Part shown: piece after piece, positions 1 to 64,000 of the stretch | Numbering within the stretch: position 1 is the stretch's first letter | How the letters are laid out: the number at the start of each line of letters is the position of its first letter | DNA from: Desulfobacterales bacterium | Lineage (GTDB): Bacteria; Desulfobacterota; Desulfobacteria; Desulfobacterales; UBA5852 | Assembly (NCBI GenBank): GCA_963674755.2 | Contig: CAXXVS010000002.1 | Coordinates: 320,001 to 384,000 of the forward strand | Reading direction: 5' to 3' | Length of the DNA: 64,000 nucleotides | Translations under genes and position numbers: made by a program | The notes under the pieces: generated by a model | Database searches by the model: none | The model's input: the letters and a program-made list of their open reading frames with translations, nothing else | Told to the model about the DNA's origin: nothing

Positions 1-160
1 GTTCGCGCCTCCTGTCGGTCCTCGGCGTAGCCCGAGCTACGCCTGTGGGCGCCAGTCGGCTGTGCTTTGTTGAACACCGATGTGTTACAGATCAGGCGTG
101 AAATCCCGCGCTGTACGGCGGGACCAGGAACCAAAATCTGCCATCTCTGGATGGGCACTA
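1..160. repeat. Hairpin-rich non-coding element (possible REP/MITE-like repeat end or structured leader), probably truncated by the window start
   Basis: Four inverted repeats in 160 bp: GGCGTAGC-ccga-GCTACGCC (24-43), AACAC-cgat-GTGTT (73-86), TCCCGC..GCGGGA (104-123), CCATC-tctg-GATGG (141-154). No second copy seen in the window. Confidence 0.35.
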
Positions 161-188
161 TTTAAGGTGAAAGGGATGTCACATTAGC

Positions 189-1358
189 ATGCGCAACCAT
201 AAGGTCACCAAAACTTACGCGGAAATCAATCAGAAGATCAAAGCCGGCGATATTGTCGTGGTGACGGCCGAGGAAATGATCGATATCGTTCGTGACGAAG
301 GCCCCGAAGAGGCGGCCCGCCATGTGGATGTCGTGACGACCGGAACTTTCGCGCCCATGTGCTCTTCCGGTGCGTTCATCAATTTCGGGCATGCCACCCC
401 GGGAATCAGAGCCAACCGGGTGTGGCTGAACAATGTGCCCGCCTACGGGGGGATTGCCGCCGTGGATTGCTATCTCGGGGCCACAGAGCTTTGTGAAGAC
501 GATCCCCTCAACCATGTCTATCCGGGGGAATTCCGTTACGGTGGCGGTCATGTCATTCAGGATCTGGTGGCCGGCAAGTCCGTCCATCTGAAGGCTACTA
601 GCTACGGGACCGACTGCTATCCCCGCAAGCATCTGGAAAAGGAAGTGACCCTGAAAGACCTGCCTTACGCGGCCCTGTTCAACCCGCGCAACGGCTACCA
701 GAACTACAATTGCGCCGTCAATCTTTCCAACAAGACGATTTACGCCTATATGGGAACCCTCAAACCCCGTGCGGCCAATGCCAACTTCTGCTCGGCCGGT
801 CAGCTGAGTCCCCTGTTCAACGACCCCTATTACAAGACCATCGGCATCGGTACACGCATTTTCCTGGGGGGCGGGATCGGCTACGTGACCGGGGCGGGGA
901 CCCAGCACAAACCTTCCGCCCCGCGTACCCCCAAGGGAGTCCCCGTCACCCCGGCCGGCACCATCAGTGTCATGGGTGATATGAAGCAAATGAGCCCCAA
1001 GTGGCTTGTGGGGGCCAGTATCCAGGGCTACGGCTGTTCCCTCTCGGTGGGCCTGGGGATACCGATTCCCGTCTTAAACGAGGAGATGGCCGCTTACACG
1101 GCGGTATCCGACGAGGACCTTTTTACCCCGATTGTCGATTACAGCCACGACTATCCCAATGCAACCGGCAAGACCCTGGGGCAGGCCAGCTATGCCCAAT
1201 TGCGGCAGGGCACCATCGAACTTGAAGGCAAAACGGTCCAGACCGTGCCCCTTTCCAGCCTGGTGCGCGCCCGGGAGATTGCCGCGCTGTTGAAAGACTG
1301 GATCCTAAAAGGCAAATTTTTCATCGGGGAGCCCCAGGCCACGCTGCCGTCCAATTGA
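189..1358 (+). CDS. Homocysteine biosynthesis protein (DUF39; L-aspartate semialdehyde sulfurtransferase family)
   Basis: 389 aa; N-terminal KTYAEIN..I..G..VVVTAEEM..VDVVTTGTFAPMCSSG, YGGGHVIQDLV, NPRNGYQNY and SAGQLSPLFNDP motifs typical of DUF39. Confidence 0.88.
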   Translation: MRNHKVTKTYAEINQKIKAGDIVVVTAEEMIDIVRDEGPEEAARHVDVVTTGTFAPMCSSGAFINFGHATPGIRANRVWLNNVPAYGGIAAVDCYLGATELCEDDPLNHVYPGEFRYGGGHVIQDLVAGKSVHLKATSYGTDCYPRKHLEKEVTLKDLPYAALFNPRNGYQNYNCAVNLSNKTIYAYMGTLKPRAANANFCSAGQLSPLFNDPYYKTIGIGTRIFLGGGIGYVTGAGTQHKPSAPRTPKGVPVTPAGTISVMGDMKQMSPKWLVGASIQGYGCSLSVGLGIPIPVLNEEMAAYTAVSDEDLFTPIVDYSHDYPNATGKTLGQASYAQLRQGTIELEGKTVQTVPLSSLVRAREIAALLKDWILKGKFFIGEPQATLPSN

Positions 1359-1412
1359 CGGTCCCTTTGTTTGTCACAGGGCGTGCAGGGGATGCCGGGG
1401 AGTTAGGTCCAC

Positions 1413-1988
1413 ATGCCGGAAGATTATCGCGCTTTTGTCGCCTTGACCCTGCCCGAGGCGTTGCGGGAATACCTGCAAGGCGTGCAGCGCTGTTTGTCGG
1501 ACAATGGCGTGCGGGCCCGCTGGGTGCGGCCGGCGAGCATGCACCTGACGCTGAAGTTTTTAGGGCAATTGCCGTTGGACCAAGTTACGGCGGTAATTGA
1601 AACACTTGATAAGGTGGCTGAGGATTGCCCGCCATTACAGCTAACGGCGGCAGGGCTGGGCGGGTTTCCCCATCTGCAGCGCGCGCGCGTTCTGTGGATG
1701 GGGATCGGTGGGGATCACCAACGGCTGCACGATTTGCAGCAAGCGGTCGACGCCGCCCTCGCCAACTTGGGCTGGCCCCAGGAGAAGCGTCCCTTTCAGG
1801 GGCACCTGACGCTGGCCCGCACCAAAGGGCGGCGGCCGCTGGAGAAAGGCGTCGGTGACATGATGACCCCGTGTGCGCCCCGGGAGGCCATGGCCTTTAA
1901 GGCCGACCGCCTGACCCTTTTCCACAGCCGCCTGCTACCAGACGGCGCGGTCCACGACAAACTCAAGGAGTGGGTCCTATCAGATTAA
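1413..1988 (+). CDS. thpR: RNA 2',3'-cyclic phosphodiesterase (2H phosphoesterase)
   Basis: RAFVAL start and two HxT motifs (MHLTLKFLG, PFQGHLTLAR); sits immediately upstream of recA. Confidence 0.92.
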   Translation: MPEDYRAFVALTLPEALREYLQGVQRCLSDNGVRARWVRPASMHLTLKFLGQLPLDQVTAVIETLDKVAEDCPPLQLTAAGLGGFPHLQRARVLWMGIGGDHQRLHDLQQAVDAALANLGWPQEKRPFQGHLTLARTKGRRPLEKGVGDMMTPCAPREAMAFKADRLTLFHSRLLPDGAVHDKLKEWVLSD

Positions 1989-2146
1989 GACCAAAATTGA
2001 CCGTGGCGGGAGCTTCCTTTGCTCCCCATATCCTGTCGACCCATCCCTGGCAATGAACCCCCCAGGGACGGCGGGATATTTTTTTACCAGCCGTTGTACC
2101 GTAACCGACACGAAGCCTTGTGCGGTCTTCACACCAGGAGGTTGAT

Positions 2147-3178
2147 ATGGCGACTTCACCAGATAAGGAAAAAGCGGTAAACTCGGCCATGACGCAGATC
2201 GAACGCCAGTTCGGCAAGGGCGCCATCATGCGTCTCGGCTCACAGGCAGTAGTCCAGGTGCCGGCCGTGTCGAGCGGCTCCCTGGCCCTTGACAAGGCCC
2301 TGGGTATCGGCGGACTGCCCCGGGGGCGGGTGATCGAGATCTATGGCCCGGAATCCAGCGGCAAGACGACCCTGGCCCTGCATGCCGTGGCCGAATTCCA
2401 GCGGCTGGGCGGCATTGCCGCTTTCATTGATGCCGAACACGCGTTGGACACCACCTATGCCCGCAATCTGGGCGTCAATTGCGACGAATTGCTCGTCTCC
2501 CAGCCTGACACAGGGGAGCAGGCCCTGGAAATTGCCGATATGCTCGTACGCAGCGGGGCGGTGGATATCATTGTGATCGACTCGGTGGCGGCCCTGGTAC
2601 CGCGGGCGGAAATCGAAGGCGAAATGGGTGACGCCCACATGGGGCTCCAAGCGCGCCTTATGTCCCAGGCCTTGCGTAAACTGACCGGTACTATTGGCAA
2701 AACCAAGACGGCCCTCATTTTTATCAACCAGATCCGCATGAAAATCGGTATCGTCTTCGGCAATCCGGAAACGACCACGGGCGGCAATGCCCTCAAGTTC
2801 TACGCCTCTCTGCGTCTCGACATCCGGCGCACGGGCGCCATCAAGGAAGGTCAGGAAGTCACCGGCAGCCGCACCCGGGTGCGGGTGGTGAAAAACAAAC
2901 TGGCCCCCCCCTTTCAGGAAGCTGAATTCGATATCATCTACGGCGAAGGTATCTCCAAGACTGGTGAAATCCTGGATGTCGGCGTGGAATGCGGCCTCAT
3001 CGATAAGAGCGGGTCATGGTATTCTTACAACGGCGAGCGCATCGGACAGGGGCGCGCGAACGTCAAAACCTTTTTCGCGGAGAACGAGGATATTTATACC
3101 GAAGTCTTGAAACGTATCCGCCAGAAGCTGGGCTTCGAGAAAGCACCGGAAGAAGAAGGCGCGCCGGCCAAGGAATGA
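2147..3178 (+). CDS. recA: Recombinase A
   Basis: [44 protein letters not shown] at 2147 follows an AGGAGG RBS. Confidence 0.99.
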
Positions 3179-3234
3179 CCGCACGACGTACGGCGAAATG
3201 ACCGTTTCCGGGTGAAGACCAAGGAGATTGAGCT

Positions 3235-5871
3235 ATGACGGGAAACGAAGCACGGCAAACCTTTCTGGACTTTTTTGCCAAACACCATCACCAAAAAGTA
3301 CGCAGTTCTTCCCTGGTGCCGACGGACGACCCGACGCTGCTGTTTACCAATGCCGGCATGGTCCAGTTCAAGCGCACCTTTCTGGGCGAAGAAAAACGGT
3401 CATACAGCCGTGCCGTGACATCGCAGAAATGCGTGCGCGCCGGAGGAAAACACAACGATCTGGAGAACGTCGGCTATACGGCGCGTCACCATACGTTCTT
3501 CGAGATGCTGGGCAATTTCTCCTTCGGTGACTACTTCAAGGAGAAGGCCATCGAATTCGCCTGGGACTTGCTGACCAACGGCTACGGTCTGCCGGCGGAT
3601 AAACTCTGGGTCTCGATCTATCTCGATGACGACGAGGCCCACGACCTCTGGCGCAGCCTGGTGGGGGTGCCCGAAGATCGCATCGTGCGTCTGGGGGAGA
3701 AAGACAACTTCTGGGCCATGGGCGACACGGGTCCCTGCGGCCCCTGTTCGGAGATTCATCTGGACCGCGGCGGCGTCTGCGGGCTGAACAATCCCAACTG
3801 TGGTGTGGACTGTGATTGCGACCGTTTTCTCGAGATCTGGAACCTGGTCTTCATGCAGTTCAACCGGGACGCCGCCGGCAAGATGGAACCCTTGCCCAAA
3901 CCCAGTATCGATACGGGGCTGGGCCTGGAGCGGATCGCTTCCGTCCTGCAGAACGTGGCCTCCAACTTCGATACGGACCTGATTTTTCCGATCATCAAGC
4001 GTACGGAAGAACTGTCCGGCCGGTCGGTGAACGAATCCGTCACCACCGAGGTCGCCATGAAAGTGATTGCCGATCACAGCCGGGCGGCGGCCTTCCTTAT
4101 CGGGGACGGTGTTCTGCCTGCCAACGAAGGGCGTGGCTATGTGCTGCGGCGCATCATGCGACGGGCCATCCGTTATGGGCGCAACATCGGTCTGAACAAG
4201 CCCTTTCTGCATGATACGGCCCGGGCGGTCATGGCGATTATGAAGCCGGCCTACCCGGAACTGACGGAAGCCGAGGCCTATATCACCAGCGTGATCGAAA
4301 ATGAAGAGGTGCGCTTTTCCGAAACCCTCGACCACGGTCTGCGGGTGTTGAACGATTCTCTGGAGGAATTGCGGGCCCAGGGCGAACGCGTGGTGCCGGG
4401 CCAGGTGATCTTCAAGCTTTACGACACCTTCGGATTCCCGGTGGATATCGTGCGCGACGTGGTGCGCGACGAGGGCCTGACGCTGGACATGGACGGGTTC
4501 GATGCGGCCATGGACCGCCAGCGCGAGCAGTCGCGCTCGGTGGCCGCCTTCAGTGCCACCAGCGAAGCCTATCGGACGCTTTCTGCCGAAGGCCTCAAAC
4601 CCGAATTCAAGGGCTACGACGGGTTGACAACTGACAGCCGCGTGTTGCTGCTGGTCAAGGACGGCCATGAGGTGGACGCGGTGTCGGTCGGCGATACGGT
4701 GGAAATCGTGGCCGGGGCCACTCCCTTTTACGGGGAAGCCGGCGGGCAGACCGGCGACGTCGGGGCCATCACTTCATCAGAAGGTGACGGCTTGCAGGTG
4801 GACATCCAGAACACGGTGAAGGATCCCACCGGATTGATTATTCACAAGGGACGCGTCCGCAAAGGCCGTATCGCCAAGAACGACCCGATCCGGTTGACGG
4901 TGGATGCCCGGGCGCGTCAGGCCACGGCCCGCAACCACACGGCCACCCATATCCTGCATGCCGTCCTGCGGGAGATCCTGGGCGACCACGTCAAACAGGC
5001 CGGCTCCCTGGTGTCGCCGGATCGCCTGCGGTTCGACTTCACCCATTTTTCACCCATCGAACCGCCAACCCTGACGGCTATCGAAACCCGGGTGAACGAA
5101 CGCATCCTGCGCAATGTGCCGGCCCATACGGAGGAGATGGACGCCGAGCAGGCCTTTCAATCCGGCGCGACGGCCCTGTTCGAAGAGAAATACGGAGACC
5201 GGGTGCGGGTGGTCTCCCTGGCCGATTTCAGCAAGGAATTATGCGGTGGCACCCATGTGGCGCGCACGGGCGATATCGGACTCTTCAAGATCGCCGGCGA
5301 ATCCAGCGTGGCCGCGGGGGTGCGCCGCATCGAGGCCCTGACCGGAATCGCGGCCCTGCAGCATGTCCAGGAGACGGAAGCGGCGCTTCAGGCGGCGGCC
5401 CATCACCTGAAAGATACCCCTCAAAATGTCACCGAACGGATCGACAAGCTGCTGGGGGAGCAAAAGACCCTGGAAAAAGAGGTGGCCCGTCTCAAGTCGG
5501 CCCTGGCTACGCAATCGGTGGCCGAAGCGGACGGCGATGTGGAACTGGTGGATGGCGTGAAAGTCCTGGCACGCCGTGTCGAGGTGGACAATCCGGCTGA
5601 TTTGCGGGATATGGTCGACCGCTTCCGGGATAAGTTGGCCTCGGGCATTGTGGTCCTGGGGGCGGCCAATGGCGGCAAGGCGCTGTTGATCGTCGGACTC
5701 ACCCCGGATCTGACCGGGCGCCATCATGCCGGCAAGATCGTCAAATCACTGGCGGCCATCGTGGGCGGCGGCGGGGGCGGCAAACCCGACCTGGCCCAGG
5801 CCGGGGGCAGCCGGCCGGAGAAGCTGGACGAAGCCATTGCCCGGGCCGCCGAACTGATCGCGCAAAGCTGA
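3235..5871 (+). CDS. alaS: Alanine--tRNA ligase
   Basis: DPTLLFTNAGM, RHHTFFEMLGNFSFGDYFK, editing HTATH..H and ELCGGTH motifs, C-terminal GGGGGGK..AQAGG. Confidence 0.99.
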   Translation: MTGNEARQTFLDFFAKHHHQKVRSSSLVPTDDPTLLFTNAGMVQFKRTFLGEEKRSYSRAVTSQKCVRAGGKHNDLENVGYTARHHTFFEMLGNFSFGDYFKEKAIEFAWDLLTNGYGLPADKLWVSIYLDDDEAHDLWRSLVGVPEDRIVRLGEKDNFWAMGDTGPCGPCSEIHLDRGGVCGLNNPNCGVDCDCDRFLEIWNLVFMQFNRDAAGKMEPLPKPSIDTGLGLERIASVLQNVASNFDTDLIFPIIKRTEELSGRSVNESVTTEVAMKVIADHSRAAAFLIGDGVLPANEGRGYVLRRIMRRAIRYGRNIGLNKPFLHDTARAVMAIMKPAYPELTEAEAYITSVIENEEVRFSETLDHGLRVLNDSLEELRAQGERVVPGQVIFKLYDTFGFPVDIVRDVVRDEGLTLDMDGFDAAMDRQREQSRSVAAFSATSEAYRTLSAEGLKPEFKGYDGLTTDSRVLLLVKDGHEVDAVSVGDTVEIVAGATPFYGEAGGQTGDVGAITSSEGDGLQVDIQNTVKDPTGLIIHKGRVRKGRIAKNDPIRLTVDARARQATARNHTATHILHAVLREILGDHVKQAGSLVSPDRLRFDFTHFSPIEPPTLTAIETRVNERILRNVPAHTEEMDAEQAFQSGATALFEEKYGDRVRVVSLADFSKELCGGTHVARTGDIGLFKIAGESSVAAGVRRIEALTGIAALQHVQETEAALQAAAHHLKDTPQNVTERIDKLLGEQKTLEKEVARLKSALATQSVAEADGDVELVDGVKVLARRVEVDNPADLRDMVDRFRDKLASGIVVLGAANGGKALLIVGLTPDLTGRHHAGKIVKSLAAIVGGGGGGKPDLAQAGGSRPEKLDEAIARAAELIAQS

Positions 5872-5952
5872 TGGCGGTACGCTGGGCGCGCTGCGGCACG
5901 GCCGCGTGCGCCCGGCGGCCCGAGACGGTCGCCATTTGGCGACGGCTTGTCT

Positions 5953-6783
5953 TCAGCTCGCTTTCAGCACATCGATCATGCTGAAAACCCGCCCCTGCAG
6001 TCCATCTTTTATCTTCCGATCGAGATAACGAATCGCCTTGAGCGTCCCGGCGGCATAGATGTCGCGGCCGTTGATGTTGTGTTTCAGCTGGAACAGGGTC
6101 GTGCCGTCCGGTGAGGTCAGGGTGTAGGTATGCCAGCCATGTCCGCCGAGGTATTTTTCCGGGATGCCCCACTGCTCACGCTGCATGGCGGGATCGCGTT
6201 CTTTCATGATCTGGTCGGGGCTGAAGGCAACCCCCATGGCATTGAAATAGCCCACGATCTCCTTGGCGGTACCGCTGGTGTCCGCCTTGCCCTGCTGGTG
6301 GCTTTCCTGGACTTCCAGGGTGTAGCCTTCAAACAGGTCTGGAAAATTGTCCGCGCCGTAGGCCAGCATGGCCTGCAGCCCGACGATCTGCTGGGCCATA
6401 TTCGGCGCGATGACCGCCGCAATCGACGACTTGGTCACCGTGTCGTGCAGTTCCTGGCGATCGCCGCCGGTGGTCCCCATGACAAAGGGCAGGTCATGGG
6501 TACAGTAGAAGCGGGCGTTGCGATTGACCGCTGAGGGATGGGTAAAATCGACGCTGATAAAATCCCCGTATTGATCTTTGATGGCCATGATGGCGGCATC
6601 CCGTTGCTCGGGGGGTACCAAAGCGATGCCCTTCGCTTCGATGGTGATGCGGTCGAGGTCGATTTCCGGACCGGTCAGTGAATAGGGCAGCAGGGCCAGC
6701 GTATCGTCGCGGGCAATGTGGCTTGCAATCAGGCGGGTGACATTTCCGGGCAGGCCATTGACCATGACTTTAAGACGGTTCAT
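5953..6783 (-). CDS. dapB: 4-hydroxy-tetrahydrodipicolinate reductase (plant/deltaproteobacterial type)
   Basis: Start MNRLKVMVNGLPG at 6783 after GAGGAGG; VDFTHP, FVMGTTGG, ESHQQGKADTSGTA. The longer ORF extension overlaps the upstream gene. Confidence 0.92.
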   Translation of the reverse strand: MNRLKVMVNGLPGNVTRLIASHIARDDTLALLPYSLTGPEIDLDRITIEAKGIALVPPEQRDAAIMAIKDQYGDFISVDFTHPSAVNRNARFYCTHDLPFVMGTTGGDRQELHDTVTKSSIAAVIAPNMAQQIVGLQAMLAYGADNFPDLFEGYTLEVQESHQQGKADTSGTAKEIVGYFNAMGVAFSPDQIMKERDPAMQREQWGIPEKYLGGHGWHTYTLTSPDGTTLFQLKHNINGRDIYAAGTLKAIRYLDRKIKDGLQGRVFSMIDVLKAS

Positions 6784-6926
6784 GGGCGCCTCCTCAAGGG
6801 TAAGGGTTGGTTTGCGATGGTTTTTCTGTTGTCGGCCCATAGCATGGATTGATCGGTTCCGCCAGCGTTCGCAAGGAATTCCTGGGTCGGGCTTGACAGG
6901 CCATCCGATTAGAGGGAGGGACACCG

Positions 6927-8618
6927 CTAGCGGGGGATGGTTTCGTTGGCGATCCGCGTGAGATGGGGAAATTCTTCCGCCCTGAAGTGCGACAGGTTTA
7001 GCTGCAGGCTGCGGACTGCCGCCGGAATATAGCGGGCAAAGAAGGGTTTGCCCTTTTGCCGGGTCAGGAAGCCGTAGGCGCCCAGAATCTGAAGATTGCG
7101 GGACAGCGCACAATAGCGGTAGGCGCGCTGAATTTCCGCGGCCGGGCTGCTGCTGACGGATGAAAGACGGGCGACGAAATAGCCCAAAAGCTTCTCCCGC
7201 AGAGCCGGCGGCAGGTCGACGTAGGGATCGATGAGCAGCGAGGCCAGATCGTAGTGGGGCGGCCCCAGTCGGCCTCCCTGAAAATCGATCAGGTAGTAGC
7301 GTCCCTCCCGCACCATGATGTTCCGGGACTGGAAATCCCGGTGCATGAAGCCCACCGGCTGGATCGCCGCGATGTTATCGGCCAGGCGGTGGTATTCCTT
7401 CTGTAAGTCTTCCGTCGGCGCTCTGATTCCGAGAAGCCCCTCCAGAAAGGCCTCGCTAAAATACCGGCATTCCTTTTCCAGTACCACTTCCCGGTCGTAA
7501 CGGGGGGTCTGGCAGGTCCAGCGCGGATCGAATTGTTCGGCCCCCCGCAGGGACATGGCCAGCAGGATATCCACGATCTGGCGATAGATGCCCTCCAGCG
7601 CGTGGTCGTCCGGAGCGTTTTGGATATAGGTCTGCAAATTTTGGGCGCCCAAGTCTTCCATGAACACCAGACCGGCGAAGCTGTCGGCCTGGAAGATTTC
7701 CGGTACCGGCAGGCCCCTGCGATGGAGGTGACGTCCGATGGCCACGAAGGCCTCCGCCTCGCAGGTGGCCGCCGCGGGTTTGATGCCGTGGTCGGCAACG
7801 ATCATGGTCGTCCGGTTTGCGCTCACGCGGTGCCACTGCCGATCCGAGCCGTCGCCGGGAAGGGTCTGCCAGTCGATACTGACCGGTTGCTGACCCTGGT
7901 CGGTCCTTTCCAGCAGGGCCTTGGTCATTACCTCTCGGGCCATCGCCCGGTAGCGTTCCGGCGTTCCGAGATCCGACCAGTGCAGAGGCGCGGGCAGGTA
8001 AGCCCGGATAGTTCGACCATCGTCGATCATGGCCTGGTAAGCGTCGATGCTGTTGGCAAACCCGTGCGGGGGGAGATAGGTCAGAACGTCCTCGTTGAGC
8101 ACCTGGACACCGGTGAAGGTCATGCGGCGGGTGTCGGGGATATCCGGGGCCTCGGGTGATTTCCGGAAGCCCGCCACGCGTTGGGCCGCATCGACGATCA
8201 CCGTGTTGAAGCGCGGGTCATGGCAGAGCGCCAGGCTGACCGGCTGGCCATGCTGCTGGTGAAACGCGTAAAAAGCCGCAAAATCCATATCGGTGTAAAT
8301 GTCGCTGTTGACCACCAGGAGCGGTTGCGGACGCCAGCGATCGGCGGTATTGCGGATGGCCCCCCCGGTGCCGAGGATCGCGGGCTCATGGCGCGTCTCG
8401 ACCCGGTCCGCATAGGGTCGGGTCTGCAGAAAGGCTTCGATCATGCCCGGCTTGTGGTGGGTATTGACGATGATGCGGCAGGCCCCGGCGGCCAGCAGGT
8501 CCTGGATGATGATGTCCAGCAGGGGACGGCCGTTCAAAGTAAACAGGGGTTTGGGGGTATGGTCGCTGTACGGACGCAGTCGTGTGCCGAAGCCGGCGGC
8601 CAGAACAAGGGCGATCAT
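6927..8618 (-). CDS. Fused sugar-phosphate nucleotidyltransferase + APH-family kinase (MurU-AmgK-like)
   Basis: N-terminal LAAGFGTRLRP..PKPL, LGTGG, WSDLGTP; C-terminal GDGSDR, EDLG, HRDFQSRNIM, IDFQG, YDLASLL. Confidence 0.85.
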   Translation of the reverse strand: MIALVLAAGFGTRLRPYSDHTPKPLFTLNGRPLLDIIIQDLLAAGACRIIVNTHHKPGMIEAFLQTRPYADRVETRHEPAILGTGGAIRNTADRWRPQPLLVVNSDIYTDMDFAAFYAFHQQHGQPVSLALCHDPRFNTVIVDAAQRVAGFRKSPEAPDIPDTRRMTFTGVQVLNEDVLTYLPPHGFANSIDAYQAMIDDGRTIRAYLPAPLHWSDLGTPERYRAMAREVMTKALLERTDQGQQPVSIDWQTLPGDGSDRQWHRVSANRTTMIVADHGIKPAAATCEAEAFVAIGRHLHRRGLPVPEIFQADSFAGLVFMEDLGAQNLQTYIQNAPDDHALEGIYRQIVDILLAMSLRGAEQFDPRWTCQTPRYDREVVLEKECRYFSEAFLEGLLGIRAPTEDLQKEYHRLADNIAAIQPVGFMHRDFQSRNIMVREGRYYLIDFQGGRLGPPHYDLASLLIDPYVDLPPALREKLLGYFVARLSSVSSSPAAEIQRAYRYCALSRNLQILGAYGFLTRQKGKPFFARYIPAAVRSLQLNLSHFRAEEFPHLTRIANETIPR

Positions 8619-8651
8619 GGGACGATTTTCCCGGACATCATCGGCCGCTCC

Positions 8652-11288
8652 TTATTGCAGCAGTTTCAAGTAGCGTTGGATGGCCTCCCCATAAGGACGG
8701 GCGTCGTCGTTGTCCTCGATGCTTTCGATGTCGCGGCTGTTGAAGAAGGCCAAGGCATTCTTGAAGGTCACCCGCGAGAGCGCCTCCGGGCATTCGATCT
8801 GGCTGGCCTTCAGCATGCGAGCCCCAAGGCTGGCCGCCTTCTTGGCATGCTCCTTATAGCCGACGTCGCTGCTCTTCTGCCGTCCCAGCTGGGTCAGCAC
8901 GACGAGATAGGCCTCCAGATAGGATTTGATAAAACGGGCATACAGACGCAGTTTGCGGAGCCCCGCCGAAGTAATGTTGTAGGTGTCCGGCAGGGTCGGG
9001 TGGGGGATCAAAACGGCATCGTCGATAAAGGCCTTGATGCTTTTGCGGACGTAGAATTCGGCGGGTTGTTCGATATCGTAGGCGAATTCGTATTTGAAGA
9101 GATCCTGCAGATAGCGGTAGGTGAGGTGCAGGTCCGTGGAGATGAACTGGAAGGCATCGTATCTGAGAATGGCCAGGGCCGTAAAGGCCGCCGGGACGAA
9201 GCAGGCCACGCAGTTGTTTTTGTAATATTCAAGGCTGGGGCGCTTTTCAGCGTTGGTGCGGTAGCGCAGGGCTTCGTCATGGGAATCGTCCTTCTTGGAG
9301 GCCGGTTCGATGAACTTGCGCTGGACATAGGTCTCAAAAGCCTGCGCCAGGGCGTGATCCGGGGACATGATCAGGGTGTCGGCCAGTTTATAACCATGGA
9401 AGTGCAGGTGCTTGAGGTAGGTGTCGATCACGCCGGCCACATCGTCATAGGTGTAGGCGGTCCCCTCCTGATTCAGGATGGCCGCTGCCACCAGGGCATG
9501 GGGGGTGATGATGGTAATGCGGTTGATGGCATTGATGACCCGGTGGCCGATATTACGGCAGAAAGCGCTGGTGGCCTCCTTGTCCATTTTCTCCAGATCC
9601 AGCTGGTTGCGTGCCAGCAAGTCTTTCAGCGACATGGGATCGTGGAACTCGATATAGATCTTGCCAAAGCGCTTTTTGAGGACTTTTCTGGCGCGGATGA
9701 CCTGGGAGAGGCTCTCGGGTTCTTTCTTGCCGCCCTCCAACTCGTGCAGGTAGGCTTTTTCTTCCGGTACCTTGTCGTAACCGATAAAAATCGGGGACAG
9801 CAGGAGATCTTCACAGGCCCCGTTGCGGTAGGCATCCAGCAGGATGGACAGCAGACCGGTTTTGGGGGAAAGCAATTTGCCCGTGCGGCTGCGCCCGCCC
9901 TCGATGAAGACTTCGATGTTGAAGCCCTCCTGCAGCAGCTTGTAGACATAGGCCGCAAACACCCGCGCGTACAATGGGGCGCCCTTGAAGGTGCGGCGCA
10001 TGAAAAAGGCGCCGGCACTGCGAAAGATCGGTCCCATGGGCCAGAACGAGAGGTTCTTGCCAGCCACGATATGGGGGCAGGGCATGTTGTTGCGGTACAT
10101 GAGGTAGGACAGCATGAGGTAATCGATATGGCTCTTGTGGCAGGGCAGCAGGATGAGCGGCCCTTTTTGGGACATGGTTTTAAGACGGTCCAAACCGTTC
10201 TGGTCCACGATAAAGCCATCGAACATGGTGTTGATGATCCAGGTCAGCAGGGCTTCGTAGACCTTGATGGTCCAGGGACGGTAATGAGCGGCAATCTCTT
10301 CAAAATAGTCGTCCGCTTTTTTCAATAGCCGGGTGACCGGCTTGTCTTCGGTGGCGGCCTGCTGCTGCACAAAATCCTGAAAAGCCGCCGCCGTGAGAAC
10401 GCCTTCCTTGATTTCGAGGCGCGACTTGAGCAGCGGCCCCATAATGCTTTGACGGTGACGGTGGATCTGCAGCAGGAGGTTGCGGCGCAGGACAAGGGCC
10501 TGGTAGGCGCTGGCGCGGTCGCGCATATCCGGATGCGCCAGGAAGGTTTGCAAATTCAGCGGTTCGCTGATTTCCACGAAAATCCGCCCCGGTTTTTTGA
10601 TCAGGATCGCGATGCGCCGCCAGCCGCTCAAAGGCCGTTCCGGGCCGAACAGGAAATCCCGGAGGGAAGGGTTGGCCTTGGCGGGGTCCTTTTTATCGAT
10701 CAACAATTGCGGGATCAAATAGATCGGACGTGGTGTTTGCTTCTGGAGTTCCAACAGGTACTGGATGGGATCCTCTTTTTGTTTGACAAAACGGCGCCGG
10801 AAGCCACGGGGCTCCACCAGGGACAGCAAGCCGGCCTGCCCGCTTTGCAGCGCTTCGGCGTAATAACCGCTGGCATAGGCATTGGGGAAGGTGAAATGCC
10901 GGCAAAAATAATCCAGACGGGCCAGGAGCATCCGGAAGATGCGGGCTACCGGCTGGCACAGGAAGAGGGCATAGTCAAAGGCCAGGGTCGGCACGGGGTG
11001 GCGTGTATCGCGATAGCGGGTGTGGTAAAAAAGACGCTCGAACAGACTTTTGCGCCGCGTGACATAGACCGGGATGGCGTCGCGCGGCAGCTTTTTAAGC
11101 ACGGCCGCCTGGTTGGGGGCCAGGTTGATTCCCCGGTAAAAGAGATTGAGGAACCACGAAAGCAGATTGCCGGGATTTTCGGGCAGGTAGCAGGCATAGT
11201 AATGATAGCTGCCCTTGAGCAGGCGCAGCACCCAACGCCGTACCCTGGCCTGGATGCGTGCCCATTTTGGATTGGTCGTAATGGTCAT
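8652..11288 (-). CDS. plsB: Glycerol-3-phosphate 1-O-acyltransferase (PlsB type)
   Basis: 878 aa; PCHKSHIDY (HxxxxD), AGKNL, GAFFMRRTF, FIEGGRSRTGK, YLHELEGGKK. Confidence 0.9.
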   Translation of the reverse strand: MTITTNPKWARIQARVRRWVLRLLKGSYHYYACYLPENPGNLLSWFLNLFYRGINLAPNQAAVLKKLPRDAIPVYVTRRKSLFERLFYHTRYRDTRHPVPTLAFDYALFLCQPVARIFRMLLARLDYFCRHFTFPNAYASGYYAEALQSGQAGLLSLVEPRGFRRRFVKQKEDPIQYLLELQKQTPRPIYLIPQLLIDKKDPAKANPSLRDFLFGPERPLSGWRRIAILIKKPGRIFVEISEPLNLQTFLAHPDMRDRASAYQALVLRRNLLLQIHRHRQSIMGPLLKSRLEIKEGVLTAAAFQDFVQQQAATEDKPVTRLLKKADDYFEEIAAHYRPWTIKVYEALLTWIINTMFDGFIVDQNGLDRLKTMSQKGPLILLPCHKSHIDYLMLSYLMYRNNMPCPHIVAGKNLSFWPMGPIFRSAGAFFMRRTFKGAPLYARVFAAYVYKLLQEGFNIEVFIEGGRSRTGKLLSPKTGLLSILLDAYRNGACEDLLLSPIFIGYDKVPEEKAYLHELEGGKKEPESLSQVIRARKVLKKRFGKIYIEFHDPMSLKDLLARNQLDLEKMDKEATSAFCRNIGHRVINAINRITIITPHALVAAAILNQEGTAYTYDDVAGVIDTYLKHLHFHGYKLADTLIMSPDHALAQAFETYVQRKFIEPASKKDDSHDEALRYRTNAEKRPSLEYYKNNCVACFVPAAFTALAILRYDAFQFISTDLHLTYRYLQDLFKYEFAYDIEQPAEFYVRKSIKAFIDDAVLIPHPTLPDTYNITSAGLRKLRLYARFIKSYLEAYLVVLTQLGRQKSSDVGYKEHAKKAASLGARMLKASQIECPEALSRVTFKNALAFFNSRDIESIEDNDDARPYGEAIQRYLKLLQ

Positions 11289-11775
11289 GCCTTGTCCTGT
11301 TCCTGAAGGTCCGCTGATTACGCTGAGGGGGCGATGGGAGGTCGTTTCCTGGTTCGCTGTCGAACGGTCCGGCCAACCAAACAGCCTATCTTCAATCCTT
11401 TAAAAAACCAAAAATTAGCAGAACCTCCGGAGGGTTGCAACGATTAAGTCGCGGAAGCACCCTGGCCCATTGCCCAATGGGAACGGCAGGTCCGGCACCC
11501 GTTCGGCGGGCGCCGATTTGAGAAAATTTAAACTTGTGAAAAAAAAAAGGATGTGTTATCCGAGACCAGAATTTGAGAGCTCATCAACGGAACCATTTTC
11601 TTCTGTCATCGTATTTTGTTCGATACGAACAACCCCGTAACCGGACCATTGTCGATGCAAGACCATCGAGTTCGGCAATCCAATGCCGTTCGGCGGTATT
11701 GATCTGGAATCTAAGACGACCTATTCTAGAGCGTATACGAATCTGAAATTTTTTTTGCAAGGAGGAGAAATTCAT

Positions 11776-12054
11776 ATGAAAACGTTAGTAGGTGGGGCGG
11801 CAGCCGCTGTTCTCGGTCTTATCGGTCTCGTGGTATGGTGGGCACCCTTTTTGACGCTTCTGGCCGGCGCCATTCCGCTGGTCCTGCTTTTGGGCGGCGG
11901 TCTGGCGATTTACCTGGGATTCGATGAGCTGAAAGACAACTGGAAAAAAGATGATGCTATCGGCAGCCCGGTTGGGTCGGACGACGATGTGGAAAAGTAC
12001 AAGCAGGAAATCGACGACCTCAAGCAGGAAATCGAAAATCTGAAAAGCGCCTAA
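11776..12054 (+). CDS. Small two-TM membrane protein with C-terminal coiled coil (MamI-like N-terminus)
   Basis: GGAGG RBS; 92 aa; two Gly/Leu-rich hydrophobic segments with WW and GAIP; heptad tail KQEIDDLKQEIENLK; followed by its own terminator. Confidence 0.85.
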   Translation: MKTLVGGAAAAVLGLIGLVVWWAPFLTLLAGAIPLVLLLGGGLAIYLGFDELKDNWKKDDAIGSPVGSDDDVEKYKQEIDDLKQEIENLKSA

Positions 12055-12078
12055 GCCATCCTGATTTATCCGTCACGG

Positions 12079-12112
12079 AAGCCCTGGATCGTTAGATCCG
12101 GGGCTTTTTTTT
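12079..12112 (+). terminator. Rho-independent terminator, possibly bidirectional
   Basis: AAGCCCTGGATC-gtta-GATCCGGGGCTT followed by a T-run, between convergent genes. Confidence 0.85.
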
Positions 12113-12129
12113 GTGAATAGGCGGAGGTG

Positions 12130-13308
12130 CTATTCGGAATAGAGGAGACAGCCTTGCCGCTGGATGCGGAAGGCCTCCAGCCCCTCCTGCCAGGCATCTT
12201 CCAGGGTGTCGATGGGCACCATCGCACTGAGTCCCCGACGGACCTCCCGGCTGCCCAGAATGAGATCGATGGCCGGGCGCTCGAATTCATACTCGTAAGG
12301 CGCGCGCTTCCACTGAAAGTCGTCGCCATGCTGATGCAGGACCGCCTGGAGCAGGGCCAATGACGTCCGGTAGGGCCGGTAGCGGTCCGGCGCGGTGACG
12401 TGGATCTGAAACCCGCGGCAGGCCTGACCGGCATGCTTCCCTGAGGTGGGTTCGAACAGGCAGGGCCGCAGGACCGCCCCCGGGACCCGGGGACCGCCCA
12501 TAAAGGCCAGAATGTTTCCCGGATTGAGGAAGGGGGCCCCGCAGACCTCAAACGGCAGCGCTGTGCCGCGCCCTTCAGAGATGTTGGTCCCCTCCCAGAT
12601 CACCTGGCCGGGATAGACGGTCGCGGTCGCCTCGCTGGGCATATTGGGCGAAGGGGGCACCCAGGGCAGGCCGGTCTGATGGAACCACATGGCGCGCTGC
12701 CAGCCCTCCATGGGAACCACTTCCAGGTCCGCACCTCCGCCGAAGCCGTCGTTGAAGAGCCGGGCCAGCTCGCCGACGGTCATGGCGTGACGCATGGGGA
12801 TGGGGAAGCGGCCCACAAACGAGGCCCACTCCGCTTCGAGCACATTGCCCTCCAGATCCCGGCCGTTGATGGGATTGGGGCGGTCGAGCACCAGCACCCG
12901 TTTGCCGGCCGCGGCGGCCGCTTCCAGGCAGTAGGAAAGCGTATAAATAAAGGTATAGACGCGCGTACCCACATCCTGAAGATCCACCACCAGGACATCG
13001 ATGGGCGATAGCATGGACGCCGTGGGGATCCGGGTTTCGCCGTAGAGGCTGTAGACGGGCAGGCCGGTGGCGGCATCGGTGGTGTGATCCGACTCGACCA
13101 TGTTGTCCTGTTTTTCGGCGTGAAAACCGTGCTGAGGAGAGTACAAAGCGCGAAGCTGTCCGGGAAAGCGCTGGGTCATCCGGTCCCGGGCATGCACGTA
13201 TTCCCGGTCCACGGAGGCCGGGTTGCACAATAGTCCCAGCCGGGCGCCCGCTATCCAGGGGTGGCTGTCCCGCAGCAATATCTCCAGTCCTGTTCTGACG
13301 AATGGCAT
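12130..13308 (-). CDS. namZ: Exo-beta-N-acetylmuramidase NamZ family (DUF1343/YbbC)
   Basis: RLGLLCNPASV, YSPQHG, PVYSLYG, DLQDVGTRVYTF, VLDRPNP, HAMTVGELA, WVPPSPNMP, SEGRGT. Confidence 0.88.
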   Translation of the reverse strand: MPFVRTGLEILLRDSHPWIAGARLGLLCNPASVDREYVHARDRMTQRFPGQLRALYSPQHGFHAEKQDNMVESDHTTDAATGLPVYSLYGETRIPTASMLSPIDVLVVDLQDVGTRVYTFIYTLSYCLEAAAAAGKRVLVLDRPNPINGRDLEGNVLEAEWASFVGRFPIPMRHAMTVGELARLFNDGFGGGADLEVVPMEGWQRAMWFHQTGLPWVPPSPNMPSEATATVYPGQVIWEGTNISEGRGTALPFEVCGAPFLNPGNILAFMGGPRVPGAVLRPCLFEPTSGKHAGQACRGFQIHVTAPDRYRPYRTSLALLQAVLHQHGDDFQWKRAPYEYEFERPAIDLILGSREVRRGLSAMVPIDTLEDAWQEGLEAFRIQRQGCLLYSE

Positions 13309-13606
13309 GGGGGAATTCCTTCTTCAAAGGGTGGTGCCTGTGATTTGTGGGGCACCATAACCAAGCCCGTGTGATTTATCAATACGCGTTCCGGGCAATA
13401 GGGAAGCGGCCGGCTTTCAGGCGCAAAGGGCCGCCATCGAGGCCGGCCGGGACTTCGTGTTATATTGCGGTGCGTTCGGGATGGCGTCAAGCGGCTTGAC
13501 AATTCAACGAATAACCAATACAGAGCATTTTTGCTGAAATCGCCAGGTGAAATGCGCGGCAGGCGTGTTCTCCCTGGGGGGCAATTCGATCCGGAAGAGG
13601 ACCCTG

Positions 13607-14290
13607 TTGGACATCCGTTTGCATGGTGTTGTCGTCATCGTCGGCAACTACGGTAGCGGCAAGACCGAAGTTGCCATCAATCTGGCATTGGCTTGCCGGC
13701 AATCGGGCGAAACCGTCCGGGTGGTCGATCTGGATCTGGTCAATCCCTATTTCCGCACCCGGGAAGCCCGCGCGCTGTTGCGCGCCAACGATGTCGACAT
13801 CCTGCTGCCGCCGGCGCCCTATCTGTATGCCGACCTTCCCATCGTGATGCCGGCGGTTTCCGGCGCCATTCGGCAGCCCGGCCCCTTGACCATCCTGGAT
13901 GTGGGCGGCGACGATGCCGGCGCCACCGTGCTGGCATCGCTGGCCGACGCCTTTCGCGGGAAGGCGGTTGAGATGCTGCAGGTGATCAATCCCCATCGAC
14001 CGCTGACCGACACGGTAAAAGGCTGCCTGGCCATGCGGGCCCAAATCGAAGCGGCCTCGCACTTGACCGTGACCGGTTGGATCGGCAATGCGCACCTGAT
14101 GGAAACCACTTCCGCCGACACCATACGGGCGGGCTACCGCTTCGCCGCGGAAGTGAGCCGGGCCAGTAGCTTGCCGCTGGTCTTGGTGACGGCGCCTCAA
14201 ACGTTGATGGACGACCTGGCCCAAGATACCTTTGCCTGCCCGGTGCTGCCGATCCGTCGTCATTTGGCACTGCCCTGGCAAAGGGGGTAA
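13607..14290 (+). CDS. Uncharacterised P-loop NTPase (MinD/CbiA-like) heading the oxidoreductase operon
   Basis: GNYGSGKTEVAIN Walker A, VVDLDLVNPYFRTRE, LDVGGDDAG. TTG start at 13607 after GGAAGAGG (start uncertain). Confidence 0.8.
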   Translation: MDIRLHGVVVIVGNYGSGKTEVAINLALACRQSGETVRVVDLDLVNPYFRTREARALLRANDVDILLPPAPYLYADLPIVMPAVSGAIRQPGPLTILDVGGDDAGATVLASLADAFRGKAVEMLQVINPHRPLTDTVKGCLAMRAQIEAASHLTVTGWIGNAHLMETTSADTIRAGYRFAAEVSRASSLPLVLVTAPQTLMDDLAQDTFACPVLPIRRHLALPWQRG

Positions 14291-14355
14291 AGCCCGTACC
14301 AAACCGACATCCGGCTCTCCCTAGAGCGGCTGGTTGATTTAAAGGAGTCAATGCT

Positions 14356-14586
14356 ATGGCCTATGTGCATCAAATCGACACCGAACGTTGCAAGGGCTGC
14401 GGCCTGTGTGTCGCCGTCTGTCCGAAGAATGTGCTTGAATTGGGGAAGGAGCTCAATGCCAAAGGCTATTTCCCGGCCTATCAGGCCCGTCCCGAAGACT
14501 GTATCTATTGCGCCATCTGTTGTGTCATGTGTCCGGATGTCGCCATTTCAATTGTCGAAACAGCGGAAGAAAAGTCCGCTGGCTGA
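14356..14586 (+). CDS. 2x[4Fe-4S] ferredoxin subunit of 2-oxoacid:ferredoxin oxidoreductase
   Basis: CKGCGLCVAVCP and CIYCAICCVMCPD. Confidence 0.93.
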   Translation: MAYVHQIDTERCKGCGLCVAVCPKNVLELGKELNAKGYFPAYQARPEDCIYCAICCVMCPDVAISIVETAEEKSAG

Positions 14587-14601
14587 ACAGCAGGAGGTAG
14601 C

Positions 14602-15675
14602 ATGAGCAAGGTTCTCATGAAAGGCAACGAGGCGATCGGTGAAGCGGCTATCCGCGCCGGTTGTTTGAATTACTTCGCTTACCCGATCACCCCCCAATCC
14701 GAGGTGGCCGAATATCTTGCGCGCCGGATGCCGGAGGCGGGCGGCGTCTTTCTGCAGGGTGAGAGCGAAGTGGCGGTGGGCTATATGATATTCGGTGCTG
14801 CGGGCTGCGGGGCCCGGGTCTTTACGACCTCTTCCAGCCCGGGAATCAGCCTCATGAGCGAGGCCCTGAGTTATATTACCTGCGCCCAGTGCCCGGCCGT
14901 TTTCGTCAATATCATGCGGGGGGGGCCCGGCCTGGGCGGAATTCTGCCCTCCCAGGGCGACTATTTCCAGGCCACCAAAGGCGGCGGACACGGGGATTAT
15001 CATCTTTTGGTGATGGCGCCGGCCAGTGTCCAGGAAGCCGTCGAAATGGTCATGCAGGCCTTTCCGCTGGCCGAGAAATATCGCAATCCCGTTATGATTC
15101 TGGGGGACGGCCTCATCGGTCAGATGATGGAACCGGTGGAATTCCCCGACGATCTGGTATGCGAGCCCTCCAACAAGGATGACTGGGCCACCAACGGGAT
15201 GGATCACCGCGGCCGTGAAAAACCCAATCTCGTCAAATCCCTCTTTCTGGATCCGGTCCAGCTCAACGACCACAACCTGCTGTTGAAGGCCAAATACGAG
15301 CGCATGAAACGGGACGAGGTACGCTACGAAGCCTATAACCTCGAAGGGAATTATCGCGCCCTGATCGTCAGCTACGGCACCATGAGCCGCGTGTGCCGCA
15401 CGGCCATCGATCTCCTGAAGGAGGCCGGGCTGGAGGTCGCCATGATTCGTCCCCAAACGCTTTTCCCCTTCCCCGAAGCCGCTGTGCGCGAGGCCGCCGG
15501 CAAGGCGGGCTGCCAAGTGGCCGTCAGCATCGAAATGAGCATGGGCCAGATGGTGGAAGACGTGGAGCGCAGCGTCCGGGGGCAGTGCCCGGTGGAATGG
15601 TATGGCAAATGCGGCGGCGAGGTGCCGACGCCCGAGGAAATCATGGATGTTGTGCGTGGCATGCTGGACGCCTGA
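14602..15675 (+). CDS. vorB: 2-oxoacid:ferredoxin oxidoreductase alpha subunit (VorB-like, likely 2-oxoisovalerate type)
   Basis: LMKGNEAIGEAAI, YPITPQSE, TSSSPGISL, RGGPGLG, QGDYFQATKGGGHGD. Confidence 0.88.
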   Translation: MSKVLMKGNEAIGEAAIRAGCLNYFAYPITPQSEVAEYLARRMPEAGGVFLQGESEVAVGYMIFGAAGCGARVFTTSSSPGISLMSEALSYITCAQCPAVFVNIMRGGPGLGGILPSQGDYFQATKGGGHGDYHLLVMAPASVQEAVEMVMQAFPLAEKYRNPVMILGDGLIGQMMEPVEFPDDLVCEPSNKDDWATNGMDHRGREKPNLVKSLFLDPVQLNDHNLLLKAKYERMKRDEVRYEAYNLEGNYRALIVSYGTMSRVCRTAIDLLKEAGLEVAMIRPQTLFPFPEAAVREAAGKAGCQVAVSIEMSMGQMVEDVERSVRGQCPVEWYGKCGGEVPTPEEIMDVVRGMLDA

Positions 15676-15735
15676 AACCGGTGGCCGGATAGCATCTGTC
15701 GTACGCAAGAAATTGCTGATCGAGGAGTCTTTATC

Positions 15736-16488
15736 ATGGGAAAAACATTTACCCGCCCGGAAGCGCTGACCGAGCAACCCACCCACTACTGCCCGGGGTG
15801 CACCCACGGCGTGATCCATCGCCTGGTGGCGGAAGTGATCGACGAGTTGGGCATCCGCAAGCGCACGGTGGGCATCGCGCCGGTGGGATGTGCGGTGCTG
15901 GCCTACAATTACTTCAACCTCGACTTCCAGGAGGCGGCCCACGGGCGCGCGCCGGCCATGGCTACGGGCATCAAACGGGTGCGGCCCGATCTGGTGGTGT
16001 TCACCTATCAGGGCGATGGCGACCTGGCCAGTATCGGCATGGGGGAAATCGTCCACGCCGCCAACCGGGGGGAAAAATTTACCACGATTTTCGTGAACAA
16101 TGCGGTCTACGGCATGACCGGGGGCCAGATGGCGCCCACCACCATGCCGGACCAGCGCACCACCACATCGCCGTTCGGCCGTGACGTGCAGGCCGTGGGC
16201 ATGCCCATCAAGATGGCCGAGCTGCTGGCCGCCCTGCAAACACCGGCCTACATCACCCGGCAGTCGGTCATCAAACCCAAGTATATCAACCGGGCCAAGA
16301 AAGCGATCCACAAGGCCTTTTCCTATCAGCTGGAGGGGCGTTGCTTCAGCTTCGTGGAGTTGGTCAGTACCTGTCCCACCAACTGGGGGATGACCCCGCT
16401 GGATGCCGTCGAATGGACGGAGAAGACCCTGCTGCCCTACTACCAGCTGGGGGATTGCAAGACACCTGAAGCGCGCGAGGAGGCCTAA
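15736..16488 (+). CDS. 2-oxoacid:ferredoxin oxidoreductase beta (TPP-binding) subunit
   Basis: HYCPGCTHG, HGRAPA, YQGDGDL..G, NNAVYGMTGGQ, TCPTNW. Confidence 0.92.
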   Translation: MGKTFTRPEALTEQPTHYCPGCTHGVIHRLVAEVIDELGIRKRTVGIAPVGCAVLAYNYFNLDFQEAAHGRAPAMATGIKRVRPDLVVFTYQGDGDLASIGMGEIVHAANRGEKFTTIFVNNAVYGMTGGQMAPTTMPDQRTTTSPFGRDVQAVGMPIKMAELLAALQTPAYITRQSVIKPKYINRAKKAIHKAFSYQLEGRCFSFVELVSTCPTNWGMTPLDAVEWTEKTLLPYYQLGDCKTPEAREEA

Positions 16489-17027
16489 TGCAAAGTGAAG
16501 TGATGTTTGCCGGATTCGGCGGCCAGGGGATTCTGCTGAGCGCCAAAATTCTCGCGTACACCGCCATGCAAGCCGGCTATGAAGTGGTCTGGATCCCTTC
16601 CTACGGCCCGGAGATGCGCGGCGGTACGGCCTATTGCATGGTCATCATAAGTGACCGGCCCATCGGATCGCCGATCGTCAAAAACCCCGGGCATCTGGTG
16701 GCCATGAACCGCCCTTCGCTGGAAAAATTCGCGCCGCTGGTCAAGCCCGGCGGGGTTATCATGATCAACAGCTCCCTGATCCCGATTCGCTCGGAACGAA
16801 CGGATGTGGACGAAATCGCCATCCCGGTCAACGATATCGCCATTGAAGCCGGCAGCATCCGCTCGGCCAATATTGTGGCGCTGGCGGCGTTTGTGGCCCG
16901 CAGCGGGATCGTTTCCATGGAAGCCCTGCGGGAATCCGTCAAAAAAGAGTTTGCCCGCAAGGCGAAATTGATCCCCCTGAATATGGATGCCATGGATCGG
17001 GGCGAGCAGGCGGCCCAGGCGATCTAA
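16488..17027 (+). CDS. 2-oxoacid:ferredoxin oxidoreductase gamma subunit
   Basis: AGFGGQGI, PSYGPEMRGG; TAATG stop/start coupling with the beta subunit. Confidence 0.92.
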   Translation: MQSEVMFAGFGGQGILLSAKILAYTAMQAGYEVVWIPSYGPEMRGGTAYCMVIISDRPIGSPIVKNPGHLVAMNRPSLEKFAPLVKPGGVIMINSSLIPIRSERTDVDEIAIPVNDIAIEAGSIRSANIVALAAFVARSGIVSMEALRESVKKEFARKAKLIPLNMDAMDRGEQAAQAI

Positions 17028-17066
17028 CGTCCCGTCGAAACCTAATGATGTCGTGAACAGGAATTG

Positions 17067-17104
17067 GGCGATCGGTGACGCTGCTTGTCACCGATCGCCT
17101 TTTG
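17067..17104 (+). terminator. Rho-independent terminator of the oxidoreductase operon
   Basis: Perfect 13-bp stem GGCGATCGGTGAC / GTCACCGATCGCC followed by TTTTT. Confidence 0.88.
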
Positions 17105-17182
17105 GTTCGAAATTCCCGCCCGGACATTGCCATCTGAGGCCAGAAGGGAATCCGAACGCTGCCGAAGAGGTGAAACATTGCC

Positions 17183-18274
17183 ATGACCATACGTGTGCCG
17201 GAAAATATTCGCGCCATAAAACCCTATGTGCCGGGCAAGCCCATGGAAGAACTGGAACGGGAACTGGGGATTGCCCGGTCCATCAAACTGGCCTCCAACG
17301 AGAACCCGTTGGGACCGTCGCCCATGGCCCTGGATGCCCTAAGGGATGCCTTAAGCCAGTTGCACCGCTATCCGGACGGCTCCGGTCATACCCTGGTCCA
17401 GGCCCTGGCCCAGCATTTGGGCTGCCCGGCGGAAGCGATTGTGATCGGCAACGGATCCGACGATATCATTGCCCTGCTGGCCCATACCTTGCTGCGTCCG
17501 GGGGAGCGGGCGGTCATGCCACAGCCCTCGTTTCTGATGTATGAAATTGCGGTCCGCACGGTGGGCGCCGAGCCGGTTTTCGTTCCGCTGCAGGACCTTG
17601 CCATCGATCTGGAGGGCATGCGCCGGGTCGTGGATGCCGACACCCGGCTGGTATTCCTGTGCAATCCCAACAACCCCACCGGGACGACCATCGCCAGGTC
17701 GGATTTCGTCCGCTTCATCGAGGCGTTGCCCCCCGAGGTGGTGGTGGTGGTGGATGAAGCCTATATCGAATTCGTGCGCGACCCGGACTGTCTGCAAAGC
17801 CGCACCTATTGGGGAAGCGATCATCCGGTGGTTACGCTGCGCACCTTTTCCAAGTTATACGGGCTCGCAGGGCTGCGGGTGGGATACGGGGTCATGCCGG
17901 CGGAACTGGCGGGCTATCTGAACCGCATCCGCCAGCCCTTCAATGTCAATTCGCTGGCCCAGATCGCCGCCCGGGCGGCCTTGCGGGATCGGGATTTTGT
18001 CGAGCGAACCCTAAGCGTGGTGCATGACGGCCTGGACTTCCTATGCCAGGCCCTGACGGAAATGGGCGTGCGGTTTTTTCCCACCCAGTCGAATTTTTTC
18101 CTGATCGATGTGGAACAGGATGCGGAAGCCCTTTTTCACGCCATGCTGCGCCAGGGGGTGATCGTGCGATCCATGAAAAGCTACGGCTATTCCCGCTATA
18201 TCCGTGTCAATGTGGGCACGGCCGAAGAAAACGAACGTTTCCTCAAAGCGCTCCGGAAAGTCCTGGGCCGCTGA
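17183..18274 (+). CDS. hisC: Histidinol-phosphate aminotransferase
   Basis: PYVPGKP, KLASNENP, NPNNPTG, DEAY, RTFSKLYGLAGLRVGY. Confidence 0.96.
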   Translation: MTIRVPENIRAIKPYVPGKPMEELERELGIARSIKLASNENPLGPSPMALDALRDALSQLHRYPDGSGHTLVQALAQHLGCPAEAIVIGNGSDDIIALLAHTLLRPGERAVMPQPSFLMYEIAVRTVGAEPVFVPLQDLAIDLEGMRRVVDADTRLVFLCNPNNPTGTTIARSDFVRFIEALPPEVVVVVDEAYIEFVRDPDCLQSRTYWGSDHPVVTLRTFSKLYGLAGLRVGYGVMPAELAGYLNRIRQPFNVNSLAQIAARAALRDRDFVERTLSVVHDGLDFLCQALTEMGVRFFPTQSNFFLIDVEQDAEALFHAMLRQGVIVRSMKSYGYSRYIRVNVGTAEENERFLKALRKVLGR

Positions 18275-18334
18275 TGGCAAAGGGATTCGACCCGCGCGGA
18301 TCACAGACCGCCACCGGGCAGGGGATCAATTAGA

Positions 18335-19006
18335 ATGCACAACATGGTCATCACTATCGACGGTCCGGCCGGGGCCGGTAAAACCACAGTCAGCCGCGGA
18401 TTGGCCGATCGATTGGGCTACCGCTACATCGATACCGGTGCGTTGTATCGGGGCGTAGCGCTGGCGGCCCAGCGGGCCGGCGTGGCCCCGGGGGATGACG
18501 AGGGATTGGCCGCCCTTTGCCAGGGGCTGCGCCTATCGTTTGTGCGCGACCCCGCCGGATGCCGTCTATACAATGGGGACGAGGATATCGAAGGCCTGAT
18601 TCGAACGCCGGAGATCTCCATGTTGGCTTCGGCCGTTTCGGCCCGACCCGTTGTGCGCCGTTTTCTCCTGGAAGTGCAGCGGCAGTTCGCCCGTGAAAAA
18701 GGTGCGGTTTTCGAGGGCCGGGATATGGGCACGGTGGTTTTTCCGGATGCCGAAATCAAATTTTTCCTCGACGCCCCCCTGGCGATCCGGGCCCGCCGGC
18801 GGCATGCCGAACTGGCCGGACGCTCCGCTCAGACCCTGGAAGATGTTTTAAACGATATGGCCCGGCGCGACCACAACGACCAGACGCGCGCAATGGCCCC
18901 CCTACGGCCGGCGGACGATGCGATCGTCATCGATTCCGCCAATCTGTCCCCCCAGGAGGTCATCGACCGAATGATAGCAGCCATCGGGGCGGACCAGGCC
19001 GGTTGA
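18335..19006 (+). CDS. cmk: Cytidylate kinase
   Basis: ITIDGPAGAGKTT, DTGALYR, EGRDMGTVVFP. Confidence 0.97.
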   Translation: MHNMVITIDGPAGAGKTTVSRGLADRLGYRYIDTGALYRGVALAAQRAGVAPGDDEGLAALCQGLRLSFVRDPAGCRLYNGDEDIEGLIRTPEISMLASAVSARPVVRRFLLEVQRQFAREKGAVFEGRDMGTVVFPDAEIKFFLDAPLAIRARRRHAELAGRSAQTLEDVLNDMARRDHNDQTRAMAPLRPADDAIVIDSANLSPQEVIDRMIAAIGADQAG

Positions 19007-19139
19007 AAGGGGCGCATGCCGCGGTAACATCCCTAATTTTGCTATTGTAACTATAGCTACTTTCTGATAAACGACTTTGGTTATGCCAACCGAAACAGGT
19101 TGCAGCACAAAAATCGGCTAAGGGGGAAATTATTTTTAA

Positions 19140-20975
19140 ATGGAAAATCTAGCAGAAAACAAAGCAAACGACGACAGCCAGCCAGCCGCTACCACCGAGG
19201 AACAGGCCATGGGCGACCAGGAAGCCACAGGCGGGGAAAGCATGGAAGACCTCATGAGTCTTTATGAGGAAAGCTTCAAGCGTTTCGCCGAAGGCGAGGT
19301 GGTCAAAGGCCACATTATCTCGGTCGACAAGGATCATGTCCTGGTGGATATCGGCTACAAATCCGAAGGCCAGATCCGGATCAACGAATTCCGTGACGAA
19401 ACAGGTGAAATCAGAGCGGAAATCGGGGACGAAGTCGAGGTGATGGTCGAGTGGTGGGACGATGAAGAGGAACGGGTCGTCCTCTCCAAGGAAAAAGCCG
19501 CCAACGTAAAGGTCTGGGAAGAAATCAAGCGGGTGTACGACGCGGACGAGACCATCGAGGGAACCATTCAGTCGCGGGTCAAAGGCGGCTTTTCGGTGGA
19601 TATCGGTGTGCAGGCCTTTTTGCCCGGCTCCCAGGCCGACCTGCGTCCCATCCGCAATCTGGATGATCTCGTGGGCAAGACGTTTGCTTTCAAAATCTTG
19701 AAATACAACCGCAAACGCAGCAATATCGTGCTGTCTCGCCGGGTAATCCTGGAAAAGGAACGGGAAGAGAAGCGCGCCGCCACCTTATCTTCCATCCACG
19801 AAGGCAAGGTGGTCCCCGGGACGGTCAAGAATATCACTGAATACGGGGTTTTTGTCGATCTGGGCGGCGTCGACGGGCTGCTGCACATTACCGATATTTC
19901 CTGGGGACGTGTCAAGCACCCCTCGGAATTGTTCGGCATCGGCGACGAGATCACGGTCAAGATTCTCAATCTCGACCTGGAAAAGGAGCGGGTCTCCCTT
20001 GGCATGAAACAGCTTAGCGAGGATCCCTGGACCCAGGCTGCCGACCGTTATCCGGTGGGTACGCATGTCACCGGGCGGGTTGTCAGCCTGACCGACTACG
20101 GGGCCTTCGTCGAGTTGGAGGAAGGCATCGAAGGGTTGATCCACGTCTCGGAAATGTCCTGGACCCGCAAGGTACGCCATCCTTCCAAGGTCGTCTCGGT
20201 GGGGGAAGAAGTCGATGCGGTCGTGCTCGACATCAAACCCGACAGCCGGCGGATTTCCTTGGGGATGAAGCAGGTCAAGCCCAATCCCTGGGATATTATC
20301 GCTGAAAAATATCCCGTGGGGACGACCATCGAAGGCAAAATCAAAAATATCACCGATTTCGGTCTTTTCATCGGTATCGACGAAGGCATCGACGGGCTGG
20401 TCCATATTTCCGACATCTCTTGGACCAAGCGCATCAAGCATCCTTCCGAGGTCTACAAGAAGGGGGATGTGGTTCAGGCCATCGTGCTCGATATCGAGAA
20501 GGACAATGAACGCTTCTCCCTCGGGATCAAACAGCTCCAGCAGGATCCCTGGAAGACGGTCGCCGAGCGCTATGATGTCGGCAAGGAGATCACCGGCACC
20601 ATCACCAACCTGACCGATTTTGGTGTTTTCATCGAACTCGAGGAAGGCATCGAGGGGCTGGTGCATGTGTCGGAGATCAGCAAGGAAAAGATCAAAACGC
20701 CGGTAGGGATGTACAATATCGGTGACGTCATCACCGCCCGCGTGATGAATATCAATAGCGACGAACGGCGAATCGGACTGTCGATCAAGCGTCTCGAAAT
20801 GGAAGACGAACAGTCGATTCTGAGCGAATATGTGAACAGCATGAAGCCGGCCACCTCCACTTTCGGTGAAATTCTGCGCGAAAACCTGCAGGAAAAATTC
20901 AACGAAGTCGATCAGGAGGAGACTCCGGACGAGGATGTGCCGGACGAGAGCCCGGACGAGAGCGAAGATAAATAA
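19140..20975 (+). CDS. rpsA: 30S ribosomal protein S1
   Basis: Six S1 repeats (DIGYKSEG, AFLPGSQ, GLLHITDISW, GLIHVSEMSW and others). Confidence 0.98.
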   Translation: MENLAENKANDDSQPAATTEEQAMGDQEATGGESMEDLMSLYEESFKRFAEGEVVKGHIISVDKDHVLVDIGYKSEGQIRINEFRDETGEIRAEIGDEVEVMVEWWDDEEERVVLSKEKAANVKVWEEIKRVYDADETIEGTIQSRVKGGFSVDIGVQAFLPGSQADLRPIRNLDDLVGKTFAFKILKYNRKRSNIVLSRRVILEKEREEKRAATLSSIHEGKVVPGTVKNITEYGVFVDLGGVDGLLHITDISWGRVKHPSELFGIGDEITVKILNLDLEKERVSLGMKQLSEDPWTQAADRYPVGTHVTGRVVSLTDYGAFVELEEGIEGLIHVSEMSWTRKVRHPSKVVSVGEEVDAVVLDIKPDSRRISLGMKQVKPNPWDIIAEKYPVGTTIEGKIKNITDFGLFIGIDEGIDGLVHISDISWTKRIKHPSEVYKKGDVVQAIVLDIEKDNERFSLGIKQLQQDPWKTVAERYDVGKEITGTITNLTDFGVFIELEEGIEGLVHVSEISKEKIKTPVGMYNIGDVITARVMNINSDERRIGLSIKRLEMEDEQSILSEYVNSMKPATSTFGEILRENLQEKFNEVDQEETPDEDVPDESPDESEDK

Positions 20976-20993
20976 CAAGAAAATCCATCGAAA

Positions 20994-21038
20994 ACTGTTC
21001 CCGGGTGCCTGCGCCATGAGGCTGGCACCCGGGGCAGT
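20994..21038 (+). terminator. GC-rich stem-loop after rpsA (terminator or mRNA-stabilising hairpin)
   Basis: CCCGGGTGCC...GGCACCCGGG inverted repeat; no U-tract. Confidence 0.45.
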
Positions 21039-21090
21039 CTCCCAGCTATACACGACCGATCGACCCGCCCCCAACGAAGGCTGAAGGCCT

Positions 21091-22002
21091 ATGTTCTCTC
21101 GCCGGCATCCACTTCTTTTTTCATTTCTGGTATTCAGCGCCCTGACCTCGGGGACCCTCATCCTCCTTTCCCTGATCATTGCCCTGGGCATGCGCGGATC
21201 GGACCTGGCCGGTCTGGACATGGGCCGTGGGGAAAAAGTGGGGGTGATCGAAATCACGGGCGTGATCGCCGACGCCCGGGACATCCTGGCGCAACTCAAG
21301 GGCTTTCGTGAGGATGGGGATATCAAGGCCATCGTCATTCGCGTCGATTCCCCGGGAGGGGTTGTGGGACCTTCCCAGGAGATCTACCGGGAAGTCATGC
21401 GCACCCGGTCCACCAAGAAGGTGATCGCCTCCATGGGGGCCGTGGCGGCCTCGGGGGGCTACTATGTGATTGCCGGGGCGGACGGCATCATGGCCAATCC
21501 GGGAACGATCACCGGCAGCATCGGCGTCATCATGGAATACACCAATTTTGAGGAACTTTTCCAGAAAATCGGCTTGTCGCCCGTGGTCATCAAAAGTGGC
21601 AAGTTCAAGGATGCCGGTTCCCCGGTGCGGAAAATGACCCCGGAAGAAGAACGGATTCTCAAGGATTTCGTCGACCGCCTGCACCAGCAGTTTGTCGCCG
21701 CCATTGCCGAAGGCCGTCAGATGGACCTCGCGACAGTGCAGAAACTGGCCGACGGCCGTATCTACACCGGCGCGGATGCCAAGGAGATCGGGCTGGTGGA
21801 CCGCATCGGCAATATGGAAGACGCCATCGATTGGGCTGGAGAATTGGCCGGTATCGAAGGCGACATCATCCCGGTTTATCCGCCTCCGAAAAAGCTATCG
21901 GTAATGCGTCTCCTCACAGAATCCTTTTTAGGGGATCTGATCGGCCGTGTGACCCACCAGGCGATGACCGCCGAATACCGCTATACCCCATCCCATCCCT
22001 AA
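21091..22002 (+). CDS. sppA: Signal peptide peptidase (S49)
   Basis: N-terminal TM, DSPGG, AASGGYY, TGSIGVI, SGKFKD, DGRIYTG. Confidence 0.94.
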   Translation: MFSRRHPLLFSFLVFSALTSGTLILLSLIIALGMRGSDLAGLDMGRGEKVGVIEITGVIADARDILAQLKGFREDGDIKAIVIRVDSPGGVVGPSQEIYREVMRTRSTKKVIASMGAVAASGGYYVIAGADGIMANPGTITGSIGVIMEYTNFEELFQKIGLSPVVIKSGKFKDAGSPVRKMTPEEERILKDFVDRLHQQFVAAIAEGRQMDLATVQKLADGRIYTGADAKEIGLVDRIGNMEDAIDWAGELAGIEGDIIPVYPPPKKLSVMRLLTESFLGDLIGRVTHQAMTAEYRYTPSHP

Positions 22003-22607
22003 CCGAAGCTGCTGATATCGCCGGCGCCCTGCCGGATCACGACCGGATCGTCGTCGATGAGCGAGATGACACTGGAAGGCCGGCCCGGCACCGGACCGCT
22101 GTCGATGACCACATCGATGCGGGACCCGAAGTGATCATGAATGAGGGAGGCGTCCTCGAAGACCGTGCCGTCGCTCATGGTGGCGCTGGTGGTCAGAATG
22201 GGGTTGCCCAGTTCCCCCACCAAAGCCAGGCAGAGGGCATGATCCGGCACTCGGATGCCGGCCGTCTTGCGAGGGGTGAGCATCATCTTGGGGACTTCAC
22301 GGGAACCTTCCAGAATGAAGGTGTAGGGGCCGGGCAGCAGACGCCGCATGGTTTTGTAGGCGTAATTGGAAACCTTGGCGTAGCAGCTGATGTTTTTAAG
22401 ATCCGAGCACATGAAACTGAAAGGCTTTTTCTTGTCCCGCTGTTTGATCTGGTAGATTTTTTCGATGGCTTTCTTGTTCATGATGTCGCAGCCGATGCCA
22501 TAGACGGTGTCGGTGGCATAGGCCACGATGCCGCCTTGCCGGAGAATGGCCACCACTTGTGCGACCAGGCGCGGCTGGGGATTGTCGGGATTGATGTTGA
22601 GGAGCAT
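21999..22607 (-). CDS. L-threonylcarbamoyladenylate synthase family protein (Sua5/YciO/YrdC)
   Basis: INPDNPQPR, TDTVYG, KQR..KP, LLPGPYTFIL, GIRVP. Start at 22607 after GGAG. Confidence 0.9.
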   Translation of the reverse strand: MLLNINPDNPQPRLVAQVVAILRQGGIVAYATDTVYGIGCDIMNKKAIEKIYQIKQRDKKKPFSFMCSDLKNISCYAKVSNYAYKTMRRLLPGPYTFILEGSREVPKMMLTPRKTAGIRVPDHALCLALVGELGNPILTTSATMSDGTVFEDASLIHDHFGSRIDVVIDSGPVPGRPSSVISLIDDDPVVIRQGAGDISSFG

Positions 22608-22896
22608 GAACGGTCTCCATTGCGGCGCTACCATGCCGTGGGGGTGGATGAGAACGCTTCCACGGATTTAAGCTTCAAGGAAAATCCAATAATTCAAGCC
22701 GGTTTCAGAAAGCACTCCATATATCGGGCCAGGAGGGATGTCAAGGCGCCAAATAAAACATTGCTAAAGACCGGCCCTTCTGCTAAGGGAGCAGATCAAA
22801 TTTCCGGTCCGCACGATGGCCCCCGGGCCTTGCATCAGGATAACAGCGGACCGTCCCCTTGGGTTACAGCGAATCCATCGAAAGTGCCTTATCTGA

Positions 22897-24414
<1,518 letters not shown>

Positions 24415-24452
24415 GAAGCCGTCCGCCTGCCGTCCTTAGAGAGTTCGCCCGA

Positions 24453-27400
24453 ATGTCTGATACGGCCCAAAGCCCCTTTGTCCACCTCCATGTCCACACC
24501 CAGTACAGCCTGCTCGACGGCGCGATCCGCATCGATCCGCTGCTCCAGCAGGCCAAGGCCTACGGGATGGAGGCGGTATCCATCACCGACCATGGCACCA
24601 TGTTCGGGGCGCTTGAGTTTTACACCAAGGCCACCAAGGCCGGCCTGCGCCCCATCATCGGCTGCGAGATCTATGTGGCCCCCCGCACCCTGCAGGACAA
24701 GACGCCCCAGGATGCCAAGGGGCTAACCCATCTTGTCCTGCTGGCGGAGAATCAGGAGGGCTACCGCAATCTCTGCCGGCTGGCCTCCATCGCCCAGATG
24801 GAGGGTTTCTACTACCGGCCGCGTATCGACAAACACCTGCTGGCGGAACACCACCAGGGCCTGATCGCGCTGTCCGCCTGTCTGCATGGCGAAATTCCCA
24901 TGCATATCAAGCAGGGACGGATCGAAAAGGCCGAAGCCGCCGCCCGCTGGTTTCAGGACTTATTCGGCGAGGGGAATTTTTACTTAGAGGTCCAGAACAA
25001 CGGGATCGACATTCAGGACACGGTCAACCGCGCCCTGCGGGAGATGAGCGCCACGCTGTCCATCCCCCTGGTGGCGAGCAACGACTGTCATTACTTGAAA
25101 AAGGAGGATGTGCGTGCCCACGATGTCCTGCTGTGCATCCAGACCGGCAAGACCGTCCACGAAGGCAACCGCTTCCGCTTCAGCACGGACCAGCTCTATT
25201 TCAAATCCCCGGAGGAAATGACCGCCTCCTTCCAGGAATATCCCGGCGCCATCGACAACTCGCTGGCCATTGCGCGACGCTGTGCCTACGAATTTGATTT
25301 CTCCTACCATTTCCCGACCTTTCCCGCGCCCGAAAATGTGGACACCCAAGACCTCTTCGAAGAGACGGTCCGGGCGGGTTACCGCCGCCGCATGGCCAAA
25401 ATCAGGGAGAAGCAGCCGGATGTCGACCAGGCGCTCTACGATAAGCGGCTGGAATACGAAATCTCCGTGATCAAGGAAATGGGCTTTGCCGCTTATTTCC
25501 TGATCGTGGCTGACTTCATCCGCTACGCCAAGGAAAACGGTGTGCCGGTGGGGCCGGGGCGCGGATCGGCGGCCGGCAGCATGGTGGCCTATGCCATGGG
25601 GATCACCGACCTGGATCCCATCGAGCACGGGCTGATTTTCGAACGCTTTTTAAACCCGGCCCGCATCAGCATGCCGGATATCGACGTGGACTTCTGCATC
25701 AACGGCCGGGACAAGGTCTACAAATACGTGGTGGACCAATACGGCGGCGGGGACTACGTGGCCCAGATCATCACCTATGGAAAGCTCAAAACCCGGGCTG
25801 TGATCCGGGATGTGGGCCGGGCTCTGGATATTCCCTTGCGCGAAGTGGATGCCATCGCCAAAATGGTGCCGGACGTTCTCAATATCAGCCTCGAAGATGC
25901 TATCGCCCTGGAGCCCAAATTCAACGAATTGGCCGCCACCCGTCCGGAGGTTGACGAATTACTCAAAATTTGCCGGGTTCTGGAAGGCCTGCCGCGCCAT
26001 GCCTCCACCCATGCCGCCGGCGTGGTCATCGGTGACAAACCCCTGGTGGAGTACCTGCCCCTCTACCGCGGTAAAAAGGGCGAGGTGGTGACCCAGTTCG
26101 ACATGAAACATGTCGAGAAGGCGGGGCTGGTCAAGTTCGATTTTCTGGGTCTGCGCAACCTGACCGTCATCGCCAAGACCCTCTCACTCCTGGCCGACCA
26201 GGACACGCCGGTGCCCGATATGGTCAACCTGAATCTGGATGACCGGGCGAGCTACACCCTTTTGTGCAGTGGTGACACCACCGGCGTTTTCCAGTTGGAA
26301 AGCTCCGGGATGAAAGACCTTCTGGTGCGGCTTAAGCCGGCTTGCTTTGCCGATATCACCGCCCTGGTGGCCCTCTACCGCCCCGGCCCGTTGGACAGCG
26401 GCATGGTGGATGACTTCGTGGAGTGCAAACACGGGCGTAAACCCGTGGTCTATCTCGTACCGGAACTCGAACCGATTCTCAAGGAAACCTACGGCGTCAT
26501 CCTCTACCAGGAACAGGTCATGAAGATTGCCGCCGAACTGGCCAACTATTCCATGGCCAAGGCGGACGACCTGCGCAAGGCCATGGGCAAGAAAATTGCC
26601 GAAAAGATGGCCGAGCACCGGGATAGTTTTATGGCCGGGGCGCTTGAAAACAAGATCCCGGAGGACAAGGCCAAAACCATTTTCGATCTCATGGAAAAGT
26701 TCGGGGGTTACGGGTTCAACAAGTCCCACAGCGCCGCCTATGCCCTGATCGCCTACCAGACCGCTTACCTCAAGGCCCACTATACGGTGGAATTCCTGGC
26801 GGCTCTGCTGACCAGCGAAATGCACTCCACGGACGGTGTGGTCAAATACATGGCGGAGTGCCGCAGTCATGGGGTCGAAATCCTGTCGCCGGACGTCAAC
26901 CACAGCGGGACCTCCTTCGAGGTCCATGACGGCAAGATCCGTTACGGTCTGGTGGCGGTCAAAAACGTCGGCGAAGGCGCCATCGAAGCCATCGTGGCGG
27001 AAAGAGAGGCCGGGGGGGCCTTCACCTCGTTAATGGATTTTTGTGCCCGCGTGGATCTGCGCAAGGTCAACAAACGGGTGGTGGAGAGCCTGATTACATG
27101 CGGCGCTTTCGACAGCCTGGGGCACCGTCGCTCCCAGATGATGGCGGTCCTGGAGGAGGCGCTCGAGTATGGCCAGCGCATTCAGCGTGAGAAAGCCGAT
27201 CCCCAGATGGGGCTCTTCGGGACCACGGAAACCTCCGCCCCGGAAATCAATGCACCCGGTTTGCCCGACATCACGGAATGGGAGCCGCGCCAGGCCCTGA
27301 CCCTTGAAAAGGAAGCCCTGGGGTTATATCTGAGCGGCCATCCCTTGAATCGCTACGAAGACCTGATGGCCAAATTCACCAATGCCAATGCGGTCAGCAT

Positions 27401-27983
27401 TCGTGAAATTGCCGATAAGGCGGCGGTTCGCATCGGGGGGCTGATCAGCGGGATTCGGACCCTGCGCACCAAACGCGGTGACCTGATGGCGTTCGTTCAG
27501 TTGGAGGATCTCCAGGGAACCATGGAAATCATCGTGTTCCCCGATGCCTATGCCGATTTCGAAGCGCTTCTCGTGGTGGATACCCCGGTCTTTGTCCAGG
27601 GCCAGGCCCAAAAAGAGGAAAATGCGGTGCGGGTCGTGGCGGAAGAGATCGTCGATATGGACCATGCCGAGGAAGTCTGGACCGCCAGTGTCCACATCAC
27701 CTTGGACATGGCCCGTGCCAGCCGTGAACTGCTGCCGGATTTGCAGCATCTCCTGGCGCGTCACCCGGGAACATGCCGGACTTTCCTGCATCTCGTGGAC
27801 GAAAATCGAACCGAGACGGTTATCGCCGCGGATGACACCCTGCGGCTGAAAGCCGGTGCCCGTCTCAACCGCGACATCAACGGTCTCCTGGGTTATGCGG
27901 CGGTGGAAACCCGCTGCGCACCGGCCACCCTGACTGCCAACGGAAACGGCCGGCCCCGGCGAGGGGGCAAACGCGGCGGCTAA
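24453..27983 (+). CDS. dnaE: DNA polymerase III alpha subunit
   Basis: HLHVHTQYSLLDG PHP domain, GPGRGSAAGS, MPDIDVDF, KFDFLGL, YGFNKSH. Confidence 0.98.
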   Translation: MSDTAQSPFVHLHVHTQYSLLDGAIRIDPLLQQAKAYGMEAVSITDHGTMFGALEFYTKATKAGLRPIIGCEIYVAPRTLQDKTPQDAKGLTHLVLLAENQEGYRNLCRLASIAQMEGFYYRPRIDKHLLAEHHQGLIALSACLHGEIPMHIKQGRIEKAEAAARWFQDLFGEGNFYLEVQNNGIDIQDTVNRALREMSATLSIPLVASNDCHYLKKEDVRAHDVLLCIQTGKTVHEGNRFRFSTDQLYFKSPEEMTASFQEYPGAIDNSLAIARRCAYEFDFSYHFPTFPAPENVDTQDLFEETVRAGYRRRMAKIREKQPDVDQALYDKRLEYEISVIKEMGFAAYFLIVADFIRYAKENGVPVGPGRGSAAGSMVAYAMGITDLDPIEHGLIFERFLNPARISMPDIDVDFCINGRDKVYKYVVDQYGGGDYVAQIITYGKLKTRAVIRDVGRALDIPLREVDAIAKMVPDVLNISLEDAIALEPKFNELAATRPEVDELLKICRVLEGLPRHASTHAAGVVIGDKPLVEYLPLYRGKKGEVVTQFDMKHVEKAGLVKFDFLGLRNLTVIAKTLSLLADQDTPVPDMVNLNLDDRASYTLLCSGDTTGVFQLESSGMKDLLVRLKPACFADITALVALYRPGPLDSGMVDDFVECKHGRKPVVYLVPELEPILKETYGVILYQEQVMKIAAELANYSMAKADDLRKAMGKKIAEKMAEHRDSFMAGALENKIPEDKAKTIFDLMEKFGGYGFNKSHSAAYALIAYQTAYLKAHYTVEFLAALLTSEMHSTDGVVKYMAECRSHGVEILSPDVNHSGTSFEVHDGKIRYGLVAVKNVGEGAIEAIVAEREAGGAFTSLMDFCARVDLRKVNKRVVESLITCGAFDSLGHRRSQMMAVLEEALEYGQRIQREKADPQMGLFGTTETSAPEINAPGLPDITEWEPRQALTLEKEALGLYLSGHPLNRYEDLMAKFTNANAVSIREIADKAAVRIGGLISGIRTLRTKRGDLMAFVQLEDLQGTMEIIVFPDAYADFEALLVVDTPVFVQGQAQKEENAVRVVAEEIVDMDHAEEVWTASVHITLDMARASRELLPDLQHLLARHPGTCRTFLHLVDENRTETVIAADDTLRLKAGARLNRDINGLLGYAAVETRCAPATLTANGNGRPRRGGKRGG

Positions 27984-28155
27984 GTGCCCTATTCACAAAT
28001 ACGCTGACATTCGGCCGACCATTCATCCCCGTCGTACGGTGTTGCGAAAAAAAGGCATATACCGGGTATGCCTTAGTTTGCGCGCCTTGTCCGCCAGGCG
28101 ACTTGACCACCTCACGACGTCATCGTTTTTACGAATAGGCCCACCAAGTCGTCCA

Positions 28156-29399
28156 TCAGCGGGGAGAGGAATCCTCCCTCTTTTCTTGTCCCTCTTCGCG
28201 TTTCAGCTCTTCGATCAATTCCAACATCGTGGCTTCTTCCTGAATTTCATAGCTGGCGGGCCTGCCGCTATATGATGGGCGGTCCGCTACGGATACCGGC
28301 CATCCATCGGTATTCACAGCCGTTGGTTTAGTTTGGAGCAGGGACGACTGATAAGGGGTTTCGGACGTCTTCTCAGGGGATGGCCGGAAGGTCTCCTGGG
28401 GTGGGACGAAGCGGGTCTGCCGGGCAAGGAAATGGGTGTAATAGGCTTCCATCGTGAACATGCCCTCCCGGCTGCCGGTTTGCATGGCCGTTTCGATTTG
28501 GTTCAGGCGGTTGTCGCGCACCATGGTTTTGACCGCCGGCGTGCCGCGCAGAATGGACAGCAGGGGGACCCGGAAGCCGTGGGCGTCGAGGTGATCAGTT
28601 TTTGGATCAGCAACAGGGTAAGGCTCGATGCCAGCTGGTGGCGCACCAGGTCCTGCATGTCGGCGGGAAAGGAATTGCACAGCCGGTAGATGGCATCTTC
28701 GGAATTGGTGGCGTGGAGCGAGGCGATGACCAGGTGGCCGGCCTCCACCGCATTGACGGTCAGGCGAATGGTTTCCGGATCCCGCAGCTCGCCGACCACA
28801 ATCAGATCCGGCGCTTCCCGCAGTACATCCTGCAGGCCCTGGCTGTAGCTGGGGAAGTGCGTTCCCAGTTCCCGCTGTTCCACAAAGGATTTTTTGGACC
28901 GGTAGCGGTATTCCACGGGCGCTTCCAGGGTGATGATATGGAGGTTTTGTTTGCGGTTGATTTCTTCCACCATGGCCGCAATGGTCGTGGATTTACCGGC
29001 ACCGGCGGCGCCGCCCACCAGCAGCAGCCCGGTCTTGAGGCGGCAATCGTCGCTGAGCGAGGGATGCAGATTGAGTTTGGCCAGCTCCGGGGGGTGGCCG
29101 GGCAGGAGGCGCACCGCCAGACTGAGCCCCCGCAGGGTATTGAAAATATTGACCCGAATACGCACCTGGCCGATGCTGCGGGCAATGTCCACCGAGAATT
29201 GCTGGCGGAGAACGTCCAGCTCCCGCGGGCTCAGCAGCCGCTGAACCAGCTGATCCAGCTCACGGTGTTCCCACAGCAGGTTTTTGTCAAATTGCAGACT
29301 CCCGTTGCGGCGGAAAACCAGCGGATGTCCTCCGGTCAGATGAATGTCGGAGTAGCCTTCGTCAACCCCCTGTCGAATAATTTTACCGAATCGTTCCAT
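28156..29399 (-). pseudogene. pilT: PilT/PilU-family retraction ATPase, split by a 1-nt frameshift near 28590-28603
   Basis: Frame 1: SDIHL, GAAGAGKST, QRELG, LREAPD..VGELRD, GHLVIASLH. Homology continues in another frame (GFRVPLLSILRGTPAVKTMVRDNRLNQI..MQTG..EGM). The span is 1244 nt, one short of a multiple of 3. Could be a sequencing error. Confidence 0.75.
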
Positions 29400-29451
29400 G
29401 GCGTGGTTTTTTCCTTGTGGGGTCAGCGGGTATTGCCCGTGGCCGCGCGCC

Positions 29452-31287
29452 TCATCGCAGCAGCGGGTCCTGTCCTTTGAGCCGGACAGCGAAGTCGTCG
29501 AAATAGACAGTGGACGCATCCGCCGGTCCCAAGCCCATGGCGTGCAGGCCCAACTCGGACGGCCAGTCGTTGGCATCGGCAGGGTACCCTTCGGTCGTGA
29601 AGGCATCGGTCAGGATAACGGCTTCCGATTCCCATTCGGCCGCCCGTCCGGTTTTTTCGATCCGGAATCCCATGACCGGGGAGGGGGAACTGGTTACGAA
29701 GGTCCAGTCAATTTGGAAAACGCTGCCGCCCAACAGACTGAAATTGTCGTTCGTGGCGCGGAAGTCGGTGCGGTCAAAGACCGGCCAGTTGATAAACGAG
29801 CTCAAGGGGGCCAGACGCGGATTCGGCCCCCGTCGGTTGTCCAGCATGAAGTCCGGCGCAGCGCCGCTGCGGCTGCCCCCGCCGTTGCAAAGGTAAGGCG
29901 TTGCAACGAAGACCTTGATGGCATTGACCCGTTCGCCGGCGCTGAAGGCGCCACCGGCTTCGGACGGGCGCGCGGCCCGCTCGTCCAGGCGTACCAGGAG
30001 GGTCAACCAAGGTTGAAAATATTCCGTATTGCCCTGCAGCAGGCAATAGTCGAGGGGCAGTTCGGCGTAGGCCAGGACTTCCCGTTCCTCCGGCCACAGG
30101 GTCAGGGTCGGACCGGAAGGGGGAATCCGATATTGCCACAAGGAGGTTATCAGACCGTCGCCGTTTGTGTCCCGCTGGGTCCAGAGGATGATATAGGGGG
30201 TGACGGCGTCCTCCACCGGAACCAGCTGATCCGGCAGAGTGGTGCCGTGCCGCCCCCGGACAATCGACACCCCCAGCAGATTGCCGCCATTGGCCGGGGT
30301 GTCATCCAGACGGAGAGAAAGCCCGCTCAGGTAGTCGGTGGCGTTGGGGATGACCGCCGTCTTCACCTGGAGGTCGTAACTCAGACTGTGCAGGTCGTGG
30401 GGGATTCCGTCGTACACGGTAGCGTTCCAGTAGTCGAAAAAGGGGATCGCACTCCCCCCGTTGGCGGTCCGCCAGTCGAAAGCCCCGAAGACGCGGGGCT
30501 GGGACAATTCGAGGGGCAGTGTCACGGTGTCGTCGGTCACGCCGGCGCCGATCAGGATAGTCCGGGCATCCTCCAGGGCGACTACCACCGCAGACCAGTA
30601 GCGGACATAAAAATCGTTTCTGAACCATTCCAACGAGAAGGGATCGGCATCGTTGCGCCGGCTTGTATAATCATCGCGGATGGCGGCGGCATCGTCGATG
30701 GCGGTTTGAAGGGAAACCGCACGGCCGTCCCCGGGCAATGATAAGGATTCGCCCACCGTACCCAGGGCGGCGTTGCCGTCGACCGTGGCGGTTGCAAGAC
30801 TTCCGGGGGAGAGGACGTCGGGACGCCAGTTGCCCGTATCCTCCATGGTATCGACCCAGTCCGGAGTTCCACCAGACCCGCGTGCCACCAGCCTGTAGCG
30901 GGTTTCGCCGAATGGTCCGGAGACGATGCCGGTGGAGGTCAAACGCTCCGGGAGGCCTTCCACGTCCAGTACGAAGCGATCGCCGTTGGCGAGACGATAG
31001 GTTTGCGGCAAATCCGGCTTGACCGCCTGGGCGTCGTAATAGGTTAGCCCGGAATAGGCCAGATAGTAGGCCTTCTGCTGACTGGCGGCGGTGAGGAAGC
31101 CATGGCTGGAGGAGGCGGTCATGTAGACCATGGCCGCACCGAGAACGGCCATGACGGTCAGGGTCAGGATCAGGCTGATCAGCAGCGCGCCGCGGTTGTT
31201 GTCGAGCCGGGACAGGCGACAACCCGGCGGATTGCCGATCCGGCTTTTCCAAGGAGACATCACGGTATCGAGGTGGTGGTCAGTCAT
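29452..31287 (-). CDS. Large PilX/GspK-like pilin with extended C-terminal domain (putative tip adhesin)
   Basis: RGALLISLILTLTVMAVLGAAM prepilin-like helix lacking Glu5, then AYYLAYSG; internal DTNGDG; ends YFDDFAVRL. ATG at 31287 overlaps the upstream stop. Confidence 0.75.
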   Translation of the reverse strand: MTDHHLDTVMSPWKSRIGNPPGCRLSRLDNNRGALLISLILTLTVMAVLGAAMVYMTASSSHGFLTAASQQKAYYLAYSGLTYYDAQAVKPDLPQTYRLANGDRFVLDVEGLPERLTSTGIVSGPFGETRYRLVARGSGGTPDWVDTMEDTGNWRPDVLSPGSLATATVDGNAALGTVGESLSLPGDGRAVSLQTAIDDAAAIRDDYTSRRNDADPFSLEWFRNDFYVRYWSAVVVALEDARTILIGAGVTDDTVTLPLELSQPRVFGAFDWRTANGGSAIPFFDYWNATVYDGIPHDLHSLSYDLQVKTAVIPNATDYLSGLSLRLDDTPANGGNLLGVSIVRGRHGTTLPDQLVPVEDAVTPYIILWTQRDTNGDGLITSLWQYRIPPSGPTLTLWPEEREVLAYAELPLDYCLLQGNTEYFQPWLTLLVRLDERAARPSEAGGAFSAGERVNAIKVFVATPYLCNGGGSRSGAAPDFMLDNRRGPNPRLAPLSSFINWPVFDRTDFRATNDNFSLLGGSVFQIDWTFVTSSPSPVMGFRIEKTGRAAEWESEAVILTDAFTTEGYPADANDWPSELGLHAMGLGPADASTVYFDDFAVRLKGQDPLLR

Positions 31288-31882
31288 GCTTCCCCAGGAA
31301 AATCGTGGAGGACAATTGATCATACTGGGTCCCCTGGACCTGCAGATGCACGCGCAACGCCGCCTGACGAGCCGGGTCGGCGAAGGCCGCCGCCCATTCC
31401 GGTGTGCGTGAGGCTGCCACAACCAGATGGCCGCCGGTGTCATAATAAAGGTAGTCGATCGCAAAGGCGGTGACCTCGTCCACGAGGGGTTCCGTCTGGA
31501 TACCCCCGGCGCAGTCATGGCAGCTCAGCAGGAGATCGTCCCCGGCAGTGCCATTCCAGGAAATCGAAAAAGAGCGGATGGTGTCAAAGGCCTCATCGGC
31601 ATGAAAGCTGTCGAAGCGGATGGAGAGGCCACTGCCCGCCGACACATCCGTGATATTGTTGAATTCCTTTTCCATGCGCGCCATGGCCAGCTGGGTTTTC
31701 TGTGCCATTTCGGCCGCGGTGCGCGACAAGGCGAACCCCTCCGTGATCTGGACCAGGCCGATGCCGGCAATGGCCGCCAGAATCGCCACAATGGCCAGGC
31801 TGGCGATCATTTCGATCAGGGTAAAACCGTCCTGCCGTCCCTGGGGCCGGGAGTACGCATCGGCCTGCTTAAAAGGTCTCAT
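31280..31882 (-). CDS. Minor pilin (PilW/MshO-like)
   Basis: G|FTLIEMIASLAIVAILAAIAG type III signal; ARMEKE. Confidence 0.85.
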   Translation of the reverse strand: MRPFKQADAYSRPQGRQDGFTLIEMIASLAIVAILAAIAGIGLVQITEGFALSRTAAEMAQKTQLAMARMEKEFNNITDVSAGSGLSIRFDSFHADEAFDTIRSFSISWNGTAGDDLLLSCHDCAGGIQTEPLVDEVTAFAIDYLYYDTGGHLVVAASRTPEWAAAFADPARQAALRVHLQVQGTQYDQLSSTIFLGKHD

Positions 31883-31899
31883 GGTGGCCGTTGCCTCCC

Positions 31900-32340
31900 T
31901 TAGCGTATCAGCAGGAAGGTCAGCGTGTCATCACCCGTCCCGGCGATGATCACTTTGAGGATGTTGTCCGGCGGCGTCCCATAAACGTCTGAGGCTTCGT
32001 TGCCGGCGGCGTCGAATTGAATGAAGTCGTTGAAAAGCACGCGATAGTCTCCATAGCCGTTGCTTTGGGTCGTGCCCGCCGAGCCGATGGTGTTCTGAAA
32101 ATCACTCCAGGTGCCGCTGTCGGAGGGGGCGGTCTGGCGAAAGGCGCCGATCATACTGTCTGCCACCGTTTGCAGGGCGGTCTCAGACGCCAGGCGCTTC
32201 ATGGGCGTGCTGCTGTGCGTGACAGCACTGCCCAGGTATTGCATCATGATGCTGCCCAGAATAAGGGCCACCAGCAAGGTGATGATGACCTCCACCAAGG
32301 TGAAACCGTTGCGGTTCGTGGTGTCATGGGGGGCCGTCAT
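31900..32340 (-). CDS. Minor pilin (PilV/MshD-like)
   Basis: G|FTLVEVIITLLVALILG. Confidence 0.85.
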   Translation of the reverse strand: MTAPHDTTNRNGFTLVEVIITLLVALILGSIMMQYLGSAVTHSSTPMKRLASETALQTVADSMIGAFRQTAPSDSGTWSDFQNTIGSAGTTQSNGYGDYRVLFNDFIQFDAAGNEASDVYGTPPDNILKVIIAGTGDDTLTFLLIR

Positions 32341-32801
32341 GGGATAAATCCCGTCAATCGTGTAACGATGATGGATTCGGTACCGATCGTGATGGTGACG
32401 TTATCCGGGCCCGGGCTTCCCCACTCATCAAACAAAACGGTGCCGATGCCTCCCGTGATGGTTACAGTGCTTGGCAGATTGTGGGTGGAGGAAGTGTCGT
32501 TGGGCAGCGGGATGCCGGCCGGTGAACCATTCAGCAAAAGCGTATAGGAATGGGGTGTGAAGGTGATCCCCCAGCGCTCTGTATTGTTGCCCATGGCCAA
32601 CGACTGGGCAAATCGCAGGTGCGAACGGACGATGGCCGCCTGGGCGTAAGCATTCCGTTCGATCGAAGGGGTTCGGGTGAGAATCTCGGTCATGATGACA
32701 GCCAATACCAAAAGAACGGCCAGGATCTCAATCATGGTGAAGCCATCGGGACAACCAGCTACGGCTGTTCGTTCAGCTGCGCTCGGGGATGTCTTGTGCA
32801 T
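32337..32801 (-). CDS. Minor pilin (FimT/MshC-like)
   Basis: G|FTMIEILAVLLVLAVI; SHLRFAQSLAM; FDEWGSP; C-terminal TGFI. Confidence 0.85.
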   Translation of the reverse strand: MHKTSPSAAERTAVAGCPDGFTMIEILAVLLVLAVIMTEILTRTPSIERNAYAQAAIVRSHLRFAQSLAMGNNTERWGITFTPHSYTLLLNGSPAGIPLPNDTSSTHNLPSTVTITGGIGTVLFDEWGSPGPDNVTITIGTESIIVTRLTGFIP

Positions 32802-33014
32802 CCGGTTTTCGCCTACGTCGTGAATCAATGGGAATCCCAATGGCGGCCTCGGGGGTAATGGACTTGATGCCATACCAGCTGTCATAGCGATATATGGATC
32901 CTATCATTGATGTACTGACTTTTCCAGACATGCGTGGCAGAACGGAAGACGGATTTGCGATCCGAGGCGTCGCGCAATTTCCATAGGGGGATGAGAACCA
33001 GCTGAGGTTCAGGC

Positions 33015-33392
33015 TTAGCGTGACCAACGCCCGGCCGACAGGGATGTGGAAGGGGTCCTGGTCAGCGCGGCTGTGGCGGATCCAAACCGAAGCGTCCCCC
33101 CGCCTGCTGTGGGGGCGGTGGGCCATTGGTAGCCCGAACCCAGGTCGACGTCCATCCGGCTGAAAGTGGCGGCATCGTTCGGCCAGCCCCCGTTCGACAG
33201 CACGAGGTTGGCCCACACAAGGCTTTCGCGCTGGTTCAGTTCAGCCACGCCGAGATCGAGGGAGCGTTGGTCGGCGCTGGCGGCGACATCGATAAAACGG
33301 GGTACGGCCACGGCCGCCAGGATACCCAAAATGACCAGAACGGCGATAATTTCAATCAAGGTAAAGCCCCTCGGGTTACCCAAGGGGCGCAT
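33015..33392 (-). CDS. MshA-like pilin, paralogue 2
   Basis: G|FTLIEIIAVLVILGILAAVAVPRFID; colinear with the upstream pilin; start uncertain. Confidence 0.88.
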   Translation of the reverse strand: MRPLGNPRGFTLIEIIAVLVILGILAAVAVPRFIDVAASADQRSLDLGVAELNQRESLVWANLVLSNGGWPNDAATFSRMDVDLGSGYQWPTAPTAGGGTLRFGSATAALTRTPSTSLSAGRWSR

Positions 33393-33528
33393 CAGGGGCT
33401 TGGATTCCAATTTGTGCGCAGAGCTTCCTTTTGGCTTGCAGCGACGCATCCCGGCAATCTTTGACGGCTCACCGCGGCTACCGGGAATACCTATCGATGC
33501 TGCGAACGGTTGGTTTGGCGATGATTCC

Positions 33529-33930
33529 CTATTGTCGCTGCCAACGGCCGGGAGACGTGCTGGTGGAGGCCGTGCGATCCAATACGGCGGTGGCGTTGGT
33601 GTTGTTGTCGTAGACCAGAGTTCCCCCCGTTGCAGTCGGTGCGCCGCCACTCCATGAATAGGGATCGCCCAGATCATAAATCTCCGTGCCGAAAACATCC
33701 GTATCAGCTGCCCATCCGCTGCTGGACAATTTAACATCTGCCCAGCGCAGCGTCTCCCGACCGTTCAACTCGGCAATGCCGGCATCCAGGGCCCGCTGCT
33801 GGGCATTGTCGGTCAAATCGATATAACGCGGCACGGCCACCGCTGCCAGAATGCCCAGAATGATCAGCACCGCAATGATTTCAATCAGGGTAAAGCCGGA
33901 CTGGTCCGCTAGTATTGATCGCCGTTTCAT
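33529..33930 (-). CDS. MshA-like pilin, paralogue 1 (probable major pilin)
   Basis: G|FTLIEIIAVLIILGILAAVAVPRYID; GGAGG RBS before ATG 33930 (alternative ATG 33945); first gene after the sigma-54 promoter. Confidence 0.9.
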   Translation of the reverse strand: MKRRSILADQSGFTLIEIIAVLIILGILAAVAVPRYIDLTDNAQQRALDAGIAELNGRETLRWADVKLSSSGWAADTDVFGTEIYDLGDPYSWSGGAPTATGGTLVYDNNTNATAVLDRTASTSTSPGRWQRQ

Positions 33931-34056
33931 GGTGTTGGCCTCCATGCCATCTCCTTGGAGTTGACTCCGTTATGGATGAATCTTCTCATTCCGCCATCCG
34001 TTCCCTATGCCGTCGGCAACTCCGCAGGTATGGCGCCTCAATCAGTGGCGAGTTAG

Positions 34057-34072
34057 AGCAAAATGTATACCG
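34057..34072 (-). promoter_or_regulatory. Sigma-54 (-24/-12) promoter for the pilin genes
   Basis: Minus strand reads CGGTATACATTTTGCT, i.e. GG-N10-GC with TTTGCT at -12; AT-rich tract upstream (~34120-34157); a bEBP gene is adjacent. Confidence 0.7.
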
Positions 34073-34205
34073 TCCGCGGTCATCCCGATGCAAAAATTGC
34101 GAAAGTTGCCGTTTGATCTGCTTAATATTTGAAATAATACCTCATTTTAAGTTATTTGGGCAGCGTGAATCAAGGCCGAACCTCCAAATATTGTAGCGGG
34201 ATCCA

Positions 34206-35546
34206 TCACCTTTTGTTGGGTTTAAGGGCCGTCACATCGATCTGGTACTTCTTGATGCGATGCCACAGGCTGCGTTGATTAATCCCCAGATCTTCGGCGG
34301 CTCTGACCTGGACGCCCTGGGTATGTTTTAGGGCGTCGATGATCAAGCTTTTTTCAATTTCCTTTAGTTTGTCATCGAGGGACAGGGGCGCGTCGTTCTG
34401 CCGATCCACCATAGGCGTGTGAGCGAATACCCGCGCCATGTTGTCCGGCAGATGGGCGACGTCGATATTCTGCCCCTGGCTGAGGACGGCCGCCCGCTCG
34501 ACCGTGTTCTGGAGTTCGCGGACATTGCCAGGCCAGGCGTAGCCGATCAGGCGCTGCAGGGCTTCGGAAGAAATACGGACCTCAGGTACAGTTTGTGCCA
34601 GAAAGTCGTCCACCAGCAGGGGGATGTCCTCCTTGCGTTCGCGCAAGGGGGGCAGCTGCAGCGCAAAGACATTGATACGGTAATAGAGATCCTCCCGGAA
34701 ACGGCCCTCGGCGACCATCTCGGCCAGATCCTGGTTGGTGGCGCAGATGATGCGGACATCCACCTGGACCGTCCGGGTACCCCCCACCCGGTCGAACTCT
34801 TTCTCCTGGAGGACCCGCAGGATTTTGGCCTGCAGTGCCAGGGGCATGTCTCCGATTTCATCGAGAAAGACGGTACCGCCATTGGCCAGTTCGAATTTGC
34901 CTGATTTGCGGGCCGTGGCGCCGGTAAAGGCCCCTTTCTCATGGCCGAACAACTCGCTTTCCAACAGGTCGGGGGGAATGGCGACGCAATTGAGCTTGAT
35001 GAAGGGGGCTTGTTTGCGCCGGCTGTTGCGATGGATGCTGGAGGCCACCAGCTCTTTGCCGGTGCCGCTTTCGCCGAGAATGAGCACCGTGGAATCCGTG
35101 GGCGCCACCATCTGGATCCGGCGCAGGAGTCCCCGCATGACACGGCTGTCGCCGATGATCTCGGGGAAGAGCTGGCGCGCATCCAGTTTGGTCAATACGT
35201 CTTCGACCCGCTCGAACACATTTTTAAAGTGTTTGATCTCATCCACTTGTTTGCGGCGGTATTGTTCGTCTTCCGGGCGCGATATCACCGGGATGTCATT
35301 GGCGCGTCGCACAAACTGTTTTACCGGCAGGAGCAGGAGGCGTGTCACCACAAGTCCGCAGAAAAAACTGGCCAGGGCAAAGAGCAGGGCCCACAAGTGC
35401 ACCTGCAAGCTGCCGTCCTGGCCCATGCGGTAATAGTGTTGGGCCACCACGAAGGTCAGCAGGGCCGACAAAAAGGCGATGCCGGCAAAAATGGCCGGGA
35501 CAATGACATACAGACTGATGTGATAGCGAATATCTTTGATGGCCAC
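34206..35546 (-). CDS. Membrane-anchored sigma-54 enhancer-binding protein (2 TM, HAMP-like, AAA+, Fis-type HTH)
   Basis: Two hydrophobic segments at the N-terminus and no receiver domain; GESGTGKE, ESELFGHEKGAFTGA, FLDEIG, FREDLYYR, WPGNVREL; C-terminal HTH. Confidence 0.92.
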   Translation of the reverse strand: MAIKDIRYHISLYVIVPAIFAGIAFLSALLTFVVAQHYYRMGQDGSLQVHLWALLFALASFFCGLVVTRLLLLPVKQFVRRANDIPVISRPEDEQYRRKQVDEIKHFKNVFERVEDVLTKLDARQLFPEIIGDSRVMRGLLRRIQMVAPTDSTVLILGESGTGKELVASSIHRNSRRKQAPFIKLNCVAIPPDLLESELFGHEKGAFTGATARKSGKFELANGGTVFLDEIGDMPLALQAKILRVLQEKEFDRVGGTRTVQVDVRIICATNQDLAEMVAEGRFREDLYYRINVFALQLPPLRERKEDIPLLVDDFLAQTVPEVRISSEALQRLIGYAWPGNVRELQNTVERAAVLSQGQNIDVAHLPDNMARVFAHTPMVDRQNDAPLSLDDKLKEIEKSLIIDALKHTQGVQVRAAEDLGINQRSLWHRIKKYQIDVTALKPNKR

Positions 35547-35564
35547 GATGATCTCATTTCCGGT

Positions 35565-36785
35565 TTAATGATACATTTTCGTGAGATCCGCAATCGGCAG
35601 AAAAATGGCCACGGCAAAGAAGCCCACCATGACCGCCAGCGAGATGATCAGAATCGGACCGATGGCGTTGGTCATTTTTTTGATGGCATATTCCAGTTCC
35701 TCGTCATAATGCGCGGCGACTTCCTCCATCATCTCTTCCAGATTGCCGGATTCTTCGCCCACCGCCACCATGTTGACCACCATGGGGGTGAAATAGCGGG
35801 CCTTGCGAAGGGGAGCCGCGATGCCGCGTCCTTCTTCGAGCATTTCCCGGATGCGGTCGAATTCCCGGGAGATGGCCGCATTGCCGATGGTATCGGACAG
35901 GATGGTCATGGATTCCAGGATGGCGATCCCGCTGGACTGCAGGATGCTGAAAATCGATGAAAACCGCGACATGGCCGATTTGACCACCACCGGCCCGATG
36001 ATCGGCGTTTTGATCAGCAGATAGTCCCGTATATACCGTCCTTGAGCGGTGCGCAGATAAGCGTAGCCGGCCACCAAGGCCAGCAAAAAAGCAGCGATCA
36101 GAAGGCCGCCATAGATGGTTAAAAACTGATACAATTGCATGGCAATCTGGGTCGGCAGGGGAAGGGCCACCCCGCTCCTGGAGAGGATGGTGACAAATTT
36201 GGGCAAGACGACGCCCAGGAGAATGAAAAAGGCCACCACCAGCATCCCCAGCACGAAGACCGGATAAAACATGGCGGAGCGGATATCGGAGCGCACTTTC
36301 TGTTCGTGCGCCAGAATATATTTCAGTCGCTCCATGACTTGGGGCAGGGAGCCGCTGACTTCGCCGGCATGGATCATGGCGCAGTAGAGCGGCGAGAAGA
36401 CCGCCGCGTGCTGCCGGAAAGCGTCGTAGAGCCGGGCGCCTTCCTTGATGCTTTGCCGCATGGCGGCAATCACTTTCTCCAACCGCGGATTTTCCGTTTG
36501 CGCGATGAGGATGTCCAGCATGACCATCATCGGTACCCCGGCCCGGAAGAGCGTGCTGAACTGCTTGGTGAACAAAATCAGATCCGCGGTCGGGATATGG
36601 TTGAACCAGTGCTGCAGCGCGGGCAGCCGCGGACCCTGCCAGCCGTGGCTGCGTTCCTGCACACGGGAGGGCAAAAAACCGCGTCCGTTGAGCAGCTCGG
36701 CGGCCGCCTCGGCGGATTCGGCCTCCACAAAGCCTCTGAGGGTTTCCCCCTTTTCGTTGATGGCTTGATAGGCGTAAGTCGGCAT
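35565..36785 (-). CDS. pilC: Type IV pilus inner-membrane platform protein (PilC/GspF/MshG)
   Basis: FTKQFSTLFRAGVP, AGEVSGSL, SAMFYP, VGEESGNL, FLPI. Confidence 0.92.
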   Translation of the reverse strand: MPTYAYQAINEKGETLRGFVEAESAEAAAELLNGRGFLPSRVQERSHGWQGPRLPALQHWFNHIPTADLILFTKQFSTLFRAGVPMMVMLDILIAQTENPRLEKVIAAMRQSIKEGARLYDAFRQHAAVFSPLYCAMIHAGEVSGSLPQVMERLKYILAHEQKVRSDIRSAMFYPVFVLGMLVVAFFILLGVVLPKFVTILSRSGVALPLPTQIAMQLYQFLTIYGGLLIAAFLLALVAGYAYLRTAQGRYIRDYLLIKTPIIGPVVVKSAMSRFSSIFSILQSSGIAILESMTILSDTIGNAAISREFDRIREMLEEGRGIAAPLRKARYFTPMVVNMVAVGEESGNLEEMMEEVAAHYDEELEYAIKKMTNAIGPILIISLAVMVGFFAVAIFLPIADLTKMYH

Positions 36786-36793
36786 GGGCTATC

Positions 36794-38503
36794 CTAAACC
36801 ATCACGGCCGAGGCCGCCTCTTCCATTGTGGTGATTCCGCGTACCACCTTTTCAAAGGCATCTTCCCTGAGAAGCCGCAGGTGACCGGCTTGGTGGGCGT
36901 GGCGCGTGATGTCGTGGGAGGCGCTGCTTTTGACGATCATATCCCGGATGATGTCATCGATTAAAAGGATTTCGTAAATGCCGATGCGTCCCCGGTAGCC
37001 GGTATCCTGGCAGTGAAAGCAGCCCCGCCCCTTAACGAAGCGGGCATCCTCGGGCGGGTTCAAACCCCAGAAGGCAAGCGCCTCCGCCGAGGGGCGCACG
37101 GGTTCGCTGCAATTGGGGCAGACCCGTCGCACCAGCCGCTGGGCAAATGAGACGAGCATCACCGAGGCTACCAGAAACGGTTCGATGCCCATATCCACGA
37201 AACGGGTGATGGCGCCGGCCGCATCGTTGGTGTGGACCGTGCTCAGGACCCGGTGGCCGGTAAGCGCCGCCTGCACGGCGATGTTGGCCGTCTCGCGGTC
37301 GCGAATCTCACCCACCATGATGACATCGGGGTCCTGGCGCAAAATGGAGCGCAACCCGCTGGCAAAGGTCATCCCGGCCTTGCGGTTCAATTGGACCTGG
37401 CGGATTTTTTCAATGCGGTATTCCACCGGATCTTCGACTGTCAGAATGTTGATGTCCGGCTGGTTGATCTTTTTCAGAATGGAATAGAGACTGGTACTCT
37501 TGCCGCTTCCGGTGGGGCCGGTGCTGAGAATCATACCGTAGGGTTTGAAGATGACCGCCTCGATCTTGCGGCGATCCTCGTCCGCCATCCCCAGGGTTTC
37601 CAGAGTGTGGATGCCGGAACTGGTGTCCAGCAGACGCAGTACCAGATTTTCGCCATAGATCGTGGGGATGGTCGACGCCCGGATGTTGATTTCCTTGTTG
37701 TTCAGCTTGACGGTAAAACGGCCGTCCTGGGGAACCCGGGAGGTGGCGATATCCATATTGGCCAGAATCTTTAAGCGGGAGATGATGTGCAGCAGCATGG
37801 ACTTCGGGGGGGCGGGCACATTGTGCAATTTGCCGTCCACCCGGAAACGGACCTGGACCGAATCCTTCTCGGGACTGATGTGGACATCACTGGCCCCCTC
37901 GCGCACGGCCTGGGACAGAATCGAGTTGACCAGCCGGACCACGGGCGCCTCTTCAGCCATATCCTGCAGGGAGCTGACCTCCACATCTTCCATGGAGATG
38001 GCGGTCTCGGAGGTGGCCTCCGTGTCGTACTGCATTTCCTCCATGTCCTCCAGCACATCACCGATGACGGTGTAAGTGCCATAGAGGCTGCTCATGATCT
38101 GATTGAGTTCCTGCTCGGTGCAGATAATGGCTTCGGCTTCCATCCCGGTGGCGTCTTCGAGGACATCCAGGGCTTCGATGTCGAGGGGATCCGTCATGGC
38201 AATCGTGAGCAGGCGGTTTTCGCGTCGGATGGGCACCATCTGGTGCTTCTGGGCGGTTTCCGCCGGAAAGGTGCCGGCCAGGGTGATATCGATGGGATAG
38301 CGCGCAGCGTCGTACTTGGCGATGCGCAGCTGGCGAGAAATCAGATCGACGATCTGGGACTCGCTGACCACACCTTCCCGGATCAGGTACTGCCCGAGGC
38401 GCAGTTTGCTTTTGCTTTGGTTGAGAACGGCCTGGTTCAGCTGGAATTCGGTCATCAGGCCTGCTTCCACCAGCATTGAGCCGAGTTTTTTTCTGTCGCG
38501 CAC
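36794..38503 (-). CDS. pilB: Type IV pilus extension ATPase (PilB/MshE) with MshEN N-terminus
   Basis: ASDVH, PQDGRF, TGPTGSGKSTS, EDPVEY, LRQDPD, GH...HTN, CPNC..CFHC zinc site, GYRGR. Confidence 0.93.
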   Translation of the reverse strand: MRDRKKLGSMLVEAGLMTEFQLNQAVLNQSKSKLRLGQYLIREGVVSESQIVDLISRQLRIAKYDAARYPIDITLAGTFPAETAQKHQMVPIRRENRLLTIAMTDPLDIEALDVLEDATGMEAEAIICTEQELNQIMSSLYGTYTVIGDVLEDMEEMQYDTEATSETAISMEDVEVSSLQDMAEEAPVVRLVNSILSQAVREGASDVHISPEKDSVQVRFRVDGKLHNVPAPPKSMLLHIISRLKILANMDIATSRVPQDGRFTVKLNNKEINIRASTIPTIYGENLVLRLLDTSSGIHTLETLGMADEDRRKIEAVIFKPYGMILSTGPTGSGKSTSLYSILKKINQPDINILTVEDPVEYRIEKIRQVQLNRKAGMTFASGLRSILRQDPDVIMVGEIRDRETANIAVQAALTGHRVLSTVHTNDAAGAITRFVDMGIEPFLVASVMLVSFAQRLVRRVCPNCSEPVRPSAEALAFWGLNPPEDARFVKGRGCFHCQDTGYRGRIGIYEILLIDDIIRDMIVKSSASHDITRHAHQAGHLRLLREDAFEKVVRGITTMEEAASAVMV

Positions 38504-38523
38504 GCCTTCAGGCTCCTCTCAAG

Positions 38524-40194
38524 TCAAGAAGGGGATGCGGTGATGTCGCTCACCGTCCGGAAAGGATCGTTGAAAAATACCGCATCGTCATGCCATAGCG
38601 ACCGCACGGCGGCCCCGGTCCGATCGGCGGCGGGAAGCATCTGCGCAAGGGTGTTTTCAGCCACCTGGCGGTCATAGAAACAGCCCGGCCGGATCAACGC
38701 AAATACCAACCCCTGGTCCTGATGCCAGTAGGGGATCAGGCGTGCCGCAAGCCCTGCCCGCCGCTTTTGTTTTAATGCCGCGACGGCCTGGTCGAGCCGG
38801 GGGTAGGCCCCCAGCTGGATCCACCATACCGGCACCTGCAGAGGGCGCACGGCGGCCGGCAAGGCCGGAAAATGAATGACGTCGCCGACATTCAGCCGAT
38901 CCGGGTCCGGAATGTGGGGATTGGCCGCGGCGATGACATCCAGATAGCCGGGCGTGAAGCGCCCGTAAATGATTTGAATGAGTTGGCCCAGGGTTTCCCG
39001 GGGGGCAATGGTTAGTCTTCCCAACCGGGCCGGTAAGGCCTGTCCAAGGGGTGCGCTGGCGGCTGATTCAGGTTCGGAGGGCGGCCTTTGGGAAGCTAAG
39101 GCCGGTGCGGGGCCGACCTGGAGGGCCTCCGTCATCCGGAGGCTGGCGGCGGGTGACGGCGGCGACGAGAGTTCGGCCGTTTGGGACCGGCGAGTCGTCA
39201 GGGGGACCGCCTCTGGCGTGACCGGGGTGCCGGACGGTGCCCTCACAGCGTTTGTCCCGGTTTTCAGGCCGTCAAGGGATCGCGCAATCCATGTCCGGGG
39301 GGCCACAGACAGGAGGACGATCAACGCCGCGGCGCCGGCCACAGCTCCCCAGCGCCAGTGCGTAGGCGATGGGTGGGGGCGTGTCCGGCGGGCGCAGGTG
39401 CGCACGAGCTGCCAATTGGCCCGCCGCCGGTTCTGGATGATCAGCGCCAAGAGGACCCGGTGGCAGAGATGAATAATCCGGCGGGGATAGCCGCGGGTTG
39501 CCATAAAAATGGCCGCCAGGGCGGGTAACGTGAACAGACGTCTGGCAGAACCGCCGCCGGAGGCCTGAATCCTGAAATGAATCAGGGACAGGGTATCCTG
39601 AAAGCCCAGGGGGTGGAGATCGAGGCACACGTTGATGCGGTCGGCAAAATTGGGGTGGTCGGCAAGGGTACGCTCGAATTCGCGCTGGGCGAAGATGACG
39701 ATTTGAAGCAGCTTGTAGGCATTTGTCTCGTAGTTGAGGAATTCTCGCAGGACTTCGAGACAGGGCGGGGTGATCTTTTGTCCTTCATCGATGATCAGGA
39801 CGGTGGTGCAGCCCTCTGCCACGCCCTTCTCAAAGAGGAATTGTTTGATGGTCTCTTTTTTCTGGTGGTCGGTCCGGTCGGCAGGGGGCATCCGGCCCGA
39901 GAACTGTTCCACCACCGACGATAGAAAACGGCCGACTGAATCGGCACCCGGATCGAGCAGCAGAAAGGTGGCGATGCCACTTTCTCCATTGAACTTTCGG
40001 ATCAATTCCCTGCAAAGCGTGGTTTTGCCGGTGCCCACGTGGCCGATCACGACATTGAGTCCCCGGCGCAGGCGGATGGCCAGCTCCAATTGCTGAAGGC
40101 AGCCCGTGTGCTGAACGGACCGGTAGAAAAAATCGGGATCCGGTGAATTGGAAAACGGCTCCCGTTCAAGATCCAGTATGTCGAAATAGTCCAT
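38524..40194 (-). CDS. ExeA/MshM-type AAA ATPase with TM, LysM-like and SPOR-like domains
   Basis: EPFSNSPDPDFF, GHVGTGKTT, IIDEGQ, GYPRRI..LC; TM segment; ANPHIPDPDRLNVGDVIHFP (LysM-like); WWIQLGAY (SPOR-like). Confidence 0.85.
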   Translation of the reverse strand: MDYFDILDLEREPFSNSPDPDFFYRSVQHTGCLQQLELAIRLRRGLNVVIGHVGTGKTTLCRELIRKFNGESGIATFLLLDPGADSVGRFLSSVVEQFSGRMPPADRTDHQKKETIKQFLFEKGVAEGCTTVLIIDEGQKITPPCLEVLREFLNYETNAYKLLQIVIFAQREFERTLADHPNFADRINVCLDLHPLGFQDTLSLIHFRIQASGGGSARRLFTLPALAAIFMATRGYPRRIIHLCHRVLLALIIQNRRRANWQLVRTCARRTRPHPSPTHWRWGAVAGAAALIVLLSVAPRTWIARSLDGLKTGTNAVRAPSGTPVTPEAVPLTTRRSQTAELSSPPSPAASLRMTEALQVGPAPALASQRPPSEPESAASAPLGQALPARLGRLTIAPRETLGQLIQIIYGRFTPGYLDVIAAANPHIPDPDRLNVGDVIHFPALPAAVRPLQVPVWWIQLGAYPRLDQAVAALKQKRRAGLAARLIPYWHQDQGLVFALIRPGCFYDRQVAENTLAQMLPAADRTGAAVRSLWHDDAVFFNDPFRTVSDITASPS

Positions 40195-41858
40195 CAGGGG
40201 GCTTCTTTGCCAATGGCGTCACCGTCATCGGACGGTGACGTTTGGGTTGCCATTTTCTGGGTACCCGCAGGTTGCGGAAGGGCGGCCAGGGGCGGTTCCC
40301 GTTCTTTCAATACATGGGGGGTGACGAAAATAAGCAGTTCATCCAACCCGTTGTTCTTGTTGTTGCCTTTGAAGAGGCGCCCCAAGCCGGGCACGTCCTT
40401 GAGATAGGGCACACCGTATTCGTCCTGGGAGGTCAACTCCTTGCTGAGGCCGCCGATGACCGTGGTCTGGCCGTTGAAAAGAATCACGCCGGTCTGGGCC
40501 CGTTTGGTGATGATGAGCGGGTTGTTGCCCACCGCATTGGTAAAATCCACATCGTCCTTGGTGACGAAGATGTCCATCTTGACGGTTTCGTTGTCGATGA
40601 CGTGGGGCGTGACCTCCAGCCGCAGCACGGCCTTTTTGTATTCAATTTTGACCTCGTCGTCTTCCACGCTTTGGTAGGGGACGTCCTGACCGCTTTCGAT
40701 AAAGGCTTCCTGATTGTCCAGGGTCGTGATGTTGGGGCTGGAGAGGATGTTGACCTGTCCTTCGTCTTCCAGAGCCTGCAATTGAATGCTGAGAATATTG
40801 CCGGAGCCGCTTTCGAGAACGAACCCGAGATCCAGTCCCAGCAGATTGCCGGCGACGTCCGTGGCGGTCAGGCCGGCCGGGAAATTGCCCATGGTCCCCG
40901 AGGTGGGATTAACCGATTCGCCGCTGCCCGGCGTCACGCCGCTGCCGGCCGGATTGGCGATGCTCCCGGCGGTGTTGTAGTAACGGTAGCCGTTGATGGA
41001 GGTTCCGTAGAGTCCGCCCCACTGAACGCCGAGTTTGCGGGCCGCGTCCTTGGTGGCTTCAACGATATGGGCTTCGATCAGTACCTGGGGCGTGGGCCGG
41101 TCCAGGGCCTCGACCAGAGGCAGCATGCGTTCCAGATCCGAGCGAACGGCCTGGATGATGAGGGAGTTGGTGTGGCGATCCACCAGCACGGATCCGAGCA
41201 GCGTATTCTCGTCCAGGCGCGTGAGAAATTTTTCCAGGTTTTCCCGCAATCCATCTGCGTCGGCGTATTCGATTTCCACGACCTGGGTCAGGAGGGGCTC
41301 TGCCAGGCGCAGCTCACGCTCCTTGGCTTTGATGCGCTGGCGGGTTTCCAGTTGTTCGAGCTCCCGGTTTTTGTCCTCGAAGGTGATGACCCGGATGATG
41401 TCGCCTTCCCAGAGATAGGTCAGCCCATGGGTGCGCAGGATTCCCAAAAAGGCCTGATCCCAGGGAACCGCTGTCAGGCTGACATCGATGCGTCCCCGTA
41501 CCTGATCGTTGATCATGATGTTCTGGTCCACGGACCGGGCCAGGGCGCGCAGGACCGCCGGCACCTCGGCGCCATGCATGGTGAGCGAGATGACTTGCTT
41601 GCTGAGGCGGGCGTCCTGGGCGGCGGCTTGGGTGGCCTCCCCGGGCGATTTTCCATTCGAAGGGGGTGCGGCGAGCGTGCGTTTGACCGGTGAAGGCGAA
41701 TGCCCCCTGGAATCGGCGGCCTTGGTTTTCCATTCCGCAAAAAACTTATCCCGCGGCGCCTTGATGTCCTTTTCAGCGCATCCCGCAGCTAACAGCAACA
41801 GGGCCAGAGTGCCTACGAATGCCATACGGAATGCATGGTTGGGTTTTTGGTGTTCCAT
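40194..41858 (-). CDS. pilQ: Outer-membrane secretin (PilQ type, lipoprotein)
   Basis: LLLAAGC lipobox; VPWDQA, DRHTNSLII, QVLIEAHIVE, LGVQWG, LSSP.ITTLDN, GVPYLKDVPGLGRLF, ELLIFVTP. Confidence 0.92.
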   Translation of the reverse strand: MEHQKPNHAFRMAFVGTLALLLLAAGCAEKDIKAPRDKFFAEWKTKAADSRGHSPSPVKRTLAAPPSNGKSPGEATQAAAQDARLSKQVISLTMHGAEVPAVLRALARSVDQNIMINDQVRGRIDVSLTAVPWDQAFLGILRTHGLTYLWEGDIIRVITFEDKNRELEQLETRQRIKAKERELRLAEPLLTQVVEIEYADADGLRENLEKFLTRLDENTLLGSVLVDRHTNSLIIQAVRSDLERMLPLVEALDRPTPQVLIEAHIVEATKDAARKLGVQWGGLYGTSINGYRYYNTAGSIANPAGSGVTPGSGESVNPTSGTMGNFPAGLTATDVAGNLLGLDLGFVLESGSGNILSIQLQALEDEGQVNILSSPNITTLDNQEAFIESGQDVPYQSVEDDEVKIEYKKAVLRLEVTPHVIDNETVKMDIFVTKDDVDFTNAVGNNPLIITKRAQTGVILFNGQTTVIGGLSKELTSQDEYGVPYLKDVPGLGRLFKGNNKNNGLDELLIFVTPHVLKEREPPLAALPQPAGTQKMATQTSPSDDGDAIGKEAP

Positions 41859-41878
41859 GACATGAACTCTCTTGTCGC

Positions 41879-42397
41879 TCAGGGGTTAGGGGCCGGATCT
41901 CCCCCGTTGTCCACCAGTGGAACGGACACCATCCGCTGTTGCGGCGAGACCAGTACAACCTGGGCGGGGGCAATGTGCTGGACCTTGTAAGTGCTCTGGT
42001 CCAACTGGTCGCCCACCACATATTCAATCCCGTTGATGATGGCGACTCGACGCTGGGGGGTCTCGATATAGCCCGAGTAGATCAGCGACACGTTGGCAGG
42101 GAGCACCTGCGCGGCGTCCGATGTTGCGGCCATTGCCGACAGCAGGCCGGGGCCTTCCACAAAAAGATTCTTCCGCCAGGGGGACTGCGCCATGGACAGC
42201 GTATAGCGATTTTCCTCCAGCGAAGATGGACTGTCGAACTGGGCGGTCACCCGGGTAATCATCTGCGTCAAGGGCTTGGGCTGGCCCAGGGCCGTCTTGG
42301 ATGTTTTTTTCTGTTGCCCATCTGAGATCAACAGCAGCCCGCCCAGGCACAAGGCGACGATCATAAGCCCGACGAGAATTTTTTCACGGGTCGACAT
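41879..42397 (-). CDS. Pilus alignment protein (PilP/MshK/GspB-like)
   Basis: MSTREKIL plus a TM segment; YSGYI..AIING.EY.VGD; located between PilO and the secretin. Confidence 0.65.
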   Translation of the reverse strand: MSTREKILVGLMIVALCLGGLLLISDGQQKKTSKTALGQPKPLTQMITRVTAQFDSPSSLEENRYTLSMAQSPWRKNLFVEGPGLLSAMAATSDAAQVLPANVSLIYSGYIETPQRRVAIINGIEYVVGDQLDQSTYKVQHIAPAQVVLVSPQQRMVSVPLVDNGGDPAPNP

Positions 42398-42451
42398 GCG
42401 ATCCTCCCGGGGGGCCGCCACCGGCCGTTGCCCGGCCGAGCAGGCCGGGCA

Positions 42452-43012
42452 TTATTGTCGTGACAGCCATAAATCCAGCTCCATGTGAAGACCCGGCAGA
42501 CTGGTTTCCCGGCGCACCTCGATGCGTTCGATATGCGCCAGGTAGGGCAACTCACCCAGTTTCAGCATGAATCCTCTCAAATTGCCGAAAGCGCCCTGCA
42601 ACTCCAAGGCGAGTTTGAGCTCGCCGGTTTCATTGATCATCGAGTTGAGGTCGGCGCCGATTTGTCGCACTGTGAGGTGGTTTTGTTCGGCCAGCTGGCG
42701 AAAAAGAGGTTCGATGCCGGCCATCTGATCGGGTTCCAGTCGTTCGGGGTGCGGCAGGGGCAGATCCCCCAGCTCGGACGGCTGCGTGTCCCCCAGTATT
42801 TCGGTGAAGCGTTTATAAATCGGTTCGAGGAGTTTCTGATCGTCGATCTGACGCTGAAGGCGATCGACCTGGAGGGTCAACTGGTCTGACGCCTGCTGCT
42901 GGGGCCAGATACTCAGCAGGTAAACACCCAGGAGGCCACCCATGCAGACGGCCGCGAAAAATAGACGGCGTTCGGGGAACAGGGCCAGGAAAGCGTCGCG
43001 TTGCAGCCTCAT
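42452..43012 (-). CDS. PilO/MshJ-like alignment protein
   Basis: Single TM, coiled coil, LELQGAFGNLRGFMLKLGELPYL..I ferredoxin-like tail. Confidence 0.75.
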   Translation of the reverse strand: MRLQRDAFLALFPERRLFFAAVCMGGLLGVYLLSIWPQQQASDQLTLQVDRLQRQIDDQKLLEPIYKRFTEILGDTQPSELGDLPLPHPERLEPDQMAGIEPLFRQLAEQNHLTVRQIGADLNSMINETGELKLALELQGAFGNLRGFMLKLGELPYLAHIERIEVRRETSLPGLHMELDLWLSRQ

Positions 43013-44889
43013 CAGATCACCTCCAATTCGGCCGTGAAACGCAATACTTCCTGGCCGTCCAGCATTTCGAAGGACTTGTCGATGATCCGGGGGTCGGAAA
43101 AGAGCGGTGACGTTTTCATCCGGACCATATAGGCCGCCAGAGCCGGTTCGAGTTCGAGTCGTTCGCCCTGAATAACGCCCCCGATCAACAGCATCCGCCG
43201 GGAGGCCTGATCATCGCCCTCCCCCTGGCGGGGCAGCCGGATGGTCATCCGGGACATGACGACTTCCTCCGGTGTCAGCCGCGACACTTCAGCGATAACC
43301 GCAATTCCGCGGTATTTCTCCGTATAGTCGTTGAGGCGCGAGTTGGCCTCCTTGGCCTTGGCGGCCAGGACTAGCACGGTTTCGGGTTTGAGCAGGGGAA
43401 CGAAGGCCTCCAATTCCTTTTGGAGGCGGCTAATTTGCTGTTGCCGGGACAGGAGGTTGTGTTTCTGCCAGCCGTTGTATCCCAAGGCAGCAAGCATGAT
43501 CAGCAGAAAGAGGCCGAAGACAACGCTGTTAAAGACTTGGTGTTTTTCGCGCTGGGCGCGGTCATGGTGGGTTTGCAGAAAATTGGGCCAGCGGTTGTCA
43601 ACGGGTGACGCCAGACCGACAGCAGGGATGTAGGCGAGCTGTTCCGGTCGTGTTTCAGGGCGCGGGGTCAGTGACGCGTCCTCAAACGGGTTCAGATCGA
43701 CGAGAGGGATGCCAAGCTGGTCGGCGAGATAATCGCGAACCCGGTCGTTTTCACAGATTTGTCCGGAGAGACAGAGCCGATCGATTTCACGGGGTTCGAA
43801 ATGAATGGCGTAGTGGCTGATGGTGCGCTCCACCTGTCGAACCAGCCGATCCAGAGCCGGACGGATCATGGCAAAGACATCGTCCGGTGTGATCGCGTCC
43901 TCGGGGAGATCGTCGGCAAGGTTGTCATCAGCGCCGGCCAGACCGGGAGCCAGTCGCGCCAAAAGATCCGCCGGCATCGGCCGCCGGGCATTGCGCTCCC
44001 GTTCCGCGCCCATCGGCGTTGGCCGAAAATCCATTTCAGGCACGCTTTGCGTCCGATGAGTCGCGGCGATGCGCGGGTCGGCGTTGATTTCATCCCGCAT
44101 GCCGTTCATTCCAGCGCGAATGCCGCGTGATAACAAGAGATTACCGTCGCTGAAAAAATCGATCCGCGACCAGTTGCGGCCGATATAGAGGGCACACAGG
44201 TTGCCCTGGCCAAGAATCTTCCAGCGGGTCCGCAGCAGATTCTGCAGCAGGAACGGGTAGGTGCTCACGCCGTCCAGCGGGTAGCCGGCGCGTGCAAAAG
44301 CCGTTTTGATGGTATCAATGTCTTCCCGTGGAATCGTGTAGGCGAGGACGTCCATTTGGGGAGGATCGAGGTCCGGTTTTTCTCCCAGCACTTCAAAATC
44401 GAATAGGCGCTGTTTGTCGTTGTAAGCGTTTTTCTTTTTGTAGGCCCATGTCACGGCATTGGGTATCTGACGCCGGGGGACCTTGGGAATGCGCAGCAGG
44501 CGTAGATCGAGACGCGCGGAGGAAGTCGTTGCCCAGATACTGGCATTTTCCGGGGATCCTGCAAAATAAGTCAAATGACTGCGCAAAAATTGTGGGAAAA
44601 GCAGACTGTTGGGATCCATATCCGATTCGAACGGGATGTGGCGGTAAGCGACGATCTGATGTCGATTGGGGCCGGACGGGACGGTTTTGATCAATCGCAG
44701 ATCATGGTAGCCGATATCGACCCCGATCATGGCGGACTTGCTGAAACTGAGGACGGAACGGAGACGTTGCCACCCGTTGGGGGAAGGTCCGAGGGGCTTC
44801 GCGGGCGGGAGCGATGCGGTTGAAGAGGGACGCTCTCCGCGAATTTGTGCCAGAAGTCTCTCGGTGGAAGAGATTTCGTCCTTGTTCAC
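43012..44889 (-). CDS. PilM-PilN fusion (MshI-like)
   Basis: IGVDIG actin-like start, LYIG..S.I, RQVERTI, LSG, AVGLA; then NFL, TM, coiled coil, SPLF..P (PilN-like). GTG start after GGAG. Confidence 0.8.
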   Translation of the reverse strand: MNKDEISSTERLLAQIRGERPSSTASLPPAKPLGPSPNGWQRLRSVLSFSKSAMIGVDIGYHDLRLIKTVPSGPNRHQIVAYRHIPFESDMDPNSLLFPQFLRSHLTYFAGSPENASIWATTSSARLDLRLLRIPKVPRRQIPNAVTWAYKKKNAYNDKQRLFDFEVLGEKPDLDPPQMDVLAYTIPREDIDTIKTAFARAGYPLDGVSTYPFLLQNLLRTRWKILGQGNLCALYIGRNWSRIDFFSDGNLLLSRGIRAGMNGMRDEINADPRIAATHRTQSVPEMDFRPTPMGAERERNARRPMPADLLARLAPGLAGADDNLADDLPEDAITPDDVFAMIRPALDRLVRQVERTISHYAIHFEPREIDRLCLSGQICENDRVRDYLADQLGIPLVDLNPFEDASLTPRPETRPEQLAYIPAVGLASPVDNRWPNFLQTHHDRAQREKHQVFNSVVFGLFLLIMLAALGYNGWQKHNLLSRQQQISRLQKELEAFVPLLKPETVLVLAAKAKEANSRLNDYTEKYRGIAVIAEVSRLTPEEVVMSRMTIRLPRQGEGDDQASRRMLLIGGVIQGERLELEPALAAYMVRMKTSPLFSDPRIIDKSFEMLDGQEVLRFTAELEVI

Positions 44890-44957
44890 AGAGGGACATC
44901 TCCATTTCATGTAGATCGGGAAAAAGCCATTTCAGCCTGTGAGGGCTCAATGCTCCG

Positions 44958-44985
44958 ATTATATGCTACAGCTCTGTATAGTAAA
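44958..44985 (-). promoter_or_regulatory. Putative sigma-70 promoter of the pilus machinery operon
   Basis: Minus strand TTTACT-16 nt-TATAAT, about 70 nt upstream of the PilM-PilN start. Confidence 0.55.
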
Positions 44986-44998
44986 GGAAAAAAAGCAG

Positions 44999-46051
44999 TT
45001 ACGGATGCATCAAATTTTGTTCAACTGTTTGGGGCGGGTGGTGGGCGATGCGTTCATAGGCCTGTTCGGCTTCCGCTTGTACGGCAGCGGCCGCCTCCTC
45101 GTAGCGGGGTGAAAAATGAAAAACGGTGAAGCGTTTCGCACCGGCGCGGGCGGCGATTTGGCCGGCCTGTTGCGCGGTCAAGTGGTATTTGGCGGTAGCC
45201 AGGTGCGCATCGCGGGCCAGGAAGGCGCTTTCGATGAACAGATGATCGGCCTGACGGGTCAGGGCGACAATGGCCTGCTGGTTTTTCGCGTGACCGGCCA
45301 CATCCGTGATGTAGCCGATTCTCTGTCCTGGGGACAGGCGTGTGATCGCCTGCGCCAGTTCGGCCAGCCGAAAATAGCGTTCTTGACCGTGGGGTTCTGC
45401 GGAAGGGGCGGCGATCGGCATATCAGGAGCCTGTTTTTGGTGAAGCGCTTGTTTGAAGGTCTTCAACCAGGCCCCGGTGGCAAGGCCAAGCCGGTCCAGG
45501 GCCACTTTATCGATGTTGATGCGGACGGGTTCCACCAAGCAGAAGCCGAGACAGGGGATGTCGTGGTCCAGAATGCGGGCTTCGACCCGCAGGCCGGACT
45601 CTTCCAACAGAAGACCTTCGAAAGGGGCGCGGCTGTCCCGACCATCTTGCGGCCGAAACCCGTCACGGCAGGCGAAGGACCGCGTTCGTATACCGCCGGG
45701 CGTTATTTCGGAAGCAACCAGCTCGAAGGGATAACGATAGCGATGGGCCAGATTCCAGTTATAGGCGCGCAGTTTGCCTCCCAGGTTGTCGAGGAAGCCC
45801 TCGGGACCATATAGATGCAACGTTTTCTCCCGCCCCAGGTTCAGGCGCAGCAGAAAATCAAAGCCGCAGAAGTGGTCCATATGGGTGTGGCTGATGAAAC
45901 AATGGGAAATTTTGAGGATATCGCGGGGGGGCAAGCGGCTCAGGTCGCCAAGGTCGAAAAGCAGAGCCCGCTTTTCGTAGGCAAAGGCGATATAGAGCGC
46001 CGGATCTTCAAAAGGTCCGTTTACCAGACGGGGGTGGAAACGGGGAGCCAT
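44999..46051 (-). CDS. rnz: Ribonuclease Z / MBL-fold hydrolase
   Basis: LFDLG, ISHTHMDH, LYGP, LDH.IP, YITD, FIES.F, HLTA, HFSPRY. Confidence 0.8.
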   Translation of the reverse strand: MAPRFHPRLVNGPFEDPALYIAFAYEKRALLFDLGDLSRLPPRDILKISHCFISHTHMDHFCGFDFLLRLNLGREKTLHLYGPEGFLDNLGGKLRAYNWNLAHRYRYPFELVASEITPGGIRTRSFACRDGFRPQDGRDSRAPFEGLLLEESGLRVEARILDHDIPCLGFCLVEPVRINIDKVALDRLGLATGAWLKTFKQALHQKQAPDMPIAAPSAEPHGQERYFRLAELAQAITRLSPGQRIGYITDVAGHAKNQQAIVALTRQADHLFIESAFLARDAHLATAKYHLTAQQAGQIAARAGAKRFTVFHFSPRYEEAAAAVQAEAEQAYERIAHHPPQTVEQNLMHP

Positions 46052-46055
46052 GCAA

Positions 46056-46475
46056 TCAGGTCAGGTGTTTTTGCACCTGCCGGTGGATGCACTGGTAGAT
46101 CTCTTCGTCGGAACCGAAGATATCCACCGTATCCTTATGATCGATGACTTTTTCCAGGACAAAGGCCGTTAAATAGAGGCTCACGATATGGGGTTGGGAT
46201 ACGAGATTGCGGTAAGGTGCCACAAGGTAGTCGACATCGAAATCGTCGGCGCGGCTGAGACGGTCCAGACAGCCGTGGATCTGATCTTCCAGGCCGTTTT
46301 TATTCGTGGTTTCCACCAGCTTGTTCTCAACGAGTTTCATGGCGACGGCGTTGGCCAAGGGGTCGATGCAGTCCTGGATCGCGCTGAGGGAACGGCGTCG
46401 GGCGTACTCTTTGGAGGATTCAATTTTCGACAGGATGCTGGATTCTCGCGTACTGGGTCGGAAGACTTTAGCCAT
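46056..46475 (-). CDS. Hypothetical cytoplasmic protein
   Basis: 139 aa with AAGGA RBS and typical codon usage; ends 4 nt before rnz; upstream TTGCAA-17-TATTAT. Confidence 0.8.
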   Translation of the reverse strand: MAKVFRPSTRESSILSKIESSKEYARRRSLSAIQDCIDPLANAVAMKLVENKLVETTNKNGLEDQIHGCLDRLSRADDFDVDYLVAPYRNLVSQPHIVSLYLTAFVLEKVIDHKDTVDIFGSDEEIYQCIHRQVQKHLT

Positions 46476-46612
46476 GGTTTTTCCTTTATGCTGATCCCCG
46501 TCGACGGGCCGACGGTCAAATTAGGCGAATAATAGAGACAGCTTTCTGAATTTGCAAGAAAAAAAGTCTGGCCGGATCGGTCCTCGGGACGCTTTGGCAG
46601 GCCTTCCGGGAA

Positions 46613-48337
46613 TCAGGACGGCCCGGGATCGGTGGCGACAATCACCAGCTGCGGGCGCTGTGTTCCGTTCCATCGGTTCCACCGCAAGTGAAAAGCCAGG
46701 CGTTTGAAGCTTGGAGGGGGGGCTTGGTGCGGGTCGATTCTAAATTGGATCGCCTGCAGACCGGTTGGCTCGGTCCGTCGGCAGGATCGCAATACCATCT
46801 GGCGGTGGTGTTCCCCCACGATCCGGTGGCTTTCGACGATGCTGTCACGGACCATGAACAGGGGCTCCGGCATGGCCTGGCCGAAAGGCTGCAGGGACGC
46901 CAGCTGGTCCAGCAGCCGCGGCGTGATCGCCTGCAGTTCGATTTCCGCATCCACGATGATGCGGGGACGATAATCGTCCGGCACGGTTTGATCCGCCAGG
47001 TAGCGCCGCAGTTGCGTTTCGAACCCCTGGAGCGCTTCCCATGGCAGCGCCAGGCCGGCCGCCATGGCGTGTCCTCCGAAATGATCCAGAGACGCTTTGC
47101 AAGAAGCCAGCATGCGGTAGAGATCGATCCCGGGGACACTGCGCGCCGAGCCGCGTGCCAACGCACCGTTGTGGGATAGAAGAATGACAGGGCGGCTGTA
47201 GCGGCGCACCAAGCGGGCGGCCACGATGCCCAAAACACCCTCGTGCCAATTGCGTTCCGCCAGCACAAGGACCTGCCGGTCAAGGATTCTCGGATCGGCT
47301 TCGATCCGTCGACGAACCTGGTCGATGATGTCGTTTTCGATGGATTGTCGGCGGGTATTCAGCCGATCCAGGACCCGGGCTAGTCGGTCGCCGCGTCGGG
47401 GATCGGCGGTGGTGAGGAGGCGCAGGGCCAGATTGGCGTGGGCTACCCGGCCGGCGGCGTTGAGGCGCGGTGCCAGGCGGAAGGCGATGTCATCGGATTC
47501 CACTCGTCGTGGATCCACCCGGCTGATTTCCATCAAGGCTTTCAGGCCGGGTCGTGCGGCCAAGCCTGGCAACCCGGCGTGGATGAAGGCGCGGTTTTCA
47601 TCCACCAGCGGCACCATGTCGGCAATCGTTCCCAGGGCCACCAGATTGCACAGTGTCTTCAAATTCGGTTCCGGCCGCGTCTGCCAGAATCCGTTGCGCC
47701 GCAGCTGGCGGCGCAATTCGATCAGGAGGTAGAAGGCCATGCCGACCCCGGCCAGGTGATCAAGACCGGCACCGCAGTCGTCGCGCTTGGGATTCACCAC
47801 GGCGACCGCGCGGGGCAGGTTGTCAGAGGGCTGATGGTGATCGGTGATAATGACGTCGATCCCTTCGGCCGATGCCAGCTCAACGGCGCTATGGCTGGCA
47901 ATGCCGCAGTCCACTGTAATGACGAGGCCATATCCTCCGGGGATGATCCGTTTGCGCACATGGGACTTGCGCAGACCATAGCCCTCCCGGCGGCGATGGG
48001 GGATGTAGTGGGATACCCGGGCCCCCACGCCCTTCAGAAAATCCAGCAGCAGCGCTGTGGCCGTGATGCCGTCCACATCATAGTCACCGAAAATCAGGAT
48101 TTTTTCGCGGTTGGCGAGGGCTTTGACCAGGCGCGCGGCGGCCGTTTCAATATCGGTGATCGCTCCGGGAGGACGGATCCCGGCTAAGGACGGCTTCAGG
48201 AAGGCGCGGGCCGCTTCATGGCTGGTGATTTGCCGATTGGCCAGGACGGCGGCCACCAGCGGTTCGATGGCCAGCGTGGTTGCCAGAAGATGAACCGCAT
48301 CGGCGTCCGGTTCCAGGATGTCCCAGATCATGGTCAT
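46613..48337 (-). CDS. recJ: ssDNA-specific exonuclease
   Basis: FGDYDVDG, EGYGL, TVDCG, ITDHH, GTIAD, PRLNAAGR, GSARS, GGHAMAAG. Confidence 0.97.
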   Translation of the reverse strand: MTMIWDILEPDADAVHLLATTLAIEPLVAAVLANRQITSHEAARAFLKPSLAGIRPPGAITDIETAAARLVKALANREKILIFGDYDVDGITATALLLDFLKGVGARVSHYIPHRRREGYGLRKSHVRKRIIPGGYGLVITVDCGIASHSAVELASAEGIDVIITDHHQPSDNLPRAVAVVNPKRDDCGAGLDHLAGVGMAFYLLIELRRQLRRNGFWQTRPEPNLKTLCNLVALGTIADMVPLVDENRAFIHAGLPGLAARPGLKALMEISRVDPRRVESDDIAFRLAPRLNAAGRVAHANLALRLLTTADPRRGDRLARVLDRLNTRRQSIENDIIDQVRRRIEADPRILDRQVLVLAERNWHEGVLGIVAARLVRRYSRPVILLSHNGALARGSARSVPGIDLYRMLASCKASLDHFGGHAMAAGLALPWEALQGFETQLRRYLADQTVPDDYRPRIIVDAEIELQAITPRLLDQLASLQPFGQAMPEPLFMVRDSIVESHRIVGEHHRQMVLRSCRRTEPTGLQAIQFRIDPHQAPPPSFKRLAFHLRWNRWNGTQRPQLVIVATDPGPS

Positions 48338-48443
48338 GGCAGCGCCCTATAGCGCATTTCACGGAACCGGGCAATCTTTTCTCCTGCCGCAACCACACGG
48401 CAGGACAGAGACCGTTCATCAAAGCGGATGATGGGGTTGGGGG

Positions 48444-48471
48444 TTGCAAAACAGGGCTGTATGGTTATATT
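48444..48471 (+). promoter_or_regulatory. Putative sigma-70 promoter of the miaB operon
   Basis: TTGCAA-16 nt-TATATT in the divergent recJ/miaB intergenic region. Confidence 0.45.
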
Positions 48472-48575
48472 TAACGACCTATAAACGCTAAGGAATTTCA
48501 ATGCCGCCCGATTCGAGACGAGAAGCGACGCCCCCCGAAACACATGATCCTACCCAGCCGCCGGAAGCCTTGTGC

Positions 48576-48818
48576 ATGACCCCGATCTACTACAAGATCG
48601 ATCGGCGCCACATCAGCCTGCTGCGGTTTATCCTGGAGGCATATGAAGGCGTGGCAACGCTTACGACCATAGATGCGCGGGTCGGCATCGTCAAAGTACT
48701 GATGGCGCCGGGCCGCGAATCCCTTGTGGCGGATTTGATGGCGGCGCTTTGCGAGAGCCGCGAAATTCTGATGGAACCGCTGCCGGCAGCACCCTCCGAT
48801 TCCCCAGGTGATCCATGA
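48576..48818 (+). CDS. Small protein, DUF4911-like
   Basis: IDRRHISLLRFILEAYEGVATLTTID pattern; ATGA overlap with miaB; start uncertain (48501 possible). Confidence 0.7.
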   Translation: MTPIYYKIDRRHISLLRFILEAYEGVATLTTIDARVGIVKVLMAPGRESLVADLMAALCESREILMEPLPAAPSDSPGDP

Positions 48819-50233
48819 GACCGCAAAAGCTTTTCATTCAGACCATTGGCTGTCAGATGAACGTCTACGATTCGGAACGCATCATCCGTGTGCTGGCGTC
48901 CTGCGGCTATCGCCCGACCGAGGTGCTTGAGGAGGCGGACCTGGTGATCACCAACACCTGCGCCATCCGCGCCAAGGCCGAGCAGAAAGCCTTCAGCTTT
49001 ATCGGTCGGCTGGCACGAATGAAGCGCCGGAACCCGAGCCTGCTGATCGGGGTCGGGGGCTGCGTCGCCCAGCAGGAGGGCGAGGCCATCCTGACGCGCA
49101 TGCCCCATGTGGATCTGGTTTTCGGTACGCATGCCATTGCGCGGCTCCCTGAGCTCATTGCCCAAATCAGGAACCGTCAGGGCCGGGTGGTGGATGTGCA
49201 GTGCGCGGACAGCATTGCGGAAATGGCGTTCATGGATGGGGATACTGGCCTCGCGGGACCGGTTTCGCGGTTTGTCACCATTATGCAGGGCTGCGACAAT
49301 TATTGCACTTATTGTGTTGTCCCCTATGTGCGCGGACCGGAGATGAGCCGCCCGCCCGACCGTATTGTCGCGGAGATTGAGGCGCTGGTCTTGGAAGGGG
49401 TGCGGGAAGTGACCCTGCTCGGCCAGAATGTCAACAGCTATGGTTGCAAGGAGGGACTGCCCTCCTTTGCCGACCTTCTGGAACGCATCAACCGCATTGC
49501 GGGGCTGTCGCGCATCCGGTTCACCACATCCCACCCCAAAGACCTCTCCGACGACCTCATGGCGGCCTTCGGGAAGCTCGACAAGCTTTGCCCCCATATC
49601 CATCTGCCGGTCCAGTCCGGGTCGGATCGAATCCTCAAGCGGATGAACCGCAACTATACGCGCCGGCTCTACCTGGAGCGCATCGCACGCCTGCGCCGCG
49701 TTCGGCCGGATATGGCTGTCACCTCGGATTTTATCGTCGGTTTTCCCGGTGAGTCCCGCCGGGACTTTGAGCAGACCCTGACATTGGTGGAAGACGTCGG
49801 TTTCGACAGCATTTTTGCGTTCATGTATTCGGATCGCGATATCGCACCCGCTTCACACTTTAAAGACAAAGTGCGCGGGGAAGAGAAGAAAGACCGGCTC
49901 CAAGAACTCCTCGCAGCCCAGGAGGCCATCACCCTGGCGAAAAACCAGGCCCTGGTGGGAAGCGTCCAGCCGATTCTGGTGGAGGGCCGAAGCAACCGCC
50001 CCGGTCTGGCGGATGCGCGTGATGAAGGACCCCAGTGGACCGGGCGCACCCCGGGAAACAAGATCGTCAATTTCAGCTGGCTCCCGGATGCCGCGGACGG
50101 GGTTGACGTGCCGGTCGGGGGCTTAGTCGATGTTGAAATAAAGAAGGCCTTCTCGCATTCGTTATACGGCTGCCTGATGTGCGGAAACGCCTCAAACGGC
50201 TGCCGGGAAGGAAAGAAATGCCATGCTGCATAA
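48815..50233 (+). CDS. miaB: tRNA i6A37 methylthiotransferase
   Basis: GCQMNVYDS, NTCAIR, GCVAQ, radical SAM CDNYCTYC, HLPVQSGS, IVGFPGE, TRAM domain. Confidence 0.96.
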   Translation: MRPQKLFIQTIGCQMNVYDSERIIRVLASCGYRPTEVLEEADLVITNTCAIRAKAEQKAFSFIGRLARMKRRNPSLLIGVGGCVAQQEGEAILTRMPHVDLVFGTHAIARLPELIAQIRNRQGRVVDVQCADSIAEMAFMDGDTGLAGPVSRFVTIMQGCDNYCTYCVVPYVRGPEMSRPPDRIVAEIEALVLEGVREVTLLGQNVNSYGCKEGLPSFADLLERINRIAGLSRIRFTTSHPKDLSDDLMAAFGKLDKLCPHIHLPVQSGSDRILKRMNRNYTRRLYLERIARLRRVRPDMAVTSDFIVGFPGESRRDFEQTLTLVEDVGFDSIFAFMYSDRDIAPASHFKDKVRGEEKKDRLQELLAAQEAITLAKNQALVGSVQPILVEGRSNRPGLADARDEGPQWTGRTPGNKIVNFSWLPDAADGVDVPVGGLVDVEIKKAFSHSLYGCLMCGNASNGCREGKKCHAA

Positions 50234-50720
50234 AGCGGTCATCGCCGGACTGACCATGGACCCGGCCAGCAACACCCCCATCGTTATCCTCAAAACCGAA
50301 GAGGGCGATCAGGCGGTACCGATTTGGATCGGTCTGCTGGAGGCCACCTCGATTGCATCGGCTTTGCAGAAGGTCAAGTTCGATCGACCCATGACCCATG
50401 ACCTGTTTAAGAATTTTGCGCAGATGCAAGGGGTTACTGTCAGCAGTATCGAAGTCTGCGACCTCAAGGACAACACCTATTACGCGCGGATCAATTTCCT
50501 GTCCCGGGACGAACGTTTCAGTATGGATGCCCGTCCCAGCGATGCCCTCGGTATCGCCCTGCGGTTTGAAGCGCCCATTTTCATCAGTCAGGAGGTCATT
50601 GACAAGGCCCGTCCCGTGGAAGCGGATGGCGAAGCCCTGGATGACAGTGAAGAGGGGCGCAAATGGAAAGAGTACCTCGAAAAACTCTCGCCCGAGGATT
50701 TCGGTAAATACAAAGTATAG
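50223..50720 (+). CDS. Bifunctional nuclease family protein (DUF151)
   Basis: PIWIGLLEA, RPMTHDL, DARPSDA. Confidence 0.92.
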   Translation: MLHKAVIAGLTMDPASNTPIVILKTEEGDQAVPIWIGLLEATSIASALQKVKFDRPMTHDLFKNFAQMQGVTVSSIEVCDLKDNTYYARINFLSRDERFSMDARPSDALGIALRFEAPIFISQEVIDKARPVEADGEALDDSEEGRKWKEYLEKLSPEDFGKYKV

Positions 50721-50959
50721 CCTGATCGCACCCCGACCGCCGTCGCCGATCCTGAATTGACGCCCTTGTCGGAACGGCCTCGGCCGGAAATCCCCGCCGC
50801 CCCTGAATCAGAGCCGCTGCCTTGCCCTGAAAATCGTACATATGGTGGTAGTTTTGTTTTGCCTCTACAAGATATTGTTGACACATGCCCTATTTTTCGC
50901 TATCTCTGCTGGCTAACCAATCGTTGATCTCATCCCTGTGCCATGCCATGCGGAGCCCC

Positions 50960-51322
50960 ATGGAATCCGTTCTGATCATAGATGACGAACAGGCTATCTT
51001 GCAGGTATTCCACTATGCCCTGACCCGCAGCGGCTACGACGTCGCGACGGCGGTCGATGGGCGCGAGGGGCTGCGGAAGTTCCTGGAGGGGCGGTTCGAT
51101 CTCGTCGTCACCGATGTGCTGGTGCAAGGCATGGATGGCCGCGATGTTTTGAAGCAGATCCGTTCTTCCGATAGGCATCAGACCCCGGTCATCGGCATGT
51201 CGGGAACACCGTGGCTTCTCGATAACGCCGGCTTCGATCAGGTTCTGGAAAAACCCTTTTCAATCCATCATCTGGTGGCATCCATCCAAGGCCTCATCAA
51301 AGCCAGTCTGCCGGCCGCTTGA
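50960..51322 (+). CDS. Single-domain response regulator
   Basis: VLIIDDE, DLVVTD, MDG, MSG, KPF. Confidence 0.85.
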   Translation: MESVLIIDDEQAILQVFHYALTRSGYDVATAVDGREGLRKFLEGRFDLVVTDVLVQGMDGRDVLKQIRSSDRHQTPVIGMSGTPWLLDNAGFDQVLEKPFSIHHLVASIQGLIKASLPAA

Positions 51323-51440
51323 TCGCTTTCCCGCCCAAATCCCACGCCAGTTCGTCCTGCGTATGCGGGGCCTCGCGTTTTATGACGCCAAGCGTTCGCC
51401 CGTCCGGCGACCCCGAGGCACTGTCCGCTTCGCGCTCGGT

Positions 51441-52640
51441 TCAATAGCAAAACTGGCCGTTGGTGTAGATGATGACCGACCGGCCGCCCTTCAAACGGGC
51501 CACGACCTCCTTGGGCGCGGTATTGACCAGATCCCAGTGCAATGCGGAAGTGTTGAACCCCAGAGACTTCTTCATCTTGGGGGTAAGGTCGGCGGGGCGT
51601 CCCCGGAACGTATCGCTGTAGGACGATCCCAGGGCGATATGGCAATTGCCGTGACGGCCGCCGAAGTTTTCATCATACAGGGTGTTGGCCATAAACCGGT
51701 TGATTTTCGAGAAGCGGCGGTCGGTCAAAGAAAATTCTCCCACCCGGCAGGCGCCGGGATCCATGGCCAATTGCTGGCGCAGGAAGGATTGGCCCTGTGT
51801 CGCGCGGGCCGTGGTGACCTTCCCCTTTTGGAACTCGAGGGTCACGTCGGCCACATAATTCCCGCTGCGGTAAGAGGGCTGGTTGGCGTGGTAAACCCCC
51901 CGGGTGCCATGCCAGTCGGGGGATGTGAACAGTTCGAAACTGGGGATATTGTGGCCTGACAGACCGATCCATTGCCGCTCCGCCCCGGGGGTGACCTGCA
52001 GGTCGATCTTCTCCGATGCCACATGCAAGGATTTCACTGCCAGGCTGTTGAGCCATTTCTTGATGGCCAGGGCCTGCTGGAAGATTTCCTGCCAATGGTC
52101 CAGGGGCTGGGTGCGATTCAGAAAACAGGCCTGGACCACCTGGGCCGCATAGGCCTCCAAAGACAGGTTCGCGTGGCGGGCCAGTTCAGGAGTTGGCACC
52201 ATGCACAAGGTCCAGCCGAAAAGACCTTGGGCGTCGCGTTGGTCGAGAATATCGCGCAGGGGTTTGCGGGCCACCGTGACGCGGCCGATCCGCGTGGGAT
52301 CGATGCGGCTTAAGTGGGTGATGGATTCGGGGGCATAAAGAAAGATGCTGCCGTTTAGCCGATGGAGGAGGGTGTCCTCGCCCGGAGGGATAAAGCTCAA
52401 CTGCCGCGGATTCGCCAAACCGTAAAAATCGGTCTCCATGGTCGGGGTCGGCATGACGCGCATCACCGGATGGATCCCGCGCTCCAGCAGGCGGCCGTGC
52501 AGGATTTCCGCCAGGGGCCGGGCGGGCCAATCGAAGCGCAGTAAAACGATGTCGTTTTTTTTAAAGCGTTTTTTGCGGGCCTTGGCAAGGGCCCACATCA
52601 TGACATCCGCATACCGCTGCCATTGTTTGTCGGTCAGCAC
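51441..52640 (-). CDS. Aminopeptidase (M29 thermophilic metalloprotease family)
   Basis: NIPSFELFTSP, RVGEF, LYDEN, CHIALG, SALHWDLV. Confidence 0.9.
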   Translation of the reverse strand: MLTDKQWQRYADVMMWALAKARKKRFKKNDIVLLRFDWPARPLAEILHGRLLERGIHPVMRVMPTPTMETDFYGLANPRQLSFIPPGEDTLLHRLNGSIFLYAPESITHLSRIDPTRIGRVTVARKPLRDILDQRDAQGLFGWTLCMVPTPELARHANLSLEAYAAQVVQACFLNRTQPLDHWQEIFQQALAIKKWLNSLAVKSLHVASEKIDLQVTPGAERQWIGLSGHNIPSFELFTSPDWHGTRGVYHANQPSYRSGNYVADVTLEFQKGKVTTARATQGQSFLRQQLAMDPGACRVGEFSLTDRRFSKINRFMANTLYDENFGGRHGNCHIALGSSYSDTFRGRPADLTPKMKKSLGFNTSALHWDLVNTAPKEVVARLKGGRSVIIYTNGQFCY

Positions 52641-52716
52641 GTTTTTTTTCTCTCTCTGGATTTAGGAGGGATGTCCGCATCCGCCCGCCCGCAATCGGGC
52701 GGTCAGCCAACGTCTC

Positions 52717-52965
52717 CTATCGGTCTTTAAGGAATAGCCGATGATACTCTTCTTCGCTCAGATGGTTTTTCAAGAGACGGCCCAAGGTATCGAAAAATTC
52801 CAGCCGTTCATTCTCTGTCATGCGCTCCGCCAATGTACGGGCCAGGGCGTCATCGGCGATTTTTTGAAGATAGAATACAATTGTGTTGATATCGGAATCT
52901 TGATCCAGCCCGAAACCCACGAATCCGTCATATTCTTCCACAAAACGATGGGAGTGTCTGACCAT
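52717..52965 (-). CDS. Small acidic hypothetical protein
   Basis: 82 aa ORF with AAGGGA RBS, upstream of the aminopeptidase on the same strand. Confidence 0.75.
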   Translation of the reverse strand: MVRHSHRFVEEYDGFVGFGLDQDSDINTIVFYLQKIADDALARTLAERMTENERLEFFDTLGRLLKNHLSEEEYHRLFLKDR

Positions 52966-53185
52966 GTGTGTTATAAGTCCCTTCCCGATGGGGGCTGAAC
53001 GACAGGACGGAGCCTTGTTCGGCATCTGCGGCCGGCAAGCTGGCGCAGACCGAAGGCCCGGATTCCTGTGACAACAGACCCTATCCGGTCACCATAGATC
53101 ACCTGACCGCAACGGTCAATGTCTGACGATCCAGAAAAATTTGCGCTTTCCAAAGGCGTACCCAGACGCGGAGACGGATACCCTC

Positions 53186-54091
53186 ATGATCCTAGAATGC
53201 GACTATTTTACGACCCACGACGGCCTTGCGATACGCTGGGGGGCGGCCGCCGCGAACGCCACACCGGCACGGGGCACCGTTTTGTTCCTCAACGGTCGTA
53301 CGGAGTATATGGAAAAATACGCCGAAGTCTGCGAGGCGCTGTCTGAACGGGGCTTTGCGGTCTACAGTCTGGACTGGCGGGGGCAGGGCCTTTCCGACCG
53401 GCTGCTGCCCGACAGCCAGAAGGGTCATGTGGACGACTTTGAGGATTATCTGCGCGATCTGGAGCAGTTGATGACGATCGTGCAACATCGTGGCGCCCCT
53501 CTGCCATTCGTTCTTCTCGGTCATTCCATGGGGGGCCATCTGGCCCTGCGCTTTCTCGCAAGGCACCCGGAGCAGTTTGCCTGCGGCGTTTTGTCTTCTC
53601 CCATGATCGACATTCAGGTGCCGAAATTCCTGCCCCGCCGGCTGCTGCGCTGGCTGGTTCGTAGGGCGCTGCGGCGGGGGCAGTCGGAAAGCTATGTATT
53701 CGGTGCCGGTCCCTTCGGTGCCCGTGATCGTCGCTTCGAGGGCAATCCCCTGACTTCCGACCGCACGCGTTTCCAACGCAATGTGGATATGATCGCGCGC
53801 GATCCGCGCTTGGCGCTGGGCGGTGTCACTTTCGGCTGGTTGTCCGCCGCCCTGCGCTCCATCGACGATATTGCCGCACCGCACTTCGTCCGCACCTTGG
53901 CCGTGCCGCTCCTCATGGTGACGGCCACGGAGGACCGAATTGTCTCGCGGCGCGCCCAGGGAGCGTTCTGCCAGCAAGCGCCCGACTGCCGGCAGCTGCT
54001 TATCGAAGGGGCCCGCCACGAATTGCTGGTGGAGACGGATCCCCGACGCGCCCAGTTCTGGCAGGCTTTTGACCGGTTTGTTGCGGGCTGA
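53186..54091 (+). CDS. Alpha/beta hydrolase, lysophospholipase L2 (PldB-like)
   Basis: GRTEYMEKY, DWRGQGLS, GHSMGG, ARHELLVE. Confidence 0.88.
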   Translation: MILECDYFTTHDGLAIRWGAAAANATPARGTVLFLNGRTEYMEKYAEVCEALSERGFAVYSLDWRGQGLSDRLLPDSQKGHVDDFEDYLRDLEQLMTIVQHRGAPLPFVLLGHSMGGHLALRFLARHPEQFACGVLSSPMIDIQVPKFLPRRLLRWLVRRALRRGQSESYVFGAGPFGARDRRFEGNPLTSDRTRFQRNVDMIARDPRLALGGVTFGWLSAALRSIDDIAAPHFVRTLAVPLLMVTATEDRIVSRRAQGAFCQQAPDCRQLLIEGARHELLVETDPRRAQFWQAFDRFVAG

Positions 54092-54098
54092 TGTCCCC

Positions 54099-54893
54099 TC
54101 AGGTCTGGCAGTCCTTGTTGCAAAATCGCTGCACAGCATCGAGATAGATCTCCATCCCCCGAAGAAAAATATCGTTGTGGTTGGCGCCGGGGATTTTCAC
54201 ATGGCGCTTGGTGGGTGACGGCGAGGCGGCGAAGAGGGCTTCGCTGTCGCTGTAGGGGATGATGTGGTCATACTCGGCATGCAGGATGAGGGTGGGGCCT
54301 TTATAGGTCTTGATTTTATCCAGATTGGCAAAACCGGCTGTTTCCTCGAAGCCGATCGTTTCAGGATCGATGCCCAGCAGCCGCAGCAGCGGGGCCGCAT
54401 AGGCAAAACCACTTTCGATGATCAAGCCCTGGATGCGATCCGGGTGGGCCGCCGCCAATTCCAGGACCGAGGCACTACCCAATGACCGCCCCAGCAGAAT
54501 CAGGGGGCCGGTATAGGCGTTGTCTTTGAGCCAGTTCTGGCAATAATCCAGGATCAAATGGCAGTCCGCCATCATGGCCGCGACGCTGGGCGCGCCGCTG
54601 GAGCGTCCGTAGCCACGGTAATCCACCGCCAGCAAGTTGAGCCGGCGTGCATTGTAAAGCGGGGCAAGGTCGTCGTAATCGGCCACGATCTCACCGTTGC
54701 CATGGAAGAAAAGCAGATTGGCATCGGTGGTGGTGCCCAAATGGAAGCGGGCCCCGATGGTGTGATCGACTGAGACCGGGATATCCACATCGATTCCCGG
54801 TCCAGTGCCTGCGCCGGACCATTCCGGGCGGGGATGAAACAAGCGGGTCAGAACCTCAGGGCGGTCCAAAGTCGCGTAATTCGGCTGTGCCAT
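54099..54893 (-). CDS. Alpha/beta hydrolase (ABHD-like)
   Basis: FFHGNGE, DYRGYGRS, GRSLGS, D and H triad residues (HND). Confidence 0.88.
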   Translation of the reverse strand: MAQPNYATLDRPEVLTRLFHPRPEWSGAGTGPGIDVDIPVSVDHTIGARFHLGTTTDANLLFFHGNGEIVADYDDLAPLYNARRLNLLAVDYRGYGRSSGAPSVAAMMADCHLILDYCQNWLKDNAYTGPLILLGRSLGSASVLELAAAHPDRIQGLIIESGFAYAAPLLRLLGIDPETIGFEETAGFANLDKIKTYKGPTLILHAEYDHIIPYSDSEALFAASPSPTKRHVKIPGANHNDIFLRGMEIYLDAVQRFCNKDCQT

Positions 54894-54985
54894 AGCGGGT
54901 TGCAGGCTCCTTTCGCTCTTGACTCCCAGGCGCCTATGCCGCCCATTCCTGAGGGAAAGAAAGCAGTTACAAGCGGCGATAGGCG

Positions 54986-55600
54986 CTAGGAGATTTCTTT
55001 TTCAACGTTGGCCTGTTCGAGCAAACGGGCCAGAAAATCTTCCACATTCCCCAAAGGGCCAGGGACCTCCAGAATGCGATGCAGCGTTCCGTCGCTCGTG
55101 TACGTGAAAGCGACAAAGGTCGGCGTTACCCGGACCCCCAACTGGCGTGCGAGCTGGCGGCTGCGGTCGGGAAAGAGTGGGAATCGGACATTGAAGCGCT
55201 TTCGGAAAGCGTCCACCTCGTAGTTTGTATTGCCCGCCCCGATACCGATGATCTTGATCCGCCCGTCCAGCGAAGGATCGGCTGCGATGCGTTGATAGAG
55301 CCGGTTGACGTTGGGGGCTTCCTGCTGACAATGGGGGCAGTACATGGAGAAGACTTCGATAACCACCAGTTCGGCCCGAATGTCGGCCAGGGGGAATTCC
55401 CCAGGGGCATCAATGCCGAGATAGGTCCGCTGATTCTGGTCGGACAGGGCCGGCAGCATCAGTCCGGATCCGGGGTCCAAGGACGAGGAGCAGGCTGGCG
55501 GGGCGGAAACGGGTCCCGTGGGGCTGGTGCAGCCTATGATCAGAAGCATGCTCGATAGATGAATCAGTATTCGCAATGGCGCATGGCGGTATCGCGTCAC
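54986..55600 (-). CDS. TlpA-family thiol-disulfide oxidoreductase, likely lipoprotein
   Basis: LIIGC lipobox, FSMYCPHC, cis-Pro TPTF. Confidence 0.85.
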   Translation of the reverse strand: MTRYRHAPLRILIHLSSMLLIIGCTSPTGPVSAPPACSSSLDPGSGLMLPALSDQNQRTYLGIDAPGEFPLADIRAELVVIEVFSMYCPHCQQEAPNVNRLYQRIAADPSLDGRIKIIGIGAGNTNYEVDAFRKRFNVRFPLFPDRSRQLARQLGVRVTPTFVAFTYTSDGTLHRILEVPGPLGNVEDFLARLLEQANVEKEIS

Positions 55601-55726
55601 CCGTATCTCCTTCGAAGGATGGCCTTACAATAGACAGGATCGGCCGGAAAGGGAGGCCGCTAACTTCGATGCCATGATCATAGGGCGTCAGAGCGTGCCG
55701 TGCAAGTCGGCCCCGACGTGTGCCCC

Positions 55727-56944
55727 TCAGGTCGGCCGGCGGGCGCCTGGCCGGCCAAGCATGGCCAAACCCGCCAAGGCGCACAGGAGGGCTGACATCA
55801 GGGCCACCGCCCCGGTGCCCTGGGAAACCCAGAGCAGACCGCCCGTCACGGCCCCGGCCATGCGCCCCAGGCCGGCTACGGCCAACATCCCGGACATCAT
55901 GGTGGCGCGCTGGTCCGGAAGAATTTCAGTGGCCATGGACAGGGCGGTTACAAAGGTGAATTCGACCGCCACGAACAGGGCGAAAAGACCGCCGAGGGCC
56001 ATGGGCAACGCCCTATCGGTCCAGGGCAGGATCAGGTAGCCGACCAGGCTCAACCCGATGCCCATGGTCAAGGCCCGCGCCTTGCCCATGCGATCCGCCA
56101 GGCCCACCGTCATGAATTCGCCACCCAGCTCCGCAACGCCGATCACGCTCGTGCCAAGCCCCAGCTGAGCCACGTTCAGATGAAACTGCTGCTCCAGCCA
56201 GGCCCCATAGATGACGAAGATACCGTCGTTGGCCATGCTGACCAGAAACGCCACAGCCAGCATGGTCTTTGCCTTGCGTGACCTGAAGAGCCGCTTCCAG
56301 GCGCGCCCGATCTCGGCGCGGCCCGACGGACCCTCAGCACGGCGCGCCTCGGGCGGTAGGCGCAGGGCGATCATCACCATGCCGGCAAGGGCCGCCATGC
56401 CCATCACAAGGAAGGGCGCCCGCCAACCGCGCCAGGCAATCAGCAGGCCCAGCAGGGGAATTCCCACCAGGGTGCTGGCGGCCCAGCTGGTTTCAATCAG
56501 GCCGATGACCAAGCCCCGTTTGGCATAAGGAACCTGCTCGCCGACATAGGCCTGGATCGCCGGATCGAAAATGTTCTTGCCCAAACCGGCCAGGAAAAGC
56601 GCTATCAATACGACCGCAAAAAAGGGCAGGCTGGCGGCGGCGAGCATGCCGGCGGCCAGCACGAAAAGCCCCAGCAGCATCATGAAGCGGTACCCCAGCC
56701 GATCGGCAAAAGGGCCGAAGAACAAGGCCAGCAGACCGCTGGCCTGGTTGACAGCGATCATCGAGGTGATATGGGTGAGGGGCACCCCCATGGCCCGACT
56801 CAGGATTGGTGCGAAAGGGTAGGCAAACCGACGGGCCGTGTTGAGCACCAGCCGGCATCCCCCCGTCAGAACCAGATCCAATACCAGCCCTTGGCGACCG
56901 GAACGGGGAGTCCTGGCCCGGGAATTCGTGCAAGCCATTGCCAT
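55727..56944 (-). CDS. MFS transporter
   Basis: About 12 hydrophobic segments; GPFADRLGYR and GLADRMGK motif A; GWRAPF. Confidence 0.9.
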   Translation of the reverse strand: MAMACTNSRARTPRSGRQGLVLDLVLTGGCRLVLNTARRFAYPFAPILSRAMGVPLTHITSMIAVNQASGLLALFFGPFADRLGYRFMMLLGLFVLAAGMLAAASLPFFAVVLIALFLAGLGKNIFDPAIQAYVGEQVPYAKRGLVIGLIETSWAASTLVGIPLLGLLIAWRGWRAPFLVMGMAALAGMVMIALRLPPEARRAEGPSGRAEIGRAWKRLFRSRKAKTMLAVAFLVSMANDGIFVIYGAWLEQQFHLNVAQLGLGTSVIGVAELGGEFMTVGLADRMGKARALTMGIGLSLVGYLILPWTDRALPMALGGLFALFVAVEFTFVTALSMATEILPDQRATMMSGMLAVAGLGRMAGAVTGGLLWVSQGTGAVALMSALLCALAGLAMLGRPGARRPT

Positions 56945-57248
56945 CTCCTTGGGGATGATCGATCAGGGCGATCGAACCGTCGGCCGTAGTTAGCGCTTAG
57001 GATCGGCAATTGCAACCCCGGAACAATTTCTGATGGGTGCTCGCCATGCCATATGGCCGTCTTTGACACTCAGAGCCGGAAGTCGGTGGCGGCTGCCGAA
57101 GGGCTCTGCTATGAATGCGATCCATTTTACAACTTGCATTCATCGTCCGGATGTTTTAATTTTCACTTAAACTCGTAAACGACACTAAAGCATCAGGGCA
57201 TCGCTAACCGACCGCCTTCGACCGTTTTTACCAGTGGGACAAATTGCC

Positions 57249-57857
57249 ATGGGAAAGAAAAAGAATTTGATAGAGACGGCTGTCAGGCTATTTGCCGACC
57301 AGGGCTATGACGGCACGACGACCCTCCAGATTTCACGGGAGGCGGGGGTGACAGAGCCTTTGATCTACTATCATTTCAAGGGGAAGGAGGAGTTGTTTAC
57401 CTATATCCTGAATGAGGCCTTCGATGAATATGTCGCCCGTCTGGAGGCCATCCCCCAAGATACCGCAACGGAATTCAGCAAGATCGAAAATTTGATCCAC
57501 GCCACGCAACAGGCGGTCGAGGATATGCCCCGCAGGACCCGCCTGGTGATGAGTTCTTGCCCGGCGCGCATCAAAGATCCGAACCATGTATGTTACAGCC
57601 GCATGGTCGACATTTATGGCTGGTACGAAACCTACCTTACACGCTGCCTGGAAAAGGGCATCGCCACCGGGGAATTCCAAAACGTACCGGTTGCCGAAAC
57701 GGCATTCATCCTGATATCGATGATCAACGGGATGAGCCGACAGCATTCCCTGCTCAACGGCAGCGGTGTCGCTGCCGCCCGTCAGGCAGCGGTCGAGTTT
57801 TGCCGCCGCAGTCTCCTGGTCGGACAGCATCCCCGTCCGGTCGTGCCCAACATGTGA
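57249..57857 (+). CDS. TetR/AcrR family regulator
   Basis: A..LFADQGY..TT...I..EAGV...LIYYHFKGKEELF; divergent from the MFS gene. Confidence 0.92.
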   Translation: MGKKKNLIETAVRLFADQGYDGTTTLQISREAGVTEPLIYYHFKGKEELFTYILNEAFDEYVARLEAIPQDTATEFSKIENLIHATQQAVEDMPRRTRLVMSSCPARIKDPNHVCYSRMVDIYGWYETYLTRCLEKGIATGEFQNVPVAETAFILISMINGMSRQHSLLNGSGVAAARQAAVEFCRRSLLVGQHPRPVVPNM

Positions 57858-57884
57858 TTCGCAACCGACAAAACAGGAGTTCTT

Positions 57885-58154
57885 TTGAGGACACCCAACG
57901 ATTTCCCACCCGGAAAGAAGCGACTTACACCGACCTATATTGTGTTCCACATCCTTTTTTCGGAGGACACCTGGCGCGTAGCGATCGGCATTGCCCTGGC
58001 CGTTGTGTCGGCGCCGATGCTGCGGCCCTTCGATCACACCGGTATCGGACGCTATATCATGTTCGTCGCGGCGGTCCTCATCGGTTGGGCGATCTCCAAA
58101 GCGCCAAGTCAATGGATTGTTCGACAAATCAGGCAGTTGTTTCCCAACCAATAG
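57885..58154 (+). CDS. Small two-TM membrane protein
   Basis: AGGAG RBS with TTG start; two hydrophobic segments. Confidence 0.6.
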   Translation: MRTPNDFPPGKKRLTPTYIVFHILFSEDTWRVAIGIALAVVSAPMLRPFDHTGIGRYIMFVAAVLIGWAISKAPSQWIVRQIRQLFPNQ

Positions 58155-58496
58155 TGCTTTCCCGGAACATTTTTTTAATCCTGCGCAGCACCGTCAGGGA
58201 GGTCGCGCAGGGCACGGTGGCGCAACGCGGGCGGTCCGGATGCCATGTTTAGCGGACGCCTTTGGGGCGACGCATCATATGGTCGCGCGTATTGACACGC
58301 CTGACACCGCCTTCTATACTCAACCGAGATGGGGCGATTTGCCCTGCAGGCGGCAAACGACAGGCGCCCGTTAAATTCTGCCCCCTAGCGGGGAAACCGT
58401 GGCGGGGTGGCGAGGGTGCTAGGCAAGCCTCCCAGGCGGTCCGGTTGGCGATCGAAGCGTGCCGTGCCGGAAGCGGCATCAAAGAGGATAACACCT

Positions 58497-59510
58497 GTGT
58501 CAGATTTACAATTGGACGGGATAGTAGGCTGCAGCGCTGTGATGGTAGAGTTGTTTGGACTGATGGCGCGGGTGAGCGGCAGTGATTCGACGATTTTGAT
58601 CAACGGTGAGACGGGCACGGGCAAGGGCTTGGCAGCCCGTGCGATCCACCGCAATTCAGGACGGGCCGGAGGGGCGTTTGTATCCATCAACTGCGGGGCG
58701 ATACCGGAGAACCTTTTAGAAAGCGAGTTGTTCGGCCACGTGAAGGGGGCCTTTACCGGGGCCACGGCCAACAAAGTGGGCAAATTTGAGCAGGCTCACG
58801 GGGGCACGATCTTTCTGGACGAGATCGGGGATATGAGTCCGGATTTGCAGGTGAAGTTGTTGCGGGTCTTGGAGGAAGGGGAGTTCGAGCCGGTGGGGGG
58901 CAATCGCACGGTGCAGGTGGACGTGCGCGTGATCGCGGCCACCCATCGGGATTTGGAGTCCCAGGTGAGTGCGGGACTGTTCCGCGAAGATTTGTATTAC
59001 CGGTTGTATGTGATTCCGTTGGTGTTGCCGCCGCTGCGTGAGCGGGGTGAGGACATATTGCGGCTGGCCGAGCATTTCCTCGGGGAGTTCAATGGACGCC
59101 AGCAGGCATCGGTGACGGGGTTCAACGAAGAGGCGCGCGGGTTGTTGCAGCGTCACGAGTGGCCGGGCAATGTGCGCGAGTTGCGCAATCTGATGGAGCG
59201 CTTGGTGGTGCTCAAGGCGCAGGGTGAGATCACGGCGGAGGATTTGCCGGTGAAACTTCGTGGTGCGGCCCTAGCCCGTCCGATACTGGGCGGCGCGGTG
59301 GCGCTGAGTGAGGATGGCATCAACCTGAATTCAGCGGTGACGGAATTTGAAAAGGCACTGATCCTGCAATCCCTGGAGAAGACCCAGTGGGTCAAGAACA
59401 AGGCCGCCCGGCTGCTCAACCTCAATCGCACGACCCTCGTGGAAAAAATCAAACGTTACCAGTTGGAAACGCCGGGGAATCCGGTTGCGGCCAGGGTGCG
59501 GGAGTCCTGA
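58497..59510 (+). CDS. Sigma-54 enhancer-binding protein lacking an N-terminal sensory domain
   Basis: GTG start after AAAGAGG; begins directly at the AAA+ domain (GIVG, GETGTGK, HVKGAFTGA, WPGNVREL); HTH LNRTTLVEK. Confidence 0.9.
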   Translation: MSDLQLDGIVGCSAVMVELFGLMARVSGSDSTILINGETGTGKGLAARAIHRNSGRAGGAFVSINCGAIPENLLESELFGHVKGAFTGATANKVGKFEQAHGGTIFLDEIGDMSPDLQVKLLRVLEEGEFEPVGGNRTVQVDVRVIAATHRDLESQVSAGLFREDLYYRLYVIPLVLPPLRERGEDILRLAEHFLGEFNGRQQASVTGFNEEARGLLQRHEWPGNVRELRNLMERLVVLKAQGEITAEDLPVKLRGAALARPILGGAVALSEDGINLNSAVTEFEKALILQSLEKTQWVKNKAARLLNLNRTTLVEKIKRYQLETPGNPVAARVRES

Positions 59511-59705
59511 AAGCTCTCCATGGACAGACCCTGCGAACACGCGCCCAGTGGTTTCGGCATGTCCACGTCTGGTAGGCCTATGACGCCCGGGCGGTAGTCG
59601 ACAATGCGCGTACCGTTGGGCACTGTCGATAGCCGTTTTGAGCAGGATGCGTCGTGCGCTCTGCGGCTGCCGCCTGATGGGCCTGCTTAGCGGCTTTGAA
59701 TTGAA

Positions 59706-59734
59706 TTGACAAAAACGGGTATCTGGGAAATAGT
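59706..59734 (+). promoter_or_regulatory. Putative sigma-70 promoter
   Basis: TTGACA-17 nt-AATAGT upstream of the response regulator. Confidence 0.4.
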
Positions 59735-59868
59735 AAATCCTATTTGATACTTGGCAGTTGGGCCATCCTTTGACGTTGTGTTAGCGGCCCGTCGATAGCG
59801 GTCGTCAAAAACCAATCCCTTAAAAACGCGCTTCCGGTTGGGGCTGGAAATATTGTGGAGATTATTGC

Positions 59869-60552
59869 ATGGACGTTAGAATCCTTGTGGCCGACGACGA
59901 AGAAAGTATCCTCGATCTCCTCTCCCGGTTTATTGAGAAAATCGGTTACAAGGCGGATATCGCCCGTGATGTGTCCAGTGCCATCAGTCTGATGCAATCC
60001 CATCGCTATGACGTCATATTGACCGATAAAAATATGCCCGATGTCGATGGCCGTATGGAAGGGGGCATGACCCTTGTCAAGTATGTCAAGGAGCATACGC
60101 CGGCCTCGGAAGTCATCATGATAACGGGTTATGCGACTATTGAAACGGCGGTCGAAGCCATGCGTATGGGCGCTTTCGACTACATCATGAAGCCCATTCC
60201 GCTGAACGAACTGAAAACCAAGATCGAACGCATCCTCGATTATCGCAAATTTATCAACTCGGGGGATACCCTGCAAATATATCGCGCCCTCCACAACCAA
60301 GCGCTGACCTTGCTTGAAAACCGTGACGATCTGCCCGATGAACAGTTGGGACAGATGCTGCGGACCCTAGGCGGGAAAATCGACCATCTTTTCGGTCTGC
60401 AAAAGGAATACGAGACCATCATCCAGACCCAGGCCGAAGCCCTGGAACGGATCGAAACAGTTGCCCTGCACCTAAAAGACGCCCTGCCATCGGACAGCCC
60501 TTACATCTCGGCTGTGGAGCAAATCGAAGAAGAATCCCGCAAACGCATTTAA
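59869..60552 (+). CDS. Response regulator: NtrC-type receiver plus helical C-terminus
   Basis: ILVADDE, ILTD, ITGYATIETAVEAMRMGAFDYIMKP; about 100 aa helical tail with no HTH or AAA+. Confidence 0.88.
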   Translation: MDVRILVADDEESILDLLSRFIEKIGYKADIARDVSSAISLMQSHRYDVILTDKNMPDVDGRMEGGMTLVKYVKEHTPASEVIMITGYATIETAVEAMRMGAFDYIMKPIPLNELKTKIERILDYRKFINSGDTLQIYRALHNQALTLLENRDDLPDEQLGQMLRTLGGKIDHLFGLQKEYETIIQTQAEALERIETVALHLKDALPSDSPYISAVEQIEEESRKRI

Positions 60553-60631
60553 GCGGCTGCCCAATCAGGCTACGGGAACTTCCCGGGAGGTGTTTTGTAG
60601 CTATTGCAGCAGCCAACAAGGAATTTTTATC

Positions 60632-60991
60632 ATGATGGATCAGAACCCGACCGATCAACTCGATTTCGAGCTGGACACCCGAAATCTCTACCGCGAAGAA
60701 TCTTATACAGACCTCAAAGCCGGTGCGATCCGCCGTCTTATGCCGGTGCTCTCCGACGGATCGCCGGATGCCTCCCGGACCGATATTTTCGTGGGAACCA
60801 CACAATTGCTGACCCCCGAGGGGCCGCTGCCCGTCCAAGCGCGGCTGGTGGCCAATAATTTCCAGGAAGCCCTGGCAGCCTATCCGGCGGCCATGCGGGA
60901 GGCAACCATCGAAATGATCGCCCAGCTGGAAGAGATGCAGAAGAAATACCAGGACAAGGATGATTCCCGCATTATCGTCCCTGGCCGTTAG
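60632..60991 (+). CDS. Hypothetical cytoplasmic protein
   Basis: AAGGA RBS; NLYREESYTDLKAGAIRRL..V..DG..D; C-terminal SRIIVPG. Confidence 0.8.
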   Translation: MMDQNPTDQLDFELDTRNLYREESYTDLKAGAIRRLMPVLSDGSPDASRTDIFVGTTQLLTPEGPLPVQARLVANNFQEALAAYPAAMREATIEMIAQLEEMQKKYQDKDDSRIIVPGR

Positions 60992-61066
60992 GCCTCCCAT
61001 CACCCCATTTCACCTGCTGTGCCGGCCATGTTTAGCCGCCCTTTTTGAGGCCGGGATCCCGCGTGT

Positions 61067-62464
61067 TTATTGAATTTCCGGCCGTTGGCAGCGGGGGCTG
61101 CTGAAAAATGTGCTATGAATGGCGTTGACGCCGCTTGCCAGGTTCTTGTGTTTGACGAGGAAATACAAAGCGGCGCGCGACGGACCGAAGGAGATCATTT
61201 CCACATTGACCCGGCAACGGGCCACCGCTGTAAAACAGCGGGCGGCAATGCCCTCCCGGTGCTGGATACCGTCGCCGACAATCCCGATGAGGGCCATATC
61301 TTCCAGACGATCTATTTTACGGAATGGCCGCGATCTGTTTCCCATCAGGGCCTGGCGGGCCGGCGCCATGTCCTGCCGTGCCAACAATAGGCTAATGCAG
61401 GTCTGGGAAGTCACCACGGATTTGATGTTGATGCCGTTGGCCGCAATACAAGTGGCCACCTCTCCCAGAATGCCCGGACGGGCGCCGACGCCGGAGGCAT
61501 GCACTTTCAAAATGCCGATATCGCTGTCATAGGCCACGCTTTTGATAACGCTGCGGGGGCGGGGGCTGCGTGAGGTGATCAGGGTGCCCGGGGCATCGGG
61601 GGCCAGCGTATTGCGAATGGCGATCTTCATCTTCCGGCGGCGCGCCGGTTCCACCGTCCTGGGGTGCAGGATCTTGGCCCCGAAGTAAGCCAGTTCGGCC
61701 GCCTCTTCATAGGAGAGCACCGGTATCAGCCGGGCCTCGGGCACCAGGCGGGGGTCGGCGCTCATGAACCCCTCCGTATCCTTCCATATATCCAACCGCT
61801 CCGCGTCCAGGGCGACCGCCACAACAGCGGCCGCATAGTCGCTCCCCCCGCGTCCGAAAGTCGTTATGTCACCACTCTCGCTGGTGCCGAAAAAACCGGG
61901 TATGAAAAGGATCTTCCCCTCTCCCAGAAGCGGAGGCAAATGCTGCTTAAAATGACGCGCGGTTTTGGTTAAATCGGCGGTGGCATCGCCATATTTGCCG
62001 TCCGTGATCAATCCGATCTTATGGGGCATGCGATAGGTGGCGGATACCCCGCGGCTGCGGACCGCACCCGCCAATAGCTGGGCCGCCAAGCGCTCGCCAT
62101 AGCTGCTGATGACATCGGTCAAGCGTGGTGTAATCGCCCGGGTGAAATTCAGGCCATAGTAGAGGCGCTCCAACTGGCCGAGGCTTTTTCCCAATTCGCG
62201 GGTGTAGCCGTTGAGGTCCGGCTTGCGCGGCATCAGATGGCGGGCTACCAGAAGATGGCGCGTTTTCAACTTGCCGATCAGCTCGGGGATGTGGGCCTCG
62301 TCTTCCAGAGCGGCCTTCAGACTACCCAACAGAAAGTCGGTCACACCATGCAGGGCCGATACGACAAAGACATGCCCCGGTCCGCGTGTTGCCATGAGAT
62401 CGACGATGCCGGCGATCGTTTTTCTACCGTTCAGACAGCCTCCCCCAACCTTGATGACATGCAT
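61067..62464 (-). CDS. Aspartate kinase with two ACT domains
   Basis: VIKVGG, VVSA, SYGE, TFGRGGSDY, SADPR, EAAELAYFGAKILHP. Confidence 0.94.
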   Translation of the reverse strand: MHVIKVGGGCLNGRKTIAGIVDLMATRGPGHVFVVSALHGVTDFLLGSLKAALEDEAHIPELIGKLKTRHLLVARHLMPRKPDLNGYTRELGKSLGQLERLYYGLNFTRAITPRLTDVISSYGERLAAQLLAGAVRSRGVSATYRMPHKIGLITDGKYGDATADLTKTARHFKQHLPPLLGEGKILFIPGFFGTSESGDITTFGRGGSDYAAAVVAVALDAERLDIWKDTEGFMSADPRLVPEARLIPVLSYEEAAELAYFGAKILHPRTVEPARRRKMKIAIRNTLAPDAPGTLITSRSPRPRSVIKSVAYDSDIGILKVHASGVGARPGILGEVATCIAANGINIKSVVTSQTCISLLLARQDMAPARQALMGNRSRPFRKIDRLEDMALIGIVGDGIQHREGIAARCFTAVARCRVNVEMISFGPSRAALYFLVKHKNLASGVNAIHSTFFSSPRCQRPEIQ

Positions 62465-62742
62465 CGCGATGATTTCCTTCCCTTTGAAGCGTCAATAGCG
62501 GTCAGCCGTGCACTTACCGGCGGAACCAGTCGGATGAGGTTTGTTAGCTTAAAACATCAGGGTGCACAAGCCGGATTGAACGGCATCGCCGAAAGGGGGC
62601 GACTTGCAGCGAGGGCATTCGGGCGCTTGGTCGGAGGATGGTGCGGAATTTTAGCGGATACCCCATGGGGGCCCTCGGCGGATGGAATGGTCCTCTTATG
62701 CGATTCTCTGCGGAAGAGATAACAAAGGACCGCAGGAGGGCC

Positions 62743-62967
62743 TCAAGAGGACGGGGGCGAATCGCGGAAGAATTGAGCGCAGCAATCGGTACATTGCCAG
62801 GCCGGACCATCGCTCCGGTTCTTGAAGCTGCCGATGGCGATTCCACCGCCATCCAGGGCATTTTCCAGCTCCGGAATGAAGACGGGCATACCGCTCAGGA
62901 GAAGGGCGATTTTAGCGGATCCGCACCATGGACAATGAGACGGTTTCCGGGTGGTTCGCATTTTCAT
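62743..62967 (-). CDS. Small putative zinc-ribbon protein
   Basis: CPWCGS...GMP...WQCTDC; start uncertain. Confidence 0.55.
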   Translation of the reverse strand: MKMRTTRKPSHCPWCGSAKIALLLSGMPVFIPELENALDGGGIAIGSFKNRSDGPAWQCTDCCAQFFRDSPPSS

Positions 62968-63399
62968 CGCGGGATCGATGCGGATGTCATTTGCTTCGTG
63001 AGATGAAGACGGCATAGTGCTTTCCATGAGATGAACGGCCTTTCTTTCGGTTGTGCATCTGAAGGGGGGGTGCGAGAGATGCGATCATGCGAGGGCTATT
63101 TATGCAGGGAACGTGCCAGATGACGCTGAACACTATTTCAATCACTTGCGATACCACTATAACTATCTGAAAGTGAATAAAATTTAAGTTTATAAAGAAA
63201 AGGGCGGGCCTTAATGACAAAGTCGTTTTCGAAACAGGCGCCTATTTCGTAGACATCTCTATTAAAAACAACGTCCATGAATTGGACAGGTCACGGGCGG
63301 AAAGTTTAACTGCGGTGGGTTGGATTGAGAAAAGATGAGTTGTAGCGCCTCAAGAAATATGACAAGCGCCGGTGCCGCGCGCGATACGGAATGCGGTCA

Positions 63400-63836
63400 C
63401 TTTGTTATCGAAGATATCACCAATGCGAACGCTAGATGACGCGCTACCCGCGACCTGCAAAGACCTCCGCCATGCAGCGGGCGTTTGCCAGGGTCTGACG
63501 TGCTGCAGCCCCCTATAATCGGGAGAGGCGGCCTGCTGGAAGCATACCGCCTTGGCGGCGACGGCATTCATGGACGGGGTCCCCTGGCAGCCCGGAAATA
63601 CGGAGCTGTCGCGGGCCAGCTGCTCAAGCGCGTCGGCGTTTTCACAAGCGGCATGATAGCTGGTGCCCGGGATACCCCTCGGCCGCCTTCACGGCGAAGG
63701 GCGATCCCTGGGCGGCGAGCATACTGTAGGGCGGATGGTTTTCAGCGGCAATGAGGTCGATGGTATCCTGCAGGCGTTGGGCCTCGCGTTCGATAAGGGT
63801 ATTTACTTCGGGATCTCCGCTGAGGAATGGGGGCAT
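63400..63836 (-). pseudogene. glyA: Degraded serine hydroxymethyltransferase remnant
   Basis: DPEV..LI..E..R....IDLIAAEN, QGS, AEGYPG; then a frameshift, YHAACENAD..EQLARD fused to SSVFPGCQG.P.MN..AAKAVCF, a second frameshift and an in-frame TAG. Confidence 0.85.
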
Positions 63837-64000
63837 GCCGCAATTCTCCGTATATCGTTGACAGGGCTTCCGCCCCCTGTCGATGCCAGAGAGGCATGAT
63901 GCCCTTGACTTGCTGATCGCCTCCATTGTACTAACCCAAAACCAACAACGAATACTGAAATCGTCTCGGGAGCAATTTACGCGCATGGTTGAACGTACAG

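Follow-up and report, generated by a model that had tools for sequence, protein, structure and literature searches.

A predicted membrane-integral one-component sigma-54 activator with a conserved candidate enhancer at a Desulfobacterales pilin promoter

How is pilin transcription controlled in a pilus cluster that encodes a sigma-54 activator between its platform gene and its pilins? The cluster lies in a 64,000-nucleotide stretch of a Desulfobacterales genome (GCA_963674755.2, contig CAXXVS010000002.1, positions 320,001 to 384,000), called the window here, and it contains no kinase gene. A sequence-only reading had proposed that the activator replaces the PilS/PilR pair. We consider it quite probable that an integral-membrane one-component activator binds a CTACA-N5-TGTAG enhancer and turns on the pilin promoter of the cluster, and that a two-helix sensor reads the state of the pilus machinery in the inner membrane, with a HAMP segment passing the signal to the AAA+ domain. 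The conserved, phased enhancer and the kinase-plus-receiver twins of the activator are new here and go beyond the first reading of the architecture.

The pilus cluster and its activator

The pilus cluster consists of 16 co-directional genes (28156-44910), which, like the activator domains and the promoter given below, lie on the minus strand. Alignment-complex genes (41879-44910; PilP/T2SSB-like, PilO-like by position alone, and a fused PilM-PilN-like gene) are followed by a secretin of the PilQ type (40194-41858; TIGR02515 340.6 bits, cut-off 284; MshL model 119.8, cut-off 250). An AAA ATPase, which we take to be ExeA/MshM-like (38524-40194; AAA_22 match, TIGR03015 below cut-off), a PilB/MshE-like assembly ATPase with a c-di-GMP-binding motif (36794-38503; NF053729 53.7 bits, cut-off 38) and a PilC/MshG-like platform protein with two T2SSF domains (35565-36785) come next. 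Beyond the activator lie the first and likely major prepilin (33529-33945; cleavage motif G/FTLIE), a second prepilin 62% identical to it (33015-33392, start approximate) and three minor prepilins with N_methyl or GFxxxE matches (32337-32885, 31900-32340 and 31280-31882). A large protein (29452-31518, start uncertain) without Pfam or NCBIfam families is PilY1/MshQ-like by position alone. The PilT-like ATPase gene (28156-29606) is frameshifted near 28592 in this strain; the contig of a close strain has one extra base there. The single-locus order of alignment genes, secretin, ExeA/MshM-like ATPase, c-di-GMP-binding ATPase, platform and pilins resembles MSHA-type clusters, as in the msh gene order of Vibrio. 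The MshEN c-di-GMP motif and the ExeA/MshM-like ATPase may correspond to part of the mshA, mshE, mshG and mshM set of the TFFscan MSH definition. Of the TFFscan MSH definition, the single locus without a prepilin peptidase is present (no match among the 16 genes), and the MshL-type secretin is absent. Unlike MSHA systems, the window has a secretin that scores as PilQ and a regulator between platform and pilin, a position without a regulator in the gene order printed for Pelobacter carbinolicus (mshE-mshG-mshB-mshA-mshC).

The activator gene (34206-35546) starts with GTG, encodes 446 residues, and is separated by 18 nt from the pilC stop and by 260 nt from the first pilin ORF. Pfam identifies Sigma54_activat at residues 130-296 (E 6e-76), an AAA lid and HTH_8 at 394-434; it finds no receiver (Response_reg), and residues 1-125 match no Pfam family. 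Walker A (158), GAFTGA (205), Walker B (227), the R-finger region (283) and sensor II (338) are all intact. The AAA+ sigma-54 interaction domain and lid, supported by Pfam, motifs and a structural model, span 34431-35159 (GAFTGA at 34917-34934), and the modelled AAA+ domain superposes on those of FleQ, FlrC and NtrC1 at about 1.5 Å. The Fis-type HTH (34245-34367) carries a family-specific recognition helix, QRSLWHR (34257-34277). Of 80 homologous loci, 74 have G(A/S)F(T/S)GA; the remainder are four kinase fusions and two contig ends. With these AAA+ motifs, an HTH at its C-terminus and a predicted enhancer that lies 80-200 bp upstream of a -24/-12 site, the protein likely belongs to the sigma-54 enhancer-binding proteins, with predicted enhancer binding, and rpoN is encoded in the genome. 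It also combines a DNA-binding domain with at least one predicted transmembrane segment in one chain, as transmembrane transcription regulators do.

Two hydrophobic segments, at about residues 10-34 and 49-73, give 19-residue Kyte-Doolittle peaks of 2.41 and 2.27, the only ones above 1.6 in the whole protein. Hydropathy predicts transmembrane segments in the window protein and in 17 of 17 homologues examined. The N-terminal half of TM1 (35445-35519), ISLYxIIPxIFxG, is the best-conserved stretch of the sensor: among 36 dereplicated rows, L12 and P17 are invariant and Y13, I15, I19 and G22 reach 97%. The polar loop that follows (residues 35-48; 35403-35444) has 14 residues, close to the 15 or so first read, and is variable, with a mean top-residue frequency of 0.42 compared with 0.66 for TM1. 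This combination of a short variable loop and a conserved TM1 argues against a ligand pocket outside the membrane. TM2 (35328-35402) is predicted by hydropathy and by the AlphaFold model. A helical-face analysis of conservation in the TM segments found no one conserved face (moments 0.03-0.05).

A degenerate HAMP, consisting of a helix, a variable connector and a helix continuing into the AAA+ domain, appears to occupy residues 72-120 or so (35187-35333). Profile-profile alignment of the sensor with HAMP by HHalign gives 94.6% (E 6.8e-8, 47 columns), compared with at most 6.1% for 20 column shuffles; the HAMP profile was seeded with three proteins first found by the sensor's own profile and then widened by 30 genomic domains. 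The starting proline and the DE positions of the DE-xx-L motif line up. Pfam HAMP is absent from the top 25 families in all 70 one-component members checked; among homologous kinases it exceeds the cut-off in three (L207, L208, L211) and falls below it in L199, L201 and L209. The connector is long and variable in the one-component family. AlphaFold, modelling a monomer, places helices at 46-84 and 102-126, with residues 88-101 at low confidence. The sensor model (pLDDT 62.8, pTM 0.31) retrieves generic helical hairpins alone in a fold search (best Z 8.9), and its profile, run against PDB sequences, gave no match under E 0.2. In the ESM Atlas, the best sensor match (0.88) is a Thermodesulfobacteriota cluster, and a HAMP cluster at 0.82 serves as a lead only. 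A search of viral contigs gave a single weak partial match. The N-terminal domain is single-copy in the genome. The first reading of the protein, with two helices, a HAMP-like segment, a GAFTGA-bearing AAA+ domain and an HTH in the place of any receiver, is thus borne out by Pfam, hydropathy, HHalign and motif positions.

The pilin promoter and its predicted palindromic enhancer

A regulator between pilC and pilA is the deltaproteobacterial layout. The pilC-activator-pilin order noticed in the window is indeed kept in homologues, where pilC lies directly upstream of the activator in 74 of 80 loci and, in 65 of the 69 loci that are complete, a pilin follows downstream at no more than 700 nt. 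Among 41 genomes, the sensor domain occurs in 18, the very ones that have an orthologous PilC (49-100% identity), and the other 23 have neither. Relatives share ancestry and are not independent, so conservation counts overstate significance. Two of the four loci without a downstream pilin (L064 and L065) also lack pilC, and their genomes yielded no pilin of this type; the activator can therefore persist away from the pilus.

The sequence-only reading had placed a GG-N10-GC element about 130 bp past the activator stop, facing the first pilin. Its position holds: the -24/-12 site CGGTATACATTTTGCT (34057-34072) begins 133 nt past the stop, and canonical spacing would put the transcription start presumably near 34046. 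Taken by itself, such a match is at chance (5 in the window, 3.9 expected), and this one deviates from consensus. Among 25 held-out representatives (<75% identity), 24 keep the site, compared with a mean of 2.0 of 27 and a maximum of 5 in shuffled controls; the opposite strand gives 0 of 27. It is this conservation in relatives, and not its own score, that argues for a real promoter. A terminator was looked for between activator and pilin and not found, so read-through could also supply pilin mRNA. In one metatranscriptome, short contigs alone cover the first pilin and pilC and show neither start, strand nor level. IHF-like sites are modestly enriched (15 of 27, expected 7.75, maximum 11).

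A palindrome, CTACAATATTTGGAG, lies at 34182-34196, 125 bp from the promoter GG. It has the form CTACA-N5-TGTAG (family consensus CTACA-W5-TGTAG), is the highest-scoring copy across the 6.7 Mb genome and, judging from its conservation, is likely the enhancer (UAS) of the pilin promoter. Of the 25 held-out representatives (<75% identity), 22 retain it; shuffled controls average 0.8 of 27 (maximum 3), and the opposite strand has it in 0 of 27. Another enhancer-like site, a weak one (34204-34218, score 11.6), lies 22 bp farther upstream and overlaps the stop codon of the activator; relatives, too, repeatedly show paired sites at a spacing of about 21-22 bp. The spacing between enhancer and promoter favours a 10.5 bp period (R 0.51, 30 sites), indicating helical phasing. 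Two genomes have the activator gene at a distance from the pilin; there the enhancers (spacings 125/146 and 136/157) and the promoter precede the pilin and are absent after the activator. Because the palindrome moves with the displaced pilin, it is neither a terminator nor part of the activator gene.

Of 63 loci, 62 have an enhancer score of 13.9 or more. The exception has an altered recognition helix, as does one held-out locus without the enhancer (STRSLGHR, ERRIWHL); another altered locus (ARSLLHR) nevertheless retains a strong enhancer. Genome-wide, the best enhancer-promoter pair is clearly this pilin promoter (32.3 against 26.5), and the scan found no second convincing target in this genome. 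Neither of the additional pilin paralogues, L145 and L165, has the enhancer.

Two-component twins and known regulators

Elsewhere in the phylum, 17 loci carry this sensor in one protein with a histidine kinase, and a receiver-type activator follows it. These kinases carry the HisKA/HATPase domains that the window activator lacks, and the receiver activators have a similar recognition helix of the type ERS(I/M/L)W(Y/H). A pilin lies downstream in 13 of the 17, 12 of these 13 have the enhancer, and pilC is directly upstream in 12. The TM part of the sensor alone aligns with twin kinases at 95.7% and 97.9%, and block-shuffled controls reach at most 14% and 4.6%. Since the kinase twins share sensor, gene position, recognition helix and enhancer, the window protein appears from sequence to be the one-component counterpart of an as yet undescribed two-component system whose sensor has two helices, and not a PilS derivative. 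Because in relatives this sensor and activator are divided, at the corresponding position, between a kinase and a regulator, it is likely that the activator switches on the pilin genes from the membrane without a phosphate relay. The earlier proposal of such action gains support from the conservation of promoter and enhancer, from synteny and from these twins.

A two-component pilus regulator may have collapsed into one membrane protein, losing kinase and receiver and keeping sensor, position and enhancer, with assembly of the AAA+ ring now driven directly by the HAMP and with a sensor that responds, inside the membrane, to the pilin pool or the PilC/PilB platform; we regard this history as a serious but tentative possibility. 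In quick trees, the one-component clade (SH-aLRT 99) is nested among the twin receivers (81-93), and a constraint holding the twin receivers together is 2.9 log-likelihood units higher (p-AU 0.58), so that these trees do not settle the origin or direction of change. If the collapse is true, then together with the PAS-containing L206 protein it would mean that phosphorelay was shed from pilin control repeatedly and independently. The matched natural pair, with the same sensor and DNA target, offers a place to ask about the contribution of a phosphorelay, and also whether direct gating of an AAA+ activator by a HAMP is possible.

The proposed replacement of PilS/PilR does not hold for the organism, because PilS, a PilR-like gene and a canonical pilA are also encoded elsewhere in the genome. 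A 6TM_PilS kinase follows a second pilC, and a receiver-type PilR-like activator lies directly upstream of the canonical pilA, which has its own sigma-54 site. PilS/PilR likely serves that separate pilA beside the one-component activator. In three quick trees the one-component activator is apart from the PilR-like protein; forced grouping is not rejected (p-AU 0.30). Derivation of the sensor from PilS was ruled out: HHalign to the genome's PilS gives 0.3%, the sensor has two hydropathy peaks, and there is no 6TM_PilS match.

PilS-PilR of Pseudomonas aeruginosa, Geobacter and Myxococcus likewise joins a membrane sensor without a large outside domain to a sigma-54 activator at the major pilin promoter. 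The window system differs in being one protein without kinase or receiver, with two helices and a HAMP instead of six helices, and its enhancer differs from the PilR elements TGT-N11-AGA/GTCT as quoted in the literature. ToxR, TcpP and CadC are also one-component, membrane-integral DNA-binding proteins, and TcpP/ToxR also control a pilus, indirectly; the output predicted here is instead an AAA+ sigma-54 activator that needs oligomerisation and DNA looping. Activator activity depends on the membrane in PspF-PspA and RedR2-BtdS as well (PMC10084136), but PspF and RedR2 are soluble proteins, each restrained by a distinct partner at the membrane, whereas here sensor and activator form one chain via the HAMP. 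The supplements of a census of transmembrane regulators (PMC10269533) have no 'Sigma54_activat' entry, and the census may have filtered such proteins out; none of all its 72 HTH_8 rows is a two-helix protein of this length. No description of the two-helix family, the enhancer or the kinase twin was found in open-licence papers and preprints.

The signal and alternative readings

In the proposed mechanism, both helices would be inserted in the inner membrane with both protein ends cytoplasmic, and the sensor would read the state of the pilus machinery within that membrane. A HAMP dimer would control AAA+ oligomerisation, and the enhancer-bound activator would reach the promoter by DNA looping. 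The signal is the least-supported part. By analogy with PilS, which is described as sensing pilin inside the membrane (PMC6058289), the favoured candidate is the membrane pool of the system's own pilin, a low pool giving more transcription, and even this is held with considerable doubt. Contact with the PilC/PilB platform and another membrane cue are each less probable signals. A 125-residue intramembrane sensor on a strong activator would make a simple reporter of pilin or membrane-machine state. The work also names a regulator, a likely enhancer and a promoter for a so far unstudied type of pilus that, by record title, is widespread among sulfate reducers of sediments and symbionts of Olavius; its carriers include Desulfosudis oleivorans, Desulfosarcina and Desulfatibacillum.

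The best-surviving alternative keeps activator and enhancer and makes the assembly platform the input: the helices would dock on PilC or the PilB-PilC motor and signal that the machine is assembled or at work, a checkpoint that holds back pilin until there is a machine. This is rather unlikely in our judgement. In broken clusters the activator gene stays with pilC (L034, L086, L117, L213), and in about 26 of 74 loci its aligned start lies within 5 nt of the pilC stop, which, though approximate, suggests coupled translation; pilC adjacency, however, is also expected from shared operon transcription. Natural fusions join sensor and AAA+ to a full MshEN-PilB ATPase (P0073, P0085, L196; P0121 and P0144 are among further fusion proteins), but kinase or PAS versions (L206, L208, L211, L229) precede the pilin without pilC directly upstream. 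A three-chain prediction of PilC, mature pilin and the sensor domain scored 0.00 with controls also unfolded, and is uninformative either way.

It is less probable still that what the sensor detects is some general cue from the envelope or membrane (lipid, proton-motive force, surface contact, or c-di-GMP via a partner) and that pilin is just the main target. Orphan copies and kinase twins without a pilin (L064, L065, L198, L207, L234) fit this idea, as does the c-di-GMP motif of PilB, but the top genome-wide rank of the pilin promoter and the strict co-occurrence of the sensor with this pilus speak against it. It is improbable that the helices are a mere tether left from a kinase ancestor, with a constitutive activator and pilin following upstream operon transcription. 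The HAMP is degenerate, and activators that have lost their N-terminal part are often constitutive. Drift would be expected of a mere tether, however, and TM1 and HAMP positions are near-invariant in a family only about 33% identical, while among close relatives the sensor domain is 84-94% identical, equal to the whole protein. Published examples of constitutive truncations include PspF and RedR2 (PMC10084136).

That another activator such as the PilR-like protein drives the promoter, with the membrane protein acting elsewhere or repressing, is very improbable: the genome encodes 69 sigma-54 activator-like proteins, some relatives lack GAFTGA and have an intact HTH (P0096, P0101, P0140, P0159, P0163), and a weak enhancer-like site (12.3) precedes the canonical pilA, but the GAFTGA-type motif is retained in most loci, enhancer loss coincides with recognition-helix change in two loci, and the PilR-like recognition helix, FRSFRHR, differs from QRSLWHR.

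A probable membrane-anchored activator in a conserved pilus cluster

A sigma-54 activator of 446 amino acids is encoded at 34206-35546 on the reverse strand, flanked on that strand by pilC (35565-36785) and by two prepilin genes (33529-33945 and 33015-33392), which is the arrangement described by the sequence-only reading. Pfam matched Sigma54_activat, the AAA lid and HTH_8, and the catalytic motifs were located, confirming an AAA+ domain with an intact GAFTGA motif followed by an HTH. All NCBIfam activator models scored below their cut-offs on this protein. In the structure match, the AAA+ part of the model lies about 1.5 A from FleQ, FlrC and NtrC1. Residues 1-125, the sensor, match no Pfam family, and the only strongly hydrophobic stretches are residues 10-34 and 49-73, a pair present in all 17 homologues examined. 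The claim that two hydrophobic helices stand in place of a receiver domain holds. AlphaFold places helices at 2-40, 46-84 and 102-126; the link between the last two, at 88-101, is of low confidence. The proposed HAMP-like segment is likewise supported, since the columns after TM2 gave an alignment of 94.6% to the HAMP profile and shuffled controls at most 6.1%, though Pfam HAMP is absent from the top families of 70 family members. The sensor loop is short and varies among members, and conservation is highest in TM1, a pattern suggesting a partner that would sit within the membrane.

A scan of species genomes gave 131 relatives. Among the best 80 of these, largely from Desulfobacterales but also from some Desulfovibrionaceae and Olavius symbionts, pilC lies directly upstream of the activator in 74 loci, and a pilin lies downstream in 65 of the 69 complete loci with enough sequence; the pilC-activator-pilin synteny is thus kept. 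Across Desulfobacterales the order is PilM/N, O, P, secretin, ExeA-like ATPase, PilB with a c-di-GMP motif, PilC, activator and pilins. MSHA loci have a similar gene order (PMC3543383, PMC6668835), but the secretin here scores as PilQ. The sensor domain occurs once in the window's genome (G000) and in 18 of 41 related genomes, exactly those with an orthologous PilC. A phylum sample of 301 genomes gave 7 strong and 52 weak matches.

Two loci carry intact orphan activators (L064:8004-9329 and L065:3798-5123) with neither pilC nor pilin nearby, and their genomes yielded no pilin of this type. The activator gene is frameshifted in three loci (L032:9693-11110, L082 and L089), through either assembly error or loss. 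The pilT-like gene of the cluster (28156-29606, reverse strand) has a frameshift near 28592. Contigs from one sample, which may be the source, carry identical letters at this point; a close strain has an extra base there, and the frame is unbroken in relatives (410-427 aa).

The family is real, conserved and apparently undescribed. Searches of open-licence papers and preprints listed nothing on it, though membrane-bound members may be mentioned in older surveys of how activator domains are arranged. The available portion of a study of 37 Desulfovibrio activators describes none as membrane-integral (PMC4641369). Membrane anchoring in itself does not make the activator unique: G000 has a second one-component example (C3:1863352-1865592; L039:5353-7593, reverse strand), in which two helices surround an outside sensor domain, followed by HAMP-like, GAF-like, AAA+ and HTH parts.

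A predicted enhancer and sigma-54 promoter

The GG-N10-GC element at 34057-34072, read earlier as a pilin promoter, is at chance level alone, but is supported by its conservation in relatives. When the gaps in the first 17 loci were read, a second conserved element, the palindrome CTACA-N5-TGTAG, stood out just 3' of the activator stop (34182-34196 in the window). Of the 25 representatives that played no part in its discovery, 24 carry a good -24/-12 site and 22 carry the palindrome; when sequences of the 27 representatives were shuffled, the mean counts were 2.0 and 0.8, respectively. Run over the 6.7 Mb of G000, a weight matrix built from these relatives ranks the window's palindrome first, and its palindrome-promoter pair first of 9. 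With two frameshifted loci set aside, 62 of 63 loci reach a palindrome score of 13.9 or more, on a matrix partly trained on these loci. The recognition helix is altered in the one low-scoring locus and in the held-out L222, which lacks the palindrome; in L074 the helix is changed and the palindrome kept. Palindrome-promoter distances cluster near 112, 124, 135, 147, 156, 166 and 178 bp. The period that fits them best is 10.5 bp (R 0.51; nominal p 4e-4, uncorrected for relatedness and for the 11 periods tried). A second, weak palindrome overlaps the activator stop codon. In two related genomes (G041 and G042) the activator is beside pilC and the pilin is elsewhere; tandem palindromes and a promoter precede the pilin, and none follow the activator. 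No such phased site was found at 13 other pilin loci in the five genomes searched.

Two-component counterparts and other sensor fusions

A sensor profile search over 1.84 billion representatives returned 119 matches, including fusions with kinases, with a GAFTGA-less AAA+ domain and hybrid kinase, and with AAA+ and full PilB. Weak genome matches led to two-component twins, in which the same sensor is on a histidine kinase, ordered pilB, pilC, sensor kinase, receiver activator, palindrome, promoter, pilin. Such a pair was present in ten of the first 20 regions, its helix being of the ERS(I/M/L)W(Y/H) type and resembling the QRSLWHR of the one-component family. A pilin lay downstream in seven, all with the palindrome; of the other three, one stops where its contig ends and two are followed by other genes. 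A second set of 20 regions, chosen by a wider profile, comprised 7 twin pairs (pilin in 6, palindrome in 5), 6 one-component loci and 7 regions of other kinds, two of which hold pairs that lack a pilin and whose helix differs. All six one-component loci have pilC upstream; the palindrome is strong in three, represented by three weak sites in one and absent in one, and the remaining locus runs into a contig end. The TM part by itself is homologous between the two forms, and three twin kinases pass the Pfam HAMP cut-off. In trees, the one-component clade groups with twin receivers at moderate support, the direction not being fixed, and L206 (sensor, PAS, AAA+ and another DNA-binding end, without the palindrome) falls outside it.

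Other architectures were observed. A 955-aa protein (P0073, P0085, L196:3234-6101) joins the sensor to a sigma-54 AAA+ domain without HTH, MshEN and a PilB-type ATPase; in L196 its gene follows an rpsA gene, outside any pilus cluster. Hybrids of 742 aa in L047-L050 (e.g. L048:8004-10241) carry sensor, GAFTGA-less AAA+, kinase and receiver, and follow minor pilin and PilY-like genes. Five proteins (P0096, P0101, P0140, P0159, P0163) have the sensor, an intact RSLWHR helix and a degenerate GAFTGA region, and could possibly be repressors or anti-activators for the same enhancer. In an alignment of 48 pilins, helix 1 carries an invariant A-V (EIIAVL) in pilins from one-component loci and reads ELIII, ELIIV or ELLVV in those from two-component loci, possibly a sensor-specificity signal or merely ancestry.

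Mechanism, signal and the canonical regulator

Sequence comparison establishes the parts, their synteny, the conserved predicted enhancer and promoter, and the twins. The family is probably a variant form of pilin regulation by membrane sensing, for which a predicted enhancer is defined and a natural two-component counterpart exists. By established sigma-54 biology, activator dimers would bind tandem enhancers, and DNA looping would allow the AAA+ ring to act through GAFTGA contact, with transcription starting near 34046. HAMP would relay a TM change to the AAA+ ring, as to the kinase in twins. Two readings of the input are available. Pilin itself may be sensed, as the precedent of PilS suggests (PMC6058289), and some twins remain with a pilin without pilC. 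Alternatively, the input may be PilC/PilB, a reading favored by the activator gene remaining beside pilC and by the natural sensor-PilB fusions.

The idea that this activator replaces PilS/PilR is not supported, because G000 keeps a 6TM_PilS kinase gene directly behind a second pilC, as well as a receiver-type activator immediately ahead of canonical pilA, which has its own sigma-54 site. No NCBIfam PilR model scored on that activator, so the label PilR-like rests on position and architecture. The two-helix sensor differs from the PilS of G000, with which it gave no alignment. The one-component activator and the PilS/PilR-like regulator likely serve two pili in parallel.

The canonical system is split between two sites, pilC-pilS (C2:202906-205911) and PilR-like gene-pilA (C2:1217285-1219612). 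The 6TM_PilS has no room for a PAS domain. G000 encodes 69 sigma-54 activator-like proteins and five PilC/GspF homologues, and its rpoN (C2:314752-315228) lies about 5 kb before the window start, some 39 kb away from the activator gene. At the canonical pilA, a weak version of the palindrome occurs 197 bp before the promoter.
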